This document shows positions 1 through 64,000 of a stretch of 64,000 nt of DNA, piece after piece. How positions within the stretch are numbered: the stretch's first letter is position 1; every line of letters begins with the position of its first letter. A program made the position numbers and the translations under genes. Under the pieces are notes generated by a model, which was not told where the DNA came from, made no database searches, and saw only the letters and a program-made list of their open reading frames with translations. This stretch comes from Chitinophagales bacterium (GTDB lineage: Bacteria > Bacteroidota > Bacteroidia > Chitinophagales > JADIYW01). The DNA lies in the NCBI GenBank assembly GCA_020636535.1, contig JACJXT010000011.1, positions 1,316,812 through 1,380,811 on the forward strand, given 5' to 3'.

Positions 1-46
1 ACAAACACACCATACATCATTTTAAACAATTTAATCTAATATAAGT

Positions 47-1303
47 ATGTCTAAGTTAGTTCCAACTATTGAAGGAATAGAAGATGCAGCACTAAAATTA
101 AATGGAATAATAGAACCAACGCCATTGCAATTTAATAAAAATCTATCAGAGTTATATGATGCTAATATATATGTAAAGAGAGAAGATTTACAAATAGTTC
201 GTTCGTATAAAATTAGAGGTGCTTATAATTTTATTTGTAGATTAAATAAAGCACAAAAAAAGAATGGTGTTATTTGTGCTAGTGCAGGCAATCATGCACA
301 AGGTTTTGCTTATTCGTGTTACTTACTAAAGATAAAAGGAACTGTAGTAATGCCAATGACTACGCCAAAACAAAAAGTAAGTGCTGTACAACGAATAGGA
401 AAGGAGTTTATTACCGTAGAACTTTTTGGCGATACTTACGATGATGCTAAAAGTTTTGCAGATAAAATGGCTCAAAAAAATAATGCTACACTTGTGCCAC
501 CATTTAATCATGCTTTGATTATGGAAGGACAAGGAACTGTTGCTTTAGAAATGTTACAACAGTTAGGCAAAAAGAAAGTAGATGCTGTAGTAGTGCCAAT
601 TGGTGGTGGTGGTTTAGCCAGTGGTATGATGACTTATTTAGAAAAGTATGCACCAAATACAACTATTTATGGTGCAGAACCTTTAGGTGCACCAGCAATG
701 TACGAATCAATTCAAAAAAATAAATTAATAAAATTAAAACATATAGATAAATTTGTTGATGGTGCAGCTGTAAAAGAAGTCGGTGACTTAAGTTTTAGTT
801 TACTAAAAAATAAATTAAAAGAAGTAGTATTAGTTCCAGAAGGCAAAGTTTGTACTACTATTTTACAACTGTATAATAGAGATGCCATTATTGCAGAACC
901 AGCAGGAGCATTGTCTGTTGCTGCACTCGATTTAATTAAAGACGAAATTAAAGGTAAAACCATAGTTTGTGTAATTAGTGGAGGCAATAACGATATTGAG
1001 AGAATGCCAGAAATTAAAGAGAAGTCTTTATTGTATGAAGGATTGAAGCACTATTTCATCATCAAATTTCCGCAACGCTCTGGAGCATTAAAACAGTTTG
1101 TAAATAAAGTACTAGGACCAAATGACGATATTACTTTGTTTGAATATACGAAGAAGAACACCAAAGAAAGTGGACCAGCATTGGTTGGTGTAGAATTGAA
1201 GAACAAAGAAGATTATAATGGTTTAGTTGACAGAATGAAAAAATACAATGTAGACTTTACTAACTTAAACGAAGACCCAATTCTATTTAACTTTTTGGTG
1301 TAG
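47..1303 (+). CDS. ilvA: threonine ammonia-lyase (threonine dehydratase), PLP-dependent, with C-terminal regulatory (ACT-like) extension
   Basis: 418-aa ORF. PLP-lysine context SYKIRGAYN, GNHAQG and the glycine loop PIGGGGL are typical of Trp-synthase-beta-fold dehydratases. It also has a C-terminal extension of about 90 aa. Confidence 0.88.
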   Translation: MSKLVPTIEGIEDAALKLNGIIEPTPLQFNKNLSELYDANIYVKREDLQIVRSYKIRGAYNFICRLNKAQKKNGVICASAGNHAQGFAYSCYLLKIKGTVVMPMTTPKQKVSAVQRIGKEFITVELFGDTYDDAKSFADKMAQKNNATLVPPFNHALIMEGQGTVALEMLQQLGKKKVDAVVVPIGGGGLASGMMTYLEKYAPNTTIYGAEPLGAPAMYESIQKNKLIKLKHIDKFVDGAAVKEVGDLSFSLLKNKLKEVVLVPEGKVCTTILQLYNRDAIIAEPAGALSVAALDLIKDEIKGKTIVCVISGGNNDIERMPEIKEKSLLYEGLKHYFIIKFPQRSGALKQFVNKVLGPNDDITLFEYTKKNTKESGPALVGVELKNKEDYNGLVDRMKKYNVDFTNLNEDPILFNFLV

Positions 1304-1350
1304 ACGAAAGTAAATTTGATTTAATTGTTTATTCTAAATAAATAATAATA

Positions 1351-1588
1351 AACCGTCCATTGCGAAATTTTGAGAAGTAGGAACAAAATTGTGGCAATTT
1401 GTGCTGTCGGGAGTTTTCTCCCGACAATTTATAAATACTGTTAATAGAACATAGGAATCTGTTGGAAGGAAACTTCCAACAGCACAGAAAATAATTTCCA
1501 TCAGAGTTACTCGATAGAGAACTCTGATGGGTGAGATGCTACCGTAAACTATACCAAGTACTACACAAAAATACCAAAGCCAAAATAT
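1351..1588. repeat. R1-family intergenic hairpin repeat, cut at its right side by the IS1-like insertion
   Basis: ACCGTCCATTGCGAAATTTTGAGA...AAAATTGTGGCAAT matches 7186-7232 and 55389-55440. It is followed by three strong stem-loops: GTCGGGAG/CTCCCGAC (1406-1425), CTGTTGGAAG-GAAA-CTTCCAACAG (1459-1482) and CCATCAGAGTT.../...AACTCTGATGG (1498-1530). Confidence 0.7.
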
Positions 1589-2854
1589 GGTAATGTACTG
1601 AAAAATAGTTGGTGCATTTGACAAAAATAATGTTTAGCTTTCTCCAGTTAATCTGAAGAGGATAAAAGCACTGGTGGAGACCAACTTTTTAGCAATAGGA
1701 TTAATGTATATACAAAAAATGGGTTGATAGATAACTATCAACCTTTTTCATTTTTTGGTATACTTGATGGCTAAAAAAACTCTATTTTTCATTAGATAAA
1801 TACACATACCATTTGATGAAATTTATTCTATTTTTTAAAGTCAAACCTCTGTGCAAATCAAGATGATTTTTTAGATGGCTAAAATAACCTTCAATTCCAT
1901 TTGTTGTTCTTGGTATTTTTGGATTTTCTAAATAGTGAAACATATTAGGCAATGCTCTTTTTATTGAGAAGTAGGATCTTCTTAGTAGTTTATGAGTATA
2001 CCAATACCTTCTAGTTTCTAAGTTAATAGTCTTTTCATTAAGATAGTCTTTGTGTCTTTCATACCATAGCTTTAACTCTCTTGTCCACCATATTTTATCA
2101 TTCTGTGTTTCTATTTTGAGTAATAGCAAAATATGTTTTCTAAGTTCTTGTCCTGCTATGTGTTTAGGGTATTTAGTAAGCCATAGTAAGCACATTCGTT
2201 GAATATGTACCAAGCATCTTTGTATAACTATATTACTGTCAGTATGTTTAATTGCTTTTAATATACTTTTAGCACCATCTGAGGTAATACTTTCTAATTT
2301 AATGCCTAAGTGTATTAAATTACTTAAATCTTCCTTAATCTCTTCAAAATGCTCTCCATCTGAAAAACGGATAAGTTGTGTATAGCCATCAAGATTATCT
2401 TGATAAGCTATTAAACAGAACTGTGCAAAATAAGTACCGTCCACTCTAAGATTAACTTGTTCTCTTTTTATGATTTTAACCGTGGGCGAACGCTCTAAAA
2501 TTTTATAAAAGGTTCTTTGTAAGGTGTCTTTTGAATAACCACTATCTCTACATAATGTGTTGTAGGTTTGTCTTTCTATTATCCATTTCTTGAACCATAT
2601 GAATCGGTTCTTTATTTTTTGTTCTGGTCTATTCCTTGTGAATAATATGCCACAGTTTTTACACTTAAATCTTTGCTTGTTTTGTTGTTTGCCCCAGCAT
2701 ATTACATCTAAACTACTACAGCTCCAACATCGCTTTTTTTTGCCATTTTTTAACAAAGAAAATATTTTATGAAATACATTTCATAAAATATCTAGTTTAA
2801 CCTTTATTTATAGTACTCTTGATACAATACACCAACTATTTTTCAGTATTATGC
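1589..2854 (-). mobile_element. IS1-family-like insertion sequence (single long transposase ORF)
   Basis: A 19-bp perfect inverted repeat, TACTGAAAAATAGTTGGTG, lies at 1596-1614 and as its reverse complement at 2830-2848. The left terminus starts GGTAATG, as I recall for IS1 ends. The 9-bp direct repeat CCAAAATAT flanks the element at 1580-1588 and 2855-2863, consistent with a target-site duplication. Confidence 0.75.
1782..2756 (-). CDS. transposase with N-terminal zinc ribbon (IS1 / IS1595-like)
   Basis: 324 aa. The N-terminus CWSCSS...GKQQNKQRFKCKNCGILF is a CxxC...CxxC ribbon as in IS1 InsA and IS1595 transposases. Candidate catalytic acidic residues are RVDGTYF and ITSDGAK. The ORF sits between the inverted repeats. 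Confidence 0.75.
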   Translation of the reverse strand: MLKNGKKKRCWSCSSLDVICWGKQQNKQRFKCKNCGILFTRNRPEQKIKNRFIWFKKWIIERQTYNTLCRDSGYSKDTLQRTFYKILERSPTVKIIKREQVNLRVDGTYFAQFCLIAYQDNLDGYTQLIRFSDGEHFEEIKEDLSNLIHLGIKLESITSDGAKSILKAIKHTDSNIVIQRCLVHIQRMCLLWLTKYPKHIAGQELRKHILLLLKIETQNDKIWWTRELKLWYERHKDYLNEKTINLETRRYWYTHKLLRRSYFSIKRALPNMFHYLENPKIPRTTNGIEGYFSHLKNHLDLHRGLTLKNRINFIKWYVYLSNEK

Positions 2855-2899
2855 CCAAAATATAATTTATATAAATAAGTATATGTAATGCTGTATACT

Positions 2900-4198
2900 A
2901 AGACCGTTGCAAGGCAGTGATAAAAAATAATATAGAATAATGCTAGTAGTTATACTATAATTTAGTATATTAGAGTTATGAAAATAAATAAGCCACTCAC
3001 ATTAGCAGACAGTATATGCGATACACGCGTAAAGAAAGTTAAACAAGTTTTCTTTACACAAATTAACCAGTTAATAGATTGGCAACAAATTAGTACAGTA
3101 ATAGATAAGTATTACACCAAAGGCACAAGTGCAACAGGCAAGCCAAGTTATGATGGATTGTTATTATTCAAAATCTGTTTACTACAAACATGGTACGGAC
3201 TAAGTGATTACGAAGTAGAAGACAGAATAAATGACAGCCTCTCCTTTAGTTCTTTCTTAGAATTAACCATAGACCAAACCTCACCAGACCATAGTACCAT
3301 AAGCAGATTTAGAACAGCAATGACAGGAGCAGGAGCATATGATGAATTATTAAAAAGCATAAACAAACAATTAGAACAACATCAAATACTAGTAAAGACA
3401 GGAGCTATAGTAGATGCCAGTATAGTAGAAACACCATTAAAACCCAAAGGAAAAAGTAATTATGAGCTTGAAGCACAACAACAACAACAAGAGCAATCAC
3501 AAGAAGTACCAACAAAGACGGTAGAAAAAAAATACAGTACAAGTGTAGACATAGAAGCAGCATGGATAAAGAGAGGCAAACAACTAAAATATGGCTATAA
3601 GAAACACTATGTAACAGACAACGAAGGATTAGTATTAGGCGTATTAACCACCAAAGCAAGTGTAAATGAAATTAGTAATCTAGAAACGGTATTAAAAACA
3701 GCAGACTTACCAAAAGACATAGCAGTAAAAGCAGACAAAGGTTATCAATCAGAGAAGAATAATGAATTGTTAAAGACATTAGGATTAAAAAATAACATAT
3801 TAAAAAAAGCAACTAAAAATAAAGCATTAACACAAGCCCAAACAGATTATAACAAACTAATAAGCAAAACCAGATATAAAATAGAACGCACTTTTGGCAG
3901 TATAAAAAGATGGTTTAACGGCGGTATAGCAAGATACAGAGGCATAGCCAAGATGCACACACAAAACATAATGGAAGCCATAGCATATAATTTATACAGA
4001 AGTCCAGGGATACTTATGTCCAAAGCATAAAAAAGCGAAGAAAAGTAAAAAAAAAGAGTACTAAACAAACAAAAATCAATCAAAAAAGATAAAAAATAAC
4101 AAAATAAGCCAATAAAACAAACAAATTAAAATATAACAAATATAAACTAATGAATATAATAAATAAAAAACAAAAATTTCACCTTTTGCAACGGTCTC
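2900..4198 (+). mobile_element. IS5-family insertion sequence
   Basis: Terminal inverted repeats AGACCGTTGCAAGG (2901-2914) and CCTTTTGCAACGGTCT (4182-4197). ATACT occurs immediately outside both ends (2895-2899 and 4199-4203) and may be a target duplication. The element encloses a DDE transposase. Confidence 0.8.
2978..4030 (+). CDS. IS5-family DDE transposase
   Basis: 350 aa. The N-terminal block GKPSYDGLLLFKICLLQTWYGLSDYEVEDRINDSLSF...HSTISRFR and the C-terminal YKIERTFGSIKRWF...RYRG are typical of IS4/IS5 DDE_Tnp_1 transposases. Confidence 0.88.
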   Translation: MKINKPLTLADSICDTRVKKVKQVFFTQINQLIDWQQISTVIDKYYTKGTSATGKPSYDGLLLFKICLLQTWYGLSDYEVEDRINDSLSFSSFLELTIDQTSPDHSTISRFRTAMTGAGAYDELLKSINKQLEQHQILVKTGAIVDASIVETPLKPKGKSNYELEAQQQQQEQSQEVPTKTVEKKYSTSVDIEAAWIKRGKQLKYGYKKHYVTDNEGLVLGVLTTKASVNEISNLETVLKTADLPKDIAVKADKGYQSEKNNELLKTLGLKNNILKKATKNKALTQAQTDYNKLISKTRYKIERTFGSIKRWFNGGIARYRGIAKMHTQNIMEAIAYNLYRSPGILMSKA

Positions 4199-4228
4199 AT
4201 ACTTATAATTTTTAGCATTTTTTACCCA

Positions 4229-4245
4229 GTTGTGCAACGGTCACC
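4229..4245. repeat. 17-mer GTTGTGCAACGGTCACC (copy 1), just downstream of the stop of the last cassette gene
   Basis: An identical 17-mer is at 55621-55637. Its reverse complement, GGTGACCGTTGCACAAC, resembles the IS5 terminal repeat GAGACCGTTGCAAAAG. Confidence 0.8.
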
Positions 4246-4264
4246 ATTGTTGCCTGTAGTACTT

Positions 4265-5275
4265 TTATGTAAAATATTCAGTTAATAAATGGCTTGCGTG
4301 CTTGTTTACAAATTTATTCACGGCTTTACTTTCGTGTTTTTCCAATGCGTCATATTCAGCTCGGTTTTCTTTGAGAAAGTCTGTTAGAATATCCTTGTTG
4401 AACATTCCTAATATTCGTCCATAGTCTTTTTTTGGGTTCACTTCGCCAATTTTACTAATCACATTATTCAGTCGATTTGCAGAAATGTACTTGTAAGCCT
4501 CTTGGCAAAGATTTTCCGCCTCTTCGCTCAACTCTTCGTCATCGTGCAAAATCTGTCGCAATATATCTTTGTCGATATAGTTATTGTTTTCAGACCAATC
4601 CTCGTTTTTGTTCTTGATTAGTATTCTCGAACCACTATTAAAGAACAAAGGTCTTACAGGTCGAATAACAACACCTTCGCAAATGTTGCCGTCAATTTCT
4701 GGTAACCCAAATTTAGCAGGTAAAGTACTTTTAAATCTATTTGGATATTCCAAGCATTCGTTTAAACTGCCTTTAAAAAGAGTATCTGCGTAAATAAATC
4801 CAAATTTTTCAAAAAGTTCATTTGTCTTTTGTACATCAAGATATTCCTCGCCATTTATTAGTATGTCAAATGCGAAAAACTCATTTTCTGGGTTGTAATA
4901 AATTCCTCTCTGCACCAATTTAGCATCTTTGCTAATCGGCACATCTTTGTGAGGGTAACCACCACCAATTAATTCGCCAAAAACGGTCAGAGTATTTAAT
5001 TCAAAACCTTTCGAAAGGTTTTGGAATAGTTCAATGACCTTGCTCTTATATATTTCTAGAACGGACTTCGAATTGTAGAAATTTTCGTCATCAGCTATCA
5101 TTTCGGTTCGTTTTGCTGAAGTTACTTCTTTCCCGTTGGTAATAAAGCTCAAATTCGCACCATGAGTTTTTTCCTGAACAATGTAATCTATTTCGGCAAA
5201 TCCTCCGTCAAAAATTGATTGTATAAACTCTTTTTGATATGAGTTTTCTATTGAATTGAACTTCTTAAATTCCAT
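4265..5275 (-). CDS. Rnl2-type ATP-dependent RNA ligase
   Basis: 336 aa. The N-terminus MEFKKFNSIENSY resembles that of T4 Rnl2. Nucleotidyltransferase motifs are present: I QEKTHGAN (the KxxG lysine), III VFGELIGGGY, IV CEGVVIRP, V ILIKNKN. Confidence 0.78.
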   Translation of the reverse strand: MEFKKFNSIENSYQKEFIQSIFDGGFAEIDYIVQEKTHGANLSFITNGKEVTSAKRTEMIADDENFYNSKSVLEIYKSKVIELFQNLSKGFELNTLTVFGELIGGGYPHKDVPISKDAKLVQRGIYYNPENEFFAFDILINGEEYLDVQKTNELFEKFGFIYADTLFKGSLNECLEYPNRFKSTLPAKFGLPEIDGNICEGVVIRPVRPLFFNSGSRILIKNKNEDWSENNNYIDKDILRQILHDDEELSEEAENLCQEAYKYISANRLNNVISKIGEVNPKKDYGRILGMFNKDILTDFLKENRAEYDALEKHESKAVNKFVNKHASHLLTEYFT

Positions 5276-5321
5276 TTTATGCTATTATTCTCAATGTTGG
5301 TTTGTATTATGGGCAACGGCT

Positions 5322-5432
5322 AAAAATTTGTGTTGTGGTTGCGTGAGCAAGACGAACTTAACTTACAACAGAACTATTAATTTATAAAATTACGAATATT
5401 TTCCAAATCTACCAACCATAACACAAATTTTT
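5322..5432. repeat. 20-bp inverted repeat with a 71-nt loop, between the HNH and ligase genes
   Basis: AAAAATTTGTGTTGTGGTTG (5322-5341) pairs with CAACCATAACACAAATTTTT (5413-5432), with one G-T pair on the + strand. GGGCAACGGC (5311-5320) lies next to it, and a TAGATTTG -7-like box lies on the - strand at 5404-5411. Confidence 0.7.
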
Positions 5433-5448
5433 TGTTACCACCAGTTTT

Positions 5449-6378
5449 TTAGTCTGCATATTTATTACTTCGTCCAATGTTACACTCATTGCATAATGTC
5501 CGCAAATTATTAAAAACTGTCAAGCCACCTTTTGAGTGAGGAGTAATGTGGTCGATATGTAATTTTATTCCGTCCTTGGGAGTTTTACCACATATTAAAC
5601 AAGTAGATTTGTCCCGATGAAGGACTTTAAAACGTAATGAAAGAGGAATAGCTCTTTTTGCACGTTGGTCTTTAATTACACTTGGCAACTCTTTTGTCGT
5701 CTCAATATTAGTTTCTAATGATTTGAATTCTGAACTGATATTTTTGAAGGAGGGGAACAACTCAATTTCATATCCCTTATTAGCCATAAAATGTCCTTTT
5801 AAAATTGAGACAACTAAAAAATCATTGAGAAACTTTTCGGCTGAAGTAGTTAAAAACTCGTTAGTTTTCAAATCAAATATTCCAAATAAAATGTCATTGT
5901 TGTCAGTAATGTCGTAACCAAGATTATTGAGAATTTCGGCAAATAAATACTGTTTTAATTTACGATGTGAAATCGCAAGATCTTTATGTCCGTCCAGTTG
6001 CTGAGTAAATGTCAATTTGGAAGTTAGTGAAAGTTGACTTGACTCGTCTTTATGTCGTGATAAATTTATTGTAAAAATCATTCCTGTACCTGAATTAGAT
6101 TCAACATAACTGGCAAGTCTGAAATGTTTATTACCAGAACTTGTTATGTTTTCATAAAGCTGAATATAAAACAAAAGTGTTTGTCCATTTATTACCACTT
6201 GAAATTGAAGCTTAAAGTCGAAAAGGTCTTTGCCAGAAAAGTTTGAAAACAGTCCTGACATTGTCCGCTTTGATTTTAATAGAAAGGAACCAACTTTAAT
6301 AAAGTCGTTTTTTAATGTCACCGTCTTTACTTTATTGGCAAAGTCAGTCAGTTCTTTTTTGGTCAGGTCTGTCGTCAT
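5449..6378 (-). CDS. HNH endonuclease-domain protein with an unrecognised N-terminal domain of about 230 aa
   Basis: The C-terminus CLICG...HIDHITPHSKGG...NLRTLCNECNIGRSN is a beta-beta-alpha-Me (HNH) motif. The track ORF runs to 6510, but its first 44 codons lie in the duplicated GC-rich element. The start is therefore placed at the ATG at 6378 (MTTDLTKKE...). Confidence 0.75.
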   Translation of the reverse strand: MTTDLTKKELTDFANKVKTVTLKNDFIKVGSFLLKSKRTMSGLFSNFSGKDLFDFKLQFQVVINGQTLLFYIQLYENITSSGNKHFRLASYVESNSGTGMIFTINLSRHKDESSQLSLTSKLTFTQQLDGHKDLAISHRKLKQYLFAEILNNLGYDITDNNDILFGIFDLKTNEFLTTSAEKFLNDFLVVSILKGHFMANKGYEIELFPSFKNISSEFKSLETNIETTKELPSVIKDQRAKRAIPLSLRFKVLHRDKSTCLICGKTPKDGIKLHIDHITPHSKGGLTVFNNLRTLCNECNIGRSNKYAD

Positions 6379-6390
6379 AAAAATTGGTGG

Positions 6391-6574
6391 TAACGTAGGG
6401 CGGATTTGCGAAGTCCTGAAGCGTGTAACGAAGTTACACAAAGCGAAAGGATTTTGCAAATCCGCTGATGTGTTGAAGGTCGTAGCGACAGCGAAGACCG
6501 TTCGACGCATCAGCGGATGTAATCCGCCCTACGATGTGCAAAAGACGCAGCGGTAGCGGAGACTTTTGCACATC
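6391..6574 (+). repeat. R4 GC-rich structured element, copy 1 (candidate ncRNA, 5' leader or folded recombination site)
   Basis: Identical to 58982-59165 except for the paired positions 6396 and 6531. A 12-bp closing helix, CGTAGGGCGGAT/ATCCGCCCTACG, encloses two long arms, followed by the 12-bp hairpin GATGTGCAAAAG/CTTTTGCACATC. Confidence 0.9.
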
Positions 6575-6575
6575 A

Positions 6576-6611
6576 CCCAAATATACGCAATAAAATAACT
6601 TGCGTATATTT
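6576..6611. repeat. mini-palindrome related to the R2 (CCCAAAT...) MITE ends; may also act as a + strand terminator
   Basis: CCCAAATATACGCAA-N9-TTGCGTATATTT followed by TTTTTT. The - strand reads TATATTTG (6578-6585), a Bacteroidetes -7-like box facing the R4 element and the HNH gene. Confidence 0.5.
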
Positions 6612-6761
6612 TTTTGCTAAAAATATTTTTTGTTTATAATGTTTTTATTCTCAATACTATATAAAAGATATGTTTTTGCGTATTTTAAATATATTCCATT
6701 GCCTGTTTGCTACTTTATTAGTGGGAAATACTTAGAATACGCAATATGCTTTGGTAGAAAT

Positions 6762-7020
6762 ATAGCATGAAGATGACTTCATACTATACTGAAGATGGCT
6801 TCATACTATACTGAAGATGGCTTCATACTATACTGAAGATGACTTCATACTATACTGAAGATGCTTCATGCTATACTGAAGATGCTTCATACTATACTGA
6901 AGATGACTTCATACTATACTGAAGATGACTTCATACTATACTGAAGATGACTTCATACTATACTGAAGATGACTTCATACCATACTGAAGATAACTTCAT
7001 ACTATACTGAAGACAACTCA
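6762..7020. repeat. tandem array of 11 full units of 21-22 bp (plus partial ends); each unit is a small hairpin
   Basis: The unit GAAGATGACTTCATACTATACT starts at 6769, 6791, 6813, 6835, 6857, 6878, 6899, 6921, 6943, 6965 and 6987. CTTCA-N8-TGAAG forms a hairpin across unit junctions. There are only point variants and no spacers. Confidence 0.95.
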
Positions 7021-7087
7021 ATCATTTTAGATTCCGTATATTTTTTGTTCCTCAAAATTACGGAAGGGTGGCAGTTTATTAAGTAAA

Positions 7088-7232
7088 GTGTTTTTTGATT
7101 TAGGAGATACTTTGTTCGTTTCCTCATTCAGTATAGGCAGTTGGTGGTAAAGAGTTGCTCTAAGTAAAATGTAATTTAATAAAACCGTCTATTGCAAGAT
7201 TTTGTGAAGCATGAATAAAATTGTGGCAATCT
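7088..7232. repeat. R1-family intergenic hairpin repeat
   Basis: GTGTTTTTTGATTTAGGAGATACTTTGTTCGTTTCCTCATTCAGTATAGGCAG ... AAACCGTCTATTGCAAGATTTTGTGAAG...AATTGTGGCAATCT. The two arms are imperfect inverted repeats. It matches 55295-55440 and 55518-55575. Confidence 0.7.
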
Positions 7233-7288
7233 CCAACTTCAGAATGCTAACAATAGATTTAAGTTAATAGCTATTCTTTTCTACAACC

Positions 7289-8302
7289 TTAATCTAAAAA
7301 TACAGATAGTATTTTACTTATTTGTTCGCTTTCTATTAAAAATCCATCGTGTCCGTAAGGTGAGTCGATAACTACAAACTGACTGTGTGGTATAAGTGTT
7401 GCTAGTAATCTTTGTTCTTCTAGTGGAAATAAATAATCTGACTCAATACCTAATACTAGTGTTTTGCATTTTACGCGTTCTAATACTTCTAATGCTGTAC
7501 CTCTACTTCTTGTAATGTTATGATTATCCATGGCTTTACTTAAATACCAATACGAATAAGCATTAAATCGCTTAGCTAATTTTTCGCCTTGATATCGTTG
7601 ATAAGAACAAGCATTGAAATCTTCTAATTTGCTATTATCATCATCGGCCTGTGTTTTATTATAAGCCACATAGTTTCGATAGGAGATGAGTCCTACACTT
7701 CTGGCAGCTTTCATACCATTTAATCCACCATCTGGTCGATTGTCAAAAAACGAAGCATCTGCTTCTATTGCCATTCGCTGACTTTCATTAAAGGCAATTC
7801 CCCAAGGTGAGTGCTGAATGTTTGTAGCTCCTAATAAAATATGATCAAAGATATTCGGTTCTTCAATCACCCATTCCAATAATTGTTGTCCACCCATAGA
7901 AAATCCACAAGCAAAATGAATTTTATCAATACCAAGATGTGTTCGCAATTTCATTAAAGAATGTACCATATCTCTAACCGTTACAATAGGAAAATCTAAG
8001 TAATATGGTTCATTGGTATTTGGATTTATACTTAATGGTCCTGTAGAACCATAGCAAGAACCCAACATATTAGCACATACAATAAAATATTTTTCTGGAT
8101 TTAAAAACAATCCATCGCCAACCATACCTGGCCACCATTCTGTTGGATTGGAATTAGCAGAAAAAGCATGACATATCCATACTACATTAGATTTATCTTC
8201 ATTGAGTTTTCCAAAGGTATGATATGCCAATGCCAACTGCTTAAACTCGTAGCCAGATTCTGTAATCAGTGGCTCATTGATGGTTAAAATTTTTGGTTCC
8301 AA
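7289..8302 (-). CDS. metX: homoserine O-acetyltransferase
   Basis: 337 aa alpha/beta hydrolase with the nucleophile elbow GFSMGG. It has typical MetX length and N-terminus, and is adjacent to and translationally abutting metY. Confidence 0.9.
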   Translation of the reverse strand: MEPKILTINEPLITESGYEFKQLALAYHTFGKLNEDKSNVVWICHAFSANSNPTEWWPGMVGDGLFLNPEKYFIVCANMLGSCYGSTGPLSINPNTNEPYYLDFPIVTVRDMVHSLMKLRTHLGIDKIHFACGFSMGGQQLLEWVIEEPNIFDHILLGATNIQHSPWGIAFNESQRMAIEADASFFDNRPDGGLNGMKAARSVGLISYRNYVAYNKTQADDDNSKLEDFNACSYQRYQGEKLAKRFNAYSYWYLSKAMDNHNITRSRGTALEVLERVKCKTLVLGIESDYLFPLEEQRLLATLIPHSQFVVIDSPYGHDGFLIESEQISKILSVFLD

Positions 8303-9745
<1,443 letters not shown>

Positions 9746-9880
9746 AAAGTATTTATTGGTGATGATATTTCCAAGAAAAAGTGAAAATTAATTTATTCTA
9801 GTATAAATGACTTTTTTTGAGTGATTGGGATTGGTAGGAATTTTTAATTAGTATTTACTTTTTTATGTAATAGATACGAT

Positions 9881-9917
9881 TAGAAACAAAAATGCTTTCC
9901 GAAAAGGAAAGCATTTT
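9881..9917 (-). terminator. intrinsic terminator downstream of rplT
   Basis: 12-bp stem AAAATGCTTTCC/GGAAAGCATTTT with a 5-nt loop, followed on the - strand by TGTTTC. It lies 24 nt after the rplT stop. Confidence 0.6.
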
Positions 9918-9940
9918 GTATGATGTAATATAAATGATTA

Positions 9941-10285
9941 CTATTTCACTTGATTTACGATTGCTTCGAAAGCAGCAGGATCATTTAAAGCAATATCAGC
10001 TAATGCTTTTCTATTTAATTCTACTCCAGCTACTTTTAGCTTGTTCATCAATACAGAATACGACATACCATGCAATCTTGCAGCAGCATTAATTCTGGTA
10101 ATCCATAAACTTCTAAAATCTCTTTTTTTAAGTTTTCTGCCTGTATAAGCATAACCTAAACCTTTTTCAACAGCATTTTTGGCTACTGTCCATACATTTT
10201 TTCTTCTGCCAAAATACCCTTTGGCTTGTTTTAATACTTTTTTCTTTCTTGCTTTTGCAGCAACTGCATTGGTTGACCGTGGCAT
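9941..10285 (-). CDS. rplT: 50S ribosomal protein L20
   Basis: 114 aa, starting [30 protein letters not shown]..., the canonical L20 sequence. Confidence 0.95.
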
Positions 10286-10312
10286 AACTTTCTATTTTTA
10301 TTGTTTAACAAT

Positions 10313-10510
10313 TTAATTCAACACCAATAATCTTTTGGCGTTGTCCATATCAGCCGTATGCACTAGGCCTGAATGGGTTAATCTTTTCTTTTGCTTTTTA
10401 GTCTTCTTCGTTAAGATATGTCTCTTATAAGCTTTATTTCTTTTTATTTTACCACTTCCGGTAACTTTAAATCTTTTCTTTGCACTAGAGTTTGTCTTTT
10501 TCTTTGGCAT
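10313..10510 (-). CDS. rpmI: 50S ribosomal protein L35
   Basis: [24 protein letters not shown]... The start is moved to the internal ATG at 10510, giving 65 aa, the usual L35 length. Confidence 0.9.
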
Positions 10511-10760
10511 GACTTCTACTTTATTTATAATCAATAAGTTTTACCTACTTTCAGGTAAAGCGAGTGCAAAGATAGTATTTTATTTTATAAAACTATAATG
10601 CTCTAATGTAAATTCATCGTAAAATATTAAATTCTATTGATGCCTTAAAAATCTTTAATTGCATATCACCTCTACATGCTGAATTTATTTCAGCATCTTC
10701 TTTAAAAAGGTTAACTATGTAGATTCTGAGACAAGTTTAGAATATAACATCGTAAAATAT

Positions 10761-12095
10761 TTAACGATTAAATGACAATTGCAATCCTTTTTGGCTTTCA
10801 TCAAAAATACCATTATTATAAGCTAAGTGTCCACTTACAAAAGTATAATTTACTTTTCCTTTTATAGTCTGATTTTCAAAAGGCGACCAAGCACATTGGT
10901 ATAAAATATTGTCTTTATTTACTTGCCACAATTGATTAATATCTACGATAGCAATATCTGCGAAATAACCTGCTCTTAAATAACCTCTATTGTTAATTTT
11001 AAAACATTGAGCAGGAGCATGGCTCATCTTTTCTACAATTTTTTCCAAACTTATTAATCCACGATGATAAAAATCTAACATAATATTTAAACTATGTTGT
11101 ACCAAAGGAACACCAGATGGAGCTTGCCAATAGTACTGTTGTTTTTCTTCCCAAGTATGTGGAGCATGGTCAGTTGCTATAATATCTAATCGATTATCTA
11201 ATAACGCTTTCAATAATGCATCTTGATTTTCTTTTGATTTTATGGCAGGATTACATTTAATGAGATTGCCATATTGTGCATAATCATTAGCATTAAAATA
11301 CAAATGATGTACACATACTTCAGAAGTAATTTTTTTATCACTCAAAGAAAGTGCATTATCAAACAAAGCCAATTCTTTTTCAGTAGAAATATGCAAAATG
11401 TGCAGTCTTGTTTGATGTTTCTTGGCTAAATCAACAGCAAAAGAAGAAGATAAATAACACGCTTCATCATCTCTTATAATTGGATGAATTGCTGCTGTAG
11501 CACTATCACCTAATTTTTGTTGGTAATAAGCATTTCTTTCTTTTACTCTGTTTTCATTTTCGCAATGTGTAGCAATAAGCATTGGTGTATTAGCAAAAAT
11601 TTTGCTTAGTGTGTGTTCATTATCTACCAACATATTACCAGTAGAAGAACCCATAAAAATTTTAATACCACAAACTTCTTTGGTCGAAGTACGCATCACT
11701 TCATCGTAATTGTCATTACTAACACCCATAAAAAATGAGTAATTAGCCAGTGATGTATTTTTGCCAATTTGGTACTTATCTTCTAGTAGTTGTTGAGTTA
11801 AAGCAGGAGGTTTAGTGTTTGGCATTTCCATAAAAGAAGTTGTGCCACCAGCTACTGCTGCTTTGGCTTCGTTATAAATATGTGCTTTATGAGTTAAACC
11901 AGGTTCTCTAAAATGCACTTGGTCGTCAATAATTCCAGGAATGACATATTGATTCTGAGCATCAATTATAGTAGCAGTATCGTGTGAAATATCACTATCA
12001 ATTTTACTAATAATTTGGTCTTCAATTAATATATCTTGCTGTATAATTTTTCCTTCGTTTACTACTTGTCCGTTTTTTATTAAATATCTTTTCAT
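10761..12095 (-). CDS. pyrC: dihydroorotase-type cyclic amidohydrolase
   Basis: 444 aa. Metal-binding DDQVHFREPG (HxH) and ATDHAPH motifs of the type I dihydroorotase/allantoinase family are present. Confidence 0.78.
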   Translation of the reverse strand: MKRYLIKNGQVVNEGKIIQQDILIEDQIISKIDSDISHDTATIIDAQNQYVIPGIIDDQVHFREPGLTHKAHIYNEAKAAVAGGTTSFMEMPNTKPPALTQQLLEDKYQIGKNTSLANYSFFMGVSNDNYDEVMRTSTKEVCGIKIFMGSSTGNMLVDNEHTLSKIFANTPMLIATHCENENRVKERNAYYQQKLGDSATAAIHPIIRDDEACYLSSSFAVDLAKKHQTRLHILHISTEKELALFDNALSLSDKKITSEVCVHHLYFNANDYAQYGNLIKCNPAIKSKENQDALLKALLDNRLDIIATDHAPHTWEEKQQYYWQAPSGVPLVQHSLNIMLDFYHRGLISLEKIVEKMSHAPAQCFKINNRGYLRAGYFADIAIVDINQLWQVNKDNILYQCAWSPFENQTIKGKVNYTFVSGHLAYNNGIFDESQKGLQLSFNR

Positions 12096-12167
12096 GTTTT
12101 TTAGTTCTCAAATTATAGAATAGTCAAAAATAAGGTATAAAAATTTATCTTTACAAAAAATAAACCT

Positions 12168-13937
12168 ATGCATTTAGCACTCATCGATTGGATTATCATT
12201 GCCAGTTCTTTTTTATTATATCTTTTCGTAGGATTAAAATATGCCAAACAAGCTGGAAAAAATACCGAAGAGTTTTTCTTAGGTGGTAGAAGCATGGGCT
12301 GGTTACTTGCTGGCGTGTCTATGGTAGCTACTACTTTCGCTGCAGATACACCTTTGGCAGTTGCTGAAATTGTAGGTAATAATGGTATTTCTGGCAACTG
12401 GATTTGGTGGAGTTTTCTTGCAGGTGGTATGCTAACAACTTTCTTTTTTGCTAATCTTTGGCGTAGAAGTGGCGTATTGACCGAAGTCGAACTAATCGAA
12501 CTCAGATACCATGGAAAACCTGCTCAGTTATTACGAGGTTTCAAAGCCATTTATTTAGGTGTATTTATCAACTGTATTATTATTGCTTGGGTAAATGTTG
12601 CCATGTCTTCTATACTACAAGTATTTTTCGATTTATCACCAGAAAAAGCACTTTTTTATACTGCACTTGCTATGGCATTTGTAGCAGTTTATACTTCTGT
12701 TTCTGGTTTAATGGGCGTTGCCGTTACCGATGCTGTTCAGTTTGTTATTGCAATGACTGGCTGTATTATTTTAGCAGTTTTAGTCGTTACTTCTGAAAAA
12801 ATTGGAGGCATTCACGGTTTAAAAGAGCAAGTCAATGCAGTTGCTCCTGGTGCTTTAAATTTCTTTCCATCAATTAGTTCTGGTAGTGGAGGTGCTAAAA
12901 TTTTTGCTATTTCTGCTTTGTCATTTTTTGCTTATTTAGGTGTACAATGGTGGGCAAGTTGGTATCCTGGTGCAGAACCTGGTGGTGGTGGATATGTGGC
13001 TCAAAGAATGATGAGTACTAAATCTGAAAAAGATGCAGTTTATGCTACACTATTCTTTCAAATTGCTCATTACTGTATTCGTCCTTGGCCTTGGATTTTA
13101 GTCGGATTAGCTGCAATGGTTTTATATCCAAATTTAACAGGAGGTGATGTAAAATTAGGATATGTTTATGCAATGAAAGACTTTTTACCTACTGGTTTAA
13201 AAGGATTATTACTGGTAGCTTTTTTCGCAGCTTATATGAGTACAATTGCTACTCAATTAAATTGGGGAACAAGTTATGTAGTCAACGATTTTTATAAACG
13301 ATTTATAGAACCTAAAGCAACAGAAAAACAATTGGTTGCTACAGCAAGAATTACTACCATTATTTTAATGATAATCGGATTGGCGGTTAGTACTAAAGTC
13401 AATTCTATTTCTGGAGCGTGGTCGTTTTTAATGGAGTGTGGTGCAGGCTTAGGTTTAGTTTTGATACTACGATGGTATTGGTGGCGAATTAATGCTTGGA
13501 GCGAAATTGCGGCTACAATTGCACCTTTTGTTATTTATACAATTATTTCTATCTTACGATTAAAATATCCAAACGCTACTTATTTACAATTTCCAGATAG
13601 TTTTTTAATTACAGTTGCTGGTACTACAATAATTTGGATTATAGTTACCTTTCTTACTAAACCAACAGCTACAACTACGCTACAAAATTTTTACGATAAG
13701 GTACAACCAGATGGAGCTTGGTCGCCATTTAGAAACAAGCAAAACTATAACAGTAGCAACCTAATCAATCTTTTTATTTGTTGGATTAGTGGCATCTGTT
13801 TTACTTATTCTACACTCTTTTTTATAGGAAAACTTATCTTAGCAGAATGGAAAAGTGCTGTAATATTTGGTGCAACTTTATTGGTCAGTTTGTTTATCTT
13901 TACAGCAGTAGTTAAAAAAACGACAATCTTTAAATAG
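12168..13937 (+). CDS. sodium:solute symporter (SSF) family transporter
   Basis: 589 aa polytopic membrane protein. SSF-like blocks include FFLGGRSMGW and GGGYVAQRMMS. Confidence 0.85.
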   Translation: MHLALIDWIIIASSFLLYLFVGLKYAKQAGKNTEEFFLGGRSMGWLLAGVSMVATTFAADTPLAVAEIVGNNGISGNWIWWSFLAGGMLTTFFFANLWRRSGVLTEVELIELRYHGKPAQLLRGFKAIYLGVFINCIIIAWVNVAMSSILQVFFDLSPEKALFYTALAMAFVAVYTSVSGLMGVAVTDAVQFVIAMTGCIILAVLVVTSEKIGGIHGLKEQVNAVAPGALNFFPSISSGSGGAKIFAISALSFFAYLGVQWWASWYPGAEPGGGGYVAQRMMSTKSEKDAVYATLFFQIAHYCIRPWPWILVGLAAMVLYPNLTGGDVKLGYVYAMKDFLPTGLKGLLLVAFFAAYMSTIATQLNWGTSYVVNDFYKRFIEPKATEKQLVATARITTIILMIIGLAVSTKVNSISGAWSFLMECGAGLGLVLILRWYWWRINAWSEIAATIAPFVIYTIISILRLKYPNATYLQFPDSFLITVAGTTIIWIIVTFLTKPTATTTLQNFYDKVQPDGAWSPFRNKQNYNSSNLINLFICWISGICFTYSTLFFIGKLILAEWKSAVIFGATLLVSLFIFTAVVKKTTIFK

Positions 13938-13938
13938 T

Positions 13939-15645
13939 ATGAATTTTTATAAATTTAGTTTCTTAAATATATTTTCATTATTAGTATGCTTTTCTTTTGC
14001 TCAAGGTGGAACTTATGTGCCATTAGGTAGTCAAACATATCATTATTTAGATAGATTAGAAATTAAGTCTGGTTTAGTAGATGGTTTTCATACTGCAAGC
14101 AAACCATACGACAGAGCTATGGTCATGAATTTTGTAGGAAGAATTGATACAGGCGACATAGAAATTGACTTAACAAAATTAGATGAAAAAAACCTATTGT
14201 ATCTCTACAAAGACAATTTTGAATTTGATTATGATGAAAAGATAGATAGGAGAGATAGAGCTGTTTTAGGATTTATGTACAAACATCCTGCACATTTTAT
14301 GAGTGTAGAAACGCCACATTTTAAAGCAGCAGTAAATCCAGCTGTTTATGTAAGAGGTGGACAAGATTTTGCAGAAAAAGATTTTAAATTTTTCAACTCA
14401 AAAGGCTTTGAAGCAAGAGGGCAGATTGATAAATGGGTTGGATTTTATGCTTTGTTTTTATCAGAACAAGGTCGATTTCCAAACTATGTCAATCAATATG
14501 TAAAACAACACAAAGTTGTGCCACATGCTGGTTACTGGAAAGAATATGGCAACGGTGGTTTCGATTATTTCTTAGCTAAAGGTTATGTAACTTTCTCACC
14601 ATCAAAACACATTAACTTTCAATTTGGCTACGATAATAATTTTATTGGTGATGGTATTCGCTCTATGTTTTTATCAGATTTTAGTAACAATTATATGTTT
14701 TTTAAAATCAATACAAATGTCTGGAAAATCAATTATCAAAATATATTTGCCGAATTAACTAAATACTATGGTCATGGTGCAGATGGTTTGCTAGATAAAA
14801 AATATGTAGCCATGCATCACTTAAGTTTTAATATTACTAAGTGGTTAAACTTAGGCGTATTTGAATCGGTGGTGTTTAGCAGAGCAAATCATTTTGAGCT
14901 ACAATATCTTAATCCATTAATATTTTATCGTTCTATAGAACAAGCTTTAGGTTCGCCAGACAATGCTTTTATTGGTTTCGATTTTAAGATGAATTTTGCC
15001 AAGCATCTTCAGTTTTATGGTCAACTATTATTAGATGAGTTGAATTTCTCGAAAGAGTTTAGCGTTCCAGGAAAAAGTAAATTCTATGGTTTAACACATC
15101 CAAACAAATGGTGGGCAAATAAATTTTCAGCACAGTTTGGTTTAAAGTATATCGATATGTTTGGTGTAGATCATTTAGATTTCCAGTTTGAAGCCAATGT
15201 ATCTCGACCATACACATATAGTCATACAGATACTATTACTTCTTATACGCACTACAATCAACCATTGGCACATCCATTAGGAGCAAATTTTACCGAGTTA
15301 ATAGCTGAAATCAAATATCAACCATTGCAGCAATTATTTATATCAAGTAGATTTATATATAATAAATACGGAGAAAATACAAGTACAGAAAATTGGGGAG
15401 CAGATCCACTACAACCATATGGTAATTTTGTAAATGAATTTGGCAATTATATTGGACAAGGTGTTCAAGCCAAACAGTTTTATGTTGATGTTTTAGCTAC
15501 TTACGAACCATGGCACAACATATTTGTAGATTTAAATTATATCTATAGAAAGAAGAACAGTCAAAATGATGCATTGGATATGAAAACGCATTTTGTAAAC
15601 TTAGGATTGCGTTGGTCAATTCCGTATAGACGATACGAGTTTTAA
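13939..15645 (+). CDS. outer-membrane beta-barrel protein, capsule-assembly Wzi-like
   Basis: 568 aa with a signal peptide. The N-terminal YHYLDRLEIKSG block is remembered from Wzi-family proteins. The C-terminal two-thirds is aromatic-rich with alternating residues, and the protein ends RRYEF. The family call comes from memory only. Confidence 0.5.
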   Translation: MNFYKFSFLNIFSLLVCFSFAQGGTYVPLGSQTYHYLDRLEIKSGLVDGFHTASKPYDRAMVMNFVGRIDTGDIEIDLTKLDEKNLLYLYKDNFEFDYDEKIDRRDRAVLGFMYKHPAHFMSVETPHFKAAVNPAVYVRGGQDFAEKDFKFFNSKGFEARGQIDKWVGFYALFLSEQGRFPNYVNQYVKQHKVVPHAGYWKEYGNGGFDYFLAKGYVTFSPSKHINFQFGYDNNFIGDGIRSMFLSDFSNNYMFFKINTNVWKINYQNIFAELTKYYGHGADGLLDKKYVAMHHLSFNITKWLNLGVFESVVFSRANHFELQYLNPLIFYRSIEQALGSPDNAFIGFDFKMNFAKHLQFYGQLLLDELNFSKEFSVPGKSKFYGLTHPNKWWANKFSAQFGLKYIDMFGVDHLDFQFEANVSRPYTYSHTDTITSYTHYNQPLAHPLGANFTELIAEIKYQPLQQLFISSRFIYNKYGENTSTENWGADPLQPYGNFVNEFGNYIGQGVQAKQFYVDVLATYEPWHNIFVDLNYIYRKKNSQNDALDMKTHFVNLGLRWSIPYRRYEF

Positions 15646-15669
15646 GAAGACTTACTATAAAGTAGAACT

Positions 15670-16098
15670 TTACAACTGTTGCTTCGCTTTAAAAGCAATG
15701 GCATAATTTTTCATTTGTTTTACCATACTTACTAAACCATTGGCTCTAGTAGGAGACAAGTGTTCTTTTAATCCAATTTGGTCTAAAAAATATAAATTGG
15801 TATTTAATATTTCATCTGCACTATGATTAGACAATACTTTTACCAATAAACCAACAATACCTTTGGTAATAATAGCATCGCTGTCGGCTTTAAAAATAAT
15901 ATGGTTGTTATTTTCTTCTGCTACCAACCATACTCTAGATTGACAACCTTTAATGAGATTCTCTTCGGTTTTATATTGTTCTTCTAATGTTTGTAATGAC
16001 TTACCAAATTCAATTAAATATTCGTACTTGTCGTTCCAATCTTCAAACATAGCAAAATCATCTATAATGCTGTCTTGTATTTCGTTAATGGTGTTCAT
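15670..16098 (-). CDS. sufE: SufE-family cysteine desulfuration protein
   Basis: 142 aa with the active-site context IKGCQSRVWL. It is the last gene of the suf cluster. Confidence 0.85.
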   Translation of the reverse strand: MNTINEIQDSIIDDFAMFEDWNDKYEYLIEFGKSLQTLEEQYKTEENLIKGCQSRVWLVAEENNNHIIFKADSDAIITKGIVGLLVKVLSNHSADEILNTNLYFLDQIGLKEHLSPTRANGLVSMVKQMKNYAIAFKAKQQL

Positions 16099-16505
16099 TG
16101 TTTTGATATTATATTTATAAATTCGTTAATAGTAATTATATTATGCTTTGGAAATGTAATATTTTTAATTATGTTAAAGTCTTTATCATTAGTGACTAAA
16201 TAGTTGCTCTTACTTGTATAGTAAATGTCTAAGAATTTATTATCATCTTTATCTTTTAAAATATCACTTTTAAAAAGCGGTTCTATTTTTATTACATTTG
16301 GTAGAATAAGTAGTGAGGTAATAAAATTATTTGCAATTGTTTTATTAAAATTTTGCTGTAGCTTTTCTTCGTATTCTAATAAAATTTCATTAGAAATATA
16401 AAGTTCATACTTTCCTTCAAATAATTTTTGTATTATAGAATGTGCCTTTGATTTTATATATATGGAAGATAAAATAATATTTGTATCAACTACAACTCTT
16501 AACAC
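16095..16505 (-). CDS. PIN-domain toxin (VapC-like), paralogue 1
   Basis: 136 aa with MLRVVVDTNIILSS, ISNEILLEYEE, DDNKFLD and LVTNDKDF acidic-residue blocks. It is about 40% identical by eye to 21152-21571, and its stop overlaps the sufE start by 4 nt. Confidence 0.75.
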   Translation of the reverse strand: MLRVVVDTNIILSSIYIKSKAHSIIQKLFEGKYELYISNEILLEYEEKLQQNFNKTIANNFITSLLILPNVIKIEPLFKSDILKDKDDNKFLDIYYTSKSNYLVTNDKDFNIIKNITFPKHNIITINEFINIISKQ

Positions 16506-16712
16506 TTATTCTCCTTTAATCCATTTCTCAATATCATCATCTGAATAATTTTTTTCCTTCCACACTTTCTCTAATTCTTCTTGGGTTTTTAAATAGAAAT
16601 ATTTTGCCCATAAAACTTTAAGTGCATTTACATCTTCTTCAGATAATCTTTGGCTTTTAGAAAGTTCTAAAAATGATAATTCTAAATCATTAAATAAAGG
16701 CGATTCAACCAT
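16506..16712 (-). CDS. small putative antitoxin partner of the PIN toxin, paralogue 1
   Basis: 68 aa, immediately abutting the PIN gene. It shares ...LEL/LKL...KYF.K......KV..EKNY...D...W.. with 21571-21783. Confidence 0.5.
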   Translation of the reverse strand: MVESPLFNDLELSFLELSKSQRLSEEDVNALKVLWAKYFYLKTQEELEKVWKEKNYSDDDIEKWIKGE

Positions 16713-16738
16713 AGTTTAAAATTAATTAAAATATTCTA

Positions 16739-17956
16739 CTAACTCAACATTTTTTTTGCTTTCAAAATTCCTTCGTATAAACTATCAATTTCTTCTTTTG
16801 TGTTGTACATAGCAAATGATGCTCTGCAAGTTCCTGGAATGTTGTAAAAATCCATAATAGGTTGTGTACAATGGTGTCCTGTTCTAATTGCAATCCCTTG
16901 ATTGTCTAAAATAACGCCAACATCGTAAGGATGAATACCATCTAGCAAAAAGGAAATAACACTCGATTTTTCTTTTGCAGTACCATAAATTGTTAAACCA
17001 TTAATGCTTTGTAATTTTTCGGTAGCATAGTGTAGCAATTCATTTTCGTAGGCAGCAATATTGTCTAATCCAATTTGTTCTACAAACTCAATGGCATTTT
17101 TAAGTGCTATTGAACCAGCAATATTTGGTGTACCTGCTTCAAACTTAAAAGGCAAATCGTTATATATTGTTTTTTTAAAAGTAACCTCTTTAATCATATC
17201 ACCACCACCAAAAAATGGAGGCATTTCGTTAAGCATATCTTCTTTGCCATATAAAATTCCAGTACCAGTTGGACCATAAATTTTATGTCCACTAAAAACT
17301 AAAAAATCGCAATCTAAATCTTGTACATCTATTTTAAAATGTTGTATAGATTGTGCTGCATCAATTAAAATTTTTGCCTTGTGTTGATGTGCAATATTTA
17401 TAATTTCTTTAATTGGATTGATAGTGCCTAATGCATTAGAAATATGAGTGATACTCACCATTTTTGTTTTGTTAGTGATGGTATTTTGAATGTCTTCTAT
17501 TTGAAGCGAACCATCTTGTTGCATTGGAATAATTTTGAGTACAGCTTTTCTTTCTTCACAAATCATTTGCCAAGGCACAATGTTAGAATGATGTTCCATT
17601 GCAGAAATAACAACTTCATCGCCTTCGTTTAAAAATTTTCTTCCAAAGCTATTGGCTACCAAATTGATACCTTCTGTTGTTCCTGATGTAAAAATAACTT
17701 CGTAATTATTCTTTGTATTTATATATTTTTGAATAGTATTTCTTGTTTGTTCATATAAGTCTGTACCAATCTGACTTAAATAATGCACACCACGATGTAT
17801 GTTGGCGTAGTAGTGTTCGTAGTATTCTTTTTCTGCTTGAATAACCGTAATTGGCTTTTGCGTAGAAGCACCATTGTCTAAATAGACTAAAGGTTTATTT
17901 CTAATCGTTTCGTTTAGTATCGGAAATTGTTGTCGTATTTGTTGTATGTTGAGCAT
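16739..17956 (-). CDS. sufS: cysteine desulfurase SufS
   Basis: 405 aa class-V aminotransferase. PLP-lysine context FSGHKIYGPTG and catalytic cysteine context RTGHHCTQP are present. Confidence 0.92.
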   Translation of the reverse strand: MLNIQQIRQQFPILNETIRNKPLVYLDNGASTQKPITVIQAEKEYYEHYYANIHRGVHYLSQIGTDLYEQTRNTIQKYINTKNNYEVIFTSGTTEGINLVANSFGRKFLNEGDEVVISAMEHHSNIVPWQMICEERKAVLKIIPMQQDGSLQIEDIQNTITNKTKMVSITHISNALGTINPIKEIINIAHQHKAKILIDAAQSIQHFKIDVQDLDCDFLVFSGHKIYGPTGTGILYGKEDMLNEMPPFFGGGDMIKEVTFKKTIYNDLPFKFEAGTPNIAGSIALKNAIEFVEQIGLDNIAAYENELLHYATEKLQSINGLTIYGTAKEKSSVISFLLDGIHPYDVGVILDNQGIAIRTGHHCTQPIMDFYNIPGTCRASFAMYNTKEEIDSLYEGILKAKKMLS

Positions 17957-18655
17957 TTAAAAGTTTATTTTATAATTTATAATTTTTGTCAATACATTAT
18001 TAACAATATTATCATTATTAACTAAATACTTAAAGCAAATAGTATCGAATTTGTATTCGTTTTCTTTTAAATAATCAATATTGTTATATCTAATTAATAT
18101 TCCTTTCATTGTATCATTAATCTCAAAATGACCTTTATTCAATATCAAGTCAATTTTATCTCTTGCATTGTTTGCCTCAGATAAGTCAACCACAACATCA
18201 ACTGAATAATAATTTGCGTGATTGAATTTTTGATTGTACAAACTTATAAAGTATGTAGTTAAAGAATAACAAGTGTTATTATTAATAATAGCATTACTAA
18301 TAATAAACTTTAAAGAGTCATTAGAAATACTACAAGGTGCTTCATTATATTGAAAAAGATTATAAACCATATATTTACTTCTATAATTGCTATAGAATTT
18401 AATACTATCAATAAAGGAAATATTTTCATCTACAAATACATTTAATGAAGTATCAGAATAAATAAGACTGTCTTTATTGTATTTTATTTTTCTGTCAAAA
18501 AAAACATCTTTTGTTGCAATCGATTTTTTTTCTGCTATTTCATTACTTTTATTGGAATTGTTAAATGAATTACATCTGTATAATATTATACACAAAAAAA
18601 TAAAAACAATATAATTAACTATAGTATTCACCTTATATTTCAACCATTTATTCAA
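17957..18655 (-). CDS. hypothetical membrane-anchored protein (Asn/Ile-rich) embedded in the suf operon
   Basis: 232 aa with an N-terminal hydrophobic helix. No motif recognised. It overlaps the sufD stop by 8 nt and abuts the sufS start. Confidence 0.5.
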   Translation of the reverse strand: MNKWLKYKVNTIVNYIVFIFLCIILYRCNSFNNSNKSNEIAEKKSIATKDVFFDRKIKYNKDSLIYSDTSLNVFVDENISFIDSIKFYSNYRSKYMVYNLFQYNEAPCSISNDSLKFIISNAIINNNTCYSLTTYFISLYNQKFNHANYYSVDVVVDLSEANNARDKIDLILNKGHFEINDTMKGILIRYNNIDYLKENEYKFDTICFKYLVNNDNIVNNVLTKIINYKINF

Positions 18656-19880
18656 TATCTATATTTAATTTTTTGGCGATTTTTTTAATGAGTAACTCTC
18701 TTATGTTTTTATTACTAATGCTTTCTATTACTTCGAGAGCAAAGGCATACGATAAATAATTTTTAGCACTTTCTTTGTCTATTCCTCTACTTCGCAAATA
18801 AAATAATTCGCTGTCTTCAATTTGTGCAATGGTAGCACCGTGACTACACTTTACATCATCAGCATAAATTTCTAATTGTGGTTTGGTATATACATGTGCT
18901 TCATCACTAATTAAAATATTTTTGTTAGACTGAAAGGCATTGGTCTTTTGTGCATCTTTGTGGACTATAATTTTTCCGTTAAACACGCCAACTGCTTCAC
19001 CACCAATAATGCCTTTGTACAATTCATTGCTATTACAATTAGCAACTTTGTGATCGACTTGTGTTCTATTATCTACATGTTCATTATTGTTTAATAAATA
19101 TAATCCATACATATTACTTTCGGTATGCTCACCATTAGATGCAAAGTGTAAAACATTTCTTACAATATTGGCAGAAAGTGTAGTGGTAAATACACTACAA
19201 ACACTTGTTTTGTCTTGGTTGATGTAGGTATTATCAGTAATGTTTAATTGATTTCCTGCATCTTGAATTTTATACCATTGTACAACTGCATTTTCTGCTA
19301 CGCTTATTGTAGTATAGTTATTCATATACGATAAAAAATTATCATCATTAATATAATGTTCTATAAATTGTACTTGTGTATTTTTTCCTACTTTAATTTG
19401 GTTGTGGTGTTGAAGCATACTATTGGCATTGGTATTGATATACACTAATTCAATAGGATTTTCTAACAATAGATTATCTGCTAGTTCTATATGTAACGCA
19501 TCTGTACTTAATGCTTGGTTAAGTTGGATTAAAAAATTATTGTCAGCAATAAAATTATCTGCTATGCCATTCCAAAATATAATTTTAGGATTTTGTTCTA
19601 AACTAGACAAAGCACTTTGAAACTGTCCGTTTACAAAAACCAAACGATTTGGTGAATAACAAATAGCATCTATATAGTCGTTATTGATGGAATTAGGAAT
19701 AGTATTATTATTGGCTAATATATCAATATTTTTTATTATATTATTGAAATAAGTATATTTCCATTCTTCTTGTTTCATGCTAGGGAAACCTAAATCGACT
19801 GCTTTTAACAATGCTTCTTGTTGTTTTTTATCATTTAATTTAGATGATATTTCTTTTAGTGTATCTATTGTTATGTTCAT
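18648..19880 (-). CDS. sufD: Fe-S cluster assembly protein SufD
   Basis: 410 aa. The C-terminal beta-helix block KPQLEIYADDVKCSHGATIAQI...LFYLRSRGI is typical of SufD/SufB. Confidence 0.85.
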   Translation of the reverse strand: MNITIDTLKEISSKLNDKKQQEALLKAVDLGFPSMKQEEWKYTYFNNIIKNIDILANNNTIPNSINNDYIDAICYSPNRLVFVNGQFQSALSSLEQNPKIIFWNGIADNFIADNNFLIQLNQALSTDALHIELADNLLLENPIELVYINTNANSMLQHHNQIKVGKNTQVQFIEHYINDDNFLSYMNNYTTISVAENAVVQWYKIQDAGNQLNITDNTYINQDKTSVCSVFTTTLSANIVRNVLHFASNGEHTESNMYGLYLLNNNEHVDNRTQVDHKVANCNSNELYKGIIGGEAVGVFNGKIIVHKDAQKTNAFQSNKNILISDEAHVYTKPQLEIYADDVKCSHGATIAQIEDSELFYLRSRGIDKESAKNYLSYAFALEVIESISNKNIRELLIKKIAKKLNIDIE

Positions 19881-19911
19881 TAATTGTTTAATTTTCTAAT
19901 TATTTAATTTA

Positions 19912-20271
19912 TTAATTATTTAATGATTTTTTTGATGTAGCTATAATTTTAGCTGTAATTTTTCTTATTTCTAATAATTTTTCTATTAATTTTGTACAAT
20001 TTGGATAGTTTTCTGAATGTTCACATATCAATAACCAATATTCAGTTTCTTCAATTTCTTTTGCTGCGATTTTCACTTTATGTATAAAATCCTTTTTACT
20101 TTCTGCATTTTGTGCTTCTCTTAAATTTGCACCTATTGATGTGCCAGATTTTAATAATTGATTGGCAATTACATATTTTCTATCTTTCTCTAATAATTCT
20201 ACATAACTTACAATCAGTAAAGCAAATTGAAATGTTTTTTGAATGATAATATTATTTTCTATCCTTTTCAT
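19912..20271 (-). CDS. four-helix-bundle protein (23S rRNA intervening-sequence protein / Avd-like family)
   Basis: 119 aa. QLLKSGTSIGANLREAQNAESKKDFIHKVKIAAKEIEETEYWL matches the family signature (TIGR02436-like). Confidence 0.8.
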   Translation of the reverse strand: MKRIENNIIIQKTFQFALLIVSYVELLEKDRKYVIANQLLKSGTSIGANLREAQNAESKKDFIHKVKIAAKEIEETEYWLLICEHSENYPNCTKLIEKLLEIRKITAKIIATSKKSLNN

Positions 20272-20370
20272 TTTTAATGTAATAATTCAATAATTATTTA
20301 ATTTATTAATGTTTTTTTAAGTATATTGAATTGTTAAATTAATACATTGACTAATTGATACATTATCAAA

Positions 20371-21114
20371 TTAAATCAATTCAAATTCTTCGTAACCTTT
20401 TTCTTCTAATTCTAATGCTAAAGATTTATCACCACTTTTTACAATTTTTCCATCATACATTACATGAACAAAATCAGGAACGATATAATCTAATAATCTT
20501 TGGTAGTGTGTAATTAATAAAAAGGCATTGTTTTCATTACTTAATTTATTTACACCATTGGCAACAATTCGTAGTGCATCAATATCTAAACCTGAATCCG
20601 TTTCATCTAAAATAGCAAATTTAGGTTGTAGCATTGCCATTTGAAAAATTTCATTTCTTTTCTTTTCGCCACCGGAAAATCCAACATTTACAGCACGAGA
20701 AATAAAGTCTTTTTTCATTTCTACCAATTCCATTTTTTCGCGCATCATTTTTAAAAAATCGCTAGGAGACAAAGGCTCTAATCCTTGAGCTTTTCTAGTT
20801 TCGGCAACAGCAGTTTTTAAGAAATTGGCATTAGACACACCTGGAATTTCTATAGGATATTGAAAAGCTAAAAAGATACCTAGTCTAGCTCTTTCTTCTG
20901 GTTCGAGTTCTAGTATATTCTGACCTTCAAACAATACTTCGCCATCGGTAATTTCATAACCATCTTTTCCTGCAATAATATTACCTAAGGTAGATTTTCC
21001 AGTTCCGTTTGGTCCCATTATAGCATGAATTTCGCCTTTGTTTATAGTTAAGTTCAAACCTTTTAAGATTTGTTTGCCTTCAACACTTGCATGTAAATTT
21101 TTAATTTGTATCAT
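20371..21114 (-). CDS. sufC: Fe-S cluster assembly ATPase SufC
   Basis: 247 aa. Walker [10 protein letters not shown], signature FSGGEKKR and Walker [11 protein letters not shown] are present. Confidence 0.95.
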
Positions 21115-21151
21115 ATTTATATATTATATTTTATATTATTTAATTTAATAA

Positions 21152-21571
21152 TTAGCGAATTTCATTTGATGTTAATAATGCTATAAATTCAGTTATATTG
21201 AGGATGTTTAGTACAGGAAATGAACTTTGTTTTAAAGCATTAAAATGTTTATCATTTGTAACTAAAATAGCATTGTTTTGTAAAGCACAATCTACAAACT
21301 TATTATCATCTATATCAGAATTTATTAATTGCCATTTATAATGTATAGTTGAAAATATTGTTGTTGGATTGATTAAAACTGCATTAATAAAAAAATCTGC
21401 TGTTTGAGCATTATATTTTTTTTTTAAGATTTCTTCATACTCTAATAAAATTTCATTAGAAATACATAAACAAAACGCATCATTAAAATAAGATTCAATA
21501 ATAGCATGATAAGCAGATGTACTTGCTAATGAACTTACAATGATATTGGTATCTAAAACTATTTGCAACAT
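21152..21571 (-). CDS. PIN-domain toxin (VapC-like), paralogue 2
   Basis: 139 aa with MLQIVLDTNIIVSS, ISNEILLEYEE, DDNKFVD and LVTNDKHF. It is a paralogue of 16095-16505. Confidence 0.75.
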   Translation of the reverse strand: MLQIVLDTNIIVSSLASTSAYHAIIESYFNDAFCLCISNEILLEYEEILKKKYNAQTADFFINAVLINPTTIFSTIHYKWQLINSDIDDNKFVDCALQNNAILVTNDKHFNALKQSSFPVLNILNITEFIALLTSNEIR

Positions 21572-21783
21572 TACTCTTTATTCAACCAGTTATCGAAATC
21601 AGTTGGCGTATAATTTTTTTCATTAGCAACTTTAGTAGCTTCGTTAACAGCTTTTTTTAAAAAGTATTTAGATAGTAATTGTTTTATTTCCAATAATTCT
21701 TCATCATTTACACCAGAAGCGTACAATTTAAGTAGCTCTAATTGTAAGTTACTTAAGTTTGATTGAATTGTTGAATTACTCAT
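21571..21783 (-). CDS. small putative antitoxin partner of the PIN toxin, paralogue 2
   Basis: 70 aa. Its stop overlaps the PIN start by 1 nt. It is similar to 16506-16712. Confidence 0.5.
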   Translation of the reverse strand: MSNSTIQSNLSNLQLELLKLYASGVNDEELLEIKQLLSKYFLKKAVNEATKVANEKNYTPTDFDNWLNKE

Positions 21784-21838
21784 TTGATACTTTTAAAGTT
21801 AATAATTTTTTCCTTTATCTCATTCACTAATTAAAAAA

Positions 21839-23284
21839 CTACCCAACACTACCTTCTAAACTTATGGCTAATAATTTTCTAGCTTCTACTGCAAACTCCA
21901 TAGGTAAGTTGTCCATTACTTCTTTACAAAAACCATTCACTATCATTTCTACAGCTTGTTCTTCGTCAATGCCTCTCTGCTGAAAATAAAATAAAATATC
22001 TTCACCAATTTTAGAAGTCGTAGCTTCATGTTCTACCTTCGCACTTTTATTGCTTACTTCCAAATAAGGAAATGTATGCGCACCACTCGTATCAGTCATT
22101 AGTAAAGAGTCGCATTGCGAAAAGTTTCTAGCATTTTCAGCTTTTTTATGAATCTTTACCAAGCCTCTGTACGAATTATCACTATATCCAGCAGAAATAC
22201 CTTTAGACACAATTCTACTTTTAGTATTTTTTCCAATGTGTATCATTTTGGTACCAGTATCGGCTTGTTGTTTGTTATTGGTAACAGCCACAGAATAAAA
22301 TTCACCAATACTATTGTCGCCAGCCAAAATACAAGAAGGATATTTCCATGTAATAGCCGAACCCGTTTCTACTTGTGTCCACGATATTTTACTATTGTTG
22401 CCTTTGCAAATGCCTCTTTTAGTAACAAAATTATAAATACCACCTTTACCATTTTTATCGCCAGGATACCAATTTTGTACCGTAGAATATTTTATTTCGG
22501 CATTATCGTGTGCAATTAGTTCTACCACAGCAGCGTGCAACTGATTTTCATCTCGCATTGGTGCTGTACAACCTTCTAAGTACGACACATAACTGCCTTC
22601 GTCTGCAACTAAAAGCGTTCTTTCAAACTGACCACTTCCTGCAGAATTTATTCTAAAGTAAGTCGAAAGTTCCATAGGACAACGAACACCTTTTGGAATG
22701 TAACAAAACGAACCATCAGAAAAAACAGCACTATTTAAAGCAGCATAAAAATTATCGTTTTGAGGAACAACAGAACCAATATATTGTTTCACTAAATCTG
22801 GATGATGTTTAATGGCTTCGCTCATAGAGCAAAATATTATACCTAGTTCTTTTAATTTATCTTGAAAAGTAGTCTTTACCGAAACGGAATCAAAAACCAC
22901 ATCAATCGCTACGCCACTTAATCTTTTTTGTTCATCGAGAGATATGCCTAACTTTTCAAAAGTTTTTAATAACTCAGGATCTACTTCATCTAAACTACTC
23001 AATTCTTTCTTTGGTTTAGGAGCAGAGTAATAGATTATTTCTTGAAAATCAACTTCAGGAAAATCGACTTTAGCCCAGTGTGGTGCTTTCATCTTTTGCC
23101 ATGTCTTAAAAGCTTTTAGTCGCCAATTTAACATCCATTCTGGTTCTTCCTTTTTGGCAGAAATAAACCGAATAATGTCTTCATTGATACCTTTAGGAGC
23201 TTGTTCTTGTTCTATTTCGGTTACAAAACCATATTTATATTCGGAAGAAGTAATCTCGTCTAATATTTCATCTTGTGTACTCAT
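21839..23284 (-). CDS. sufB: Fe-S cluster assembly scaffold SufB
   Basis: 481 aa. The highly conserved SufB blocks [34 protein letters not shown] and [15 protein letters not shown] are present. Confidence 0.95.
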
Positions 23285-23469
23285 AACTTATTTAAACTGA
23301 TTCTAAATAGACTGCAATATTACCCAATTTTTGGTAAAAAAGCAACCTTTTATATGTGATGATTATGTAAAAGGTAGTTTTTATAATAGTGTTTATTTAG
23401 AGCTAAATTTTAGGTAACAGCCACCAAGATAGCTGATGTTTTAATAAAACTAAGTGATGATAATACAAA

Positions 23470-23891
23470 GTAAAACCACTTTAAAGTTAAGCCAAGCTGC
23501 TAAAAAACTAAGCCAGTTAATTAAAAATGTAAACCGAGTCACTTCAAATCCAAACCAAGTTAGGATAAAACCTAAGCTGACTTATGTTTTAAGTAGGTAG
23601 GTGTACTTAAAACACTAATCAAGTTAAGGTAAAAAGTAAACCAAGTTTAGTTAAAACATTAAGCCAATTTATGTTTGAGGTGGTATATACCACTTGTATA
23701 AGTAGGTAAGTCTACTTAAAACCCAAACCAAGTTAGGGTAAAAGGTAAACTGAGTTAATGTTTTAAGTGGGGTGGAGTACTCAAAATCTAAGTGAAACTG
23801 ACAAAATGGGTGGCTACCCCCCCTTCCGAAGTGGGGGTGGGTACTTCTGAAGTGGAGTAAATTGTTAATTTTATGCCAAAATGGCAGTTTT
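23470..23891 (+). repeat. R3 modular repeat region A (candidate long structured ncRNA)
   Basis: Reiterated modules ...ACTTAAAA(C)CCAAACCAAGTTAGGRTAAAA...AAGCTGRCTTATGTTTTAAGTGG.... The conserved 3' module is AAACTGACAAAATGGGTGGCTACCCCC-hairpin-GTACTTCTGAAGTGGAGTAA, then TGCCA-AAA-TGGCA plus TTTT. No ORF of 60 aa or more is listed for 23285-24102. Confidence 0.8.
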
Positions 23892-24102
23892 AGTGTGTTT
23901 TGTTTTAGTAAGGAAGAATGACGAAGCTATCTCTCTTTACCAACAGCGTAGCAATTTAACCTTTTTGTTATTAATAAAGAGATATTTTGTTCGTATCTCA
24001 CCCAATATAAATGGAGATAAAAATATATTTTTCATTTTTAGTATAGTAAAATAATATAGATTAAAAATATTTATTACCTTGTTGAGGAATTAATTAATAT
24101 TT

Positions 24103-27100
24103 ATGAAACAGCTATTGAGTTTTTTATTGGTATTTATAATTGTTGGTACTGCCAACGCTCAAACCAATGAGATTATAAAAATAAATTGGGATAAAACTAT
24201 TGGTGGTAATAGAAATGAAGGTGGTCTTACGAGTAAGACATTTATATTGTTGTTTGATAGCAGAGTTTATATGGGAGGAACTTCAAATTCTTTAGCAAAT
24301 TCTATTAAATCAGAAAGTAGTACTAATGATGATTATTGGGCATATAAATTAGAACCTAATAGTGGTAATATAATATGGGAAAATACTATAAAAGGAAATA
24401 ATTCAGATAAACTTACAAGTATTAATAGTTATGCTTTTGGTACAGCATTAGGTGGAATATCAAATTCTACGATAGGAAATGATAAAACAGAAAACTCAAG
24501 AGGTGGTAATGATTATTGGATTGTAGGTGTAGATGCAGATGGTGTTTTTAATTGGGATAAAACTTTTGGTACAAATCAAGATGATTCATTAGTAACAATA
24601 ATACAATCAGCTTCTAATACTTCAATGTTACGAGCCAACCTAATAGCTGCTGGAAATACTACAGCTGGTATCTCTGGTGATAAAACTATTGCTAATAAAG
24701 GAGGAGCAGATGTTTGGTTAGTAGAGTTTGAAACTCAAAGAAGAATTTTTCCTTCTGGTTGGAACTTAACAAAAATAAGAGATATTTCTATAGGCAGTAT
24801 AGGAAATGATTATCTAAAATCTATGCTAAAAACTGATGATAAAGGATATTTATTAGGAATACAAAGTAATTCTATTTTTGGTGATAGATTTACAGATTTT
24901 TATGGTGGTTATGATTATTGGTTAGTAAAACTAGATTCTAATCTTAATATAGAATGGCAAAAAAGCTATGGTGGCTCAAGTGATGATTATATCAATCAGA
25001 TTTTAGATTTAGACAATGGCAACTTTTTATTAGTAGGAACTTCTTTTTCTGGCTTTTCTGGTAATAAAACAAATGGTCATTTTGGAAATGGCGATACTTG
25101 GGTAATTAAAATTAATAGTACTGGCAATATTTTATGGCAAAGAACACTAGGTTCTACAGCTACAGAAAGCGAAGCAACAAGTATAAGAATTTATAATAAT
25201 GATGAAAGAAAAAATTATTATATAATAGCATCAACTGCTACAAGTACTGTTTCTGGCAATAAAACAGTAAGTGGTTATGGTGCTAAAGATATTTGGATTG
25301 TAAAATTAAATGAAACTGGTGAAATTGTTAGTCAAGGTATGTTAGGTGGAGAACAAGACGAATATAGCCCAACGCTTAGCAAAGGCGATTTAAGTGCGAT
25401 TGGAGAACAAGATATAATTTTAGCTTGTGTTTCCAACTCAAATGCAAGTGGCTTAAAAACAGAAAATAATTATGGTGGTGGTGCTGTAAATAATGAAACA
25501 GATTTTTGGACAGTTAATTTTAATTTTGAAAAAACAAATCCAACAGCTCCTTTAACTGGTAAAGTATATAACGATTTTGCTAATGATTGTAATTATGTTT
25601 TTGGATTAGATCAACCAATTAGTGGATTTTTAGTAAGAGATAATACATCAGGTAATTACTGTGTTACTAATCAAAATGGAGAATATCAATTGCCAGTAGA
25701 TTCTGGTAGTCACGAAATTGAACTATTAATTCCTCATCAATTTGAAAATATTTATACAACATACAATTGTCCAACAAATGGAAAATTAAGTATTAATATA
25801 AATAATATTGATAATATTCCTGTTAATAATAATTTTTTTATTGATAATAAAAGATGTGTCATATTAAACATAGATATATCGTCTGATAGAAGAAGAAGAT
25901 GCTTAAAAAGTCTTACAGTTGTTAATTATTCTAATATAGGTAATGAAAATGCAAACAATGTTAAAGTTTATGTGCAGATGCCAGAATTTGTAAGAATATT
26001 AGCAGCTAATAAACCATATACTCAAATTAATGAAAATACATACGAATTCTTAATCGACAATATTGCTTATGGACAATCAGGAATAATTAGAATAGTAGAT
26101 GAAACACTATGCGAAAGTGGTATTGCTGGTCTTACACAATGTACCAAAGCTTGGATTACACCTAAAAATGAATGCTTTAATAATTTAGATACTGCAGTTA
26201 CTAGTTGGGATAAAAGCTCGATAGCAGTAAGTGGAAGTTGTACTTCCTACAGAGTACAGTTTGTTATTAAAAACAACGGAGAAGATATGCAAGATTCTTC
26301 CGAATATAGAATCTATCAAAATAGCCAATTAGGTCGTACTGCTAATTTTAAATTACTAGCAGGTGATAGTATTATTATTAATCTTCAAAACAATGGAGCA
26401 ACTTATAGAATAGAAGCAGATCAATCGTATGGTCATCCAGGAAATTCTCATCCAACATATACTGTAGAAGCTTGTGCATTACCAGCTAATCGTGGTTACT
26501 ACAACGATCTACCACAAGACGATGAAGATTATGAAGTAGCTGAAGAGTGTTTGCCAATTATAGACAGCTACGATCCAAATGACAAACAAGTGCAACCAAA
26601 AGGAAGTGGAGAAAATGGTCAGTTGTACAGAAATTCAACTTTACATTATACCATTCGTTTTCAAAACACAGGAACAGATACAGCATACAAAGTAGTAGTG
26701 ATTGATACACTCGATGCCAATTTAGATATTACTACGCTCATGTTTGGAGCATCATCACATACTTACGATTTTGAGTTTGTAGGAAACACCAATTATATCG
26801 TTTTAAAATTTACATTTAATGATATCAACTTGCCAGATTCTACGACCAATGAGTTGGCAAGTAATGGTTTTTTAAGTTTTAGTATCAAACCACACGATAC
26901 CATTTCAAATGGAATTACCATTCAAAACAATGCAGATATTTATTTTGATTTTAATGATCCAATTAAAACCAATACCACTTCAAATTTAATGGACGATAGA
27001 TTTCCTACAACGAATAATTTATTGATTATAACAGCAATTAATAATGATAAAAATTCAGAGTTAGTACAAGTATATCCAAATCCATTTAGTAATGAAGTTA

Positions 27101-27297
27101 CATTCTCGTTTAAACAAAATTCGCAAGCATATCAAATACAAATTATATCAATTGATGGAAAAGCTATAAAAGAAGAAATAATTAATTCAAATATAGTTTC
27201 CTTTGGTATAAATAATATTGCCAATGGAATGTACTATTACAAAATACTAGACAAAAAAGGAAATATCATTAATAACGGGAAATTAGTAAAACAGTAA
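24103..27297 (+). CDS. large secreted protein with a T9SS C-terminal sorting domain
   Basis: 1064 aa with a signal peptide. The N-terminal half has reiterated GG.(D/N)DYW.VK.D..G...W blades, which look propeller-like. The C-terminus VQVYPNPFSNEVTFSF...ANGMYYYKILDKKGN fits the type-A T9SS sorting-domain pattern. Confidence 0.8.
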   Translation: MKQLLSFLLVFIIVGTANAQTNEIIKINWDKTIGGNRNEGGLTSKTFILLFDSRVYMGGTSNSLANSIKSESSTNDDYWAYKLEPNSGNIIWENTIKGNNSDKLTSINSYAFGTALGGISNSTIGNDKTENSRGGNDYWIVGVDADGVFNWDKTFGTNQDDSLVTIIQSASNTSMLRANLIAAGNTTAGISGDKTIANKGGADVWLVEFETQRRIFPSGWNLTKIRDISIGSIGNDYLKSMLKTDDKGYLLGIQSNSIFGDRFTDFYGGYDYWLVKLDSNLNIEWQKSYGGSSDDYINQILDLDNGNFLLVGTSFSGFSGNKTNGHFGNGDTWVIKINSTGNILWQRTLGSTATESEATSIRIYNNDERKNYYIIASTATSTVSGNKTVSGYGAKDIWIVKLNETGEIVSQGMLGGEQDEYSPTLSKGDLSAIGEQDIILACVSNSNASGLKTENNYGGGAVNNETDFWTVNFNFEKTNPTAPLTGKVYNDFANDCNYVFGLDQPISGFLVRDNTSGNYCVTNQNGEYQLPVDSGSHEIELLIPHQFENIYTTYNCPTNGKLSININNIDNIPVNNNFFIDNKRCVILNIDISSDRRRRCLKSLTVVNYSNIGNENANNVKVYVQMPEFVRILAANKPYTQINENTYEFLIDNIAYGQSGIIRIVDETLCESGIAGLTQCTKAWITPKNECFNNLDTAVTSWDKSSIAVSGSCTSYRVQFVIKNNGEDMQDSSEYRIYQNSQLGRTANFKLLAGDSIIINLQNNGATYRIEADQSYGHPGNSHPTYTVEACALPANRGYYNDLPQDDEDYEVAEECLPIIDSYDPNDKQVQPKGSGENGQLYRNSTLHYTIRFQNTGTDTAYKVVVIDTLDANLDITTLMFGASSHTYDFEFVGNTNYIVLKFTFNDINLPDSTTNELASNGFLSFSIKPHDTISNGITIQNNADIYFDFNDPIKTNTTSNLMDDRFPTTNNLLIITAINNDKNSELVQVYPNPFSNEVTFSFKQNSQAYQIQIISIDGKAIKEEIINSNIVSFGINNIANGMYYYKILDKKGNIINNGKLVKQ

Positions 27298-27315
27298 AAT
27301 TGGCAATGTATTAAA

Positions 27316-27467
27316 CCCAAATTACGCATTAGGAAAAATAGGTTTTCATTTTGTTTATTTAGGTTGCGTAGCTACGCAACTATTTATTGCTTAAAAGCTA
27401 GAACTAATAAAGTTAAAATACTTCAGTTTGAGTAACCATGTGTGCAACTCATAGTATAAAAAATACT
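27316..27467. repeat. R2 MITE-like repeat, truncated copy (left terminal repeat only)
   Basis: CCCAAATTACGCATTAGGAAAAATAGGTTTTC...AAAGCTAGAACTAATAAAGTT...GTAACCATGTGTGCAACTCAT aligns with 35753-35930. The right-end CCTAATGCGTATTTGGG is missing. Confidence 0.75.
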
Positions 27468-27512
27468 TTGTAATATATTATTTGTTTAAAGTTAATAACA
27501 TATAATAGTCAT

Positions 27513-28700
27513 TTATTCAAATGCATTTTCTGCTGTTAAATCCATACCAGTTATCAGTAAATGTACTTCGTGCGTACCTTCGTAAGTAATTACACTTTCT
27601 AAGTTCATAGCATGACGCATAAACGGAAAATTTCCAGTTATGCCCATAGCACCACAAATTTGTCTGCAAGTTCTAGCAATATCTAACGCCATGGCTACAT
27701 TATTGCGTTTTGCCATTGAAATTTGTTGTGGACTCACCTTCTTTTCGTTAAAAAGTTGTCCTACTCTAAATGACAGCAATTGTGCTTGGGTAATGCTAGT
27801 TAATGATTCGGCTAATTTCTTTTGTGTCAACTGAAAAGCGGCTAATGGTTTATTAAACTGTTTTCTGTCTTTGCTATAACACAAAGCATGATGCAGACAA
27901 TCAGAAGCAGCTCCAATAGCTCCCCAAGAAATTCCATATCTAGCAGAAGACAGGCAAGACAATGGTGCTTTCAGTCCTTTTGCCAATGGTAAAATATTTT
28001 CTTCTGGAATAATCACCTCATCAAAAATCATTTCGCCAGTAATAGAAGTTCTTAAACTCCATTTATTATGAATTTCTGGTGTAGTAAAACCTTTCATTGC
28101 TCGTTCTACAATACAACCAACAACTTTATTCTCTTCATTTTTTGCCCAAACAATCGCTAAATCGCAAATCGGACTATTAGTAATCCACATTTTAGCTCCA
28201 TTTAAAATATATTGATTGCCTTTTTTAATGAGTGTACATTCCATACTTGCAGGATCACTACCATGATTAGGTTCTGTTAATCCAAAACTACCAATTAACT
28301 CACCTTTTGCCAATTTGGGTAAATATTTCATCTTTTGTGCTTCACTTCCATATAAATAGATAGGATACATTACCAAAGAACTTTGTACGCTAGCACAAGA
28401 ACGAATGCCAGAATCACCTCGTTCTAACTCTTGCATGGCTAAACCATAGCTTATATAATCTAAACCACTTCCACCATATTGTTGTGGAATAGTAATGCCT
28501 AAAACACCAACTTCACCTAATTGTTGCATGAGTGATTTTGGAAAAACAGCACTCTGTGCAATAGCTTCAATAGTTGGTAATATATTTTGATTTACAAAAG
28601 TTCTGACAGTATCTCTAATTAACAGTTGTTCTGTAGTTAATAAATCGTCTAATAACAAGTAATCAAATCCTTTGTAACTATTTTGATAAGCATTTTGCAT
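27513..28700 (-). CDS. gcdH: acyl-CoA dehydrogenase, glutaryl-CoA dehydrogenase-like
   Basis: 395 aa ACAD fold with GLTEPNHGSDP and TYEGTHEVH blocks. Size and N-terminus resemble GCDH. Confidence 0.75.
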   Translation of the reverse strand: MQNAYQNSYKGFDYLLLDDLLTTEQLLIRDTVRTFVNQNILPTIEAIAQSAVFPKSLMQQLGEVGVLGITIPQQYGGSGLDYISYGLAMQELERGDSGIRSCASVQSSLVMYPIYLYGSEAQKMKYLPKLAKGELIGSFGLTEPNHGSDPASMECTLIKKGNQYILNGAKMWITNSPICDLAIVWAKNEENKVVGCIVERAMKGFTTPEIHNKWSLRTSITGEMIFDEVIIPEENILPLAKGLKAPLSCLSSARYGISWGAIGAASDCLHHALCYSKDRKQFNKPLAAFQLTQKKLAESLTSITQAQLLSFRVGQLFNEKKVSPQQISMAKRNNVAMALDIARTCRQICGAMGITGNFPFMRHAMNLESVITYEGTHEVHLLITGMDLTAENAFE

Positions 28701-28727
28701 AATAATGATATATTTGTTTTACAAGTT

Positions 28728-29081
28728 ATGGAAAATAATTTTACAATAGGATTGAATGGCATGCAATTTTACGCCTATCATGGATATTATGAAGAAGAAC
28801 GGAAAATTGGTGGCTGGTACGAGGTAGATGTTACAGTTGTTGTACAACAACAGAATACAATTAATGATAAGCTAGAAAACACGATTAATTACGAGCAGAT
28901 TTATACTATTGTAGAACAAGCGATGCAAGAATCTGCTTTATTAATAGAAACAGTGGCATCAAAAATTAAAGATGCTATTAAAGCATTAGGCGTACAACAA
29001 ATTAAAGTTACTGTTAAGAAAAAGAATCCACCATTATCAGGAAATGTTGGGCATGCATTTTGTACAATAGAAGATAAATAA
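28728..29081 (+). CDS. folB: dihydroneopterin aldolase
   Basis: Start moved to the ATG at 28728 (MENNFTIGLNGMQFYAYHGYYEEERKIG...), giving 117 aa, the typical FolB size and N-terminal motif. Confidence 0.85.
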   Translation: MENNFTIGLNGMQFYAYHGYYEEERKIGGWYEVDVTVVVQQQNTINDKLENTINYEQIYTIVEQAMQESALLIETVASKIKDAIKALGVQQIKVTVKKKNPPLSGNVGHAFCTIEDK

Positions 29082-29086
29082 AAAAT

Positions 29087-29116
29087 TTTGTAGAATAGAA
29101 AATTTAATTAATTTTG
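29087..29116 (+). promoter_or_regulatory. Bacteroidetes-type promoter for tRNA-Cys (-33 TTTG, -7 TAATTTTG)
   Basis: TTTG at 29087-29090 and TAATTTTG (TAnnTTTG consensus) at 29109-29116, 18 nt apart. The -7 box ends 17 nt before the first tRNA base. Confidence 0.5.
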
Positions 29117-29133
29117 CAGTCCAATTATAAACT

Positions 29134-29204
29134 GGTCGGTTGGCCGAGAGGCTAGGCAAGGCTCTGCAAAAGCTTCCACGGCGGTTCGAATCCGCCACCG
29201 ACCT
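29134..29204 (+). tRNA. tRNA-Cys (anticodon GCA)
   Basis: Hand-folded cloverleaf. Acceptor GGTCGGT/ACCGACC. Anticodon stem AGGCT/AGCTT with loop CTGCAAA (GCA at 29166-29168). 4-nt variable loop. T arm GGCGG-TTCGAAT-CCGCC. Discriminator T. 71 nt, with no encoded CCA. Confidence 0.93.
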
Positions 29205-29211
29205 CAAAAAT

Positions 29212-29256
29212 AAAACGCAAGTAGTTATAATGAACTAGCTTGCGTTTTTTATTTTT
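29212..29256 (+). terminator. intrinsic terminator after tRNA-Cys
   Basis: AAAACGCAAG-N17-CTTGCGTTTT followed by TTATTTTT. Confidence 0.7.
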
Positions 29257-29374
29257 AGAGATATTGCCCACCAGTTAGCCCACGAATTGAAAAAATCGAT
29301 ACATCAAAATATACTTTGTTTTGCTTGAATAGATTTATATTGTTAGCTTTATAGTAGTTGCTCAAAAATATATT

Positions 29375-30256
29375 ATGCAAAAAATAATTTTACTGTTTTG
29401 TTTGTTTTTTTTATTAATAGAATCAAATGCACAACAAAATGAAAGTACAGTCAACAATACTACAACCAAAGATTTAAAAATATTGTCTTGGAACATATTT
29501 ATGTTGCCACCATTTGTGCATAGAACAGGTAAAAGAACTAGAGTAAAGGCAATAGCCAACTATGTAAAAAAATCAGATTATGATGTGTTGGTGTTTCAAG
29601 AAATGTTTTTGCATGCAGCAAAACGCAAGCTGCGTAGAAGAATTAAAAAAGAATATCCATATCAAGTTGGACCAGCTTATAAAAGATTTATTTCTTTGCG
29701 AACAAGCAGTGGTATTTATATAGCATCAAAATATCCAATGCAAAAAATAGGTAAAACCAAGTTTAAACAAAAAGAAGGTGCCGATAATAAATTAGCCAGA
29801 AAAGGAGCTTTAATGGTTGAAGTAAATAAAAATGATAAGTTATATCATATTATTGGTACACATTTAAATGCTGGAGGAAGCGATGAAACTAAAATGAGTC
29901 AAGTTGACCAAATTGCAACACTAATAAAAAAAGAAGAAAAAGACAGTGTACCTATTTTTATTTGTGGCGATTTTAATATAGATAAAAAAGATGCTAAATT
30001 ATATCCATATACACTCAATAAATTACAAGCAGAAGATGGTGAAATTATAGGTGATTGGAACAATACGATAGATAGTAAAAATAATGATATGTGTGGAGGC
30101 AATCAAGCTAAAGTAATAGATTTTATTTTTTATAAATCGAATGGCTTACAATACAAGAGCATAGAAAGAAGTATTCCTAGAATAGAATTGCAATGGTGTA
30201 AAGAACACAAAAGTTTATCCGACCATCAACCAGTAGAACTACATATTATATTTTAA
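29375..30256 (+). CDS. secreted endonuclease/exonuclease/phosphatase-family protein (sphingomyelinase-like)
   Basis: 293 aa with a signal peptide. LKILSWNIFMLP near the N-terminus and LSDHQPV near the C-terminus are EEP-fold hallmarks. Confidence 0.8.
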   Translation: MQKIILLFCLFFLLIESNAQQNESTVNNTTTKDLKILSWNIFMLPPFVHRTGKRTRVKAIANYVKKSDYDVLVFQEMFLHAAKRKLRRRIKKEYPYQVGPAYKRFISLRTSSGIYIASKYPMQKIGKTKFKQKEGADNKLARKGALMVEVNKNDKLYHIIGTHLNAGGSDETKMSQVDQIATLIKKEEKDSVPIFICGDFNIDKKDAKLYPYTLNKLQAEDGEIIGDWNNTIDSKNNDMCGGNQAKVIDFIFYKSNGLQYKSIERSIPRIELQWCKEHKSLSDHQPVELHIIF

Positions 30257-30333
30257 GCATGTTGTTTTGTTGTATAATGCTATAATTGCCTTCTAAGTAT
30301 CTAGCATGAGAATATTGTAGTTCTATACAAATA

Positions 30334-30681
30334 CTAATCTCGTTTCGCACTCCAAACACCAGAAGTTACTCCATTTTTTATTGTGCCACTTAAACTATCA
30401 TTGCTAATAAAAGATGCAACAATAATAGTGCTATTTTCTAGTGTTATGTTTAACTTTTCTTCTTGATATTGCCACGAACCAACTATAGTATCAACTAAAC
30501 CAATATCACTACAACTAAAATCTGACGATAATCGCAAGTTGCTACTTGCATAAAAATTAAATCCATTGTATTGATAGTAAGTTGTCCAACTGCTATTTTT
30601 TAAGCTATCAAAGTGACTTTTTTCTTTTTTACAGGAGAAAAATAGAGGTGTAAATAGTAATGTAAGGAATAAATATTTCAT
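30334..30681 (-). CDS. hypothetical lipoprotein
   Basis: 115 aa with a lipobox-like LFFSC after a hydrophobic signal. No other motif recognised. Confidence 0.5.
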   Translation of the reverse strand: MKYLFLTLLFTPLFFSCKKEKSHFDSLKNSSWTTYYQYNGFNFYASSNLRLSSDFSCSDIGLVDTIVGSWQYQEEKLNITLENSTIIVASFISNDSLSGTIKNGVTSGVWSAKRD

Positions 30682-30685
30682 ACAA

Positions 30686-31801
30686 TTATAAATTATTTAG
30701 AATTTCATCATTGTCTGCTCCCATTTCTGGTGGATAAGAAAATGTTTGCTTATCAAAAGCAGCAAATTTTATTGGTTGATTTATCATTTTTAATTTGCCT
30801 TTCTCAGGATGTTCTACTTCAATAAAATTATTTCTATCTATATGATATTGCTCTTTTTCTAATTCATTCAATTCTAAAATTGGTGTTAAGCACGCATCAA
30901 ATTGTTTGGCAAGTGCTATCCATTCTGTACTATCTTTCGATAAAAATAAGGTTTCTACTTCAGCTTTTATTTCATTACTCAACAATTGATTAGACCATTC
31001 TGGTTTATTAACCATCATACAAAAATTCATCCAAAACTTTGGTTCTAAACTTCCTAGTGCCATCCACTTTTTATCTTTACATTGATAGATATTGTAATTA
31101 ACTACACTACCAGCCAATGGATGTTCTTGTCTTTCATAATATTTGTTGGTATTCAAACCTTCGGTCATATAAAAAGACAACAAAGGCAATACGCAATCCG
31201 TCATGGCTACATCTACAAACTGACCTTCGCCTGTATTTTTTTTATGTATAACAGCAGCTAAACAAGCCATTACTGTAGGATAACTTCCACCACAAATATC
31301 AGCAAATTGCACACCAGGTTTTACAATTTTTTCTTTATCACCCAACATACTTAATACACCACTATAACCTAAATAGTTAATGTCGTGTCCAGCATTTTTA
31401 TTATAAACACCATCTTGTCCATAACCAGTAACTGCTACATAAATAATACTATGATTGTATTGTTTAGCAGTTTCATAATCAATACCTAATTTTTTTAAAA
31501 CACCAGGTCTAAATGAGTCAACTACAACATCAGCAGTTTTAACTAAATCAAAGAATTTTTGCTTGTCTTTATCATCACTAAAATCTAAAGTAATAGACTT
31601 TTTATTTCGGTTTAATGCTAAGAAACTTACACCAACACCATTATAATGTGGAGGCATAAATCGAGTATAATCAGGTGCTTTTTTATCTTCAATTTTAATC
31701 ACCTCAGCACCCATGTCAGCCATCATTTGCGTAGCCAAAGGTCCTGGTAATAATCTCGACAAATCTAAAATTCTAATACCGTTCAGTGGTCCTTGAATCA
31801 T
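30686..31801 (-). CDS. family III CoA-transferase (CaiB/BaiF / alpha-methylacyl-CoA racemase-like)
   Basis: 371 aa. GIRILDLSRLLPGPLATQMMADMGAEVIKIE is the typical N-terminal signature. Confidence 0.85.
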   Translation of the reverse strand: MIQGPLNGIRILDLSRLLPGPLATQMMADMGAEVIKIEDKKAPDYTRFMPPHYNGVGVSFLALNRNKKSITLDFSDDKDKQKFFDLVKTADVVVDSFRPGVLKKLGIDYETAKQYNHSIIYVAVTGYGQDGVYNKNAGHDINYLGYSGVLSMLGDKEKIVKPGVQFADICGGSYPTVMACLAAVIHKKNTGEGQFVDVAMTDCVLPLLSFYMTEGLNTNKYYERQEHPLAGSVVNYNIYQCKDKKWMALGSLEPKFWMNFCMMVNKPEWSNQLLSNEIKAEVETLFLSKDSTEWIALAKQFDACLTPILELNELEKEQYHIDRNNFIEVEHPEKGKLKMINQPIKFAAFDKQTFSYPPEMGADNDEILNNL

Positions 31802-31813
31802 ATTAAATTGTGC

Positions 31814-32545
31814 TTAGTTATTTTTTTGAGCATCAGCAAAGCCAAATACTTTTTTCATTAAGCTAGTAACTCTTGCCAATGGATTTTCTCTGATTTTGTT
31901 TTCTTCTTTTTCAACCATTTTAAAAACACCATCTAATGCTTTTTCTGTAACAAAACCAGTTAAATCAGTATTTACACTTTGTACAAATGGAATTTGATTA
32001 TAGATAGTCAATGCTTCTGACCATAATTTTGTAGCATTAACTTGGTTAAGTGAATTATCAATGATAGGTCTAAATTTTTCAGTTAATAAAGGAGTAGAAG
32101 TTTTTTTAAGATAAGCAGTAGCTGTACCATCACCACCTAATAAAATAGTCATGGCATCTTGTATGGTCATTTGTTTAATTGAGTTTACAAATACATCAAT
32201 AGCAACACCAGATGCTTTTTCGGCAGCTCTGTTTAAAGACTTCGTTACATTATCAACTTTATCTTGCATGCCTAACTTAATCATGGCATTTTTTATTTTT
32301 TCTGCTTGATCTGGCCAAGGAATTTTAACTAAACTATTGCCATAGAATCCATCTTGTTTAGACAATAAACCCATGCCAATATTAATACCTTGAGTTAATG
32401 CTTCTTTTAAACCACCAGCAGCTTCAGATTCTGTTACACTGCCAGAACCACCACCTAAAATAGCACCAACTGTTTGTTGAATTTGTTGCGTTGAACAGCT
32501 AATTGTTAACACTGCAGATGCTAAAAGTATAAATATTTTTTTCAT
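31814..32545 (-). CDS. DUF4197-like lipoprotein
   Basis: 243 aa with a lipoprotein signal (LTISCS). TESEAAGGLKEALTQG is remembered from DUF4197 proteins. Confidence 0.55.
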   Translation of the reverse strand: MKKIFILLASAVLTISCSTQQIQQTVGAILGGGSGSVTESEAAGGLKEALTQGINIGMGLLSKQDGFYGNSLVKIPWPDQAEKIKNAMIKLGMQDKVDNVTKSLNRAAEKASGVAIDVFVNSIKQMTIQDAMTILLGGDGTATAYLKKTSTPLLTEKFRPIIDNSLNQVNATKLWSEALTIYNQIPFVQSVNTDLTGFVTEKALDGVFKMVEKEENKIRENPLARVTSLMKKVFGFADAQKNN

Positions 32546-32600
32546 ACTAAATTTGTTTTTATTATTTTAGAAAGGTAAAGTAAGCATAAAAATTTGAAAA

Positions 32601-33851
32601 ATGAAAGCAATATTAATATCAATTGGCGATGAATTGTTAAATGGACAAACTATCAATACCAATGTGAGTTATATATCACAAGAAATGAATAAATTAGGTA
32701 TTAGTGTTTTGAGGCATATAACCATTAGTGATGAAAAATTAGAAATTATTAACAATGCAGACACAGCTATTGCTTTAGCTGATATTGTTATTATAACAGG
32801 TGGACTTGGTCCTACTAGCGACGATATTACGAAACAAGTACTCTGCGAATATTTTGGTGGCGAATTGATTTTAAATGAATTGGCATTAAAAAATATTCAA
32901 GAAATTTTTATTCATAGAGGAAGAACGATAAACGATATGAGTAAACAAGTAGCTTATGTTCCTAATAATTGTACGGTTTTTCAAAATAGTATGGGAACTG
33001 CACCAGGAATGTTGTTTACTAAAAACAAAAGTATTATTGTGTCGATGCCAGGTGTGCCTTACGAAATGAAAGCCATGGTTGAAAAAAGTTTAATTCCATA
33101 TATTAAAGAAGAGTATCAATTGCCAATTATTATTCATAAACATATTTTAACTGTAGGTGTTGGAGAAACAGCTATTGCAGAAAAAATAGAACCTATAATA
33201 GCAACATTTCCTACTAATTTAAGTCTAGCGTATTTGCCAAGTGTAGGAAAAGTAAAACTACGACTAACTGCAAAAGGCAATGATAAACAAGCATTACAAA
33301 CATTAATTGATAAATATACTAAGCAAATTTCAGAAGTATTAGCTGTTAATATATATGGCTATGATGATGATGTTTTAGAAGCAGTAATAGGAAAAATACT
33401 ACTACAACACAATTTACAATTAGGTTTAGCAGAAAGTTGTACAGGTGGTTACATTGCACATTTAATTACTTCTATTAGTGGTAGTTCTCAATATTTTAAA
33501 GGTGGAATTGTAAGCTATGCCAATACAGTAAAAGAAGAGCTACTTTGGGTACAACAAACTACTTTAGAAACATTTGGAGCAGTAAGCGAAGAAACTGTAA
33601 CCGAAATGCTAAATGGTGCATTAAAACAACTACAAGTAAATGTAGCAGTTGCTATTAGTGGTGTAGCTGGACCAAATGGAGGAACTACCGAAAAACCTGT
33701 TGGTACAGTATATATTGGTGTGTCTAATGGTTTTCAAACAAAAGTAAAACGATTCAACTTAACGAAAGACCGAATGAAAAATATTGAGTTGAGTGCAGTT
33801 ATTGCTTTAGAAATGTTAAGACGATTTTTGTGGAAAAATTATCCAATTTGA
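32601..33851 (+). CDS. cinA: CinA-family protein (MoCF-like domain plus nicotinamide-nucleotide amidohydrolase PncC domain)
   Basis: 416 aa. N-terminal ISIGDELLNGQTINTN and ITGGLGPTSDDITK, and C-terminal AESCTGGYIAHLIT. Confidence 0.9.
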   Translation: MKAILISIGDELLNGQTINTNVSYISQEMNKLGISVLRHITISDEKLEIINNADTAIALADIVIITGGLGPTSDDITKQVLCEYFGGELILNELALKNIQEIFIHRGRTINDMSKQVAYVPNNCTVFQNSMGTAPGMLFTKNKSIIVSMPGVPYEMKAMVEKSLIPYIKEEYQLPIIIHKHILTVGVGETAIAEKIEPIIATFPTNLSLAYLPSVGKVKLRLTAKGNDKQALQTLIDKYTKQISEVLAVNIYGYDDDVLEAVIGKILLQHNLQLGLAESCTGGYIAHLITSISGSSQYFKGGIVSYANTVKEELLWVQQTTLETFGAVSEETVTEMLNGALKQLQVNVAVAISGVAGPNGGTTEKPVGTVYIGVSNGFQTKVKRFNLTKDRMKNIELSAVIALEMLRRFLWKNYPI

Positions 33852-33879
33852 TTAATATTGTAATCAGACAATCTTTATT

Positions 33880-35289
33880 ATGGCAGATTACTATTTATTA
33901 TTACCTAAAATGGGCGAAAGCGTATTTGAAGCAACCATTATTACATGGAACAAACAAGTTGGCGATACTATCAACGAAAATGAAACTATTGTTGAAGTTG
34001 CTACAGATAAAGTCGACTCAGAAGTGCCTTGTCCTGTTAGTGGAACGATAAAAGAACTCTTGCATCAAGATGGAGATGTGGTAGAAGTGGGTAAACCTTT
34101 GGCAATTATTGAAGTAGAAGGTAATATACCTCAAAATTTTATTCCAGAAGAAAAAGAAACCAAAGTAGAAAATATTTCAAGTGCCGAAACTCAAAATGAA
34201 ATCGTAGAAGAAAAAATAATTACTACTAAAGAAGCAATTACAGAACCAGTAGTAGAAGAAAAAATCACCATAAAAGAAACTCCAAAAGAAAATATTACTA
34301 CAGTTGCCAAAGAAAATATTATTGGAACTAATGATGGATTTTTTTCACCTTTAGTAATGAATATTGCTAGCACAGAAAAAGTGAGTATGCAAGAACTAAG
34401 TACTATAAAAGGCAGTGGTTTAAATGGTAGAATTACGAAAGAAGATATTTTAGCTTTTGTAGATTGGAAAAAAAATCAACCGAAAGAGAACATAGTAGAA
34501 AAAACAGAAGCAAAAGCCGAAATAGCGAAACCAAACGATGTATCAAAAGTTGTGGAAGAAAAAAAATCTACAATAACCAATGGCAATGAAATTATAGAAA
34601 TGGACAGAATGCGTAAACTAATTGCTAAGCATATGGTCAATTCTAAACATACAGCACCACATGTATCTTCGTTTGTTGAATGCGATATGACCAATATTGT
34701 GAATTGGAGAAATAAACATAAAACTAATTTTGAAAAAAAATATAAAACTAAATTATCTTTTATGCCAATGATTGTAGAAGCAATTTGCAAAGCCATAAAA
34801 GATTTTCCTATGATTAATATTTCTGTAGAAGGCGATACTATTATCAAGAAAAAAACTATTAACATAGGAATTGCGACAGCACTACCAAGTGGAAATTTAA
34901 TTGTACCAGTGATTAAAAATACAGATAAACTCAATTTGTTAGGTATTGCAGAAAATATTAATCAACTAATAGATAAAGCAAGGAAAAACCAATTGTCGCC
35001 AGATGATATACAAGACGGTACTTATACTATTTCTAATATTGGAACATTTGGCAATATTTTAGGAACACCAATCATCAATCAACCACAAGTAGCTATAATG
35101 GCAGTAGGAAGCATTGAAAAGAAACCTGCTGTTTTAGAAATTGACGGACAAGATGTTATTGCAATCAGACATAAAATGTATTTGTCGCATACTTACGACC
35201 ATAGAGTTGTTGATGGTTCTTTAGGTGGCATGTTTGTAAAACGAGTAGCCGATTATTTAGAAAATTTTGATGTAGAGCAAGATATCTAA
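33880..35289 (+). CDS. 2-oxoacid dehydrogenase E2 component (dihydrolipoamide acyltransferase)
   Basis: 469 aa. It has a lipoyl domain (VATDKVDSEV), a charged Glu/Lys-rich linker, an E3-binding-like segment and the catalytic motif DHRVVDG. No E1 genes are adjacent. Confidence 0.9.
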   Translation: MADYYLLLPKMGESVFEATIITWNKQVGDTINENETIVEVATDKVDSEVPCPVSGTIKELLHQDGDVVEVGKPLAIIEVEGNIPQNFIPEEKETKVENISSAETQNEIVEEKIITTKEAITEPVVEEKITIKETPKENITTVAKENIIGTNDGFFSPLVMNIASTEKVSMQELSTIKGSGLNGRITKEDILAFVDWKKNQPKENIVEKTEAKAEIAKPNDVSKVVEEKKSTITNGNEIIEMDRMRKLIAKHMVNSKHTAPHVSSFVECDMTNIVNWRNKHKTNFEKKYKTKLSFMPMIVEAICKAIKDFPMINISVEGDTIIKKKTINIGIATALPSGNLIVPVIKNTDKLNLLGIAENINQLIDKARKNQLSPDDIQDGTYTISNIGTFGNILGTPIINQPQVAIMAVGSIEKKPAVLEIDGQDVIAIRHKMYLSHTYDHRVVDGSLGGMFVKRVADYLENFDVEQDI

Positions 35290-35382
35290 AGTTAGATACA
35301 AGTGTCAAAATTTATAGTTATTATATTTTCTCATCGTCCTTCAGAGCATAGTTAACGAAGCGAAGAATCTCCTAATTATAAA

Positions 35383-35751
35383 ATGAAACCAACACCAGAA
35401 CATAATGCTAAAATTGCAAAAATGACTTTTGCATCAGTTTTTCCACACTACATCAATAAAGTAGAACGCAAAGGAAGAACTAAAGCTGAATTATACCAAG
35501 TTATAGAATGGCTAACTGGTTTTAATGAAAAAGAGCTACAACGACTCATCGATGAAAAAGTTACATTTGAATCATTCTTTAAGCAAGCTACATTAAATCC
35601 AAATGCATCCTTAATCAAAGGAACAATTTGTGGTTATAAAATAGAAGCAATAGATAATGAATTGACCAAACAAGTACGCTACCTAGACAAACTAATAGAC
35701 GAATTAGCCAAAGGAAAAACTATGGATAAAATTTTGAGACAGTCAAAATAA
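35383..35751 (+). CDS. DUF2200-family protein
   Basis: 122 aa. FASVFPHYINKVERKGRTKAELYQVIEWLTGF matches my memory of DUF2200. Confidence 0.6.
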   Translation: MKPTPEHNAKIAKMTFASVFPHYINKVERKGRTKAELYQVIEWLTGFNEKELQRLIDEKVTFESFFKQATLNPNASLIKGTICGYKIEAIDNELTKQVRYLDKLIDELAKGKTMDKILRQSK

Positions 35752-35752
35752 A

Positions 35753-35953
35753 CCCAAATTATGCATTAGGAAAATAGGTTTTCTTTAAGGTGGAGTAGCT
35801 ATGCAACGCTTTACTACTTAAAAGCTAATGCTAATAAAGTTGAAAATACTACGCACTTCCTAATTTGTATTAGAACTAGAAGTATGAAATACTTCAATTT
35901 AAGTAACCATGTGTACAACTCATGGTGTAAAAAGTACCTAATGCGTATTTGGG
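35753..35953. repeat. R2 MITE-like element, full-length copy (201 bp)
   Basis: Terminal inverted repeats CCCAAATTATGCATTAGG (35753-35770) and CCTAATGCGTATTTGGG (35937-35953). The interior aligns with 27316-27467. An inverted fragment lies at about 54478-54550. Confidence 0.8.
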
Positions 35954-36023
35954 ATAAATAATAGCTACTTTCAATTATAGATTTAATTTCAAAGAAAAAA
36001 TAAAGCATACTACTAATTTGCAG

Positions 36024-36031
36024 TATATTTG
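36024..36031 (+). promoter_or_regulatory. candidate -7 box (TATATTTG) for the TerC-family gene
   Basis: Matches TAnnTTTG and ends 14 nt before the ATG at 36046. No convincing -33 element was seen. Confidence 0.35.
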
Positions 36032-36045
36032 CACAAAATAAAATT

Positions 36046-36846
36046 ATGTTATTAGTAGATACATTTCCAAATTTGTTAGATGCAGCAGTCATTGTTTCTT
36101 TACTAACACTTACTTTTTTAGAAATAGTTTTAGGAATCGACAATATCATTTTTATATCTATTGTGTCGAATAAATTACCAGAAGAACAACAACCAAAAGC
36201 AAGATTAATTGGTTTGTTTTTAGCAATGTTATTTAGAATTGCACTATTATTTACTATAACTTGGATAATTCAATTAACCAATCCATTATTTCATATTCCA
36301 TTTATAAAAGAACACAATGGAGAACCAATTGGTTTAAGTGTAAAAGACTTAATTTTATTATTTGGTGGATTATTTTTAATTGCAAAAAGTGTTTCAGAAA
36401 TTAATCATAAATTAGAAATTGAAGAGGAAACACAAACAGGTGTTAAGAAAAAAGCAACTTCATTTGTTTCTGTAATTATACAAATTTTATTAATTGATGC
36501 TATCTTTTCTATAGATTCAATTTTAACTGCAGTTGGTCTAGTAGAAAATGTTTGGATAATGATTATGGCAGTTATCATTTCAATTACTATTATGATGATA
36601 TTTGCTTCGCCAGTTTCAAAATTTATCAATAGAAATCCATCATTACAAATATTGGCATTGTCATTTTTAGTTGTAATTGGCGTTTTATTAATAGCAGAAG
36701 CATTTCATCAGCATATTAATAAAGGATATATTTATACAGCAATGGCATTTGGCTTGTCGGTAGAATTATTAAATATGAGATTGAGAAGAAATGCAGCTAA
36801 AGTAAAACTCAACGATTCAGAAATGAAAGATGAAAATCAAAATTAA
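36046..36846 (+). CDS. TerC-family integral membrane protein
   Basis: 266 aa, multi-pass, with the LGIDNIIFISI and SIDSILTAVGL blocks typical of TerC/Alx. Confidence 0.85.
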   Translation: MLLVDTFPNLLDAAVIVSLLTLTFLEIVLGIDNIIFISIVSNKLPEEQQPKARLIGLFLAMLFRIALLFTITWIIQLTNPLFHIPFIKEHNGEPIGLSVKDLILLFGGLFLIAKSVSEINHKLEIEEETQTGVKKKATSFVSVIIQILLIDAIFSIDSILTAVGLVENVWIMIMAVIISITIMMIFASPVSKFINRNPSLQILALSFLVVIGVLLIAEAFHQHINKGYIYTAMAFGLSVELLNMRLRRNAAKVKLNDSEMKDENQN

Positions 36847-36892
36847 GCTAAAGATTTTAGAACGCTACTAAGTTTAATGATGAGAATAAAGT

Positions 36893-37564
36893 TTACTGCT
36901 CTAAAAATGTTTGCATAGCATCATAAACTTCATTCGGATAGATATTTAAACAAAAATGTCCACCATTAATTGGTATAAAATCTTCATCTGGAGCTGCTAC
37001 AATTCTATCTTTTTTATCGTGAATGCGTAATGGATTAGGTTTAGTACTTTCAATTGTTGAAGCAAAGTTCATTTCCGTCATTAGTGCTAATTGAAGATTA
37101 GTAAACGACTTAAAATTAGTCATTACTTTTTCTTGAATTGTTTTTATCTGTTCATCTTTTATTTTTTCTAGGAGATGGTCATTTACTTTCTCATGTTTTA
37201 ATAGTCCACTAAAAGCCATTAATTGAGAAAATCTTGGAAAAGCAGGCATGTAATCAATTACTTTTTTAGGATTACTAAAAGCACCAATCATACAAATTTC
37301 ATTATTTTGAATTTCCCGAATTTGAAACGCAAAATAACCACCCATAGAATGTCCAATAATTTTGTCTGATGCTTCAATATTATAATAGGAGATAAGCTGC
37401 TTACAAAATTTCACTCTGTCTATAAAAGGAAAAATAAATTTATTCAGTATAGGTCGGTAATCAACACTAATTAAATGATAATTCTTAAGACAAGGTCTTA
37501 GCTCATCAAAAATAAAAGCATCTTCTCCAAAACCAGGCAATAAAAAAATCCTTTGTTGTTTCAT
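36893..37564 (-). CDS. alpha/beta-fold hydrolase
   Basis: 223 aa with the nucleophile elbow GHSMGG and an N-terminal LLPGFG oxyanion region. Confidence 0.7.
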   Translation of the reverse strand: MKQQRIFLLPGFGEDAFIFDELRPCLKNYHLISVDYRPILNKFIFPFIDRVKFCKQLISYYNIEASDKIIGHSMGGYFAFQIREIQNNEICMIGAFSNPKKVIDYMPAFPRFSQLMAFSGLLKHEKVNDHLLEKIKDEQIKTIQEKVMTNFKSFTNLQLALMTEMNFASTIESTKPNPLRIHDKKDRIVAAPDEDFIPINGGHFCLNIYPNEVYDAMQTFLEQ

Positions 37565-37570
37565 ATTCTT

Positions 37571-39796
37571 TTAATTGAAGTACGATTCTATAGCAGTGTC
37601 ATATATTTTTTGGTAGCTTTCTACTGTTCCAAAGTCTTCATTGTCAATGGTGATAGTATTACTTTTTACTGTTCCTAGTTTAGAAAAAACCGTTTGTCGT
37701 TCATTGAGATAATTTTCAAATTCTTGTGCTAACTCTGGTTGGCAACTTACTATAATTCTACTTTGTGCTTCGCCAAATAAAAATGCATCTTTTCTAATAG
37801 TAGTATCTGATTGAATTTCAAATCCAAGATTTCTTTTCATACTAGATTCTAGTAAACAAATAAAAAGACCACCTTCGCTAATATCATGTGCTGAAACAAT
37901 TAAATTGTTTTTGATTAACTGACTTACTGTTTTTTGAATTGTGTATTCTGTTTCTAAATGAAAAAATGGAGCTGGAGATAATTTTATATCGTGAATATTA
38001 TATACATATTCTGATGAATTAATATCGTTTTTATTTTCTCCAATTAAATAGATTAAATCGCCTTCATTTTTAAAATCTAAAGACATCACTTTTGTTATAT
38101 CATCAATAATACCAAGCATACCAATAGTTGGTGTTGGATTTACAGCTTTAGTAGGTGATTGATTATAAAAGGAAACATTGCCACCTGTAACTGGTGTTTC
38201 AAATCGTTCGCAAGCTTCGCCCATGCCTTGTAAAGCATGTACAAAATTCCAATATACTTCTGGGTCGTATGGATTGCCAAAATTCAAACAATTGGTAATT
38301 GCAGAAGGTGTTCCTCCAGTACATACAATATTTCTGGCAGCTTCGGCAACGGCAATAGCACCACCAACTTTCGCATCAGCATATACATATCTAGAATTAC
38401 AATCAACTGTAACTAGCAAACCTTTGTCGTTGTGTTTTAGACGAATTACAGCTGCATCAGTTTGATTATTGGTACTTACATTGTCGATTTGCACCATTGA
38501 ATCGTATTGTTTATATATGAATCTTTTAGATGCAATATTAGGCAATGCTGTCATTTTTTTTGCAATGTCAACTAAGTCGTTTGGTTCTAATATCTGATTG
38601 ATAGAAAATGCATCTCTAGTAATATGATAACTAGGTTCTTGAATGGCTCTGTCGTATACTGGAGCACCACCACCTAAAACTAAAGATTCAGCATCAACTT
38701 GTGCTACTAATTCATCATTGAAATAATAATATAAATTGTTTCCTTCTATAACTTCTCCAATAATAGCACAGTGTAAATCCCATTTTTCAAAAACTTGTTC
38801 TATGTCTTTTTCCATGCCTTTTTTTACTACTACTAGCATTCTTTCTTGAGATTCTGATAATAGAATTTCAAAAGGCAACATATTTTTTTGTCTAGTTGGC
38901 ACTTTATCTAAATAAATTTTCATGCCATGTTTGCCTTTTGCACTCATTTCAGATGTAGAGCAAGTAATTCCAGCAGCTCCCATATCTTGCATACCAACAA
39001 TGGCATTAGTTTGAATGGCTTCTAGTGATGCTTCGAGCAATAATTTTTCTTGAAATGGATCTCCAACTTGTACAGAAGGAATTTTATCTTCGGCATCTTC
39101 TCCCAAATCTTCAGAAGCAAAAGTAGCACCATGAATACCATCTTTTCCTGTTGCAGAACCAACAATATAAATAGGATTGCCAACACCTTCGGAAGTAGCG
39201 GAAACAGTCTCACCAACTTTTACAATTCCAACAGACATTGCATTGACTAATGGATTGTGATGATAGCATTCGTCAAAATAAACTTCGCCAGCTACAGTTG
39301 GTACACCAAAGCAGTTGCCATAATCGCCAATTCCTTTTACAACACCTTTCAATAAATGTTGTGTTCGTTTTTCATCTATTTTTCCGAATCGTAATGAATT
39401 TAAAGCCGCAATTGGTCGAGCACCCATAGTAAAAATATCTCTGTTGATACCACCAACACCAGTAGCTGCACCTTGATATGGCTCTACAGCACTTGGATGA
39501 TTATGAGATTCTATTTTAAAGCAACAAGCATATCCATCACCAATATCTACCAAACCAGCATTTTCTTCGCCAGCTTCTACTAGTAAATGTTTGCCTTTTC
39601 TTGGTAGTTTTTTTAAATATTTGATAGAATTTTTATAGCTACAGTGTTCACTCCACATCACAGAATAAATGCTCAATTCAGTAAAATTGGGTACTCTGCC
39701 AAGTATTTCAATTATTTTATTATATTCTTCTTCTAATAGTCCTAATGATTTTGCTGTTTCAACATCGCTTAACTTAGTGGAAATATCGTTGCTCAT
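37571..39796 (-). CDS. purL: phosphoribosylformylglycinamidine synthase subunit PurL
   Basis: 741 aa. [27 protein letters not shown] and duplicated PurM-like domains are present. Confidence 0.95.
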
Positions 39797-39834
39797 AACT
39801 TGATTCTATGTTGGTGACAAAGTAAAGAAAAATT

Positions 39835-41184
39835 ATGCAACCTTTTGAAGAAAAATATTATCTGATAATTAAATTAATTTCTATATTTGTTAACCAAAGT
39901 ATGATAAAGGAACTAATCATCCCATCTATTTACCTAATAATAATATCTGTCTTTGTTATAAAGAGCAAGTATTTTAAAAGAGGAAACATCCACCCATTAG
40001 TCGTTTTTGGTGGTTTTGTATTGAAAATTGCAAGTGCTTTTTATTTTGGATACTTATTTAAGCACCATATTTTAAATGGTGGCGATACACTTACCTATTT
40101 TAATGATGGTAATATTGTTTTTAGTTCATTGAAAGATTCTGTGTTAACATACCTACACTTAGTTTTTGGTAATAATGATTACAAACCAGTTGAAGCTAAT
40201 TTGTTGCCTTATACTACAGATATGAGTTTTTGGTACGATACGAGTAACTATTTTATCGTAAGAATTAATGCATTGATTAGATTGATTTCTTTTGGTTCGT
40301 ATAATGTACATGCTATTTTCTTCTCTTTGTTGTCATTTATTGGTACTTATAATTTATATTTATTTTTTGAAGATAAAGTATATAATAAAAAGGTATTACA
40401 GTTTATTTTATTTGGAATTCCGTCTATCGTTTTTTGGACATCTGGTGTACATAAAGAAGCAATCATTATTTTTTCATTAGGTATTATTCTTTATAATGTA
40501 GATAAAATTGTTTCTGGAGTTTATACCAAGAAAAATTTATTAGTAACCGTATTAGGTTTAATATTGCTAGGTTGTATTAGAGTTTATCTATTAGCATTTT
40601 TATTACCATTAATTGCTTCTATTATGATTTATGTAAGATTAGATATGCGTAAATCGTCTATACATATATACTTGTTTACTATTTTGGCTTTCATTATGGT
40701 ATTTACCGTAGTGAATCATTATTTCTTAAATATTCAGTTTATAGACGAGTTTTTAGTTAGAAGAAACCATTTTTTAAATCTTAATCCAGGTAATACTACT
40801 TTCGATGTAGTAACTAATCTAAATACAACAAATGGCTTTTTGTATTTAATTTCAGAAGCATTTATTAATCCATTTATTCGTCCATTACCAACAGAATCTA
40901 ATTTTATATTAGTACTATTAGCTTCATTAGAAACATATGTTTTACTTTTTACTGTAATAGGTTTATTGTTTACTATTAATTTTAAATCACTATATAAAAA
41001 TCCATATGCTGTGTTTTGTATATTGTATGCACTAAGCATTTTATTTTTAATTGGATTAATCGTCAATAATTCAGGAGCAATTGTTCGATATCGTTCTATT
41101 GCCATACCATTCTTATTAATTGGTTTATGTTTAAAGCAATATAATCAACCAGTTAAAGCAATTAAAACTAAACTTGTTAAATAA
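39835..41184 (+). CDS. hypothetical polytopic membrane protein
   Basis: 449-aa ORF with at least 10 hydrophobic segments. The true start may be the ATG at 39901 (MIKELII...). No catalytic motif recognised. Confidence 0.5.
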   Translation: MQPFEEKYYLIIKLISIFVNQSMIKELIIPSIYLIIISVFVIKSKYFKRGNIHPLVVFGGFVLKIASAFYFGYLFKHHILNGGDTLTYFNDGNIVFSSLKDSVLTYLHLVFGNNDYKPVEANLLPYTTDMSFWYDTSNYFIVRINALIRLISFGSYNVHAIFFSLLSFIGTYNLYLFFEDKVYNKKVLQFILFGIPSIVFWTSGVHKEAIIIFSLGIILYNVDKIVSGVYTKKNLLVTVLGLILLGCIRVYLLAFLLPLIASIMIYVRLDMRKSSIHIYLFTILAFIMVFTVVNHYFLNIQFIDEFLVRRNHFLNLNPGNTTFDVVTNLNTTNGFLYLISEAFINPFIRPLPTESNFILVLLASLETYVLLFTVIGLLFTINFKSLYKNPYAVFCILYALSILFLIGLIVNNSGAIVRYRSIAIPFLLIGLCLKQYNQPVKAIKTKLVK

Positions 41185-41247
41185 TTTACATAGTTTAATT
41201 TCTTTTCATAAGTAATATTTTGCATCTTTGATATTAAAAAATGCACG

Positions 41248-43440
41248 ATGTCAATTAAAAGATTTAATGCAATAAATGCCTTTTCATCTCGACCAAAAAT
41301 TGAGGTGGAAATGCCAAAAGAAAAAATTTCTGACTTCTTTGCCAATGCTGTTTTTGGAGAAAAAGAACTTAGACAATATCTTTCTACAGATGCCTATAAA
41401 AAATTCAATGCTTTAAAACAACAAAATAAAAAAGTAGATAGAGAAACAGCCGATTTAGTCGCTGCTGCGATGAAAGCTTGGGCTGTTAATCAAGGAGCTA
41501 CGCATTATACACATTGGTTTCAGCCATTAACAGGTGCTACTGCCGAAAAACATGATTCATTCTTTATTCCAGATTCAACTGGTGGAATAGAAGAATTTTC
41601 AGCAGATGCATTAGTACAACAAGAACCAGACGCATCTTCTTTTCCTTCTGGTGGCATTCGTGCTACTTTTGAAGCAAGAGGTTATACTGCTTGGGATCAA
41701 ACTTCGCCTGCTTTTATCATGACAGTTGGTAATGGAAAAACACTTTGCATTCCTACGATTTTTGTTTCTTATACTGGCGAAACACTAGATTTTAAAGCAC
41801 CTTTGCTAAAATCCATTCAAGCATTAAACAATGCAGCTACAGATGTTTGTAATTATTTTGATAGAAATGTTTCACAGGTTTTTACAACTTTAGGTTGGGA
41901 ACAAGAGTATTTTTTGATTGATTATGCCATGTATTATGCACGACCAGATATTGTAATGAGTGGTCGTTCTTTGTTGGGTCGTCGTTCTGCAAAAGGTCAG
42001 CAATTAGACGATCATTATTTTGGAGCAATTCCAGAGCGAGTGTATTCTTTTATGCGTGATTTTGAGATTGAAGGACTAAAATTAGGTATTCCAATCAGAA
42101 CAAGACATAATGAAGTAGCACCATCGCAGTACGAATGTGCACCAATGTACGAGGAAGCAAACTTAGCTGTAGATCATAATTTATTGTTGATGGATGTGAT
42201 GGAAAGAGTAGCTAGTAAACACAAACTAAAAGTACTTTTTCACGAAAAACCATTTGCAGAAATCAACGGAAGTGGTAAACACAACAATTGGTCATTGCAA
42301 ACAGATACAGGTGTTAATTTATTATCGCCAGGAAAAACACCAAGAACAAATTTACAGTTCTTAACTTTCTTTATTAATACTATTGCAGCAGTAAACAGAC
42401 ATGAAGATTTGTTGCGTGCAGCTGTTGCTTCTCATGGAAACGACCACAGATTAGGTGCTAATGAAGCACCACCAGCAATTATTTCTGTCTTTACTGGTTC
42501 TTATCTCAACAAGGTTTTAGAGATGATTGAAAAAAGAGTAGATGAAAACAATTTTGATGAACAAGACAATATCATTCTTAGAGTAGATATAGATAAAGCC
42601 ATTCCAGATATTTTATTAGATAATACCGATAGGAACAGAACTTCGCCATTTGCTTTTACAGGAAATAAATTTGAATTTAGAGCTGTTGGTTCTTCTGCAA
42701 ATTGTGCTTTGCCAATGACGATAATGAATACTATTGTAGCAGAACAATTACAAATTTTTAAGAAAGAAGTTGATAAATTCATCAAAGCTGGAGATTATAA
42801 AGATGTAGCCATTTTAAAAGTTTTACAGAAAACAATTAAAAGTAGCAAACGCATTTTGTTTGAAGGTGATAATTATTCTGATGCTTGGGAAAAAGAAGCA
42901 AAGAAAAGAGGATTGTCTAACAATAAAAATACACCAACTGCTTTAGATGCTTTAGTTTCTGAAAAAGCAATTAAATTATTTGAGGAACAGAAAGTATACA
43001 CAAAAAGAGAAATCGAGGCAAGATATCATATAGCACTGCATAATTATTGTAATGCACTACAAATTGAATCGAGAGTTTTAGGCGAAATTGTAATGAATCA
43101 AATTATTCCAGTATGTATAGCTTATCAAAATAAATTATTAGAAAATATAAGTGGATTTAAAAATATTGGTTTAGATAAAAAACTATTTAAAACACAACAA
43201 AATTTACTAGAAGATGTTTCTAATAGTATAGAAAATTTAGTGACTATGCATGATGAAATGTTTAAGATTAGAGTAGAAGCAAACAATGAAAGCGATGCTA
43301 AAAAACAAGCACTAATTTATAGCGATAAAATTATTCCTTTAATGAATAACATCAGACAAATTGTAGATAAATTGGAAAATATTGTTGATGATGAGTTTTG
43401 GCCTTTACCTAAATATCGAGAGATGTTAATTACTAAATAA
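41248..43440 (+). CDS. glnN: glutamine synthetase type III
   Basis: 730 aa. Length and conserved blocks (YTHWFQPLTG, HNEVAPSQYE, FHEKPF..INGSGKHNNWS) are typical of GSIII. Confidence 0.93.
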   Translation: MSIKRFNAINAFSSRPKIEVEMPKEKISDFFANAVFGEKELRQYLSTDAYKKFNALKQQNKKVDRETADLVAAAMKAWAVNQGATHYTHWFQPLTGATAEKHDSFFIPDSTGGIEEFSADALVQQEPDASSFPSGGIRATFEARGYTAWDQTSPAFIMTVGNGKTLCIPTIFVSYTGETLDFKAPLLKSIQALNNAATDVCNYFDRNVSQVFTTLGWEQEYFLIDYAMYYARPDIVMSGRSLLGRRSAKGQQLDDHYFGAIPERVYSFMRDFEIEGLKLGIPIRTRHNEVAPSQYECAPMYEEANLAVDHNLLLMDVMERVASKHKLKVLFHEKPFAEINGSGKHNNWSLQTDTGVNLLSPGKTPRTNLQFLTFFINTIAAVNRHEDLLRAAVASHGNDHRLGANEAPPAIISVFTGSYLNKVLEMIEKRVDENNFDEQDNIILRVDIDKAIPDILLDNTDRNRTSPFAFTGNKFEFRAVGSSANCALPMTIMNTIVAEQLQIFKKEVDKFIKAGDYKDVAILKVLQKTIKSSKRILFEGDNYSDAWEKEAKKRGLSNNKNTPTALDALVSEKAIKLFEEQKVYTKREIEARYHIALHNYCNALQIESRVLGEIVMNQIIPVCIAYQNKLLENISGFKNIGLDKKLFKTQQNLLEDVSNSIENLVTMHDEMFKIRVEANNESDAKKQALIYSDKIIPLMNNIRQIVDKLENIVDDEFWPLPKYREMLITK

Positions 43441-43446
43441 TATTTA

Positions 43447-45405
43447 ATGATAAAATATTTATATATAATATTAGTATTGTTTTTACTTAGTGCTTGTTCT
43501 TCTACAGCTAAGATTAAAGATGGAGCTACTGCATATAATTTAAAACACTATACTGTTGCTAGTAAATTACTACAAAAAGATTTTAGTAATGCAAAAAGCA
43601 ATGCAGATAAAATTAAAATTGCACAACAAATTGCACAGAGTTTTGAATATCAACAAGCATACCAACAAGCTTTAGACTGGAATAAAAAAGCATTTGATAT
43701 TGAACAAAATGAAAATACAGTTAAAAAATATATTAATTCGTTAAAAAGTAATTCCAACTATAACGAAGCACTTACAGTTTTAAATCAATATGTAGCAGAC
43801 CATAAATCAGAAAAAGTTTTATTTCAAAAAGAGATAGATTTTTTAAGCAAAATTGTTGATAATAAAAGCGAACAAAATTTTGTAGTAAAACCATTAAATG
43901 AGTTAAATTCATCAGCAAGCGATTTTGCTTCATTTAAAAAAGACAACACACTTTATTTTTCTTCTACAAGAAATAATGATGAAGGTAAAGATGCATACAA
44001 TGGAGAAGCGTACACCAAAATTTATCAAGCAACTATAGATAATGATACTACATTTTCTAATATTAAAATTGCTGATTATTTCAATGCACCATATCACAAT
44101 GCTGAGTTAGTGGTTAGTAAAGATGGCAAAGAAGCGTACTTTACTAAATGTGGTTCTAAAGAAAAAGAAACCGATGATTATTGTCATATTTATCAGTCGT
44201 TTTTGAAAGAAAATGGTTCATGGTCAACACCACAAAGACTAACATTTTTTAATGAAAAGTCGAATGAAGGTCAGCCATACCTTTCACCAGACAATCAAAT
44301 TTTATATTTTACTTCGGATGTAGAAAATCAAGGTTATGGTGGAAGAGATATTTATTTTTCTAAAAAAGATAATGAAGGCAACTTTACACAAGCAATTAAT
44401 TTAGGACGAAATGTAAATACAAAAGGAGAGGAGTATTTTCCTACAATTGCTGATGATAATACTTTGTATTTTTCTAGTAATGGACATATAGGTTATGGTG
44501 GATTAGATATTTTTTCTGCTAAATTAAATGGAAAAATATACGATAGTATTCAAAATATAGGTGAACCATTTAATTCTAATGGCGACGATTTTTACATACA
44601 AAAATTACCTAATAAATCTAAAGATATTGCTATGACTGCTTATCTAACTTCTAATAGATTTGGTAATAAAGATGATATCTTGTTTGTAGAAAGCATTCAA
44701 CCTAAACAAGAAGAAATTCCAGTAGTGTTGCCAAAACCAGTTATTGTTTGTAATATTTTGGTAGAAGAAAATCAATATCAAGAGCTCAATAATCCAAGCT
44801 CTACGGTTATAGGAAAACAAACGGTACAAAATGCTACGATTGCATATCAAAATAAAACAGTGCAAACAAATGAATTAGGTCAAACACAAATTATATTATC
44901 ACCAAATCAAAATATTAACTTTTTAGTTTCAAAAGATAATTATTTGTCTAAAACAGATAATATTAATACGCAACAATATACCAATTTAAAAGATGGCGAT
45001 ACTATAATTATTACAAAAAATATACTATTACAAAAAATATTTAAAGATGTAGAAATTGTACTAGAAAATATATACTACGATTATAATAAAGCTAATATTC
45101 GTAAAGATGCAGAAGCAAGCTTAAATGAACTCATTACTATTCTAAAAGAAAATCCAAGTATAAAAATAGAATTGGCTTCAAATACAGATTGTAGAGGAAC
45201 GGAAGCGTATAATCAAAAATTATCGCAACAAAGAGCAGAAAGTGTAGTCAATTATTTAGTGCAAAATGGCATTAGTGCAGACAGATTGGTTGCTAAAGGT
45301 TATGGAGAAAACAACCCAATTGAAAAATGTAATTGTACAGATTGTACAGAAGAACAACATCAGAAAAACAGAAGAACAAGCTTTAAAATATTAAACGATA
45401 AATAA
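43447..45405 (+). CDS. OmpA-family protein with TPR-like and TolB/PD40-like repeats
   Basis: 652 aa with a lipoprotein-like signal (LLSACS). It has repeated YF(S/T)S...GYGG.DI(Y/F) blades and the C-terminal OmpA-like peptidoglycan-binding motif NTDCRGTEAYNQKLSQQRA...NRRT. Confidence 0.8.
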   Translation: MIKYLYIILVLFLLSACSSTAKIKDGATAYNLKHYTVASKLLQKDFSNAKSNADKIKIAQQIAQSFEYQQAYQQALDWNKKAFDIEQNENTVKKYINSLKSNSNYNEALTVLNQYVADHKSEKVLFQKEIDFLSKIVDNKSEQNFVVKPLNELNSSASDFASFKKDNTLYFSSTRNNDEGKDAYNGEAYTKIYQATIDNDTTFSNIKIADYFNAPYHNAELVVSKDGKEAYFTKCGSKEKETDDYCHIYQSFLKENGSWSTPQRLTFFNEKSNEGQPYLSPDNQILYFTSDVENQGYGGRDIYFSKKDNEGNFTQAINLGRNVNTKGEEYFPTIADDNTLYFSSNGHIGYGGLDIFSAKLNGKIYDSIQNIGEPFNSNGDDFYIQKLPNKSKDIAMTAYLTSNRFGNKDDILFVESIQPKQEEIPVVLPKPVIVCNILVEENQYQELNNPSSTVIGKQTVQNATIAYQNKTVQTNELGQTQIILSPNQNINFLVSKDNYLSKTDNINTQQYTNLKDGDTIIITKNILLQKIFKDVEIVLENIYYDYNKANIRKDAEASLNELITILKENPSIKIELASNTDCRGTEAYNQKLSQQRAESVVNYLVQNGISADRLVAKGYGENNPIEKCNCTDCTEEQHQKNRRTSFKILNDK

Positions 45406-45854
45406 TGGCTAAATCTTTATTTGATACATCGACACAACAAGAAATTCAAGCACGATTAAATCAACTCAACGAAAATTCTACAAGAAAATGGGGAAAAATG
45501 TCAGTGTCTCAAATGTTAAAACACATGGACATTGCCTTTGCTGTTCCTATTAAAAAAATTACAGTAGAAAAAGACAAACTATTTGTTTTAGCAGCTAATC
45601 CAGTAACTCGTTTTTTTATAGTTACTTTAGCTAATAAATGGCCAAAAAATTTAATGACAGCTAAAGAATTTATTGTAGAAACAGATGAAAATTTTAATCA
45701 AGCCAAAACAGAATTTCTACAAACCTATAATGCCTTTTTAATAGCTACAGATTTCTCTGGCGTACATCCAATTTTTGGCGTAATGAAAAAAGAAATGTGG
45801 GGAACAGCTATGTACAAACACTTAAATCATCACTTAGAACAATTTGGTGTGTAA
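45405..45854 (+). CDS. DinB-superfamily / DUF1569-like protein
   Basis: 149 aa. RKWGKMSVSQMLKHM...HHLEQFGV resembles DUF1569. Its stop overlaps the purM start (TAATG). Confidence 0.5.
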   Translation: MAKSLFDTSTQQEIQARLNQLNENSTRKWGKMSVSQMLKHMDIAFAVPIKKITVEKDKLFVLAANPVTRFFIVTLANKWPKNLMTAKEFIVETDENFNQAKTEFLQTYNAFLIATDFSGVHPIFGVMKKEMWGTAMYKHLNHHLEQFGV

Positions 45855-47023
45855 TGAGTGAAAATCGATACGATATAAGAGGCGTTTCTGCTACCAAAGA
45901 TGAAGTCCACAAGGCAATAAAAAATACCAATCAAGGTTTATTTCCACAAGCATTTTGCAAAATCTATCCAGATTTTTTAGCTAATGATGACAACTACGCT
46001 TACATCATGCATGCAGATGGAGCAGGAACTAAGTCGTCTTTGGCGTATATGTATTGGAGAGAAACTGGCGATTTATCAGTTTGGAAAGGCATTGCTCAAG
46101 ATGCTATTGTTATGAATACAGACGATTTAATTTGCGTTGGTGCTACTACCAATTTTACGATGTCGTCTATTATTAATCGTAATAAACACTTGGTTTCTGG
46201 TGATGTTATTGAAGCAATAATTGATGGCACAAATGAAATTGTTGAAAATTTAGCACAACACGGAATTGTTATTCATGCAATGGGTGGCGAAACTGCAGAT
46301 GTTGGTGATACAGTTAAAACAATAGTTGTTGATGCTGTAATGGCTGCAAGAATTAAAAAATCAGGAGTTATTGACAATGCCAATATTAAAGCAGGAAATG
46401 TTATTATTGGATTGGCTTCTTTTGGACAAGCATCGTACGAAAAAGAGTACAACGGTGGTATGGGAAGCAATGGTTTAACTTCTGCACGACATGATGTGTT
46501 TGATAAAATATATGCAGAAAAATATCCAGAGTGTTTTGATGAAAATACCGATTACGATTTTGTTTTTAGTGGATCAAAATCACTTATAGATAAAGTGGAA
46601 AATGTTCCTTTAGATATGGGAAAATTGGTGTTGTCGCCAACCAGAACATATGCACCAGTTGTAAAAAAAGTAATTGAAACTATTGGTGTAAATAATATTA
46701 ATGGAATGATACATTGTAGTGGAGGTGCACAAACAAAAATACTACATTATATCGATCAATATCATATAATTAAAGATCGTTTGTTTGATATTCCACCTTT
46801 ATTTCAAATTATACAAGCAGAAAGCAAAACCAATTGGAGTGAAATGTACCAAGTGTTTAACTGTGGACATCGTTTAGAATTTTATTGTGAGGAACAATTT
46901 GCGAATGAAATAATTAGTATTGCGAACAGTTTTAATATAGATGCAAAAATTATTGGTAGAGTAGAAGCATCACCTACAAAAAAGCTGACTATAAATTCTA
47001 CCTACGGAACTTTTGAATATTGA
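45854..47023 (+). CDS. purM: AIR synthase-type phosphoribosylformylglycinamidine cyclo-ligase (Bacteroidetes long form)
   Basis: Start set at the ATG at 45854 (MSENRYDIRGVSATKDEVHKAI...), giving 389 aa. Aligned PurM-fold blocks include HADGAGTKS and MIHCSGGAQTK. Confidence 0.8.
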   Translation: MSENRYDIRGVSATKDEVHKAIKNTNQGLFPQAFCKIYPDFLANDDNYAYIMHADGAGTKSSLAYMYWRETGDLSVWKGIAQDAIVMNTDDLICVGATTNFTMSSIINRNKHLVSGDVIEAIIDGTNEIVENLAQHGIVIHAMGGETADVGDTVKTIVVDAVMAARIKKSGVIDNANIKAGNVIIGLASFGQASYEKEYNGGMGSNGLTSARHDVFDKIYAEKYPECFDENTDYDFVFSGSKSLIDKVENVPLDMGKLVLSPTRTYAPVVKKVIETIGVNNINGMIHCSGGAQTKILHYIDQYHIIKDRLFDIPPLFQIIQAESKTNWSEMYQVFNCGHRLEFYCEEQFANEIISIANSFNIDAKIIGRVEASPTKKLTINSTYGTFEY

Positions 47024-47488
47024 TTTTGCTTTTATCGGTCGGTGTCTTCACCGACCAGTTTTTTTTATATTGTGCAGCTAGATATTGTGTGCTGTTAGAA
47101 GTTTCCTTCTGACATTTTTTCGAGTGTATCACCAAACAAAATCATCTATTTTTTATTGAACTTATAAGGATTTTGAATACAAAATATATGCCTACGCTTT
47201 CACTAATCACTTATATTAATTGCAATGATATTCAACGCTGTTTTGATTTGCTTTTATCGGTCGGTGTCCTCACCGACCGAAATATTTTTCGTGCTGTCAG
47301 AAGTTTCCTTCTGACATTTTTTCGAGTGTATCACCAAACAAAATCATCTATTTTTTGTTGAACTTATAAGGATTTTGAATACAAAATATATGCCTACGCT
47401 TTCACTAATCACTTATATAGATTGCAATGATATTCAACGCTGTTTTGATTTGCTTTTATCGGTCGGTGTCTTCACCGACAGAAATATT
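47017..47488 (+). repeat. tandem duplication (about 202-bp unit, 2 copies) that reiterates the purM 3' end and terminator hairpin three times
   Basis: The unit boundaries GTGCTGT(T/C)AGAAGTTTCC are at 47089 and 47291. ATCGGTCGGTGTC(T/C)TCACCGAC is at 47034, 47256 and 47458. Each unit also carries the hairpin GTCAGAAG-TTTC-CTTCTGAC followed by ATTTTTT. Confidence 0.9.
47037..47066 (+). terminator. intrinsic terminator after purM
   Basis: 8-bp GC-rich stem GGTCGGTG/CACCGACC with a 4-nt loop, then AG plus T8, 14 nt after the stop. Confidence 0.8.
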
Positions 47489-47497
47489 ATACCATAA

Positions 47498-47765
47498 ATT
47501 ACTCAGTTTAATGCACCATTTCATTTTAGATATGAACAAATTAAAGGTATCTTTAAATATATAATTCACGACCATTATTTTGAATTAAAAACAGATAAAG
47601 TAGTAATGATTGATAGATTTAATTATGAAGCACCATTAGGATTTCTTGGACGAGTTGCAGAAGTTCTTTTTCTAAATAAGTATATGACAAATTTACTACA
47701 ATCAAGAAATCAGTACATCAAACAATATGCAGAAACGGATAAATGGAGAAGTATTTTAGACTAAG
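47498..47765 (+). pseudogene. 5'-truncated SRPBCC-family gene fragment
   Basis: Open frame with no start codon: ...FRYEQIKGIFKYIIHDHYFELKTDKVVMIDRFNYEAPLGFLGRVAEVLFLNKYMTNLLQSRNQYIKQYAE... This looks like the C-terminal two-thirds of an SRPBCC (START-like) protein. The N-terminal part is replaced by the tandem repeat. Confidence 0.55.
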
Positions 47766-48005
47766 CAAAAAAGTGCATAGCACTTCAACCTTATTAGAAA
47801 AACTATAACCTTATAAATAAAATACAGTGCAACTGTATAACTTTCTTCTATTATACCAAGTGTTTTTAGTTTTACATTATTTTTTTGCTACACAATTATT
47901 CTTTACGCTTTATAATCTTCAAGAAAAGTACAAAGTTTCCATTTTTCTTGTATTGGGTTTTAACGCCCAAATGTACAGCAGGGTTAAAATATTTTTTTTG
48001 AAGTA

Positions 48006-49625
48006 TTAACTTACTTTAATGCTTTCTAAAATTGCTGTTGCTACTTGTTTGCCAGTTGCTGCTGCTCCGTTCATAAATCCTTGAAATAGTTCGCTACAAT
48101 GTTCGCCTGCAAATAAAAAGTTGCCAATTGGTTCTATTTCTAATCCAGCAATGGTTGACCATTGTCCGACTTTATAACAACTGTAACTTCCTTTAGCAAA
48201 AGGATAATCTATCCAGTTGACAAAAACATGTTTATCTAAGAATTTTTCTTTTGATTTAGGAAATACTGAGTTTAAATCGTCTACCATTTTATTTACTGTT
48301 TGTTCTGGTAATTCAGTTTTCCAAACATGTGTTGGTGGTGCCATTTTATTCTTGAAGGATTGTGCATTTAAGTTCTCTGAGAATTTTCCACCAAAAAAAC
48401 AAATATATGCATTGTTTATATTATTTTCTGTTTTTGTATAACTTCCGTCCCAGCCATTTGAAATATCTTTATGAAATAAATAACCCATAGCATGATTTGG
48501 TTGTTCTCGCCAAGGTCGATCTTTATATCCTAGCACCAATTTTGTATTAGTACCATAACCTAATTCATCAATACATTTTCTTTTTTTAGAAGATATATTT
48601 TTTAAATCGAGTTTTATTTTTCTAAGAATAGTAAACGGAATAGTACAAACAATTGCCTTTGCTACAACAGTAGATTCGTCTGTGAATGTAATTAGGTAAG
48701 TACTATCTTTTTGTTCTTTAATAGCTTTTACTTCGTGATTGGTTTTTATTTTGTTTGAACCAATTTTTCCAACCAATGCTTCTATTACTTTAGAGTTGCC
48801 ACCTTTAATTCTATAGCGTTCATCACTAGCACCAAATACTTTAAATCCATCGTTGGTATTGGTGTCAATCATATCTAAAAAATTTAGTGTAGATTGTTCA
48901 CTACAATCTAATCCAAACTCTGCAATATAAGCTGCATCTAAAATATCTTTTAACCATTGCTTACAGTTTAATGATTTGAAATAATCGGATAATGGTGTAT
49001 TGTCAAGTGCAATTGCTTTTTCTGTATCATAATTTTCGCCTAAAGCATCAATGTCTGCTACTAATTTTGGAGCGATATTTTTAAACTCTGCTATGATTTC
49101 TGTTTCACTAATACTTCTATTATCAAAATAATATATGTCTTTAATATAATTATTTACTTCTTGTTCTTCTACTAAATCAATTAATTCCAAATTAAATTCT
49201 TTTGCCAAATCAAGCATATCTTCATGGTCAGAATCAATAAAATCGCCACCAAATTCAGGAAAAATACCTAAGCCAAGCGAATCGTTATAGTGTGTCAAAA
49301 TTCTACCACCTAATCGTTTACTTGCTTCAAATATTTGAAAAGATAAATTACTTGGTAATAGATGATTAGCACAATTTAAACCAGCCATTCCACCACCTAA
49401 AATGGCAACATCTAAAATGTTTTCATCAGATTTATTTTTACAAGCAGTCAGTAGATTAGGTAATGACAGTGCAATACCTGCACCTACACTTGCTTTTGCA
49501 GCATTGCTAATGAATTTTCTTCTGCTTTTTATAAATGGTTGGTGTCGACACCAACCATTAGCAATAATCTCTTGATTTAATAAACTTAATAAAGTACTAA
49601 GTGTTTTGTTTTTTGGTTTTCTCAT
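48006..49625 (-). CDS. FAD-dependent amine oxidase (flavin monoamine / L-amino-acid oxidase family) with a Tat-like signal
   Basis: 539 aa. It has SRRKFISNAAKASVGAG (twin-arginine-like), the dinucleotide-binding ILGGGMAGL...FEASKRLGGR, and a C-terminal FAGEH block. Confidence 0.8.
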   Translation of the reverse strand: MRKPKNKTLSTLLSLLNQEIIANGWCRHQPFIKSRRKFISNAAKASVGAGIALSLPNLLTACKNKSDENILDVAILGGGMAGLNCANHLLPSNLSFQIFEASKRLGGRILTHYNDSLGLGIFPEFGGDFIDSDHEDMLDLAKEFNLELIDLVEEQEVNNYIKDIYYFDNRSISETEIIAEFKNIAPKLVADIDALGENYDTEKAIALDNTPLSDYFKSLNCKQWLKDILDAAYIAEFGLDCSEQSTLNFLDMIDTNTNDGFKVFGASDERYRIKGGNSKVIEALVGKIGSNKIKTNHEVKAIKEQKDSTYLITFTDESTVVAKAIVCTIPFTILRKIKLDLKNISSKKRKCIDELGYGTNTKLVLGYKDRPWREQPNHAMGYLFHKDISNGWDGSYTKTENNINNAYICFFGGKFSENLNAQSFKNKMAPPTHVWKTELPEQTVNKMVDDLNSVFPKSKEKFLDKHVFVNWIDYPFAKGSYSCYKVGQWSTIAGLEIEPIGNFLFAGEHCSELFQGFMNGAAATGKQVATAILESIKVS

Positions 49626-49700
49626 AGTTTTAGTTTTTATAATTAGATTCCTAAAATCTTACTACGAAGTTTTTAGAAAAGACAAAAATATTCTACATAA

Positions 49701-50006
49701 TTATGTAAATTTTAGTTTTTCTAACATCTCATCTGCAATATCATCAGAATAAATACTATATGCATTTATCATTATTCCTTTAATTTGATATTTGTTAGAA
49801 CTAATTGCATATAAAATAGACTCACCGTCTGGACTTGAGTCATCTGCTTCAAATCTAAATGATTTATCTATTTCAAATTCATTGTGAAAAACTTTGTAGG
49901 AGCCATTGCTACACTCTAAACAATTTTGCTTTAAATTAAAATCTTCTGTATATCCTTGTTGTTTTAATGCATTAATTGCTTCTACGATGTTATTATATGC
50001 TTCCAT
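49701..50006 (-). CDS. conserved hypothetical small protein
   Basis: 101-aa ORF, tightly packed with its neighbour (2 nt from the upstream gene). No motif recognised. Confidence 0.5.
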   Translation of the reverse strand: MEAYNNIVEAINALKQQGYTEDFNLKQNCLECSNGSYKVFHNEFEIDKSFRFEADDSSPDGESILYAISSNKYQIKGIMINAYSIYSDDIADEMLEKLKFT

Positions 50007-50008
50007 AA

Positions 50009-50548
50009 TTAATTTTGTGAGATACTTTGTTTGAATTCTTCAATAGTTTGATTTAAAGTTACTAAAAGTTCTGGATTTGTGAACGATTCACTAAATGTAT
50101 CGAAGTTTTCGTAGAATTTTGGCAAAGAAAAGGTCGCTTTAATAGCTGCCCCAAACTGTGGAAGAAAAGTTTTTGCTGTATTTAAAACATTGCCACCACC
50201 AAAACCACCTGGCGATGTACTCATTAACAACATTGGTTTATTTTGAAATACTTTTACATTGATTCTTGAACTCCAATCGAATATATTTTTAAATGCAACA
50301 GTATACGACCTATTGTGTTCTGCTAAAGAACAAATAATAATATCGGCATCTTCTATATGCTTTAGAAATAAATGAGCTTCATTGGGAATACCATTTTTTT
50401 CTCTATCTATAGAAAAAATAGGCATTTCAAAATCGTTTAAATCAATTAGATTTATTTCGTGCTCTGGAAATTGTTTTAGCACAAATTGTACTAATGCTTT
50501 ATTAATTGAGGTAGAAGAATTACTACCTGCAAATGCGAGTATTTTCAT
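50009..50548 (-). CDS. NAD(P)H-dependent FMN reductase-family oxidoreductase
   Basis: 179 aa, flavodoxin-like. MKILAFAGSNSSTSINK and SLAEHNRSYT blocks are present. Confidence 0.8.
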   Translation of the reverse strand: MKILAFAGSNSSTSINKALVQFVLKQFPEHEINLIDLNDFEMPIFSIDREKNGIPNEAHLFLKHIEDADIIICSLAEHNRSYTVAFKNIFDWSSRINVKVFQNKPMLLMSTSPGGFGGGNVLNTAKTFLPQFGAAIKATFSLPKFYENFDTFSESFTNPELLVTLNQTIEEFKQSISQN

Positions 50549-50630
50549 AAAATATTTGTTTTGAAATTATGTGTATAATAGACTTTGTTTTTTAAAAAAT
50601 ATGTCAATTAAAAAGAATTGACTTTAAATG

Positions 50631-50948
50631 CTAAATTTCGTCGTAAGCTCTAAAATGTTTATCAACTACTTTTTTCCATTCAGGATGTTTTTTAATATAT
50701 GCCAATATAAAAGGACAGTATGGCAGAATTTTAATGTCGTTTTCATCTACATACTGAAGTGTTTTTTCTACTACAGCAGTAGCAGCACCAGTTCCTGCTA
50801 ACTCTGGCTGTGTTTCGGTATGTATTAATGCTAATAAATTATTGATTACTCTATATTCTATAAAAGAGTAATGGTTGTTTATTTTAATTTCAAACCTAGA
50901 TTCTTCTTCATTGTTAACCAATGGAATATTTATAAATTCTTCTTTCAT
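50631..50948 (-). CDS. small GNAT-like N-acetyltransferase (YjdJ-type)
   Basis: 105 aa. GTGAATAVVEKTLQYV...ILPYCPFILAYIKKHPEW is typical of the single-domain GNAT-like family. Confidence 0.75.
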   Translation of the reverse strand: MKEEFINIPLVNNEEESRFEIKINNHYSFIEYRVINNLLALIHTETQPELAGTGAATAVVEKTLQYVDENDIKILPYCPFILAYIKKHPEWKKVVDKHFRAYDEI

Positions 50949-51017
50949 ATAATTTATTTTAAGTTTTATAAATGGCTGGTGTCTACACCAGCCATTAGTT
51001 AATAAACAATTTAAGTA

Positions 51018-51896
51018 TTAATCTGCTAAATAGCCAAATTTGCCTAAGTTAAAATCATTAAATGCTTCAACTAATTCTTCTCTGGTATTCATTACAAATG
51101 GTCCATGAGCAGCAATAGGTTCTTTAATTGGTTCTCCACTTAAAATTAAAACAATTGCATTTTCATTAGCATGAATAGTAAATGTTTCGCCTTTATTTTC
51201 AAACAAAGCTAAATTATTGGTAGGTACTTTCTCAGTATCATTAATAGTGATATTTCCTTCAATTACTAATGCTACTGTATTATAATGTTCAGGAAAATTA
51301 AAGGTAGCACTTCCTCCTTTATTTAATTTAGCATTGAACATATTAATTGGAGTGAAAGTAAAAGCACTTCCTTTTGTACCTTGATATTCGCCTGCAATAA
51401 CTTCAACTTGTCCACTATTATTATTTAGCATTACTTTTGCAATATCCTTGTTACTTAATGCTTGATATTTTGGTGTACTCATTTTGTCTTTAGCTGGTAA
51501 ATTTACCCAAAGCTGTACCATTTGAAAATCGCCACCATTTTTGCTCCATTCTTTTTCGTGATATTCTTTGTGTAATACACCGCTTGCAGCAGTCATCCAT
51601 TGTACATCGCCTTCTTCAATAACACCACCACCACCAGAAGAATCGTGATGTTCTACTTTGCCTTTGTAAGCAATGGTTACGGTTTCAAAACCACGATGTG
51701 GATGCACGCCAACACCTTTTGGTTGTTCGCTTGCTGGAAAATGATACAACGAATTATAATCTAACATGATAAATGGATCCATTCGATGCATATTTAATCT
51801 TGGATAGCTAGGTATAAAGTTATGAACTCTAAAGCCATCTCCTACGAAATGTGGTGCACTAGGTGTAGCCACCATTTCAACATTTTTTGTTTTCAT
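51018..51896 (-). CDS. pirin-family protein
   Basis: 292 aa bicupin with the metal site HPHRGFETVT...H and the C-terminal HGPFVMNT. Confidence 0.9.
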   Translation of the reverse strand: MKTKNVEMVATPSAPHFVGDGFRVHNFIPSYPRLNMHRMDPFIMLDYNSLYHFPASEQPKGVGVHPHRGFETVTIAYKGKVEHHDSSGGGGVIEEGDVQWMTAASGVLHKEYHEKEWSKNGGDFQMVQLWVNLPAKDKMSTPKYQALSNKDIAKVMLNNNSGQVEVIAGEYQGTKGSAFTFTPINMFNAKLNKGGSATFNFPEHYNTVALVIEGNITINDTEKVPTNNLALFENKGETFTIHANENAIVLILSGEPIKEPIAAHGPFVMNTREELVEAFNDFNLGKFGYLAD

Positions 51897-51975
51897 AATA
51901 AACCTTTTTTATGCAAAGTTAGCTATGTAATTTTGGCTGTGCATTGATGTATGATAAGAACTGTGATTTGTTTTA

Positions 51976-53022
51976 TTACAAATATTGTTTCCACCAACTA
52001 TTATTGTCATTACTATACGCTGTAATGAGTTTGCCAATTTTTGGATATATAATTGGCAAATTTTGTTGATTGGCAGCTTCAATAAATCGTTCTATTGGTT
52101 CTGTCCAAGCGTGCAATGCTAAAGAAAATCCTGCCCAATGTACTGGCATTGCTTTTTTAGCATTTACATCAATAGCTGCTTGTACGGCTTCTTCTGGATA
52201 CATATGTATTTTATGCCAATGTTCATTGTATTGTCCACATTCCATAAAAGCAAAATCGAAGTGTTTAAATGTTTCGCCTATGGTTTTAAAATGATTGCCA
52301 TAACCACCATCTCCACTAAAATAAATATTTTCGGTTGGTGTTTGCAGTACCCAACCACCCCACAAAGTTTTTGCTCTGTCGCTTAAACCTCTGCCAGAAA
52401 AATGACGAGTAGGTGTAAATGATATATTAATATCAATAAATTGTTGTTGTTGCCACCAATCGAATGTAGTCATTTTTGCAGTATCAATTCCCCATCGTTC
52501 TAAATGTCGGTCTACACCTAATGCTACGAAATAGTGTTTTACTTTCGATTTTAGTTTAACGACACTTGCATAATCTAAATGATCATAGTGGTCGTGCGTA
52601 AATAACACTAAATCAATTTCTGGTAATTGATCAATGATATCAATACTATTATCGGAAAATCGTTTGGTAGTAATTGGAGCAATTGGCGAAGCGTTATCAC
52701 CTAGCATTGGATCAATTAATATCGTTTTTCCATTTAAACGCAATAATACAACTGAATGTCCGTACCAAATAAATTTTAAATGTTGACTTGGTTCTAAGAA
52801 TTCATCAATATTAAAAGGAATAATAGGAATTGGTGTAGTTGGTGTTTTAAACTTTCTATTGCTTAGTTGTTTTTTTAATAGTTTAGGTAAATTTTGAAAA
52901 CTTACCTCTATAGCAGTTGGTTCTAGGTTGATGAACTGTTTGCCATCCCAATTTTTTGAGTTGGAATAAGTTGCTTTGTGTTGGTCGGTTATTTTTCCAC
53001 CAAATTGTTTTAGATAATCCAT
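51976..53022 (-). CDS. MBL-fold metallo-hydrolase (NAPE-PLD-like)
   Basis: 348 aa with the HxHxDH motif FTHDHYDHLD and downstream His/Asp ligands. Confidence 0.8.
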   Translation of the reverse strand: MDYLKQFGGKITDQHKATYSNSKNWDGKQFINLEPTAIEVSFQNLPKLLKKQLSNRKFKTPTTPIPIIPFNIDEFLEPSQHLKFIWYGHSVVLLRLNGKTILIDPMLGDNASPIAPITTKRFSDNSIDIIDQLPEIDLVLFTHDHYDHLDYASVVKLKSKVKHYFVALGVDRHLERWGIDTAKMTTFDWWQQQQFIDINISFTPTRHFSGRGLSDRAKTLWGGWVLQTPTENIYFSGDGGYGNHFKTIGETFKHFDFAFMECGQYNEHWHKIHMYPEEAVQAAIDVNAKKAMPVHWAGFSLALHAWTEPIERFIEAANQQNLPIIYPKIGKLITAYSNDNNSWWKQYL

Positions 53023-53071
53023 AGGAATTTATATTTTTATTAGTAGGAGAGCGGTAATAATAAGAATAATA

Positions 53072-54265
53072 TTATTTTGCTTCTATTGCTTTTTTAAGTG
53101 CTGTTGCATTAAATGCATTGTCTCCAGTGCCTTCAAAACTTTTTTGAATATTGCCATTCCACAAGTAAAAAACTCCAGGCGTATTGGCTGTTGGTCCCAT
53201 TACTGTCCAAAATTCTGGAATATCTATAATTTTATAAGGAATTTTACAACCAGCTTCTGCAAAAAAATCTGGTGCATTTTCTGCTTCTTCATCCATAAAT
53301 AAAATATATACTTCAGGAAAATTTGGATTGGCTTGTTTCATTTGACAGATTTCTTTGGCTGCATGTCTACAGTGTTCGCAACCAATAACAAACATGCATA
53401 CTATTTTTTTACCTTGGTCTAGATTAACAGTTTTTCCATTAAAACTAGTGTATTTTGAAAATTTAGACTTCACTGGTTTTGGCTCATTCGACTTAGTTAC
53501 TGTTGTTTTTACAGTAGTATTATCTTTTTTTTCTGTAGCAATTGCATTTTCTGCTATTTGCGTTTTTTCTAACTGTTTGCTTACTGCTTTTATTTCATTG
53601 TCATCATTAGTAGAAGTTGTTTGAGCTATTTCATCATCTAGTGTCTCATCATTGGCAATATCTGTTGGAATATCATTGAGTAATTCGTTAGATGGATTGT
53701 CTTCTAAAATCATGTCTACTTGCTCTGTTGATGTAGCTTTACCTTTGCCAAAACATGATTCGAAAGGAAATAGGGCAAACATTAAAAACAAAGCACTTGT
53801 ATACATAAATAATAGTGGTAACAATTTATTTTGACCTTTTGGCTTTTCCTCTACTACTTTCCACAAATAAAGTAAAATAGCTATGGTGATAATATTTTTA
53901 ATAAAAGCTTCTAATGGTGTCATTGGTATTAATTGACCAAAACAACCGCAGTTGCCATTCATTGCACCAAATTGAATCATTTGATAGATTAAGTGAATAC
54001 AAAAAACTACTAGTAAGCCAATGGTTATTGGTATAACAATTCGTTTAATATAATTATTGAATAACATGGCAAAACCAATGGCTAATTCTAGTGCAATAAT
54101 AAATCTTGCTAAATAATGTGCTTGACACCAATTACAGAATTTTAGGTCGACTAGTTGTTTTTCGAAAGCCCAAATTGGAAACGACTTTGCTACAGCAGAC
54201 AGCACAAATAAACCAAATACTAAAATTCTAAAAAACCAAGGCAAATATTTTTTTGTAGCACTCAT
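53072..54265 (-). CDS. membrane protein: MauE/DoxX-like N-terminal domain fused to a thioredoxin-like C-terminal domain
   Basis: 397 aa with 4-5 N-terminal TM helices (NGNCGCFG), an acidic low-complexity linker, and a C-terminal CxxC (GCEHC) in a TlpA-like context. Confidence 0.65.
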   Translation of the reverse strand: MSATKKYLPWFFRILVFGLFVLSAVAKSFPIWAFEKQLVDLKFCNWCQAHYLARFIIALELAIGFAMLFNNYIKRIVIPITIGLLVVFCIHLIYQMIQFGAMNGNCGCFGQLIPMTPLEAFIKNIITIAILLYLWKVVEEKPKGQNKLLPLLFMYTSALFLMFALFPFESCFGKGKATSTEQVDMILEDNPSNELLNDIPTDIANDETLDDEIAQTTSTNDDNEIKAVSKQLEKTQIAENAIATEKKDNTTVKTTVTKSNEPKPVKSKFSKYTSFNGKTVNLDQGKKIVCMFVIGCEHCRHAAKEICQMKQANPNFPEVYILFMDEEAENAPDFFAEAGCKIPYKIIDIPEFWTVMGPTANTPGVFYLWNGNIQKSFEGTGDNAFNATALKKAIEAK

Positions 54266-54377
54266 AATTCCATATTATTAAGCGACTAAATTAAGAAAAA
54301 GCAACAGTATTTAAATCATAAATAAAATTAAAAGTTGGTATATAGCACTCATTGTTGTTGTGGTTATTAAGTATACT

Positions 54378-55286
54378 CGATTGTTTTTTAGCTTGCTTAG
54401 TTAAGTAATTTAAAACACCTAAAGAAATTATAAGTATTTGATTTATATTGTATTAGTTGCATATTTTAGTAACTTAATAAGTGCGTAGTACTTTAACTTT
54501 ATTAGAAATGATAGAAAATTTATAAAATACAGCGTAGCTGTATCACCTTTAATATCTGTTTAAATTTAGATTGTTGATAAACGGTATTTTATAATAGCTT
54601 TTAACTCGAACTCAGGTTAATATAAGCCGAGCCACTTAAAATCCAAACCAAGTTAAGTTAAGAACTAAGCTGGCTTATGTTTTTGCTAAATTGAGTAATA
54701 AAAATACTAAACTATGGTACTTTATAAGTGTACTCGGTCGCTTTTTAAACTCAGTCAGTTAAGTAATAATATAAGCCGAGCCACTTAAAAACCAAACCAA
54801 GTTAGGTTAATAACTAAGCTGGCTTATGTTTTTGCTAAATTGAGTAATAAAAATGCTAAGCTATGGTACTTTGTAAGTGTACTCGGTCGCTTTTTAACTC
54901 AGTTAGTTAAGTAATAATATAAGTCGAGCTACTTAAAAACCAAACCAAGTTAGGGTAATAACCAAGCTGGCTTATGTTTAAAGTGGCTATGGGTACTTAT
55001 ACAAGTGGAAGAAGGGGACTTAAAAGATAAACTTAGTTGAGTTAAAACATTAATGTAGTTTAGGTTTAAAGTGGTATCCTGTACTTCTATAAGTGGGTTG
55101 GTATACTTAAAACCTAAACCAAGTTAGGGTAAAAACTAACTCAGCTTATGTTTTAAGTGGGGTGAGCTACTTAAAAACTAAGTAAAACTGACAAAATAGG
55201 TGGCTACCCCCACTTCGGAAGGGGGTTAGCGTACTTCGGAAGTGGAGTAAGTGACTAAATTTGTGCCAATATGGCAGTTTTTTTTT
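54378..55286 (+). repeat. R3 modular repeat region B (candidate long structured ncRNA), with three units of about 149 bp in tandem
   Basis: Units start with TATAAG(C/T)CGAGC at 54621, 54770 and 54918. The modules and 3' module (AAACTGACAAAATAGGTGGCTACCCCC...GTACTTCGGAAGTGGAGTAA) are the same as in region A. It ends with TGCCA-ATA-TGGCA plus T9 (55278-55286). An R2 fragment is inserted at about 54478-54550. Confidence 0.8.
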
Positions 55287-55294
55287 ATTTTTCG

Positions 55295-55440
55295 TTTTAG
55301 TAAGGAGATACTTCGTTTGTTCCTCACTTAGTATAGACGGTTGGTTAAAAATGGCTCTCGATACTATAAGTAAAATGTAATTGATAATTAGACCGTCTAT
55401 TGCGAAATTTTGAGAGGAACGAACAAAATTGTGGCAATCT
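55295..55440. repeat. R1-family intergenic hairpin repeat
   Basis: TTTTAGTAAGGAGATACTTCGTTTGTTCCTCACTTAGTATAGACGG ... GACCGTCTATTGCGAAATTTTGAGAGGAACGAACAAAATTGTGGCAATCT. The arms are mutually inverted. Confidence 0.7.
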
Positions 55441-55517
55441 GAATCGTTAGACTGCTATAAAGTATATTGCTTCGCTACTTTCATCCGTTCGCAAAGACGA
55501 GGATTATTTTAGTTGTT

Positions 55518-55620
55518 GTGTTTTTGATTTAGGAGATACTTCGTTCGTTCCTCACTCAGTATAGACGGTTAGTTGATGGTGAGACAGAGTTCTCTATCGA
55601 GTAACTCTGATGGGTGAGAA
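55518..55620. repeat. R1-family partial copy plus the CAGAGTT...AACTCTG hairpin
   Basis: GTGTTTTTGATTTAGGAGATACTTCGTTCGTTCCTCACTCAGTATAGACGG, then the hairpin CAGAGTTCTCTATCGAGTAACTCTG (55585-55609) and GATGGGTGAGAA, as at 1498-1538. Confidence 0.65.
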
Positions 55621-55637
55621 GTTGTGCAACGGTCACC
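55621..55637. repeat. 17-mer GTTGTGCAACGGTCACC (copy 2), downstream of the methyltransferase stop
   Basis: Identical to 4229-4245. It lies 33 nt from the stop at 55671; copy 1 lies 19 nt from the stop at 4265. Confidence 0.8.
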
Positions 55638-55670
55638 GATGTTAGGCACAGTCGTTTTTTTCGTTAAGTT

Positions 55671-57656
55671 TTACACAAGTTCTAATTCAATACTTTCAAT
55701 TTGTTCTTTGGATGCTTGTCGCAATTCAAATGCTTTTTTCATTTTATTACTAATGTCCTCAATTGTTTTTTGTTCTGGCAAATGAATAATGATGTTTGCC
55801 AAGTCAATGTCTGAAACATTTGGAATGGCTGCACCTGTACGATACATAAACATTTGCTTCAAAAACATTTCCGATTTCAAATAATAAAGCAAATAATATT
55901 TGTCAATTTGAAAGTTACGCAAAACTCTAAAACCATTGGTACAAATACTTCCTGCAAACTCGTCTATTACAAAGGCTGTTGCGTGTTTTCGTGTTCCTAC
56001 GGAATTTCCTGCAATCGCCGTAATGATGTCACCTTGTTCAATTTCATAACTTGCTCTACTTGGCAATTCGTGAACTTGGTGAGTTGTTGAATTGATAATT
56101 TCGTATGAATGAGTATTGATGTCCGAAAGTTCAACATATTCAACAGTCAAATTCGGGTCTTTTAGTTTTCTGCTTTTTATTTTCACGATTTCACAAATAT
56201 CTCCCAAGCGAACTGTTTTTGTGTTATTCAAATTAGAAAACATTTTACGATTTTCGGGCGAATAAAAATCAAAGTCAAAACGTCCATTAAGTTCGTTGAA
56301 TTGGATTGAAAATGCGTTGTCATTTTCCACATTTTTACCTTTTTGAAATGATTTGTATGCTTCAATAATTGTCGAAAAATCTTCGTCTAAAATTGGCTGT
56401 CCATTTTTGTCTTTTATGATTTGTCCGAATTTGTCTTTTTGGTAGAGTGGTGTTCCATTTTTGTTGCCTTGATAACCTAATTTAGTAACTCTACCAAAGA
56501 AAATAGGATATTGACGTTCTTCGTTTTTGCTGTCTTTTTCTAAAAATAACAACGAAGTTTTTACGCCTGTGCCGTATGGAATAAAAGTTTCTTGTGGTAA
56601 ATTCACAATAGCCAAAACTTTTGCTTTTTGCTTGATATAATAACGCAAATATTCCAAAGACGGATTTTCAAAATTTCCGTTTGGCAAAACGATTGCCATT
56701 CTTCCGCCTTCTTTCAAAAGTTGTAAGCAACGTTCAATAAAGAGAATTTCGGCATTTTGATTGGCATAAACTGTTTTAGATTGATAAAATTCCTTTTCAT
56801 GATTTCCCCACTTATGACCCAAGTCAAATTTTGACAAAACAGACGATTGTGTAATTTTTGCACCGAATGGCGGATTAGTTAAAATCAAATCAAAACCATT
56901 TTTTTGACCTAATGAAAGTTTAATACTGTCTAAATCTTCTAATGAATTAGTGCAAAGAATGTTTGTTTTTCCGTTAGCTTCCAAAAGCAATTTCATTTTG
57001 GCAATTCGGGCAATACTTCGATTGATGTCTAAGCCGAAAATGTTTTGTGAAACGGTTTTTGAAGTGTTCAAATTTTGATTGTTTATTTGTAGATATTTCA
57101 AAGCCGACATCAAAAAACCGCCACTTCCACAAGCTGGGTCAATAATTGTTTCGCTTGTTTTTGGTTGCATAATTGCAACGCAAAAATCAATGACAGGCTC
57201 TGGTGTAAAAAATTGTCCTCGTCCGTCTTTCTCGTGGTGCGATAAAAACTTTTGAAAAGCCAATCCTTTTGCGTCTTGCGATGAGTCAAGCAATGAAATT
57301 CCCTGCAATTTATTGACTGTAAAACCAAGAGCGTTTTGACTTAGTTTTATACGGTCGTCCGTATCAAAAATGTCTTTATATTCTTTTTGTGTTTTATCAA
57401 ATAAAGCAGCTATTCGGTCGGAAAATGAAGAAACATTTTTACCCAATTTTATATCATTCCATTCTTCAGAAGAAACGGAAAACTGTTTTAGTTTTTCGTT
57501 TTCGTCAAAAATTTTGATGAACAAAATTTTTACAAACTCCTCCAAAGTTTGTTGCGGAGACAAGCCGTCATTGGCATAAATATAGTCGTGAATTTCCTCA
57601 AACCTTTTTAAAAGGTTATCTTCTTTGGAAAGTTCTATGTCAAATAAAGAATTCAT
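55671..57656 (-). CDS. N6-adenine DNA methyltransferase with a fused C-terminal target-recognition (HsdS-like) domain
   Basis: 661 aa. It has an HsdM-N-like N-terminus (FVKILFIKIFDE), SAM motif I IIDPACGSGGFL and catalytic motif IV LTNPPFG. The C-terminal 190 aa or so starts LGDICEIVK, like a type I S half-domain. Confidence 0.88.
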   Translation of the reverse strand: MNSLFDIELSKEDNLLKRFEEIHDYIYANDGLSPQQTLEEFVKILFIKIFDENEKLKQFSVSSEEWNDIKLGKNVSSFSDRIAALFDKTQKEYKDIFDTDDRIKLSQNALGFTVNKLQGISLLDSSQDAKGLAFQKFLSHHEKDGRGQFFTPEPVIDFCVAIMQPKTSETIIDPACGSGGFLMSALKYLQINNQNLNTSKTVSQNIFGLDINRSIARIAKMKLLLEANGKTNILCTNSLEDLDSIKLSLGQKNGFDLILTNPPFGAKITQSSVLSKFDLGHKWGNHEKEFYQSKTVYANQNAEILFIERCLQLLKEGGRMAIVLPNGNFENPSLEYLRYYIKQKAKVLAIVNLPQETFIPYGTGVKTSLLFLEKDSKNEERQYPIFFGRVTKLGYQGNKNGTPLYQKDKFGQIIKDKNGQPILDEDFSTIIEAYKSFQKGKNVENDNAFSIQFNELNGRFDFDFYSPENRKMFSNLNNTKTVRLGDICEIVKIKSRKLKDPNLTVEYVELSDINTHSYEIINSTTHQVHELPSRASYEIEQGDIITAIAGNSVGTRKHATAFVIDEFAGSICTNGFRVLRNFQIDKYYLLYYLKSEMFLKQMFMYRTGAAIPNVSDIDLANIIIHLPEQKTIEDISNKMKKAFELRQASKEQIESIELELV

Positions 57657-57705
57657 ATATTACACATTTGTGTCAAAAATAAAACACAAATGTGTAATAC
57701 GCAAA

Positions 57706-58653
57706 TTATCTTCCGTCTAATTGACTTTTATCTAGTTTTCTATACTTCGGTTTTGTTTCTTGAATACACAAATCAAGGTCGTCATACCAAGGTTTTAAAA
57801 GTTTGTGTCTTTGGAAATTGTCTTTTGCAGTCAAAATATCAATCGTATAATTTTGTTGCAAATGATTGGGAGACTTGGCTTGATGATTCAAGTCGGTACT
57901 ATTTACAAAAACCAATTCGTGTTTTCCTGTTTTCAAAAACAAATCCACACATAAAATATTAAATTCAGAAACCAAAGGTCCTGTGCTTTTAATTTTTGTT
58001 TTTGTATCTATTCTTGTCGATGGCATATGCGTTTGCAATAAACGAATTGGTGCGGTCAAATCCCAATAAGCATTTTCGTTAAAATCTTCTTCTTTGAATG
58101 ATTTTAACCATTTAGCAATGTCCTCTTTTGAGTTCCAAAGTCCTGTTAAATCAGGAACTCCTGCACCCGGATTTTCTTTACTCCAACGAAATTTCGGAAA
58201 GTTACCCGCATTTTTCTGTTCCCAATTGACTTTTGCTTTTTCGTAATTTCGACTGCCCGAATTGTAAATGCTTTCAATTTGCTTTTTTCTCTCAATTGAA
58301 TGTTTATTGAGTAATGTCAAACAAGAAGAAATTTTTGTTAAACCGCTTCTTTTTTCGGAATTAGATTTTACTCCTTTACACTCCACTACTAACCATTCAT
58401 CTTTAGTTGACCCAATTTTACGAATATAAAAATCCCCTCTTGCATCATCACTTTTTGCATTATTTCCTCCTTCGGGTTTTTCTTTTATTCTTAACGCTTC
58501 GTAACCAATAGAGTTAGCATATTCTTTAAAAAGTTCTTCTCCAAGATTTCCTAAAATGTAGCCTTCTGCTCCTGGACTTTTGATAAGTACTTCCAAAAAT
58601 TTGTTTTCATCAATACCGAATTTGCGATTGATATAGTTTTTTAATAAATCCAT
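57706..58653 (-). CDS. putative PD-(D/E)xK restriction endonuclease
   Basis: 315 aa. GDFYIR...(17 aa)...VVECKG fits D...ExK. It sits between an XRE controller-like gene and the methyltransferase. Confidence 0.6.
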   Translation of the reverse strand: MDLLKNYINRKFGIDENKFLEVLIKSPGAEGYILGNLGEELFKEYANSIGYEALRIKEKPEGGNNAKSDDARGDFYIRKIGSTKDEWLVVECKGVKSNSEKRSGLTKISSCLTLLNKHSIERKKQIESIYNSGSRNYEKAKVNWEQKNAGNFPKFRWSKENPGAGVPDLTGLWNSKEDIAKWLKSFKEEDFNENAYWDLTAPIRLLQTHMPSTRIDTKTKIKSTGPLVSEFNILCVDLFLKTGKHELVFVNSTDLNHQAKSPNHLQQNYTIDILTAKDNFQRHKLLKPWYDDLDLCIQETKPKYRKLDKSQLDGR

Positions 58654-58655
58654 TA

Positions 58656-58862
58656 TTAGTCTTTAAATAGTTCTGTAATTGGAACATTTAAAGCAATGGC
58701 AAGTTTTTCTGCAATAACGATTGATACGTTCCTTTCGCCTTTTTCAATGCTTGGAATGTATGTCCTGTCGATTTCAGCAATTAATGCAAGTTTCTCTTGT
58801 GATAGACCTTTTTCTAATCGCAGACGTTTTAAGTTATTGCCAAATTTTTGCTTAATGTCCAT
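58656..58862 (-). CDS. XRE-family HTH regulator (controller C-protein-like)
   Basis: Start set at the ATG at 58862 (MDIKQKFGNNLKRLRLEKGLSQEKLA...), giving 68 aa. It has a classic HTH_3 pattern, and its stop abuts the endonuclease start. Confidence 0.75.
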   Translation of the reverse strand: MDIKQKFGNNLKRLRLEKGLSQEKLALIAEIDRTYIPSIEKGERNVSIVIAEKLAIALNVPITELFKD

Positions 58863-58981
58863 AGCACAAAAGTCTCTATTTGTAGAAAACTGTACAACGG
58901 ACAATCATCAACTTTTTTGCTTTGTTTGGATTTATTTTTGAAAAGATTGAATTTTATGCGGTTCGTTCATACGATTGTGCA

Positions 58982-59165
58982 TAACGGAGGGCGGATTTGC
59001 GAAGTCCTGAAGCGTGTAACGAAGTTACACAAAGCGAAAGGATTTTGCAAATCCGCTGATGTGTTGAAGGTCGTAGCGACAGCGAAGACCGTTCGACGCA
59101 TCAGCGGATGTAATCCGCCCTCCGATGTGCAAAAGACGCAGCGGTAGCGGAGACTTTTGCACATC
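58982..59165 (+). repeat. R4 GC-rich structured element, copy 2
   Basis: Identical to 6391-6574 except G58987 (T in copy 1) and C59122 (A in copy 1), which pair with each other in the closing helix. Confidence 0.9.
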
Positions 59166-59290
59166 GGTCTCGGGTATGAAACGTAGGGCATTTCGGAGCC
59201 GCGTACTTGTCCACCGAGACTAAGCTTGCTTAGAACCCGAAACTTGCGGAATCCACTGTCCGCCCTATGTTTTATACTGTATCGTCCTAA
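59166..59290 (+). other. GC-rich extension of R4 copy 2 (absent from copy 1), possibly the rest of the same structured element
   Basis: GGTCTCGG...CCGAGAC (8/7 bp), CTAAGC-TT-GCTTAG, GTAGGGC...GCCCTAT and GGAGCCGC...GCGGAATCC can pair, and some pairings cross (pseudoknot-like). It ends at an A-run. The same position in copy 1 holds the mini-palindrome 6576-6611. Confidence 0.4.
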
Positions 59291-59348
59291 AAAAAGTTTA
59301 CAGTTATTTAGTTAAATACTGATATAGGTTTACAGTTCAAATATAATC

Positions 59349-60257
59349 CTAAAATAGGTTTACAGTTTGTTTTCTTTGGTAATAATTTTTCCATTTTTTT
59401 TCTATTTTAATTGTTTGATTTTGATGTACTAAACTCGGTACTAAATTTCCTATACTCATATGTGGTCTATCTTCATTATATAGTTTTATTACTTGGTCTA
59501 ATAATATCTTGGCTTCTGTTATATTTCTTAGATCATAATGGTCTAAATATTCTTCTTTCAAGATACCATTTACTCTCTCTGCTATTGCATTTTCTAATGG
59601 ATCACCATTCTCTGTCATGCTAACATCTATGCTGTTTTGCTGTAGCAGATTTACATATTTATGACTGCAATATTGTACACCTCTATCGCTGTGATGTATA
59701 AGTGAGCTATTGAGCTTTGTATCTAATGGTAAAAGTGCCATTTTTAATGCTTTTAAACTACTGTCTGCATCAAGTGTTTCAGATAAATGATAACCTACTA
59801 TTTTATGACTGTAAGCATCTGTAATTAAGCTAATATACACATATCCTATATTTATCTTCCAATATGTAATATCACTGACATACAATTGATTAGGTTTTGT
59901 TGGAGTTAAGTCTTTTATTAAGTTTGGATACTTCTTTAGCCAATGGTGCGACTGAGTTGTTTTAATATTGCTGCGTCTTTTTCGTATCAACAAATTATAT
60001 TGTGATAGCAAGTTAAACAAAGCATCTCTACCCATTTTTATTTGGTGTGATAACATAAATGCTTCTAACATTATATACAATTTTCTAGTACCTATTCTTG
60101 GATGATATTGACGGATTTTTAATACCTCTTTTATTATTAATTCCTGTTGAAGTGCTGTGTTAACAGCTTGGTTGAAGTGCTGATAATATGCCTGTCGTGT
60201 AATACCAAACAATCGGCATAGCTTTGCGAATCCTATATATTGATGTCGTGCTTTCAT
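59349..60257 (-). CDS. IS3-family transposase OrfB (DDE integrase core)
   Basis: 302 aa. rve-type blocks YVSDITYW, HSDRGVQY and ENAIAERVNGILKEE (D, D, E) are present. Confidence 0.88.
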   Translation of the reverse strand: MKARHQYIGFAKLCRLFGITRQAYYQHFNQAVNTALQQELIIKEVLKIRQYHPRIGTRKLYIMLEAFMLSHQIKMGRDALFNLLSQYNLLIRKRRSNIKTTQSHHWLKKYPNLIKDLTPTKPNQLYVSDITYWKINIGYVYISLITDAYSHKIVGYHLSETLDADSSLKALKMALLPLDTKLNSSLIHHSDRGVQYCSHKYVNLLQQNSIDVSMTENGDPLENAIAERVNGILKEEYLDHYDLRNITEAKILLDQVIKLYNEDRPHMSIGNLVPSLVHQNQTIKIEKKWKNYYQRKQTVNLF

Positions 60258-60664
60258 TTCTTGGATTGTTTGGTGTTTGACTTTTTTCTAATACTAATTT
60301 TTAATTCTTTTTCAGCTACTTCTATCATGGTGTCTAATGCTGTGGCTCGTAATTCTGAGTTTAATAATGCTTTTTCTAATTGCTCAATTCGTTGTTTTAA
60401 TTCAATGTTTTCTAGTGGTTCATTGCTCTTTATCATAAATATTTCTTTGTTTGGTAATTTACGCCATTTAGGTACCATATCATATCCTAATTGACGCATC
60501 CATTTGAGTAACGAACCATGTTCCTCTTTATGTCCTGTATATTTTTCCCATATATCTCTCTTCTTACAGCCTGTTCTAAGATATTCTTCTATAATATACT
60601 TCCGTTCCTCTATAGTAAAATCTCTTGGTGATTTTTGTCCTAAAATAATTTGTCTTTTTTTCAT
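60254..60664 (-). CDS. IS3-family transposase OrfA (HTH)
   Basis: 136 aa with an N-terminal HTH region and a leucine-zipper-like C-terminal half. It ends just after the slippery site. Confidence 0.85.
   Translation of the reverse strand: MKKRQIILGQKSPRDFTIEERKYIIEEYLRTGCKKRDIWEKYTGHKEEHGSLLKWMRQLGYDMVPKWRKLPNKEIFMIKSNEPLENIELKQRIEQLEKALLNSELRATALDTMIEVAEKELKISIRKKSNTKQSKK
60281..60287 (-). promoter_or_regulatory. programmed -1 ribosomal frameshift site (A AAA AAG) joining OrfA and OrfB
   Basis: The - strand reads AGA AAA AAG in the OrfA frame, 24 nt before the OrfA stop. OrfB is open in the -1 frame. Confidence 0.6.
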
Positions 60665-60711
60665 TTTTTTACACTCTTTTTGCTTATTAATTGTGTAAAC
60701 CTATTTTAGGA

Positions 60712-61035
60712 CAAGACATTTACGGAAGACCTGAAAAACTATTTTGTTCGGTAAAATGTAAAAGTTACTATCATTATCAATTAAGAAAGACAACTAATAT
60801 TGAAGCTGAAAATATTGATAAAATATTACATAGAAATAGATCTATTTTGTTAGAGATTTTGGGTAAACGATTAACGCAGAAAAAAGTAAATAGATTGGTA
60901 TTAGAAAATAAGAAGTTTAGGTTTAAATATTTAACTCACTTTCATATTAATAGACATGGTAAAATGTATCATTGTATTTATGATTTTGCTTGGATGGAGT
61001 TTTCGGATGATGCAGTTTTAATTGTAAAAAGATAA
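60712..61035 (+). pseudogene. 5'-truncated zinc-ribbon family gene, cut by the IS3 element
   Basis: The frame is open from the IS3 boundary: ...DIYGRPEKLFCSVKCKSYYHYQLRK...FRFKYLTHFHINRHGKMYHCIYDFAWMEF. The expected N-terminal CxxC half of the ribbon is missing and is not found on the other side of the IS. Confidence 0.6.
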
Positions 61036-61221
61036 ACTGTTTTTTATAGCACAATTTGCATAAGGGTATAGAACGGAAAGCCCACAGCGACGATAGGAGC
61101 GAGGACTTGTAGTGATAGCCCGACCGTAATGTAATGGAGGTTATGCCATGAACTTAGTTTTTAGTCATTTCTCAATAGTTATTTATATTTGCAATTATTA
61201 CATATAAAAATAAGTGTATAA

Positions 61222-62088
61222 CTAACGACTAATTAAAAAGCCACTCATGCGTTCTATTTTATGACTAATATCTAGTGCTATTTGCAAATTTTCATAGTAA
61301 ATATCTAAACTATTATACCAAACCGATTTTTGCTTGGCATTCACTATAAAATGACTTAAATTCTCTACTAATTGCAATTGCTCATCTGCTTTATTTATAG
61401 CAATTGTCGATTTATTACCTTGACTAGTAATTTCAATTTTTCTTTTATTAAAATCAACTTTTATGGTATTCTCTTTTTGGAAAATAGTAATACTATATTC
61501 TTGATGCAATGCAATTTTACTTACGGTTAAGTTTGCAGTACAAGCATTGTTGTACTCTAATCTTGCATTGGCAATATCTGGATTTTTTTCTACTTTGGTC
61601 AAACCACCAACACTTACATTTTTTAAATCTGCTTGTATAATATGTTGTACAAAACTAATGTCGTGTTGCATTAAATTACAAATTAAAAAATCAGAGCTAT
61701 TATGTAAATTATTAATTTCAATATATTTTGGAGATGTAATGTGTTGCTTCAATAACTTGTAAAAGTTATAATAGTAAGGTTGTGTACCAATATGCACATA
61801 ACTCTGCGATTCAAAACTTAACTGCAACCAAAAATGAATGAGTTGTAAATCGTGAATATCAAAATGATGAATGTAAATGTGCTTAGACGATTTAATGCTT
61901 TGCTCAATAATATTATTGAAAAAACTATTATAGTTATGAATAAATAAAATATCAATATTATTAATAAAAGCTTCTGTGTCTAAAGTATACTTACTTAAAT
62001 GCTCAACAGTAAAGTTGTTGTTTATATAATTTGTAAAAGAGGTATTTAAATCTTTTTCAACTATTCCTATTTTAGCAGATGTACTCAT
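61222..62088 (-). CDS. hypothetical protein
   Basis: 288-aa ORF that fills the gap up to mtaB, divergently oriented. No motif recognised. Confidence 0.5.
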   Translation of the reverse strand: MSTSAKIGIVEKDLNTSFTNYINNNFTVEHLSKYTLDTEAFINNIDILFIHNYNSFFNNIIEQSIKSSKHIYIHHFDIHDLQLIHFWLQLSFESQSYVHIGTQPYYYNFYKLLKQHITSPKYIEINNLHNSSDFLICNLMQHDISFVQHIIQADLKNVSVGGLTKVEKNPDIANARLEYNNACTANLTVSKIALHQEYSITIFQKENTIKVDFNKRKIEITSQGNKSTIAINKADEQLQLVENLSHFIVNAKQKSVWYNSLDIYYENLQIALDISHKIERMSGFLISR

Positions 62089-62121
62089 GCTTCAATTTGG
62101 AAATAAAAGTATGTTTTAAAA

Positions 62122-63444
62122 TTGTCAACTTTTAACAGAGTAATCCACATTTGGTGCATATTGCTTAAATTTGCACTGGTGAATACACAAAAATCCATAG
62201 CGTTTCATACATTAGGTTGCAAATTAAATTTCTCCGAAACATCTACCATTGCTAGACAAATGCAAGCTAAAGGTTATGAGCAAGTCGACTTTAAAACTTC
62301 GGCAGATGTTTATGTTATAAACACTTGTTCTGTTACCGATGATGCTGATGCAAAATGTAGAAATATTGTAAGAAAATGCATGAAGCAAAATAAAGATGCT
62401 TTTATTGTGGTTATTGGATGCTACGCACAACTTAAACCAAAAGAAATTGCTAGTATTAAAGGTGTAGATTTAGTACTTGGTGCTGCCGAAAAATTTCAAC
62501 TAGCAGATATTATAGACGATGCTACAAAAAATGCTTGTGGTCAGGTTTTAGCTACCGAAATTGAAAATGCTAACTTTTTTACAGCAGCGTATTCTTATGG
62601 AGATAGAACTCGGTCTTTTCTCAAAATTCAAGATGGTTGCGACTATAAATGTTCTTTTTGTACTATTCCGTTGGCTAGAGGAAAAAGTCGTAGTGATACA
62701 CTAGACAACATCAAGAAAAATGCACAAGAATTAGCAACTAAAGGTATTAAAGAAGTGGTAATTACTGGTGTAAATACAGGCGATTATGGCAAAGGCATTG
62801 AAGAAAATTACTCATTACTAGATGTAATTAAAATGCTAGATAAAATTGATGGTATTGAACGATATAGAATTTCATCAATTGAACCAAATTTGTTGACTAA
62901 CGAAATCATTGATTTTGTAGCACAAAGCAATAAATTTATGCCACACTTTCACATTCCGTTGCAAAGTGGAAGCAACAAAATTTTAGCACTCATGCAACGC
63001 AGATACAAACGAGAACTATATCAAGATAGAGTAGAGAAAATTAAATCAGTTATGCCAGATGCTTGTATTGGTGTAGATGTTATTGTAGGGTTTCCTAACG
63101 AAACACATGAAGATTTTTTAGAAACTTATAATTTTATAAATAATTTAGATATAAGTTATTTACATGTATTTACATATTCAGAAAGAGCCAATACCAAAGC
63201 AATAGATATTGATGGAGCAGTAGACATGAGCATACGAAAAGAAAGAAATTTACAACTACGCAATTTGTCCGATAAAAAACAACAATATTTTTATCAGCAA
63301 TTTAAAGGCAATACTAGAACAGTTTTGTTTGAAGCCGAAGAAAAAGAACAGGAAATGTTTGGCTATACAGACAACTATATTAAAATAAGTACACCTTATA
63401 ATAAAAACTGGATTAACACTTTACAAGCAGTAGAAATTAGTTAA
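62122..63444 (+). CDS. mtaB: radical-SAM tRNA methylthiotransferase (MtaB-like)
   Basis: It has the MTTase N-terminal domain (IAFHTLGCKLNFSET), the radical-SAM CDYKCSFCTIP motif and a C-terminal TRAM-like end. The true start is probably downstream of 62122, for example the GTG near 62179. Confidence 0.85.
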   Translation: MSTFNRVIHIWCILLKFALVNTQKSIAFHTLGCKLNFSETSTIARQMQAKGYEQVDFKTSADVYVINTCSVTDDADAKCRNIVRKCMKQNKDAFIVVIGCYAQLKPKEIASIKGVDLVLGAAEKFQLADIIDDATKNACGQVLATEIENANFFTAAYSYGDRTRSFLKIQDGCDYKCSFCTIPLARGKSRSDTLDNIKKNAQELATKGIKEVVITGVNTGDYGKGIEENYSLLDVIKMLDKIDGIERYRISSIEPNLLTNEIIDFVAQSNKFMPHFHIPLQSGSNKILALMQRRYKRELYQDRVEKIKSVMPDACIGVDVIVGFPNETHEDFLETYNFINNLDISYLHVFTYSERANTKAIDIDGAVDMSIRKERNLQLRNLSDKKQQYFYQQFKGNTRTVLFEAEEKEQEMFGYTDNYIKISTPYNKNWINTLQAVEIS

Positions 63445-63722
63445 GTGCAGTAATCAAAAACGACCTACAATAAATCTGCCAACCGCAGGCTGGTTTAGTG
63501 AGAATAAATAAAAAAGCGTGAAGAAAATCTTGCTGTTTGAACGAAGTGAGTTTCAAGATTTTTAGCTTTTTTAAGCAGTTCGAGCGTTAAGAATTTATTG
63601 CAGTCTTGATTTTTTGTTACTTTTGTATCAAGACAAAAGTAAGTGTGAAATAAATAAAAAGTAGCACTTTTTTGTTGTGTTTATCTAGTTCAATAGATAG
63701 AAATCTTTAATATTAAACTAAA

Positions 63723-64000
63723 ATGTCAGACGAAAATAGATTATTAGCACCTTGGTATGCTCCGAATTTGAGTTACTGCAATCATATATTTAATAATGAG
63801 ATTGTTTTTTGTGGAAAAATAAGACATCAAAAACGCAGTTATAGAAATAGAACAGAAATTTTAAACGCCAATGGTAGATTGCGATTAACCATACCAATAG
63901 AACACAGCAGAAAAGAAAATCAATGGTATAAAGATGTAAAAATCAGCTATGCAGAAGATTGGCAAAAAAATCATTGGAATGGAATCACGGCGTCTTATAG
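63723..64000 (+). CDS. WbqC-like family protein (3' end outside the window)
   Basis: Partial ORF MSDENRLLAPWYAPNLSYCNHIF...RHQKRSYRNRTEILNANGRLRLTIPIEH. The K.SYRNR...G...L(T/S)IP pattern is remembered from WbqC-like proteins. Confidence 0.6.
   Translation, partial: MSDENRLLAPWYAPNLSYCNHIFNNEIVFCGKIRHQKRSYRNRTEILNANGRLRLTIPIEHSRKENQWYKDVKISYAEDWQKNHWNGITASY

Follow-up and report, generated by a model that had tools for sequence, protein, structure and literature searches.

Two independent single-gene cassettes, encoding an Rnl2-type RNA ligase and an HNH nuclease, in a putative integron-type array of a Chitinophagales bacterium

The RNA ligase and HNH genes found near one end of the window (the 64,000-nucleotide stretch of Chitinophagales DNA analyzed here) are two separately mobile integron-style cassettes, placed side by side in this genome alone. 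The region from ~4229 to 6574 is likely an array of two independent integron-type cassettes with one gene each, in which the HNH protein would act as a solo nuclease and the ligase as a solo sealer. The initial annotation had called this region a two-gene cassette, which was wrong, since there are two one-gene cassettes; its alternative proposal, two independently captured cassettes, agrees with the finding that each open reading frame (ORF) is bounded by attC-like R'/R'' sites. Overall, the kind of element is ordinary, the phylum that carries it unusual, and one of its protein domains uncharacterized.

Results

Organization of the array

The features of the array and of its surroundings are the following.

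1589-2855, minus strand: second multi-copy insertion sequence (IS), adjoining the IS5 element, with an ORF (1782-2756) that has weak Transposase_mut/IS66 matches.
2895-4198, plus strand: IS5-family insertion sequence of 1304 bp, transposase at 2978-4030, interrupting the array downstream of the ligase.
4229-4254, minus strand: 3' box of the ligase cassette, with R'' GGCAAC (4254-4249), a spacer and the 17-mer GGTGACCGTTGCACAAC.
4265-5275, minus strand: Rnl2-type RNA ligase ORF, 336 aa, with Pfam, PHROG and PDB matches.
5276-5317, minus strand: 5' leader of the ligase cassette, boundary G|TTGCCCAT with the G at 5317, where homology with other ligase cassettes begins.
5311-5449, minus strand: attC-like site of the HNH cassette, with R'' TGGTGGTAAC (5443-5434), a 20-bp stem, a 71-nt loop and R' GTTGCCC (5317-5311).
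5449-6378, minus strand: HNH protein ORF, 309 aa, with an N-terminal domain of ~215 aa joined by a linker to a Cys4-zinc HNH nuclease at the C-terminus.
6379-6394, minus strand: 5' boundary of the HNH cassette, G|TTACCACCAATTTTT, complementary to the box at 5434-5449.
6389-6574, minus strand: structured element, a branched GC-rich attC-like site ending in CCCTAC-GTTA, with a fold z of -12 for 6385-6580.
58985-59165: second copy of the structured element, which differs from the first by a single compensatory base pair; the identity ends at GTTA.

Read along the minus strand, the array would run from the attC-like structured element to the HNH cassette, whose ORF is followed by an attC-like site of its own (130 nt, including the 20-bp stem), and then to the ligase cassette, whose ORF is followed by an attC-like site that two IS insertions have since split. 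Both cassettes would be promoter-poor. Each starts at the G|TT belonging to the site before it.

The 20-bp stem is an attC-like site, and so is the structured element. The inverted repeat reported between the two genes by the initial annotation was recovered, with 20-nt arms at 5322-5341 and 5413-5432 that are 95% complementary and enclose a 71-nt loop (DNA fold z = -3.35), and the flanks it had described were all located as well, namely the IS5-type transposase, the structured element and the 17-mer. DNA folding showed the attC-like sites as imperfect hairpins with bulges; the 20-bp HNH stem has no obvious extrahelical bases, while the site in locus L004 has bulged bases. The R boxes fit just the AAC/GTT core of the RYYYAAC/GTTRRRY consensus. 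In length and internal structure the sites vary to a degree that makes a dependable alignment impracticable. A regular-expression scan for attC ends was too unspecific, with 7/9 matches occurring by chance in the AT-rich DNA of the window, and an Rfam search of the whole window at the gathering threshold detected one tRNA and nothing for the structured elements.

The start of each cassette is related to its own end. The box found right after the stop codon of the HNH gene reads as the reverse complement of the 5' end of its cassette, G|TTACCACCA (15/16 positions between 6379-6394 and 5434-5449), and the box right after the ligase stop codon relates in the same way to the 5' end of the ligase cassette, G|TTGCCCAT. 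Each cassette thus repeats its first 7-10 bases in reverse complement past its stop codon, the pattern of a circular cassette recombined at one attC.

The attC-like site of the ligase cassette is short or truncated in the window. A search for its 3' half beside the gene revealed the 5' half alone, that is, R'' and the 17-mer (4229-4245, repeated at 55621-55637), and the hairpin CTCACCCATCAGAGTT... of the ligase site, a shared hairpin, was found at ~1505-1555, beyond the two IS elements that cut the array and displaced the rest of the site. The IS5 element has terminal inverted repeats at ~2899-2930 and ~4180-4205, its empty-site joint (2894 to 4199) was present in three runs, and its depth was ~10x that of the flanks; the second IS was represented by contigs of 1266-1267 bp at high depth. 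The second copy of the structured element precedes a restriction-modification (R-M) cassette, whose boxes GTTATGCAC/GTGCCTAAC match at 8/9 positions.

Cassette boundaries in other genomes

The ligase cassette was found in five unrelated contexts with an identical start nucleotide: in the window as well as in L004, L007, L042 and L044 it begins with (G)TTRCCCA, preceded each time by unrelated DNA. The R'/R'' boxes covary between genomes; in ligase cassettes they form the pairs GTTACCCAT/ATGGGTAAC in L004, GTTGCCCAC/GTGGGCAAC in L045 and L048, GTTGGTGGC/GCCACCAAC in L051 and GTTAGCGGT/ACCGCTAAC in L052. A perfect 9/9 R'/R'' match at fixed positions was present in 5/72 ligase loci, compared with 9/5112 mismatched control pairs. 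For the HNH cassettes, the pairs are GTTACCACCA/TGGTGGTAAC in the window, GTTATCAGT/ACTGATAAC in L003 and GTTAGTGGC/GCCACTAAC in L014 and L017. Long same-strand arrays, with attC-like sites between diverse genes, were found in L004, L009 and L026.

Of the features that define attC arrays, AAC/GTT-core palindromes, the G|TT boundary and the same cassette in different contexts were all observed; an IntI with its additional domain and an attI beside the array was not. A tblastn search of the 64-kb window with IntI1 (E<=10) gave no match, and no IntI was found beside any of the ligase loci. Since the window yielded no integron integrase, the array is classified as CALIN-like only, and the recombinase moving the cassettes would be encoded outside the window. 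The recombinases of L009 and L026 have 32% and 29% identity to IntI1, respectively; they were rejected as IntI, lacking the IntI-specific insert and scoring below the TIGR02249 cut-off.

The RNA ligase

The ligase ORF is intact and encodes a full-length T4 Rnl2-type enzyme, as the initial annotation had proposed from its motifs. The Pfam domains RNA_ligase (2.5e-22, aa 30-221) and PF18043 T4_Rnl2_C, the Rnl2-specific C-terminal domain (9.4e-21, aa 248-328), were both detected, PHROG 548 'RNA ligase' matched over the full length (1e-64), and T4 Rnl2 (PDB 2hvq) aligned with aa 3-304 (5e-31). The translation carries KTHGAN, FGELIGGGY, FFAFDI, EGVVIRP and LIKNKN, corresponding to nucleotidyltransferase motifs I, III, IIIa, IV and V. 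Residues K36, H38, G39, N41, R56, E101, F136, D137, E200, G201, K221 and K223 are invariant among 17 homologues, every catalytic residue of T4 Rnl2 is present, and Lys36, within KTHGAN, is the predicted adenylylation site. The TIGR02307 score (186.3 bits) is just under the NCBIfam equivalog cut-off of 197.15, and the protein is therefore regarded as an Rnl2-type homologue and not as a curated equivalog. PADLOC-DB contained no match for the ligase.

The ligase most probably seals RNA nicks as a stand-alone enzyme and would join 3'-OH/5'-PO4 nicks in duplex RNA by itself. In a distant ligase clade (44-48% identity), a metallophosphoesterase gene lies directly downstream in 25/88 loci. The circulation of an Rnl2-type ligase as a stand-alone cassette raises the question of which RNA damage it repairs without a healing enzyme.

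The HNH protein and its N-terminal domain

The HNH protein ORF is also intact, and its start was assigned to the ATG at 6378 rather than to that at 6510, because the homologues align from residue 1. The C-terminal HNH motif noted by the initial annotation corresponds to Pfam matches to PF01844 HNH (3.6e-10) and PF14279 HNH_5 (9.3e-11), both confined to aa 260-305. The signature of an HNH nuclease was found, with the beta-beta-alpha-metal motif, the catalytic His/Asn and a Cys4 zinc site; residues D276, H277, N291, N300, C260, C263, C296 and C299 are conserved in at least 90% of 40 homologues, and the fold of the domain matches the Gme HNH nuclease 4h9d (Foldseek).

The N-terminal stretch, which had been described as unassignable, indeed resembles no known domain in the databases searched. 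The ~215-aa domain had no Pfam or PDB match; in Foldseek searches of the full-length model against PDB and BFVD the HNH domain alone was matched, the N-terminal domain by itself reached a best E of 0.38 against PDB (TM 0.2), and the matches of a profile search of PDB sequences were restricted to the HNH part of the protein. The predicted model of the N-terminal domain has a pLDDT of 88.8 and a pTM of 0.88, and the domain occurs singly or fused to two different HNH families. Being confidently folded in the prediction, without a solved structural relative and recurrently fused to HNH domains, it is a good candidate for a new reader of DNA targets or modifications.

PADLOC-DB gave solely HNH-domain-level matches for this protein, to the REase_II, PtuB and DpdF models, and neither PADLOC nor NCBIfam provided a system-level assignment for the two genes, in line with the initial remark that the pairing is not a recognized named defence system. 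The HNH family is patchily distributed as a single gene among Bacteroidota, Bacillota, Myxococcota and one viral contig. Some of its relatives have defence-island neighbours (GmrSD, PDDEXK and AAA_15/21 in L001; AAA_21 and RloB in L003), and paralogues composed of the N-terminal domain only are surrounded by SLATT/TIR/TGT/QueC in L140.

The most likely identity of the HNH protein is a solitary nuclease acting on DNA, of a restriction- or defence-like kind. It would act alone, the N-terminal domain selecting the target and the Cys4-zinc HNH module cutting DNA. As to a type II R-M system, in which a cognate methyltransferase would lie beside the nuclease, no conserved neighbour of the HNH gene was found in the 36 loci and no methyltransferase was adjacent to it in the window. 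The HNH architecture and the solitary occurrence fit a type IV restriction enzyme, and the N-terminal domain resembles no known reader. Because no methyltransferase partner is conserved, the protein is proposed to behave as a defence nuclease of type IV (modification-dependent) or as one that is self-sparing in another way. Both the defence function of the HNH protein and the part played by the ligase in the cell are inferred from these data.

Co-occurrence of the two genes

Loci for the ligase (n = 88) and for the HNH family (n = 36) were drawn from public genomes and metagenomes. The two families were found together in none of the 124 loci, with flanks of up to 10 kb, and the nearest relatives of each gene (82% identity for HNH; 84-89% for the ligase) sit in unrelated contexts where the partner is absent. 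Within this clade no conserved neighbour was detected for either family: no protein cluster besides the HNH protein itself was common to more than 3/36 HNH loci, and a Pfam survey of 121 HNH neighbours was heterogeneous, with no methyltransferase family among the 25 most frequent.

In metagenome contigs, a single unitig of 2196 bp, with its ends in the flanking sites, carried both cassettes, and the two occurred together in every sample containing them; these samples probably represent one and the same lineage, in which the two genes may still be linked functionally. Other junctions skip both cassettes, with breakpoints within the R'/R'' boxes. Four block-skipping junctions in run X1 were considered as canonical attC x attC excision products and rejected, as their sequences are not the exact product of a G|TT crossover; they could come from paralogous loci.

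Discussion

One of the two proposals of the initial annotation was a conflict module, composed of a nuclease and an RNA-sealing partner. In such a module the effector would be the HNH protein, with the ligase mending or opposing RNA damage or serving as its partner or antidote, and a single promoter ahead of the structured element would drive both genes. The two genes are indeed adjacent on the same strand, 173 nt apart and with no intrinsic terminator predicted between them, they share the metagenome unitig and are skipped as a block, and a Bacteroidetes-type -7 box (TAnnTTTG) at 6585 lies immediately before the structured element; scans for sigma-70 promoters and for terminators gave background levels. 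However, between the genes lies an attC-like site that has an R'/R'' logic of its own, PADLOC has no model for the ligase and domain-level matches only for the HNH protein, and there is no evident shared substrate, as HNH nucleases cut DNA and Rnl2 seals RNA. The two families never appeared together elsewhere, not even among the closest relatives of each gene, a result that the initial annotation had itself named as contrary to its proposal and that already largely refutes the module, which we regard as very improbable. The adjacency of the two genes would be an accident of capture order and not a system. This disposes of the tempting idea of a new defence pair made of an HNH protein and an RNA ligase, and shows that neighbours in a cassette array can mimic an operon. 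It is also quite unlikely that the HNH protein is a selfish homing-type endonuclease, and not a defence or restriction enzyme, whose own spread explains the variable contexts. Its patchy occurrence as a single gene without a conserved partner, the phage HNH families closest to its domain in PHROGs and a duplicated hairpin flanking the gene in L002 are consistent with homing, but the gene is not sited inside genes, introns or inteins, several of its neighbourhoods are defence islands, and the attC-like sites explain its mobility in Bacteroidota.

Regarding the mode of mobility, the units could be mobile without being integron cassettes, either as inserts bounded by terminal inverted repeats (TIR) or as inserts into a repeated intergenic scaffold made of the structured element, the 17-mer and the hairpin, moved by IS elements, a Xer-like recombinase or hairpin-directed illegitimate recombination. 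This is suggested by the missing IntI, the block-skipping junctions without the canonical G|TT product, the presence of both arrays of the window in the same scaffold adjoining IS elements, the sequence GACCGTTGCA common to the IS5 terminal repeat and the 17-mer, and the Xer/IntI-like recombinases without the IntI extra domain in or beside the arrays of L009 and L026. Nevertheless, a plain TIR transposon would leave neither a GTT-ending imperfect palindrome after every ORF nor the first bases of a unit in the preceding palindrome; the AAC/GTT cores are invariant, and the arrays, like those of integrons, contain several cassettes on one strand and are poor in promoters, which makes this explanation quite improbable. 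The same L009 and L026 recombinases are the basis for a further proposal, regarded as unlikely, that the Bacteroidota arrays are not orphaned remnants of classical integrons but an integron-like system of their own, with a Xer-type recombinase lacking the IntI domain and long branched sites, stocking single-gene defence nucleases like the present HNH protein with its new N-terminal fold.

Comparison with known systems

The integron-type reading of the array agrees with integron cassettes on several points: the ORFs are single, point the same way, have short leaders and each precede an imperfect palindrome that has AAC...GTT cores; the boundary is G|TT; the 5' end is complementary to the R'' of the cassette itself; the same cassette is present in different arrays; and there are IS elements in and around the array. 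It differs in that no IntI was found, the R boxes are core-only and some sites are long and branched (184 nt), and the host, a low-GC member of the Bacteroidota from activated sludge, is not a usual integron host. Complete Bacteroidota genomes showed almost no integrons; despite this near absence in the phylum, Flavobacteriia-like genomes commonly carry attC-bounded cassettes, among them cassettes with nuclease and R-M genes.

T4 RNA ligase 2 (gp24.1; PDB 2hvq, 1s68) shares both domains and all nucleotidyltransferase motifs with the ligase described here, whose gene is, in contrast, bacterial and cassette-borne, with no phage context, no adjoining healing enzyme and a TIGR02307 score below the cut-off. 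As in T4 Rnl1/Pnkp against PrrC and in Pnkp/Hen1-type repair, it is an RNA ligase that could reverse ribotoxin damage. Unlike T4 Rnl1/Pnkp-PrrC, its clade has neither a kinase/phosphatase partner nor an anticodon nuclease, and the nuclease beside it is an HNH protein, a DNA-cutting fold not conserved with the ligase.

The HNH protein resembles the type IV enzyme McrA of E. coli (PDB 6ghc) in its layout, a reader domain (predicted here) followed by a Cys4-zinc HNH domain, and in being a single gene without a conserved methyltransferase, found in defence islands. The HNH domain of McrA was matched by the HNH-family profile (E 0.0028), while the N-terminal domain resembles neither McrA nor any other PDB entry in sequence or fold. 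The HNH-related Sirona and Nemetona are single-gene anti-phage cassettes that were found and tested in Vibrio arrays (10.1101/2024.07.02.601686). By their description, they are similar to the present case as small streamlined nuclease genes carried as integron cassettes, and the second array of the window carries an R-M unit.

Genomic setting of the ligase and HNH genes

The window consists of low-GC DNA (~31% GC), and its exact sequence is contained in activated-sludge and wastewater metagenomes. To judge from gene content and nearest relatives, the host is a Flavobacteriia-like bacterium of the phylum Bacteroidota. The region is limited by ilvA on one side and metX/metY on the other, and between them lie two IS elements, the ligase and HNH genes, a GC-rich structured element and a 22-bp tandem repeat.

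Features of the ligase/HNH region
47-1303: ilvA
1589-2855: second IS element, multi-copy, beside the IS5 element (public contigs)
2895-4198: IS5 element, multi-copy (public contigs; empty-site junction in three metagenome runs; depth ~10x flanks)
4265-5275, minus strand: complete Rnl2-type RNA ligase ORF, matching both Pfam RNA_ligase and T4_Rnl2_C
5449-6378, minus strand: HNH protein ORF, 309 aa, the last ~70 residues matching HNH/HNH_5, with a Cys4 zinc site
6389-6574: structured element
6768-7014: tandem array between the structured element and metX, ~11 copies of the unit TGAAGATGACTTCATACTATAC
7289-9598: metX/metY

The 22-bp unit is in itself a short palindrome, and its copy number differs among metagenome contigs (joint 6775->6994).

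Cassette boundaries and attC-like sites

On sequence grounds, the HNH and ligase units have the anatomy of integron gene cassettes, namely a circle that carries a single attC site and integrates at G|TT. After integration, such a cassette would open with the TT... portion of its own R' box and close with R''...G, R' and R'' being the complementary boxes of the site. An inverted repeat of 16 nt, complementary at 15/16 positions, encloses the HNH ORF: GTTACCACCAATTTTT adjoins the ATG, and AAAAACTGGTGGTAAC follows immediately on the stop codon. Ligase homology starts exactly at (G)TTRCCCA, 34-43 nt before the ATG, in the window and in four related loci (L004, L007, L042 and L044), and the DNA upstream of this start is unrelated in all five. 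The complementary box GGGYAAC lies 6-7 nt after the ligase stop. In more distant ligase cassettes both boxes change together (GTTGGTGGC/GCCACCAAC, GTTAGCGGT/ACCGCTAAC and GTTGCCCAC/GTGGGCAAC), and the same covariation was found in HNH relatives from other Bacteroidota (GTTATCAGT/ACTGATAAC and GTTAGTGGC/GCCACTAAC). A perfect 9/9 match of the ligase boxes at fixed positions was present in 5/72 loci, versus 9/5112 mismatched control pairs. After every ORF comes an imperfect palindrome, opening with ..AAC and closing with GTT.., which forms a bulged hairpin when folded; in three of the fetched loci (L004, L009 and L026), attC-like sites alternate with unrelated small genes in long arrays read on the same strand.

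The closest HNH relative with context (L002, 82% identical) looks like a one-cassette insertion. Its ORF is preceded by GTTAGC and followed by GGGCCAAC, and a terminator-like hairpin of 35 nt occurs once on either side of the gene (3275-3320 and 4385-4425), downstream of gldM.

On this reading, the 20-bp-stem inverted repeat noticed between the two genes in the initial annotation would be the attC-like site of the HNH cassette (5311-5449), and the structured element (fold z = -12) the attC-like site preceding that cassette. A second array was found in the window.

Features of the second attC-like array
55614-59275, minus strand: whole array
55671-57656, minus strand: N6_Mtase + Methylase_S protein (N6-methyltransferase with specificity domain)
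57706-58653, minus strand: 315-aa unknown protein
58656-58862, minus strand: HTH_3 gene
58985-59165, minus strand: second structured-element copy, identical over ~184 nt bar one compensatory pair
59185-59275: GC-rich hairpin element, between the IS3 element and the structured-element copy
59349-60257 (orfB) and 60254-60664 (orfA): IS3-family element at the start of the array

The compensatory pair is GTAGGG..CCCTAC versus GGAGGG..CCCTCC, and the identity of the two copies stops exactly after CGTTA. Downstream of this copy, the HTH_3, 315-aa and methyltransferase genes form a three-gene cassette different from the HNH cassette. It is probably a restriction-modification (R-M) unit (C-protein/REase/MTase), its boxes GTTATGCAC/GTGCCTAAC match at 8/9 positions, and the array finishes with GCCTAAC and the 17-mer. 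Intergenic DNA downstream of this cassette contains ~120-bp tandem repeats (54640-55200).

Insertion sequences on the 3' side

The ligase stop is followed by R'' GGCAAC, a 10-nt spacer and the 17-mer GGTGACCGTTGCACAAC, an order also seen after the R-M cassette and the L044 ligase cassette. At the R-M locus the hairpin CTCACCCATCAGAGTT... and the repeat ATTGCCACAATTTTGTTC... come directly next, while at the ligase locus they lie past both IS elements, at ~1555 and ~1400, respectively. This displacement and the IS limits indicate that the IS insertions cut the array after the cassettes had arrived. The IS5 terminal repeat GAGACCGTTGCAA has GACCGTTGCA in common with the 17-mer, suggesting that IS5 may target attC-like sites. 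Members of a repeat family (ATTGCCACAATTTTGTTC...CAAAATTTCGCAATAGACGGT, and CTATACTGAGTGAGGAACGAACGAAGTATCTCC) lie on the flanks of both arrays (~1340-1420, ~7090-7240 and ~55300-55600); with the hairpin CTCACCCATCAGAGTT..AACTCTGATGG they make up a common scaffold in which the cassettes are embedded.

Association of the two genes

The initial annotation had proposed either a conflict module, to be given up if the two families never co-occurred elsewhere, or two independently captured cassettes. By tblastn, none of 36 HNH-family and 88 ligase-family loci, fetched with flanks of up to 10 kb on each side, carried both genes. All-against-all neighbour clustering found no protein common to more than three of the 36 HNH loci, and the Pfam families of 121 neighbours were diverse. 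The closest HNH relative sits between gldM and an unrelated gene, and the closest ligase relatives (89, 86 and 84% identical) lie beside a DUF1573 gene, a HigB/HigA-like pair and a DUF4440 gene. The families therefore do not co-occur elsewhere in this set, and the conflict module is not supported. Independent capture is favoured by the complementary boundary boxes and attC-like sites at each gene. What had been read directly from the sequence (a complete Rnl2-type ligase, a C-terminal HNH motif and a real inverted repeat) was confirmed.

The RNA ligase

The ligase is a full Rnl2 homologue by sequence comparison, with all catalytic residues invariant in the family alignment. It matched PHROG 548 over its full length (1e-64) and T4 Rnl2 (2hvq) over aa 3-304 (5e-31), and its TIGR02307 score (186 bits) was slightly under the equivalog cut-off of 197. 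T4 Rnl2 seals 3'-OH/5'-PO4 nicks in duplex RNA (PMC3884662), and by analogy the same activity would be expected here. The family is common in Bacteroidota (>520 clusters), with relatives at 31-42% identity on large phage contigs. In the window's clade the gene travels alone; the only clade with a conserved downstream gene, a metallophosphoesterase (25/88 loci), is a distant one (44-48% identity) from gut and rumen metagenomes. There (L072-L123) the ligase is not cassette-borne, an upstream hairpin is conserved, and the calcineurin-like gene lies directly downstream in the 25 loci, pointing to an operon of two RNA-repair enzymes.

The HNH protein

HNH-family proteins are rare (61 clusters among 5.8 billion proteins). 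AlphaFold gave a confident full-length model (pLDDT 80) and, for the N-domain alone, a pLDDT of 88.8 and pTM of 0.88, with a predicted fold in which seven antiparallel strands form a sheet, accompanied by two long helices. As in the initial annotation, this part could be assigned to no domain: no match was found in Pfam, PDB sequences, or by Foldseek against PDB and BFVD. When 1.84 billion representatives were scanned in full with HMMER, only 89 clusters contained the N-domain, in which it occurs as a single domain (~200-215 aa) or joined to HNH/HNH_5 or a distinct HNH_2 family.

Relatives were found in defence islands, one with GmrSD, a second HNH, PDDEXK and an AAA ATPase, another with AAA_21 and RloB, and an N-domain-only gene pair with SLATT/TIR/TGT/QueC. 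In the latter (L140, 5001-6455) the tandem genes encode 209 aa each, and the island's CopG, SLATT, two TIR, TGT, Ogg-HhH and QueC genes include a set (TGT/Ogg-HhH/QueC) possibly related to 7-deazaguanine DNA modification. No conserved methyltransferase partner of the HNH family was found. The protein is most likely a solitary, type IV-like nuclease, in which the N-domain would select modified or otherwise foreign DNA and the HNH module would cut it. The chief rival reading is that of a selfish homing endonuclease. In a wastewater metatranscriptome (X19), one contig of 234 nt was identical to part of the HNH gene (6082-6315), a weak hint of transcription that DNA carry-over may also explain.

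Mobility and relation to known integrons

In two public runs (X1, also X2), one unitig of 2196 bp covers precisely 4231-6426; it contains both cassettes, and its ends fall within the flanking sites. Four other unitigs, at depths of 21-42, join 4244/4245/4252 to 6391/6392 or 6568/6574, so that the pair of cassettes is skipped as a unit, either alone or along with the structured element. Their breakpoints lie in or beside the R''/R' boxes, and the junction sequences differ from the canonical G|TT product. These junctions may represent alleles or paralogous loci, the latter being possible because both the structured element and the flank on the IS5 side occur in several copies.

With IntI1 as query, no integron integrase was found in the 64-kb window or beside any ligase locus. 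The same query picked up tyrosine recombinases in L009, L026 and L035. Those of L009 (6120-7301, 32% identical to IntI1) and L026 (11039-11899, 29%) are without the IntI-specific insert (additional domain) and under the TIGR02249 cut-off. The L009 gene heads a same-strand array with conserved ~130-nt attC-like sites that includes an HNH-family cassette, and the L026 gene, from Chryseobacterium carnipullorum, sits among cassettes. Movement of the cassettes by another recombinase is a less likely alternative.

Judged from their sequences, the two genes are integron-type cassettes carrying known enzyme families. Two points are worth follow-up: the uncharacterised N-terminal domain of the HNH protein, and the frequent occurrence in Bacteroidota of attC-type arrays that have no canonical integrase. 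Almost no integrons were reported in complete Bacteroidetes genomes in the IntegronFinder 2.0 paper, and a review places Bacteroidota among the phyla with integrons. Since no integron integrase was found in the window or beside the ligase loci, and the L009 and L026 recombinases are without the IntI insert, the locus was classed as CALIN-like, after the clusters of cassettes without integrase described as CALINs in the same review.

What the first reader, a model, noticed from the sequence alone, without database searches (positions are those of the whole stretch)
6391..6574. 184-nt GC-rich three-way-junction element present twice, differing only by one compensatory base pair
Seen in sequence: 6391-6574 and 58982-59165 are identical except T6396/A6531 versus G58987/C59122. 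These two positions face each other in a 12-bp closing helix, CGTAGGGCGGAT...ATCCGCCCTACG versus CGGAGGGCGGAT...ATCCGCCCTCCG, so a T-A pair has been replaced by a G-C pair. Inside the closing helix are two long arms. The first is TTGCGAAGTCCT/AGGATTTTGCAA, capped by GTGTAAC-GAA-GTTACAC. The second is CCGCTGATGTG/CGCATCAGCGG, enclosing GGTC...GACC. A perfect 12-bp hairpin, GATGTGCAAAAG/CTTTTGCACATC, follows. All three non-Watson-Crick pairs are G-T on the + strand and C-A on the - strand, which weakly favours a + strand fold. GCGGAT and ATCCGC each occur twice, so alternative pairings are possible. Both copies sit in the same orientation directly 5' of the first gene of an accessory nuclease cassette: 12 nt from the HNH ATG and 119 nt from the C-protein ATG. 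The element is clearly more GC-rich than its surroundings. The ORFs crossing it are open on both strands and start in unrelated flanks, so coding is unlikely. I cannot match it to tRNA, tmRNA, RNase P, SRP or 6S RNA, to common riboswitch cores, or to hammerhead (CUGAUG is present but the core is incomplete). Inference: the structure is under selection. It could be a divergently transcribed sRNA, a 5' leader of the cassette mRNA (a TATATTTG -7-like box lies at 6578-6585 on the - strand), or a folded single-stranded DNA site used for cassette capture.
Basis: partly seen in the sequence, partly recalled or inferred. Interest (0 to 1): 0.85.

Follow-up and report, generated by a model that had tools for sequence, protein, structure and literature searches.

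The report
attC-like cassette recombination site, Flavobacteriales
The 184-base repeat is most likely a folded single-stranded-DNA recombination site, fused to a tiny gene-less cassette, from an integron-like cassette system of Flavobacteriales that moves defence and antibiotic-resistance genes and has no known integrase.

Summary
6391-6574 and 58982-59165 are identical except for T6396/A6531 versus G58987/C59122, which face each other in the closing helix.

It matches no Rfam family, and it is not a canonical GTAG REP. Homologues exist:
- upstream of the same C-R-M restriction cassette in many metagenome contigs;
- in a Riemerella anatipestifer plasmid, with the same three-way junction plus 3' hairpin.

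Eight of 32 aligned pairs change on both sides and stay paired. Four of the 13 closing-helix columns also show compensatory pair changes; one of them is already among the eight.

The left edge of the element (TAA|C) is exactly where mobile cassettes begin. In the window these are HNH, an ORF-less mini-cassette, Rnl2 and C-R-M. Each starts with a GTT-box that is the reverse complement of an ...AAC box just after its last gene. Eight of nine cassettes in a Riemerella resistance array follow the same rule, with sites 137-141 nt long (one of 200 nt). Those boundaries match the unit (27-bp 5' UTR plus 140-bp 3' UTR) that a 2026 paper saw integrate without homology.

The better-folding strand is the one antisense to the cassette genes, as in integron attC sites. 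No integrase was found. The enzyme and the activity are inferred, not shown.

The parts
6391..6574 (+). Copy A of the 184-nt unit. It comprises an attC-like three-way junction (P1 closing helix 6394-6405/6522-6533; arm M1/P2 6406-6459; arm M2/P3 6460-6518; junction GTA 6519-6521) and hairpin P4 (6533-6574).
   Evidence: covariation.
58982..59165 (+). Copy B of the 184-nt unit. The anatomy is the same, shifted by +52591, with G58987/C59122 in place of T/A.
6385..6394 (+). Junction box TGGTGGTAAC, the complement of the HNH cassette start GTTACCACCA. The predicted crossover lies between A6393 and C6394 (G|TT on the gene strand).
   Evidence: the exact reverse complement GTTACCACC(A) recurs at 5434-5443, 6 nt after the HNH stop codon.
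6533..6574 (+). P4, read as an ORF-less micro-cassette. Its two end boxes are GATGTGC and GCACATC, degenerate forms of GTTGTGC and GCACAAC, and they pair with each other. M2 (6463-6515) is a paralogue with the same cap, G-N-A-GCG-NN-AGCG-R-A-G.
   Evidence: GCACATC-GG aligns with GCACAAC-GG, the 5' box of Riemerella sites. L111 has GCCACAAC-GG at the same place.
5434..6393 (-). HNH cassette: start box GTTACCACCA, HNH gene 6378-5449, end box TGGTGGTAAC 5443-5434.
   Evidence: (10/10 match).
5332..5422 (-). ORF-less mini-cassette of 91 nt, bounded by GTTATGGTTGG and GCAACCACAAC (9 of 11 complementary).
4249..5317 (-). Rnl2 RNA-ligase cassette: start GTTGCCCAT, gene 5275-4265, end box ACAGGCAAC (7 of 9 complementary). 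It is followed by GGTGACCGTTGCACAACT (4245-4228).
55641..58985 (-). C-R-M restriction-modification cassette: start box GTTATGCACAATCGT (58985-58971); C gene 58862-58656; a 315-aa gene with no Pfam hit, presumed the restriction endonuclease, 58653-57706; MTase-S fusion 57656-55671; end box ACGACTGTGCCTAAC (55655-55641). The boxes are 13 of 15 complementary by my own reading (the script was one base out of register). The cassette is followed by GGTGACCGTTGCACAACT (55637-55620).
59166..59277 (+). The extension next to copy B, read as a second attC-like site of a different sequence type: GG-TCTC-GGGTATGAAACGTAGGGC...GCCCTATGTTTTATAC. It is homologous to the 5' part of Riemerella sites S3 and S4. 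An IS3 element (59314-60744) is inserted just beyond it.
6578..6585 (-). Bacteroidetes-type -7 box TATATTTG, inside the conserved right flank ACC(C)AAATATAC. It points through the element towards the cassettes and may act as an array promoter (inferred).
   Evidence: the flank is conserved in window copy A, L107, L112dn, L113, L114 and L118.

Best explanation
The 184-nt unit belongs to an integron-like gene-cassette system of Flavobacteriales. Its first ~143 nt (P1 enclosing arms M1 and M2) form an attC-like recombination site. The P4 hairpin is a degenerate ORF-less micro-cassette whose two end boxes pair. The repeat therefore runs from one predicted crossover point (TAA|C) to the next (CAT|C), which explains its sharp edges.

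Proposed mechanism:
1. When the + strand is single-stranded, it folds into the three-way junction. This strand is the bottom strand relative to the cassette genes. It could be exposed on the lagging-strand template or as incoming DNA during natural transformation.
2. The closing helix P1 presents the box ...TAA|C at its foot.
3. An unidentified site-specific recombinase exchanges strands there (G|TT on the gene strand) with the equivalent site of a circular or single-stranded cassette.
4. Cassettes are thus inserted directly beside the element: HNH, a mini-cassette and Rnl2 at copy A, and C-R-M at copy B.

Shown here: the structure and its covariation; the strand bias; the coincidence of the element's edge with cassette junctions; the start-box/end-box rule; homology to Riemerella sites.

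Inferred: the recombinase, the crossover position, current activity, and any promoter role of the right flank.
For: 1. The structure is conserved by compensation. Five long-type copies from three sequence types give 95.5% paired cells. Eight of 32 pairs change on both sides (0 of 500 shuffles reach this), and slid controls give 30-50% pairing. Four of the 13 columns of closing helix P1 also show compensatory pair changes, one of which (A-T/C-G) is already among those eight pairs, and a 1-nt length change is matched on both sides of the helix. Two strains differ over about 2.6 kb only at the paired positions 6396 and 6531.
2. The strand bias is consistent. All 10 copies fold better on the + strand. 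Eight of nine Riemerella sites fold better on the strand antisense to the genes, with RNA and with DNA parameters.
3. The element is not tied to its neighbouring genes. HNH homologues at 82% and 73% identity lack it. Homology of the C-R-M cassette in other genomes ends 70 nt before it.
4. The cassette rule holds widely. The start box GTT+N is the reverse complement of the box N+AAC after the last gene: HNH 10/10, mini-cassette 9/11, Rnl2 7/9; C-R-M 13/15 in the window and 13/14 in other genomes (read by eye); tet(X), lnu(I), relE-HTH, estT, a phosphotransferase, aph(3') and aadS at 9-10 of 10 in pRCAD0416RA-1. Only blaOXA fails.
5. Relatives sit in arrays. L111 and L112 carry one copy upstream of C-R-M and one downstream, before a CAT gene or a secreted-protein gene, in the same orientation. 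Every intergenic region of the Riemerella array estT-tet(X)-blaOXA-TA-lnu(I) is such a hairpin. Site length is 137-141 nt in eight of nine sites.
6. Experiment supports the boundaries. PMC13148043 reports that aph(3')-IVb integrates without homology together with 27 bp of 5' UTR and 140 bp of 3' UTR, whose fold the authors call attC-like. My box coordinates give 29 and 139 nt.
7. The same 18-mer, GGTGACCGTTGCACAACT, closes both window arrays.
Against: - No integrase or other tyrosine recombinase was found. A motif regex found none in the 64-kb window. None is annotated on pRCAD0416RA-1. PMC13148043 reports no integron within 100 kb of the integration site.
- The far-side boxes of this element read GAT/ATC rather than GTT/AAC, so that end may be inactive.
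- The boxes fit the integron consensus RYYYAAC/GTTRRRY only partly.
- Several sites in the window are collapsed to about 30 nt, which is shorter than any known attC.
- Box complementarity alone, without positional constraints, is not above chance in this AT-rich window (780 observed versus 889 expected). The rule therefore rests on position next to the stop codon and the hairpin.
- Only two copies were seen in this genome, and recombination was not observed for this element.
- The G.U pairs and the large RNA folding energy would equally suit an RNA.
Confidence: 0.68

Rival explanations
1. The element is a structured RNA. It would be either a + strand sRNA transcribed divergently from the cassettes, or the 5' leader of the - strand cassette mRNA started at the TATATTTG box.
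For: The RNA fold is very stable. G.U pairs are conserved on the + strand. Helices covary. A -7-like box abuts copy A on the - strand, and another lies 42 nt upstream of copy B on the + strand. Three hairpins share the cap G-N-A/GC/GNNA/GC/G-N-A, which could bind a protein.
Against: The promoter-like boxes lie on opposite strands at the two copies and outside the repeat. No shared terminator exists. The favoured strand is antisense to the genes, so the leader reading uses the weaker fold. No Rfam family matches. Relatives sit at the 3' ends of unrelated resistance genes and move with them. The repeat's edges coincide with cassette junctions.
Confidence: 0.12
2. The element is a REP/REPIN-type repeat, a double-foot GTAG palindrome spread by a RAYT (TnpA-REP) single-strand transposase.
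For: Copy A reads 5'-GTAG-GGC...GCC-CTAC-3'. This is the double-foot long REP form described for RAYT subclass 2.4, which occurs in Cyanobacteria and Bacteroidetes (PMC6006769). The metagenome pattern scan returned high-GC REP doublets that share GTAGGGCGGATT.
Against: GTAG is not conserved. Copy B and strain 2 have GGAG. L111 has CTTC and Riemerella has GCTC at the same place. No HUH-Y1 motif occurs in the window. Copy number is low: two per 64 kb, and a short-read contig of strain 2 assembled straight through the element. The edges coincide with cassette boxes.
Confidence: 0.04
3. The element is a non-autonomous transposable element (MITE) or decaying palindromic DNA. It would have no site-specific role and would be kept paired by template switching within inverted repeats. 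Its position next to accessory genes would reflect only that these regions tolerate insertions.
For: The genome is rich in other intergenic repeat families. IS elements lie near both copies. Modules are gained, lost and collapsed between copies. Template switching could produce the paired double substitution without selection.
Against: There are no terminal inverted repeats and no target duplication at the edges. The orientation relative to downstream genes is the same in every context seen. The start-box/end-box rule holds across unrelated cassettes. Riemerella sites have a uniform length of 137-141 nt. Integration of such a unit has been shown experimentally.
Confidence: 0.1

Closest known systems
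Integron attC sites and gene cassettes (IntI-dependent)
   Same: Both are imperfect inverted repeats that fold as single-stranded DNA. The bottom strand is favoured. The cassette junction lies at G|TT. An inverse-core box ending in AAC is complementary to the start of the cassette. Arrays hold same-orientation cassettes, including ORF-less ones, toxin-antitoxin pairs and resistance genes. A promoter-like element sits at the array edge.
   Different: No intI or attI was found nearby. The host phylum is one where complete integrons are almost unknown: PMC9024848 lists only Salinibacter ruber. Box complementarity extends to 10-15 nt. The flanks read AAC-GG and CC-GTT. This element is a three-way junction of about 150 nt from box to box, and several neighbouring sites are collapsed to about 30 nt. 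The boxes fit RYYYAAC/GTTRRRY only partly.
Riemerella anatipestifer mobile resistance units with an attC-like 3' stem-loop: aph(3')-IVb (PMC13148043, which cites parallel findings for lnu(H) and blaRATA)
   Same: The sequence families are related. The L111-type copy matches plasmid NZ_CP081933.1 at 77% over 133 nt (E = 1e-14), with the same three-way junction plus hairpin. The extension next to copy B matches sites S3 and S4 of pRCAD0416RA-1. The unit boundaries agree with the reported 27-bp 5' UTR and 140-bp 3' UTR.
   Different: The paper describes one gene and notes only a structural resemblance. It does not report the box rule, the array organisation, the strand bias, defence-gene cassettes (R-M, HNH, Rnl2), or occurrence outside Riemerella. 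The window's organism is a different, 31% G+C member of the Bacteroidota, known only from MAGs.
Xer/dif-dependent modules and CTX-phage single-strand integration
   Same: Host-encoded tyrosine recombinases act on short inverted boxes. In CTX phage they act on a folded single-stranded hairpin, with no linked integrase. This would explain why no integrase lies nearby.
   Different: The spacing between boxes here is 10-14 nt or about 120 nt, not 6-8 nt. No similarity to a dif site was tested. This link is conceptual only.
REP/REPIN elements with RAYT transposases
   Same: Both are GC-rich extragenic palindromes. Copy A has a GTAG...CTAC double foot, and the fold is strand-specific.
   Different: The foot is not conserved, no RAYT was seen, copy number is low, and the edges coincide with cassette junctions.

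Membership tests
Integron attC site | An imperfect inverted repeat that folds as a single strand, with the bottom strand favoured | tested here: met
   The + strand, which is the bottom strand relative to the genes, folds better in 10 of 10 family copies and in 8 of 9 Riemerella sites.
Integron attC site | R'' (RYYYAAC) and R' (GTTRRRY) boxes at the two ends, with the crossover at G|TT | tested here: inconclusive
   The near box is ...TAAC at both copies, and it is the cassette junction. The far boxes read GATGTGC/GCACATC in the window but GCCACAAC in L111. Only part of the consensus is matched.
Integron attC site | Length of 57-141 nt | tested here: not met
   This element is about 150 nt from box to box, and the repeat is 184 nt. 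Riemerella relatives are 137-141 nt, at the upper limit. Collapsed sites are about 30 nt.
Integron attC site | A linked intI integrase, attI site and Pc promoter | tested here: not met
   A regex found no tyrosine-recombinase motif in the 64-kb window. None is annotated on pRCAD0416RA-1. PMC13148043 reports no integron within 100 kb. A -7-like box at the right flank is the only Pc-like feature.
Integron attC site | Cassettes in one orientation, each starting with a sequence complementary to its own inverse-core box | tested here: met
   Four cassettes in the window and eight of nine in pRCAD0416RA-1 follow the rule. The C-R-M cassette follows it in 10 or more contigs.
Integron attC site | Extrahelical bases and an unpaired central spacer that set strand choice | not tested
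   No alignment to the attC covariance model was possible, because IntegronFinder is not available here.
Riemerella-type mobile cassette with a 3' stem-loop | Sequence and structural homology to the Riemerella sites | tested here: met
Riemerella-type mobile cassette with a 3' stem-loop | Homology-independent, site-specific integration of the unit | not testable with these tools
   Only the published experiment for aph(3')-IVb is available. Its boundaries agree with the boxes.
REP/REPIN with RAYT | A conserved GT[AG]G tetranucleotide at the foot of the hairpin | tested here: not met
   The foot reads GTAG in copy A, GGAG in copy B and strain 2, CTTC in L111 and L112, and GCTC in Riemerella.
REP/REPIN with RAYT | A cognate RAYT gene and tens to hundreds of copies per genome | tested here: inconclusive
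   No HUH-Y1 motif occurs in the window. There are two copies in 64 kb. The rest of the genome could not be searched.
Any Rfam RNA family | A covariance-model match at or near the gathering score | tested here: not met
   The only hits are weak microRNA and RAGATH-7 matches far below their gathering scores.
MITE | Terminal inverted repeats and a target-site duplication | tested here: not met
   The ends are TAACG... and ...GCACATC, and the flanks are unrelated with no duplication.

The most novel reading that the evidence does not exclude
Flavobacteriales carry a second kind of integron-like platform with no linked integrase. It would use structured sites of about 138 nt, folded on the bottom strand. 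The enzyme would be a host or still unknown recombinase, possibly acting on incoming single-stranded DNA during natural transformation. The platform would shuffle defence cassettes (R-M, HNH, RNA ligase, toxin-antitoxin) as well as antibiotic-resistance cassettes. The 184-nt unit would itself be a mobile ORF-less cassette that seeds new arrays.
Probability: 0.4. Interest if true: 0.9.

Novelty: new variant of a known kind. Interest (0 to 1): 0.75.

Why it matters
Integrons are the textbook platform for capturing gene cassettes, yet complete integrons are almost unknown in Bacteroidota. Resistance genes in Riemerella nevertheless integrate without homology, by a mechanism its discoverers call unresolved.

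This work gives that phenomenon explicit, checkable sequence rules: the boxes, the crossover point, the site length and the strand. It also extends the phenomenon beyond Riemerella, and from resistance genes to restriction-modification, HNH nuclease and RNA-ligase cassettes.

The search for the recombinase becomes directly testable. Cassette arrays in Flavobacteriales genomes could also be annotated, which current integron finders apparently miss.

Tried and rejected
- Rfam scans, at gathering and E-value thresholds, on the window and on homologues: nothing.
- ARAGORN: only tRNA-Cys.
- blastn of the window element against phages and plasmids: nothing. Only the L111-type relative later reached Riemerella.
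- A six-frame translation searched against 5.8 billion proteins: no hit.
- Cap-motif patterns in viral contigs hit only tandem repeats, tRNA D-arms and chance sites. Two further viral pattern scans and one protein-based scan were empty.
- The metagenome scan for the closing helix returned unrelated high-GC REP doublets. This suggested the REP/RAYT idea, which I later rejected because the GTAG foot is not conserved.
- Association with the HNH family was rejected.
- Retron, IscB-type omega RNA, bridge RNA, single-strand promoter and terminator readings were considered. They were dropped for lack of the partner gene, the promoter hexamers or a T-run.
- An unconstrained scan of the window for complementary GTT/AAC 10-mers is not above chance. 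It cannot be used on its own to call cassettes.
- MAFFT misaligned the 3' half of the long copies. The outer part of P1 was therefore aligned by hand.

Full report
**1. Observation.**
6391-6574 and 58982-59165 are 184-nt direct copies. They differ only at T6396/A6531 versus G58987/C59122, and these positions pair in the closing helix.
- The + strand folds at -109 kcal/mol (z = -12.7). The - strand folds at -89 kcal/mol.
- The fold has 71 pairs, four of them G.U.
- G+C is 51%, against 31% for the window.

**2. Surroundings.**
- Copy A lies upstream of a - strand HNH gene and an Rnl2 RNA ligase. IS5-like and IS256-like transposases lie beyond them.
- Copy B lies upstream of a - strand operon. 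It encodes a control (C) protein, a 315-aa protein with no Pfam hit (presumed the endonuclease), and a methylase-specificity fusion.
- To the right of copy B is a further structured stretch (59166-59277), followed by an IS3 element.
- The 52 kb between the copies hold housekeeping genes, so the copies are not the ends of one island.

**3. Known families that failed.**
- Rfam gave nothing at either threshold.
- Copy A reads GTAG-GGC...GCC-CTAC. A metagenome scan for that helix returned proteobacterial REP doublets. This matches the double-foot REP form linked to RAYT subclass 2.4 (PMC6006769).
- The foot is not conserved in relatives, however. It reads GGAG, CTTC or GCTC. No HUH-Y1 motif occurs in the window. 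I therefore reject REP membership.

**4. A second strain.**
MAG GCA_020436205.1 (L106) is identical to the window from 3985 to 6608 except at 6396 and 6531. There it has G and C, like copy B. Two substitutions in about 2.6 kb, both on one base pair and both preserving it, need either selection for pairing or a templated process.

**5. Not tied to the neighbouring genes.**
- HNH homologues at 82% and 73% identity have ordinary AT-rich upstream regions.
- The 315-aa protein has 144 cluster members at 90% identity or more.
- In other organisms the same C-R-M cassette aligns to window 55617-58912, ending 70 nt before the element.

**6. Real homologues.**
- Upstream of C-R-M in contigs L107-L120 lies a relative that begins ATAACG(G/C)TTCGGCGGATTTG(C/T)GAAGTCCC.
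- L111 and L112 carry a long form with the same three-way junction and 3' hairpin. L107, L113, L114 and L118 carry a one-hairpin form.
- L111 and L112 have a second copy downstream of the cassette, in the same orientation, just before a CAT gene or a secreted-protein gene.
- Many short-read contigs end inside the element, as expected of a repeat.
- blastn with the long form hit Riemerella anatipestifer plasmid NZ_CP081933.1 at 77% over 133 nt. The architecture there is the same: -105.6 kcal/mol on the + strand against -81.3 on the - strand.

**7. Covariation and strand.**
- Across five long-type copies (winA, winB, L111, L112 and the Riemerella plasmid; three sequence types), 95.5% of cells are paired. 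Eight of 32 pairs change on both sides, which 0 of 500 shuffles reach. Slid controls pair at 30-50%.
- In the 13-column alignment of helix P1, four columns show compensatory pair changes. The inner one (A-T/C-G) is also among the eight pairs. An extra nucleotide appears on both sides of the helix in two lineages.
- The M1 stem keeps G.U pairs at fixed positions.
- All 10 copies fold better on the + strand.

**8. Internal anatomy.**
- M2 and P4 are paralogous hairpins. They share the base GATGTG.../...CA(C/T)C and the cap G-N-A-GCG-NN-AGCG-R-A-G.
- M1 has the same cap motif, split by an inserted hairpin.
- GGATGTAATCC is a collapsed version of the M1 stem.
- The unit therefore looks like two rounds of [site stem + micro-insert].

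**9. The cassette rule.**
- In R. anatipestifer pRCAD0416RA-1, eight genes in one orientation are separated by long hairpins. The genes are lnu(I), relE, an HTH gene, blaOXA, tet(X), estT, a phosphotransferase and aph(3').
- On the gene strand each site reads N7AAC-A(A/T)-stem...stem-(A/G)CC-GTTN7.
- For eight of nine cassettes, the 10 nt from GTT are the reverse complement (9-10 of 10) of the 10 nt ending in AAC just after the gene. blaOXA is the exception.
- Sites are 137-141 nt long in eight of nine cases. The bottom strand folds better in eight of nine.
- The window obeys the same rule on its - strand:
  - HNH: GTTACCACCA and TGGTGGTAAC, 10/10.
  - A 91-nt ORF-less unit: 9/11.
  - Rnl2: 7/9.
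  - C-R-M: GTTATGCACAATCGT against GTTAGGCACAGTCGT, 13/15 by my reading (the script was one base out of register).
- In other genomes C-R-M has different boxes that are again mutually complementary: GTTATCTGTCATTC and GAACGACAGATAAC.
- The same 18-mer closes both window arrays.
- Caveat: without positional constraints such box pairs are not above chance.

**10. Link to experiment.**
- PMC13148043 shows that aph(3')-IVb enters R. anatipestifer by natural transformation without flanking homology. It always carries 27 bp of 5' UTR and 140 bp of 3' UTR. The authors call the fold of that UTR attC-like and the mechanism unresolved.
- My boxes around aph(3') in pRCAD0416RA-1 give 29 and 139 nt.
- IntegronFinder 2.0 lists only one complete integron in Bacteroidetes (PMC9024848).

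**11. Reading of the 184-nt unit.**
- On the + strand, the box (TGG)TGGTAA|C or GCATAA|C abuts the start of the first cassette.
- P1, M1 and M2 form the site.
- P4 is a micro-cassette whose boxes GATGTGC and GCACATC are degenerate forms of GTTGTGC and GCACAAC. GCACATC-GG aligns with GCACAAC-GG of Riemerella sites S3 and S4, and L111 has GCCACAAC-GG at that place.
- The repeat thus spans one crossover-to-crossover unit, which explains its sharp edges.
- The extension next to copy B is a second site of another sequence type.
- The right flank ACC(C)AAATATAC is conserved in six contexts. It carries a -7-like box facing the cassettes. A role as an array promoter is inferred only.

**12. What is missing.**
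- No recombinase was found.
- The far boxes of this element may be dead.
- Several sites are collapsed.
- Nothing shows that this copy is active now.
- An RNA role is not excluded but fits the context poorly.

**13. Verdict.**
The finding is real and structurally constrained. It is best explained as an attC-like single-stranded recombination site, plus a micro-cassette, of an integron-like cassette system in Flavobacteriales. That system has so far only been hinted at in the literature.

Noticed in passing
window 6768-7013; L106 1-130: A 22-nt tandem array (TGAAGATGACTTCATACTATAC, about 11 copies) lies right of copy A. In the otherwise near-identical second strain, an unrelated ~43-nt repeat occupies the same place, so this is a hypervariable array.
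   Followed up: partly
window 7074-7249, 55279-55457, 55503-55574, 1345-1417, 23953-24020, 48230-48272: A MITE-like inverted-repeat family (GGAGATACTTCGTTCGTTCCTCAC... / AGACCGTCTATTGCGAAATTTTGAGAGGAACGAAC) brackets both accessory regions.
   Followed up: no
window 1498-1526 and 55585-55613: These two hairpins have identical stems and 3' tails (AACTCTGATGGGTGAGA) but inverted loops. The second directly follows the C-R-M cassette and may be another site.
   Followed up: no
window 61045-61160: A GC-rich stretch after the - strand 288-aa gene carries boxes GCATAAG and GTTATGC at its ends. It may be a further attC-like site on the far side of the IS3 element.
   Followed up: no
window 54594-55291 and 23501-23901: A 149-nt tandem repeat has related copies 31 kb apart. 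Each block ends in a GC-rich structured segment with a terminator-like GCCAAAATGGCAGTTTT. At 23.9 kb this lies upstream of a 1064-aa gene.
   Followed up: no
window 47082-47485: A 202-nt tandem duplication at 96% identity, containing terminator-like GGTCGGTG...CACCGACC hairpins.
   Followed up: no
window 4228-4245 and 55620-55637 (- strand): The identical 18-mer GGTGACCGTTGCACAACT follows both the Rnl2 cassette and the methylase. TTGCACAACT also follows the C-R-M cassette in most other genomes.
   Followed up: partly
window 5449-6378 (- strand): The HNH domain of the 309-aa protein scores best against the HNH domains of IscB and Cas9d in NCBIfam, far below the cut-offs. The N-terminal 250 aa match nothing. 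Homologues sit in defence islands with GmrSD, PDDEXK and AAA_15 genes (L104).
   Followed up: partly
L001 and L002 (MAG GCA_041392425.1): This MAG of the same organism differs from the window by many single-base indels, typical of an unpolished long-read assembly. Its differences inside the element are not informative.
   Followed up: yes
L129/L130 (pRCAD0416RA-1) 11806-12970: blaOXA is the one cassette whose start box (GTTGTGCGTC) does not match its end box (TGCCACTAAC). The same end box precedes lnu(I), which suggests a past site-by-site rearrangement.
   Followed up: no

Follow-up and report, generated by a model that had tools for sequence, protein, structure and literature searches.

Known integron-type systems and the two islets

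Sedentary chromosomal integrons, for example those with the Vibrio VCRs, carry attC sites that are highly uniform. Clusters of attC sites without an integrase are termed CALIN and single ones SALIN (PMC4889954, PMC9024848; Loot et al., bioRxiv 10.1101/2022.09.11.507474), and the IntegronFinder 2.0 survey recovered few complete integrons in Bacteroidota (IntegronFinder papers PMC4889954, PMC9024848). Cassettes without an ORF are also known, as cited in one part of PMC8618304 (i.e. its ref. 16). Two islets in the 64-kb stretch of DNA analysed here (i.e. the window) are very probably short integron-type cassette arrays without an adjacent integrase (i.e. CALIN-like), read on the minus strand. They resemble integron cassettes and CALIN elements in having G↓TT bounds, with only the bases of the inverse core (....AAC) and core (GTT....) being invariant, in attCs that form imperfect hairpins conserved in structure rather than sequence, in the complementarity of each cassette start to its own inverse core and in the lack of a nearby integrase. 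The cargo is likewise of the defence type (i.e. RM, nuclease and toxin-immunity genes). In relatives, compact and mostly promoterless genes are arrayed on one strand, and solitary cassettes at secondary sites also occur (i.e. locus L076). The differences are that no IntI or attI was seen in the present data, that the host belongs to the Bacteroidota, that the core forms an extended palindrome (GTTGYRCAAC), that both terminal attCs are stemless and that a gene-less structured unit is interleaved among the cassettes. The analysis established the cassette boundaries, membership of the attC family, the truncation of the terminal attCs and, for the structured element, both conservation and covariation.

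Cassette boundaries and attC sites

Islet 1 contains two cassettes on the minus strand. The HNH-endonuclease cassette (5317..6393; gene 5449-6378; Pfam HNH and HNH_5) starts at G↓TTACCACCA and has the inverse core TGGTGGTAAC 5 nt past its stop codon, these two sequences being complementary at 10/10 positions (P = 0.0004). Its complete attC (5311..5446, minus strand) consists of GGTGGTAAC, an AT-rich imperfect hairpin and then AGCC-G↓TTGCCC; the site matched a covariance model made from attCs of other genomes over its full length (57.6 bits, E 1.4e-12) and had a DNA fold with z = -2.1. The Rnl2-type RNA ligase cassette (4238..5316; gene 4265-5275; Pfam RNA_ligase and T4_Rnl2_C) starts at G↓TTGCCCATA and exhibits 8/10 complementarity (P = 0.013) to the inverse core TACAGGCAAC at 4250-4259; orthologous cassettes of 84-89% identity are placed in arrays with full attCs. 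The first-pass annotation had taken these two genes as a single cassette carrying weaker versions of a border motif, ATTGGTGGTAACG at 6383-6395 and GGGCAACGGC at 5311-5320. Both sequences are present, the former as the junction between the structured element and the HNH cassette (i.e. SE...CG↓TTACCACCAAT) and the latter as R' of the HNH attC, and the complete attC between the genes divides the supposed unit into two cassettes. On the minus strand the islet is ordered as a structured element (SE1), the HNH cassette with its complete attC and the Rnl2 cassette with a truncated attC.

Islet 2 contains a restriction-modification cassette (55630..58984, minus strand) with, from Pfam matches, an HTH controller (58656-58862), a 315-aa protein (57706-58653) and a fused N6-methylase/specificity protein (55671-57656). 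Gene position marks the 315-aa protein as a candidate nuclease. This cassette has its own controller-protein region, and the islets of the window hold one or two gene cassettes each. The cassette start, G↓TTATGCACA, is complementary at 9/10 positions (P = 0.0014) to its inverse core, TGTGCCTAAC at 55641-55650. The same three-gene cassette was found with 80-96% identity within attC arrays of many Bacteroidota, and the RM and Rnl2 orthologues lie in same-strand arrays with attCs of ~125 nt or ~60 nt at the place where the window has a 17-mer (see below). At the other border, ATTGTGCATAACGG (58974-58987), reported in the first pass as fused directly to the structured element, was present and corresponds to the junction SE...CG↓TTATGCACAAT. 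Beyond the second structured element (SE2) lies the 3' part of the attC of an upstream cassette (59166..59290, minus strand), which ends in ...CATACCCGAGACC↓G and is interrupted by an IS3-family element (59291..60718, minus strand; Pfam rve) whose far flank does not match the remainder of the attC. This part is 89% identical to attCs of the Persicobacter plasmid pPP2 that have CACAAC...GTTGTG at their flanks; the pPP2 copies matched the attC model with E 9e-8 and 3e-6 whereas the window copy reached only E 0.43. Read on the minus strand, islet 2 comprises the attC of a cassette that was lost or disrupted by the IS3 element, followed by SE2 and the RM cassette with a truncated attC.

The covariance model was built here from 16 attCs of related arrays in other genomes and is not the model of IntegronFinder. 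AAC and GTT were invariant in all 16 attCs, and 15 of the 16 predicted stem pairs exhibited compensatory changes. The consensus contains unpaired columns inside the stem, and the purine/pyrimidine pattern of R' and R'' (RYYYAAC, GTTRRRY) is just loosely retained, the inverse cores in the window being GCCTAAC for RM and GGCAAC for Rnl2. Outside the islets, no match below E 6e-4 was obtained in the window; in related loci, 44 sites were detected at E < 1e-3, all on the strand of the cassette genes. Some relatives have 13 to 20 or more cassettes arrayed on a single strand. Complementarity in the window was tested with inverse cores within 45 nt of stop codons. Among 11 array cassettes of a Chitinophagales MAG, five exhibited 10/10 complementarity and the mean was 8.8 as compared to 6.5 for non-self pairs. 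Each cassette begins with TT, at a G↓TT core, and ends with the G that closes its own attC. Its first ~10 nt are reverse-complementary to the inverse core (....AAC) past the last stop, as is expected of a circularising unit moved by an integron integrase at G↓TT. The notion that these are ordinary chromosomal genes, with chance motif likeness in AT-rich intergenic DNA, draws on the shortness of the motifs and the weakness of the versions in islet 1; it deserves next to no credence, as independent statistics (i.e. the 17-mer, core counts, complementarity, covariation and the attC model) lie far beyond chance and cassettes with these genes are present across many genomes.

A shared 17-mer at the truncated terminal attCs

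The 17-mer GTTGTGCAACGGTCACC occurs exactly at 4229..4245 and 55621..55637 (minus strand), 19 nt (4246-4264) past the stop of the Rnl2 gene and 33 nt (55638-55670) past the stop of the methylase gene, as first described, and has no third exact copy in the 64-kb window. With up to three mismatches there were 3 matches in the window as compared to 0.03 expected from shuffles, and for the 12-mer core with up to two mismatches 10 as compared to 2.15; no copy of the 17-mer was found among 94 other loci scanned. On the gene strand, copy 1 is GGTGACCG↓TTGCACAAC and combines the 3' linker that remains of the Rnl2 attC with the next G↓TT core. The attC model gave a weak end-to-end match at 4232-4261, and in a relative of the Rnl2 cassette the place of this copy is taken by a full attC. 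Copy 2 likewise contains the 3' end of the truncated RM attC and a G↓TTGCACAAC core. The closest RM relative (L085; methylase 96% identical) has ...CGACTGTGCATAAC ATCGG TTTTGC... where the window has ...CGACTGTGCCTAAC ATCGG↓TGACCGTTGCACAAC, the two being collinear as far as ATCGG and divergent beyond. The 17-mer is thus best read as a composite of a stemless terminal attC end (R''-AxxG↓GTGACC-G) and a further core, G↓TTGCACAAC. Both terminal attCs (i.e. Rnl2 and RM) are cut 4-5 nt past the inverse core, and one attC of locus L090 has the R'' GTTGTGCAAC, which equals the core of the 17-mer.

These observations bear out the earlier suggestion of att-like cores of a cassette-insertion system with no recombinase in the window, the cores being the R'/R'' boxes (G↓TT ... 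AAC) of integron-type attCs. The proposal that direct repeats bracket the RM cassette gives way to successive crossover cores of one site family, which resemble direct repeats because the core is palindromic (GTTGYRCAAC). One feature counts against the integron reading: the two terminal attCs are cut at equivalent points and both continue into an identical 16-17 nt. Such a remnant on two cassettes is not easily explained by independent stem deletions as the 3' linker should be cassette-specific.

An origin of the 17-mer from insertion sequences was also considered. An IS5-family element (2900..4198, plus strand; ends AAGACCGTTGCAAGG / CCTTTTGCAACGGTCTC; 5-bp duplication ATACT; Pfam DDE_Tnp_1 and DUF772) lies 30 nt from copy 1 in the same orientation, and the resemblance noted earlier between the reverse complement of the motif and the IS5 terminal repeat was confirmed, with identity to the right end at 13/17 positions. 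The 17-mer could then be a solo end (i.e. one terminal inverted repeat) of an IS or MITE related to IS5 that either inserted into each terminal attC or deleted DNA as far as that site, so that its presence at both cassettes would reflect IS activity and not cassette recombination; an IS5-family end reading GGTGACCGTTGCACAAC would be called for. Matches with up to four mismatches are few (4 observed as compared to ~0.4 in shuffles), the D7 repeat also begins with IS5-like ends and both attCs end sharply where the shared block starts. Such an origin is nevertheless quite improbable. The 17-mer stands alone, neither an inverted-repeat partner nor a target duplication having been found for it, nor is there multi-copy evidence: the two copies in 64 kb are both at cassette ends, with none in the 94 other loci. 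Apart from two small modules, R1 and D7, the flanks of the two copies share no homology. The attC grammar covers the same bases exactly (i.e. linker ..GACC, G↓TT and the R'' core of L090), and both attCs are cut at the stem base, a position that random IS events would not hit twice. Moreover, GAGACCGTTG (GAGACC-GTTG) also ends ordinary attCs of an unrelated Chitinophagales genome, indicating that the IS5 resemblance is generic to attC 3' ends.

A conserved gene-less structured element

The structured element was detected as a 184-nt direct repeat (6391-6574 and 58982-59165; 99% identity) with a fold much stronger than that of shuffled sequences (z = -9.2). SE1 is a gene-less 181-nt unit (6394..6574, minus strand) that comprises hairpin H (GATGTGCAAAAG...CTTTTGCACATC) and a three-way junction with the closing stem CGTAGGGCGGATT/AATCCGCCCTACG, and its end is ...CG↓TT. 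In SE2 (58985..59165, minus strand; 181 nt) the sole difference is one compensatory base pair of the closing stem, which there reads CGGAGGG/CCCTCCG. Nine compensatory stem pairs were observed relative to Chitinophagales relatives. Two other Bacteroidota genomes contain relatives of the element, with at least 17 copies of 97-100% identity in one Chitinophagales MAG and two copies in GCA_039811365.1; each of them follows the end of an attC and precedes the G↓TT at which a cassette starts. The element also occurs alone, after terminator-like hairpins. Its length is 171-184 nt and it has no credible ORF. Rfam gave no match at the gathering score in the window and only chance-level matches (E up to 10) over 58800-59400. 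The first-pass annotation had placed this element at the 5' side of the cassettes. It does not belong to the cassette that follows but forms a unit of its own, gene-less and related to attCs, at the junction with the preceding attC.

The element has the features of an ORF-less cassette to differing degrees. In the Chitinophagales genome it has G↓TT on both sides, starting with TTGGTC after G and ending with G before TT, and an R'' (GACCAAC) complementary to its own start (GTTGGTCAAA / TTTGACCAAC). The 3' side is CG↓TT in every case; the 5' core is G↓AT in the window and G↓AA in L090, each with a compensating R''. Bona fide cassette status is consequently complete only in the Chitinophagales genome, and the compensated changes indicate that hairpin H is kept for pairing and not as a GTT/AAC core. 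The element resembles ORF-less cassettes and VCRs in being gene-less with near-identical copies within a genome, and its variable terminal structure is branched as in long attCs. Unlike these, it is additional to the diverse attC that each gene cassette possesses, its closing stem lacks unpaired bases and it can stand alone after hairpins.

Elements that target attCs include the IS1111-attC group and the group IIC-attC introns. For IS1111-attC elements, Tetu and Holmes reportedly described a degenerate footprint at array termini in 2008. Group II introns have been associated with integrons (PMC7923331). Like both groups, the structured element has a single, fixed placement and orientation relative to attC ends or to other stem-loops that it follows, and its array copies lack target duplications. 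In contrast, it contains no recombinase or reverse-transcriptase gene, its flanks have just ...C↓...↓GTTA in common and no long programmed target, and its length is well below that of a group II intron, with no match to an Rfam intron or other family.

Islet boundaries and flanking repeats

Islet 1 is bordered exactly by a perfect 5-bp direct repeat, ACCCA (4224..4228 and 6575..6579, read from the sequence), which is not predicted by integrase-mediated insertion and counts against the integron reading. Transposons of the Tn402/Tn5053 type that carry class 1 integrons have 25-bp inverted repeats and generate 5-bp duplications. The islets could be non-autonomous transposon-like shells with 17-nt imperfect inverted ends (GTTGTGCAACGGTCACC and GATGTGCAAAAGTCTCC, the outer arm of hairpin H), moved by a transposase making 5-bp duplications and carrying integron cassettes as cargo. 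The ends match at 13/17 positions in inverted orientation, the ACCCA copies flank islet 1 (4229-6574) precisely where the blocks common to the two islets end, the sequence without the islet and one ACCCA would be a plausible AT-rich spacer following a terminator-like hairpin, and the identity of the whole 17-mer in both islets, not half of it, would be accounted for. Such a shell is still unlikely. A duplication occurs in one of the two islets, the flanks of islet 2 being GAGAA and GGTCT, and the ACCCA match was noticed post hoc (chance ~1 in 1000 for fixed boundaries). SE2 lies in a normal attC context, as do all Chitinophagales array copies; the inverted-repeat likeness is mostly the palindromic core common to all sites of the family; and there are no tni genes, intI or identified cognate transposase, the repeats being unrelated in sequence to those of Tn402/Tn5053. 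If an integrase instead inserted islet 1 at a pre-existing core, the empty site would contain GTTGCACAAC between two ACCCA copies.

A further repeat, the R1 hairpin (CAGAGTT-N11-AACTCTG), is present at 1502..1536 (copy 1, ATGGGTGAGA) and 55585..55619 (copy 2), the loop of copy 1 being the reverse complement of that of copy 2. The order of R1, 17-mer, cassette genes and structured element is the same in both islets, as had been proposed, but the spacing is not equal: R1 lies 1 nt from the 17-mer in islet 2 and ~190 nt in islet 1 after removal of two IS elements.

Missing integrase and implications for Bacteroidota

No tyrosine recombinase (i.e. Phage_integrase-type Pfam) was found among the window ORFs scanned and none in the precomputed annotation of L001, L086 and L071-L094; neither an integron integrase nor an attI was seen in the window or the related loci (at most 22 kb viewed). 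The islets are, therefore, classed as CALIN-like and not as a complete integron. Since no integrase or attI was seen, we infer that the cassettes may have been moved by an IntI-type tyrosine recombinase whose gene lies elsewhere or has been lost; loss of the attC stem would then have fixed the two terminal cassettes in place.

A broader joint reading is possible, and is advanced tentatively. The structured element may be a self-propagating, gene-less, attC-derived unit (i.e. hairpin and three-way junction with conserved CTTCG/CGCT single-stranded motifs) that colonises R' junctions and other stem-loops in Bacteroidota and serves as a chromosomal landing pad for cassette capture. Together with the 17-mer end, and in view of the 13/17 match of the inverted ends and the 5-bp duplication of islet 1, it might make up a transposon-like shell that moves small cassette arrays and carries no integrase. 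The elements of the islets are of a known kind, found here in a host group, the Bacteroidota, where they have been little described.

Cores at the islet borders are boundaries of integron-type cassettes

The 17-mer GTTGTGCAACGGTCACC occurs in the window as an exact match only at 4229-4245 and 55621-55637, positioned 19 nt (islet 1) and 33 nt (islet 2) past the last minus-strand stop codon as the first-pass annotation had described, and three matches were obtained with up to three mismatches as compared to 0.03 expected. The related motifs ATTGTGCATAACGG (58974-58987), ATTGGTGGTAACG (6383-6395) and GGGCAACGGC (5311-5320) were also found at their annotated positions. That annotation had offered two interpretations, att-like cores of a cassette-insertion hotspot or solo ends of IS5-related MITEs. 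The observation is genuine and the first interpretation is essentially right, the cores being the boundaries of integron-type cassettes: ATTGTGCATAACGG and ATTGGTGGTAACG are junctions of the form SE...CG|TT-cassette, where SE is the structured element, and GGGCAACGGC is the R' (i.e. the G|TT core) of the HNH attC. As GTTGYRCAAC is palindromic, cores resemble direct repeats whichever strand they are on, which accounts for the direct repeats of the first-pass annotation.

The layout of these sites was apparent in relatives from other genomes. The GC-rich segment adjoining SE2 (59166-59290) has 89% identity to four copies on the Persicobacter psychrovividus plasmid pPP2, which lie between small same-strand genes and are bounded by CACAAC...GTTGTG, an arrangement typical of integron attC sites. 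When genomes were scanned with the SE closing stem, this detected at least 17 SE relatives (97-100% identity) in the Chitinophagales MAG HK-STAS-BACT-20, mostly within one 40-kb stretch where nearly all genes are on the same strand. Read on the gene strand, an array unit starts with ...CGCG|TTAxxxxxxx, followed by the genes, an inverse core (....AAC), a variable hairpin of ~125 nt, a short linker, G|TTGGTC, SE and the next CGCG|TTA.... The first 10 nt of the gene units are the reverse complement of their own inverse core, with a 10/10 match in 5 of 11 units and a mean of 8.8 as compared to 6.5 for non-self pairs; such a circular permutation is the hallmark of integron cassettes that recombine at G|TT. 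Alignment of 16 hairpins from four genomes showed that only AAC and GTT are invariant, with compensatory changes in 15 of the 16 stem pairs.

A covariance model was built from these 16 attC hairpins, with no window sequence among its members. In a scan of the window, the model matched 5311-5446 on the minus strand over its full length (57.6 bits, E = 1.4e-12). This places an attC between the HNH and Rnl2 genes, and the 'cassette 1' previously treated as a single unit therefore consists of two cassettes. Islet 1 thus contains SE1 (6394-6574), an HNH cassette (5317-6393) and an Rnl2 cassette (4238-5316), with minus-strand genes for a 309-aa protein that has an HNH nuclease domain at its C-terminus (5449-6378), whose start codon is 15 nt downstream of SE1, and an Rnl2-type RNA ligase (4265-5275). 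Islet 2 contains SE2 (58985-59165) and an RM cassette (55630-58984), also on the minus strand, encoding an HTH controller protein (58656-58862), a 315-aa protein without a Pfam match (57706-58653) to which position only assigns a nuclease role, and a fused N6-methylase/specificity protein (55671-57656); the other domain assignments are from Pfam. Complementarity between cassette start and inverse core was scored over 10 nt at no more than 45 nt from each stop codon, and was 10/10 for the HNH cassette (start GTTACCACCA, inverse core TGGTGGTAAC; P = 0.0004), 9/10 for the RM cassette (GTTATGCACA and TGTGCCTAAC; P = 0.0014) and 8/10 for the Rnl2 cassette (GTTGCCCATA and TACAGGCAAC; P = 0.013). The opposite reading, with the plus strand as top strand and SE as the attC of a cassette with reversed genes, was rejected, as complementarity for cassette 1 fell to 3/10 and the attC between its two genes is on the minus strand. 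A GC-rich stretch at 61048-61150, considered as a further attC, folded no better than shuffled sequences. The window ORFs that were scanned yielded no tyrosine recombinase, nor did the precomputed annotation for this region in a same-strain MAG (L001 and L086).

Distribution of the attC family and of the cassettes

Among related loci the model detected 44 sites at E < 1e-3, in all cases on the gene strand; the Persicobacter plasmid accounted for six of them and a single Chitinophagaceae locus for seven. A 22-kb view of the latter contained 20 or more cassettes on one strand, and no integrase. The six plasmid sites (L002; pPP2, 345716-353832) are unannotated and lie among small hypothetical genes with an adjoining ParB gene, constituting an unannotated cassette array on this 405-kb plasmid. 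A gene-less cassette with more than 10 TTGCGC(T/C)GACAAAA-like motifs was observed in Chitinophagales contig JACJXU010000010 at ~10200-11100 (coding 2200-3100 of the assembled tiles). Few complete integrons were found in Bacteroidota in the IntegronFinder 2.0 survey.

Homologues of the methylase with 80-96% identity were found in MAGs carrying the names Saprospiraceae, Chitinophagaceae, Flavobacterium and Kapaibacterium, among others; in many cases the contig measures 3.3-3.8 kb, close to the length of the RM cassette. Four loci with flanking sequence (L071, L073, L079 and L090) carry the same three-gene unit with the same G|TT start, a full attC and the inverse core at a homologous distance from the stop codon. 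In L076 a solitary RM cassette with an intact attC lies among housekeeping genes, and in L078 the RM genes are present with no attC left. Many of the short RM contigs (L075, L082, L085, L091-L093 and others) break inside the flanking attC or SE, which suggests that the flanks are repeated or that the cassette occupies several contexts in those samples. Rnl2 cassettes (84-89% identity) elsewhere have full attCs and unrelated cassettes as neighbours, indicating that the HNH and Rnl2 genes are no fixed pair.

The structured element

SE, 184 nt long, is present in the window as two copies that are 99% identical and differ solely in a compensatory pair of the closing stem (CGTAGGG/CCCTACG as compared to CGGAGGG/CCCTCCG). 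Its fold comprises a hairpin and a three-way junction (z = -9.2). No Rfam family was identified for SE, the matches being tRNA at the gathering score in the window and chance matches at E up to 10 for SE. The Chitinophagales SE starts with TTGGTCAAA after G, contains the R'' (inverse core) TTTGACCAAC and ends in CGCG before TT, and in that genome SE acts like a gene-less cassette. GCA_039811365.1 (L090) has two copies of a third variant, each again preceded by the end of an attC and followed by the start of a cassette, and one of the cassettes so preceded is the RM cassette. Comparison of the Chitinophagales variant with that of the window shows nine stem pairs altered on both sides. Hairpin H begins with the triplet GTT, GAT or GAA, depending on the variant, and the opposing bases change to match, so that pairing rather than a GTT/AAC core is maintained there. 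The best-conserved part is the 3' half (TTCGCTT..CTTCG..GCTTC..CTTCGCAAA.CCGCC), which resembles the 3' half of ordinary attCs. Solitary copies occur in AT-rich spacers, and SE1 and the L038 copy follow terminator-like hairpins. Most economically, SE would be an attC-derived gene-less unit that shares the recombination system of the cassettes for its spread and offers them a G|TT landing site.

Searches beyond these genomes produced no BLAST match to SE in phages, and in plasmids only the pPP2 match to the attC remnant beside SE, not to SE itself. One contig with SE, of the Chitinophagales type, was found in a metagenome scan. The 67 genome-scan matches for SE were mostly chance matches of the GC-rich closing stem, and the many in Candidatus Porisulfidus were to an unrelated 146-nt repeat. 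A group IIC intron or IS110-type bridge-RNA element was rejected on account of size and because neither an Rfam match nor a long conserved target was present. The L001 copy, from a same-strain MAG, differs by indels that were discounted as uninformative, and inspection of SE by eye found no Bacteroidota-type promoter (TTTG ... TAnnTTTG).

A less likely but still live alternative is that islet 1 (4229-6574) was inserted as a transposon-like shell. A perfect direct repeat of 5 bp, ACCCA (4224-4228 and 6575-6579), borders it exactly at the ends of the blocks common to both islets, and the 17-mer at one end of the islet and the outer arm of hairpin H at the other agree at 13 of 17 positions when inverted; islet 2, however, has no such flanking repeat, and its SE2 is in an ordinary attC context. 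For the ilvA-metX interval and the mauE-like locus, where the islets lie, the two readings predict different empty sites: ...TTTGGGTAAAAAATG... for a transposon-like insertion with ACCCA duplication, and a site containing GTTGCACAAC for integrase insertion at a pre-existing core.

Stem-less attCs of the terminal cassettes

The terminal attCs of the RM and Rnl2 cassettes both stop at the stem base, 4-5 nt past the inverse core. The window RM cassette reads ...CGACTGTGCCTAAC ATCGG|TGACCGTTGCACAAC, as compared to ...CGACTGTGCATAAC ATCGG TTTTGCAAAAGAGCGGG... in its closest relative (L085, 96%), and the Rnl2 cassette reads ...TACAGGCAAC AATGG|TGACCGTTGCACAAC, as compared to ...TATGGGTAAC AATTTGTATA... 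in its L089 counterpart. Having lost the stem, such a site should neither fold nor recombine, which has probably fixed the Rnl2 and RM cassettes in place; the HNH cassette appears still to lie between two complete sites.

The block after both truncation points follows the grammar of an attC 3' end, with a linker ..GACC and then G|TT and the core. The core of the 17-mer recurs in the attC family, as R'' GTTGTGCAAC in an L090 attC, and the Chitinophagales array cores GTTGTGCACA and GTTGTGCGAT are akin to it. Both terminal cassettes have the GGTGACC linker and the following TTGCACAACT in common. The linker before G|TT should be cassette-specific, and TGACC was present in 1 of ~30 attC ends read, making it unlikely that two independent stem deletions produced the same 17-mer; common descent of the shared block is more likely. 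Speculatively, descent of the block could have been followed by cassette replacement via microhomology at the conserved AAC-Axx-GG. The viral contigs scanned contained no match to the SE, attC remnant or 17-mer patterns.

The 17-mer also resembles an IS5-related end, the IS5 inverted repeat matching it at 13 of 17 positions, but neither a partner repeat nor a duplication accompanies it, and GAGACCGTTG also ends ordinary attCs in the Chitinophagales genome. This sequence makes up the initial 10 nt of the IS5 end (2900-2914 and 4184-4198) and is identical to the 3' ends of two attCs in tiles L024 and L058 of that unrelated genome, which may be coincidental or may hint at mimicry of attC ends by the IS.

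Other repeats and insertions in the window

The IS5-family element (2900-4198) has a 5-bp duplication (ATACT), and a second IS lies at 1597-2847. The IS3-family element (59291-60718) cuts an attC; its other flank (60691-61035) is a truncated small ORF and not the attC remainder, implying a later rearrangement or deletion. The hairpin R1 (1502-1536 and 55585-55619; CAGAGTT-N11-AACTCTG) has an 11-nt loop that is reverse-complemented between copies, and near-identical direct repeats, ATGGTGAGA and ATGGGTGAGA, lie on either side of copy 2. The repeat modules D7 and D8 form a MITE-like unit of ~190 nt (55385-55574) with ends TAGACCGTCTAT and ATAGACGGTTAG, which resemble the IS5 end with a 3-nt insertion; further whole or partial copies occupy spacers at 1345-1417, 7092-7249, 23953-24020 and 55279-55346. 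A single MITE spanning the 3' flanks of both islets was rejected, homology being limited to the D7, R1 and 17-mer modules. About 14 tandem 22-nt units (TGAAGATGACTTCATACTATAC) with an internal small palindrome lie at 6724-7036, between SE1 and a metX-like gene. Four tandem copies of a ~149-nt unit precede islet 2 on its upstream side (54594-55153), and a relative (23501-23901) precedes the gene for a 1064-aa T9SS-sorted protein (24103-27297). A 202-nt tandem duplication (47082-47485; 96% identity) has a GC-rich hairpin, TCGGTCGGTG...CACCGACC, at the end of each copy. Two PIN-domain paralogues with a common 80-nt repeat and a 23S-rRNA-intervening-sequence-type gene (16095-16505, 19912-20271 and 21152-21571) are situated among suf Fe-S genes, and the attC model found no site beside them.

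Implications

Integron-type cassettes without a neighbouring integrase are an already known system; of interest here are the phylum of the host, how widely the RM cassette circulates, the terminal sites that lack a stem and the gene-less SE interleaved with the cassettes. The two 'accessory islets' become mobile units with base-precise boundaries, and an attC family is documented in Bacteroidota. One RM cassette (80-96% protein identity) circulates among Saprospiraceae, Chitinophagaceae, Flavobacterium and Kapaibacterium via attC arrays. Cassette fixation and the seeding of arrays far from an integrase are standing questions of integron biology. On comparative evidence, the stem-less terminal attCs and the interleaved SE could bear on both.
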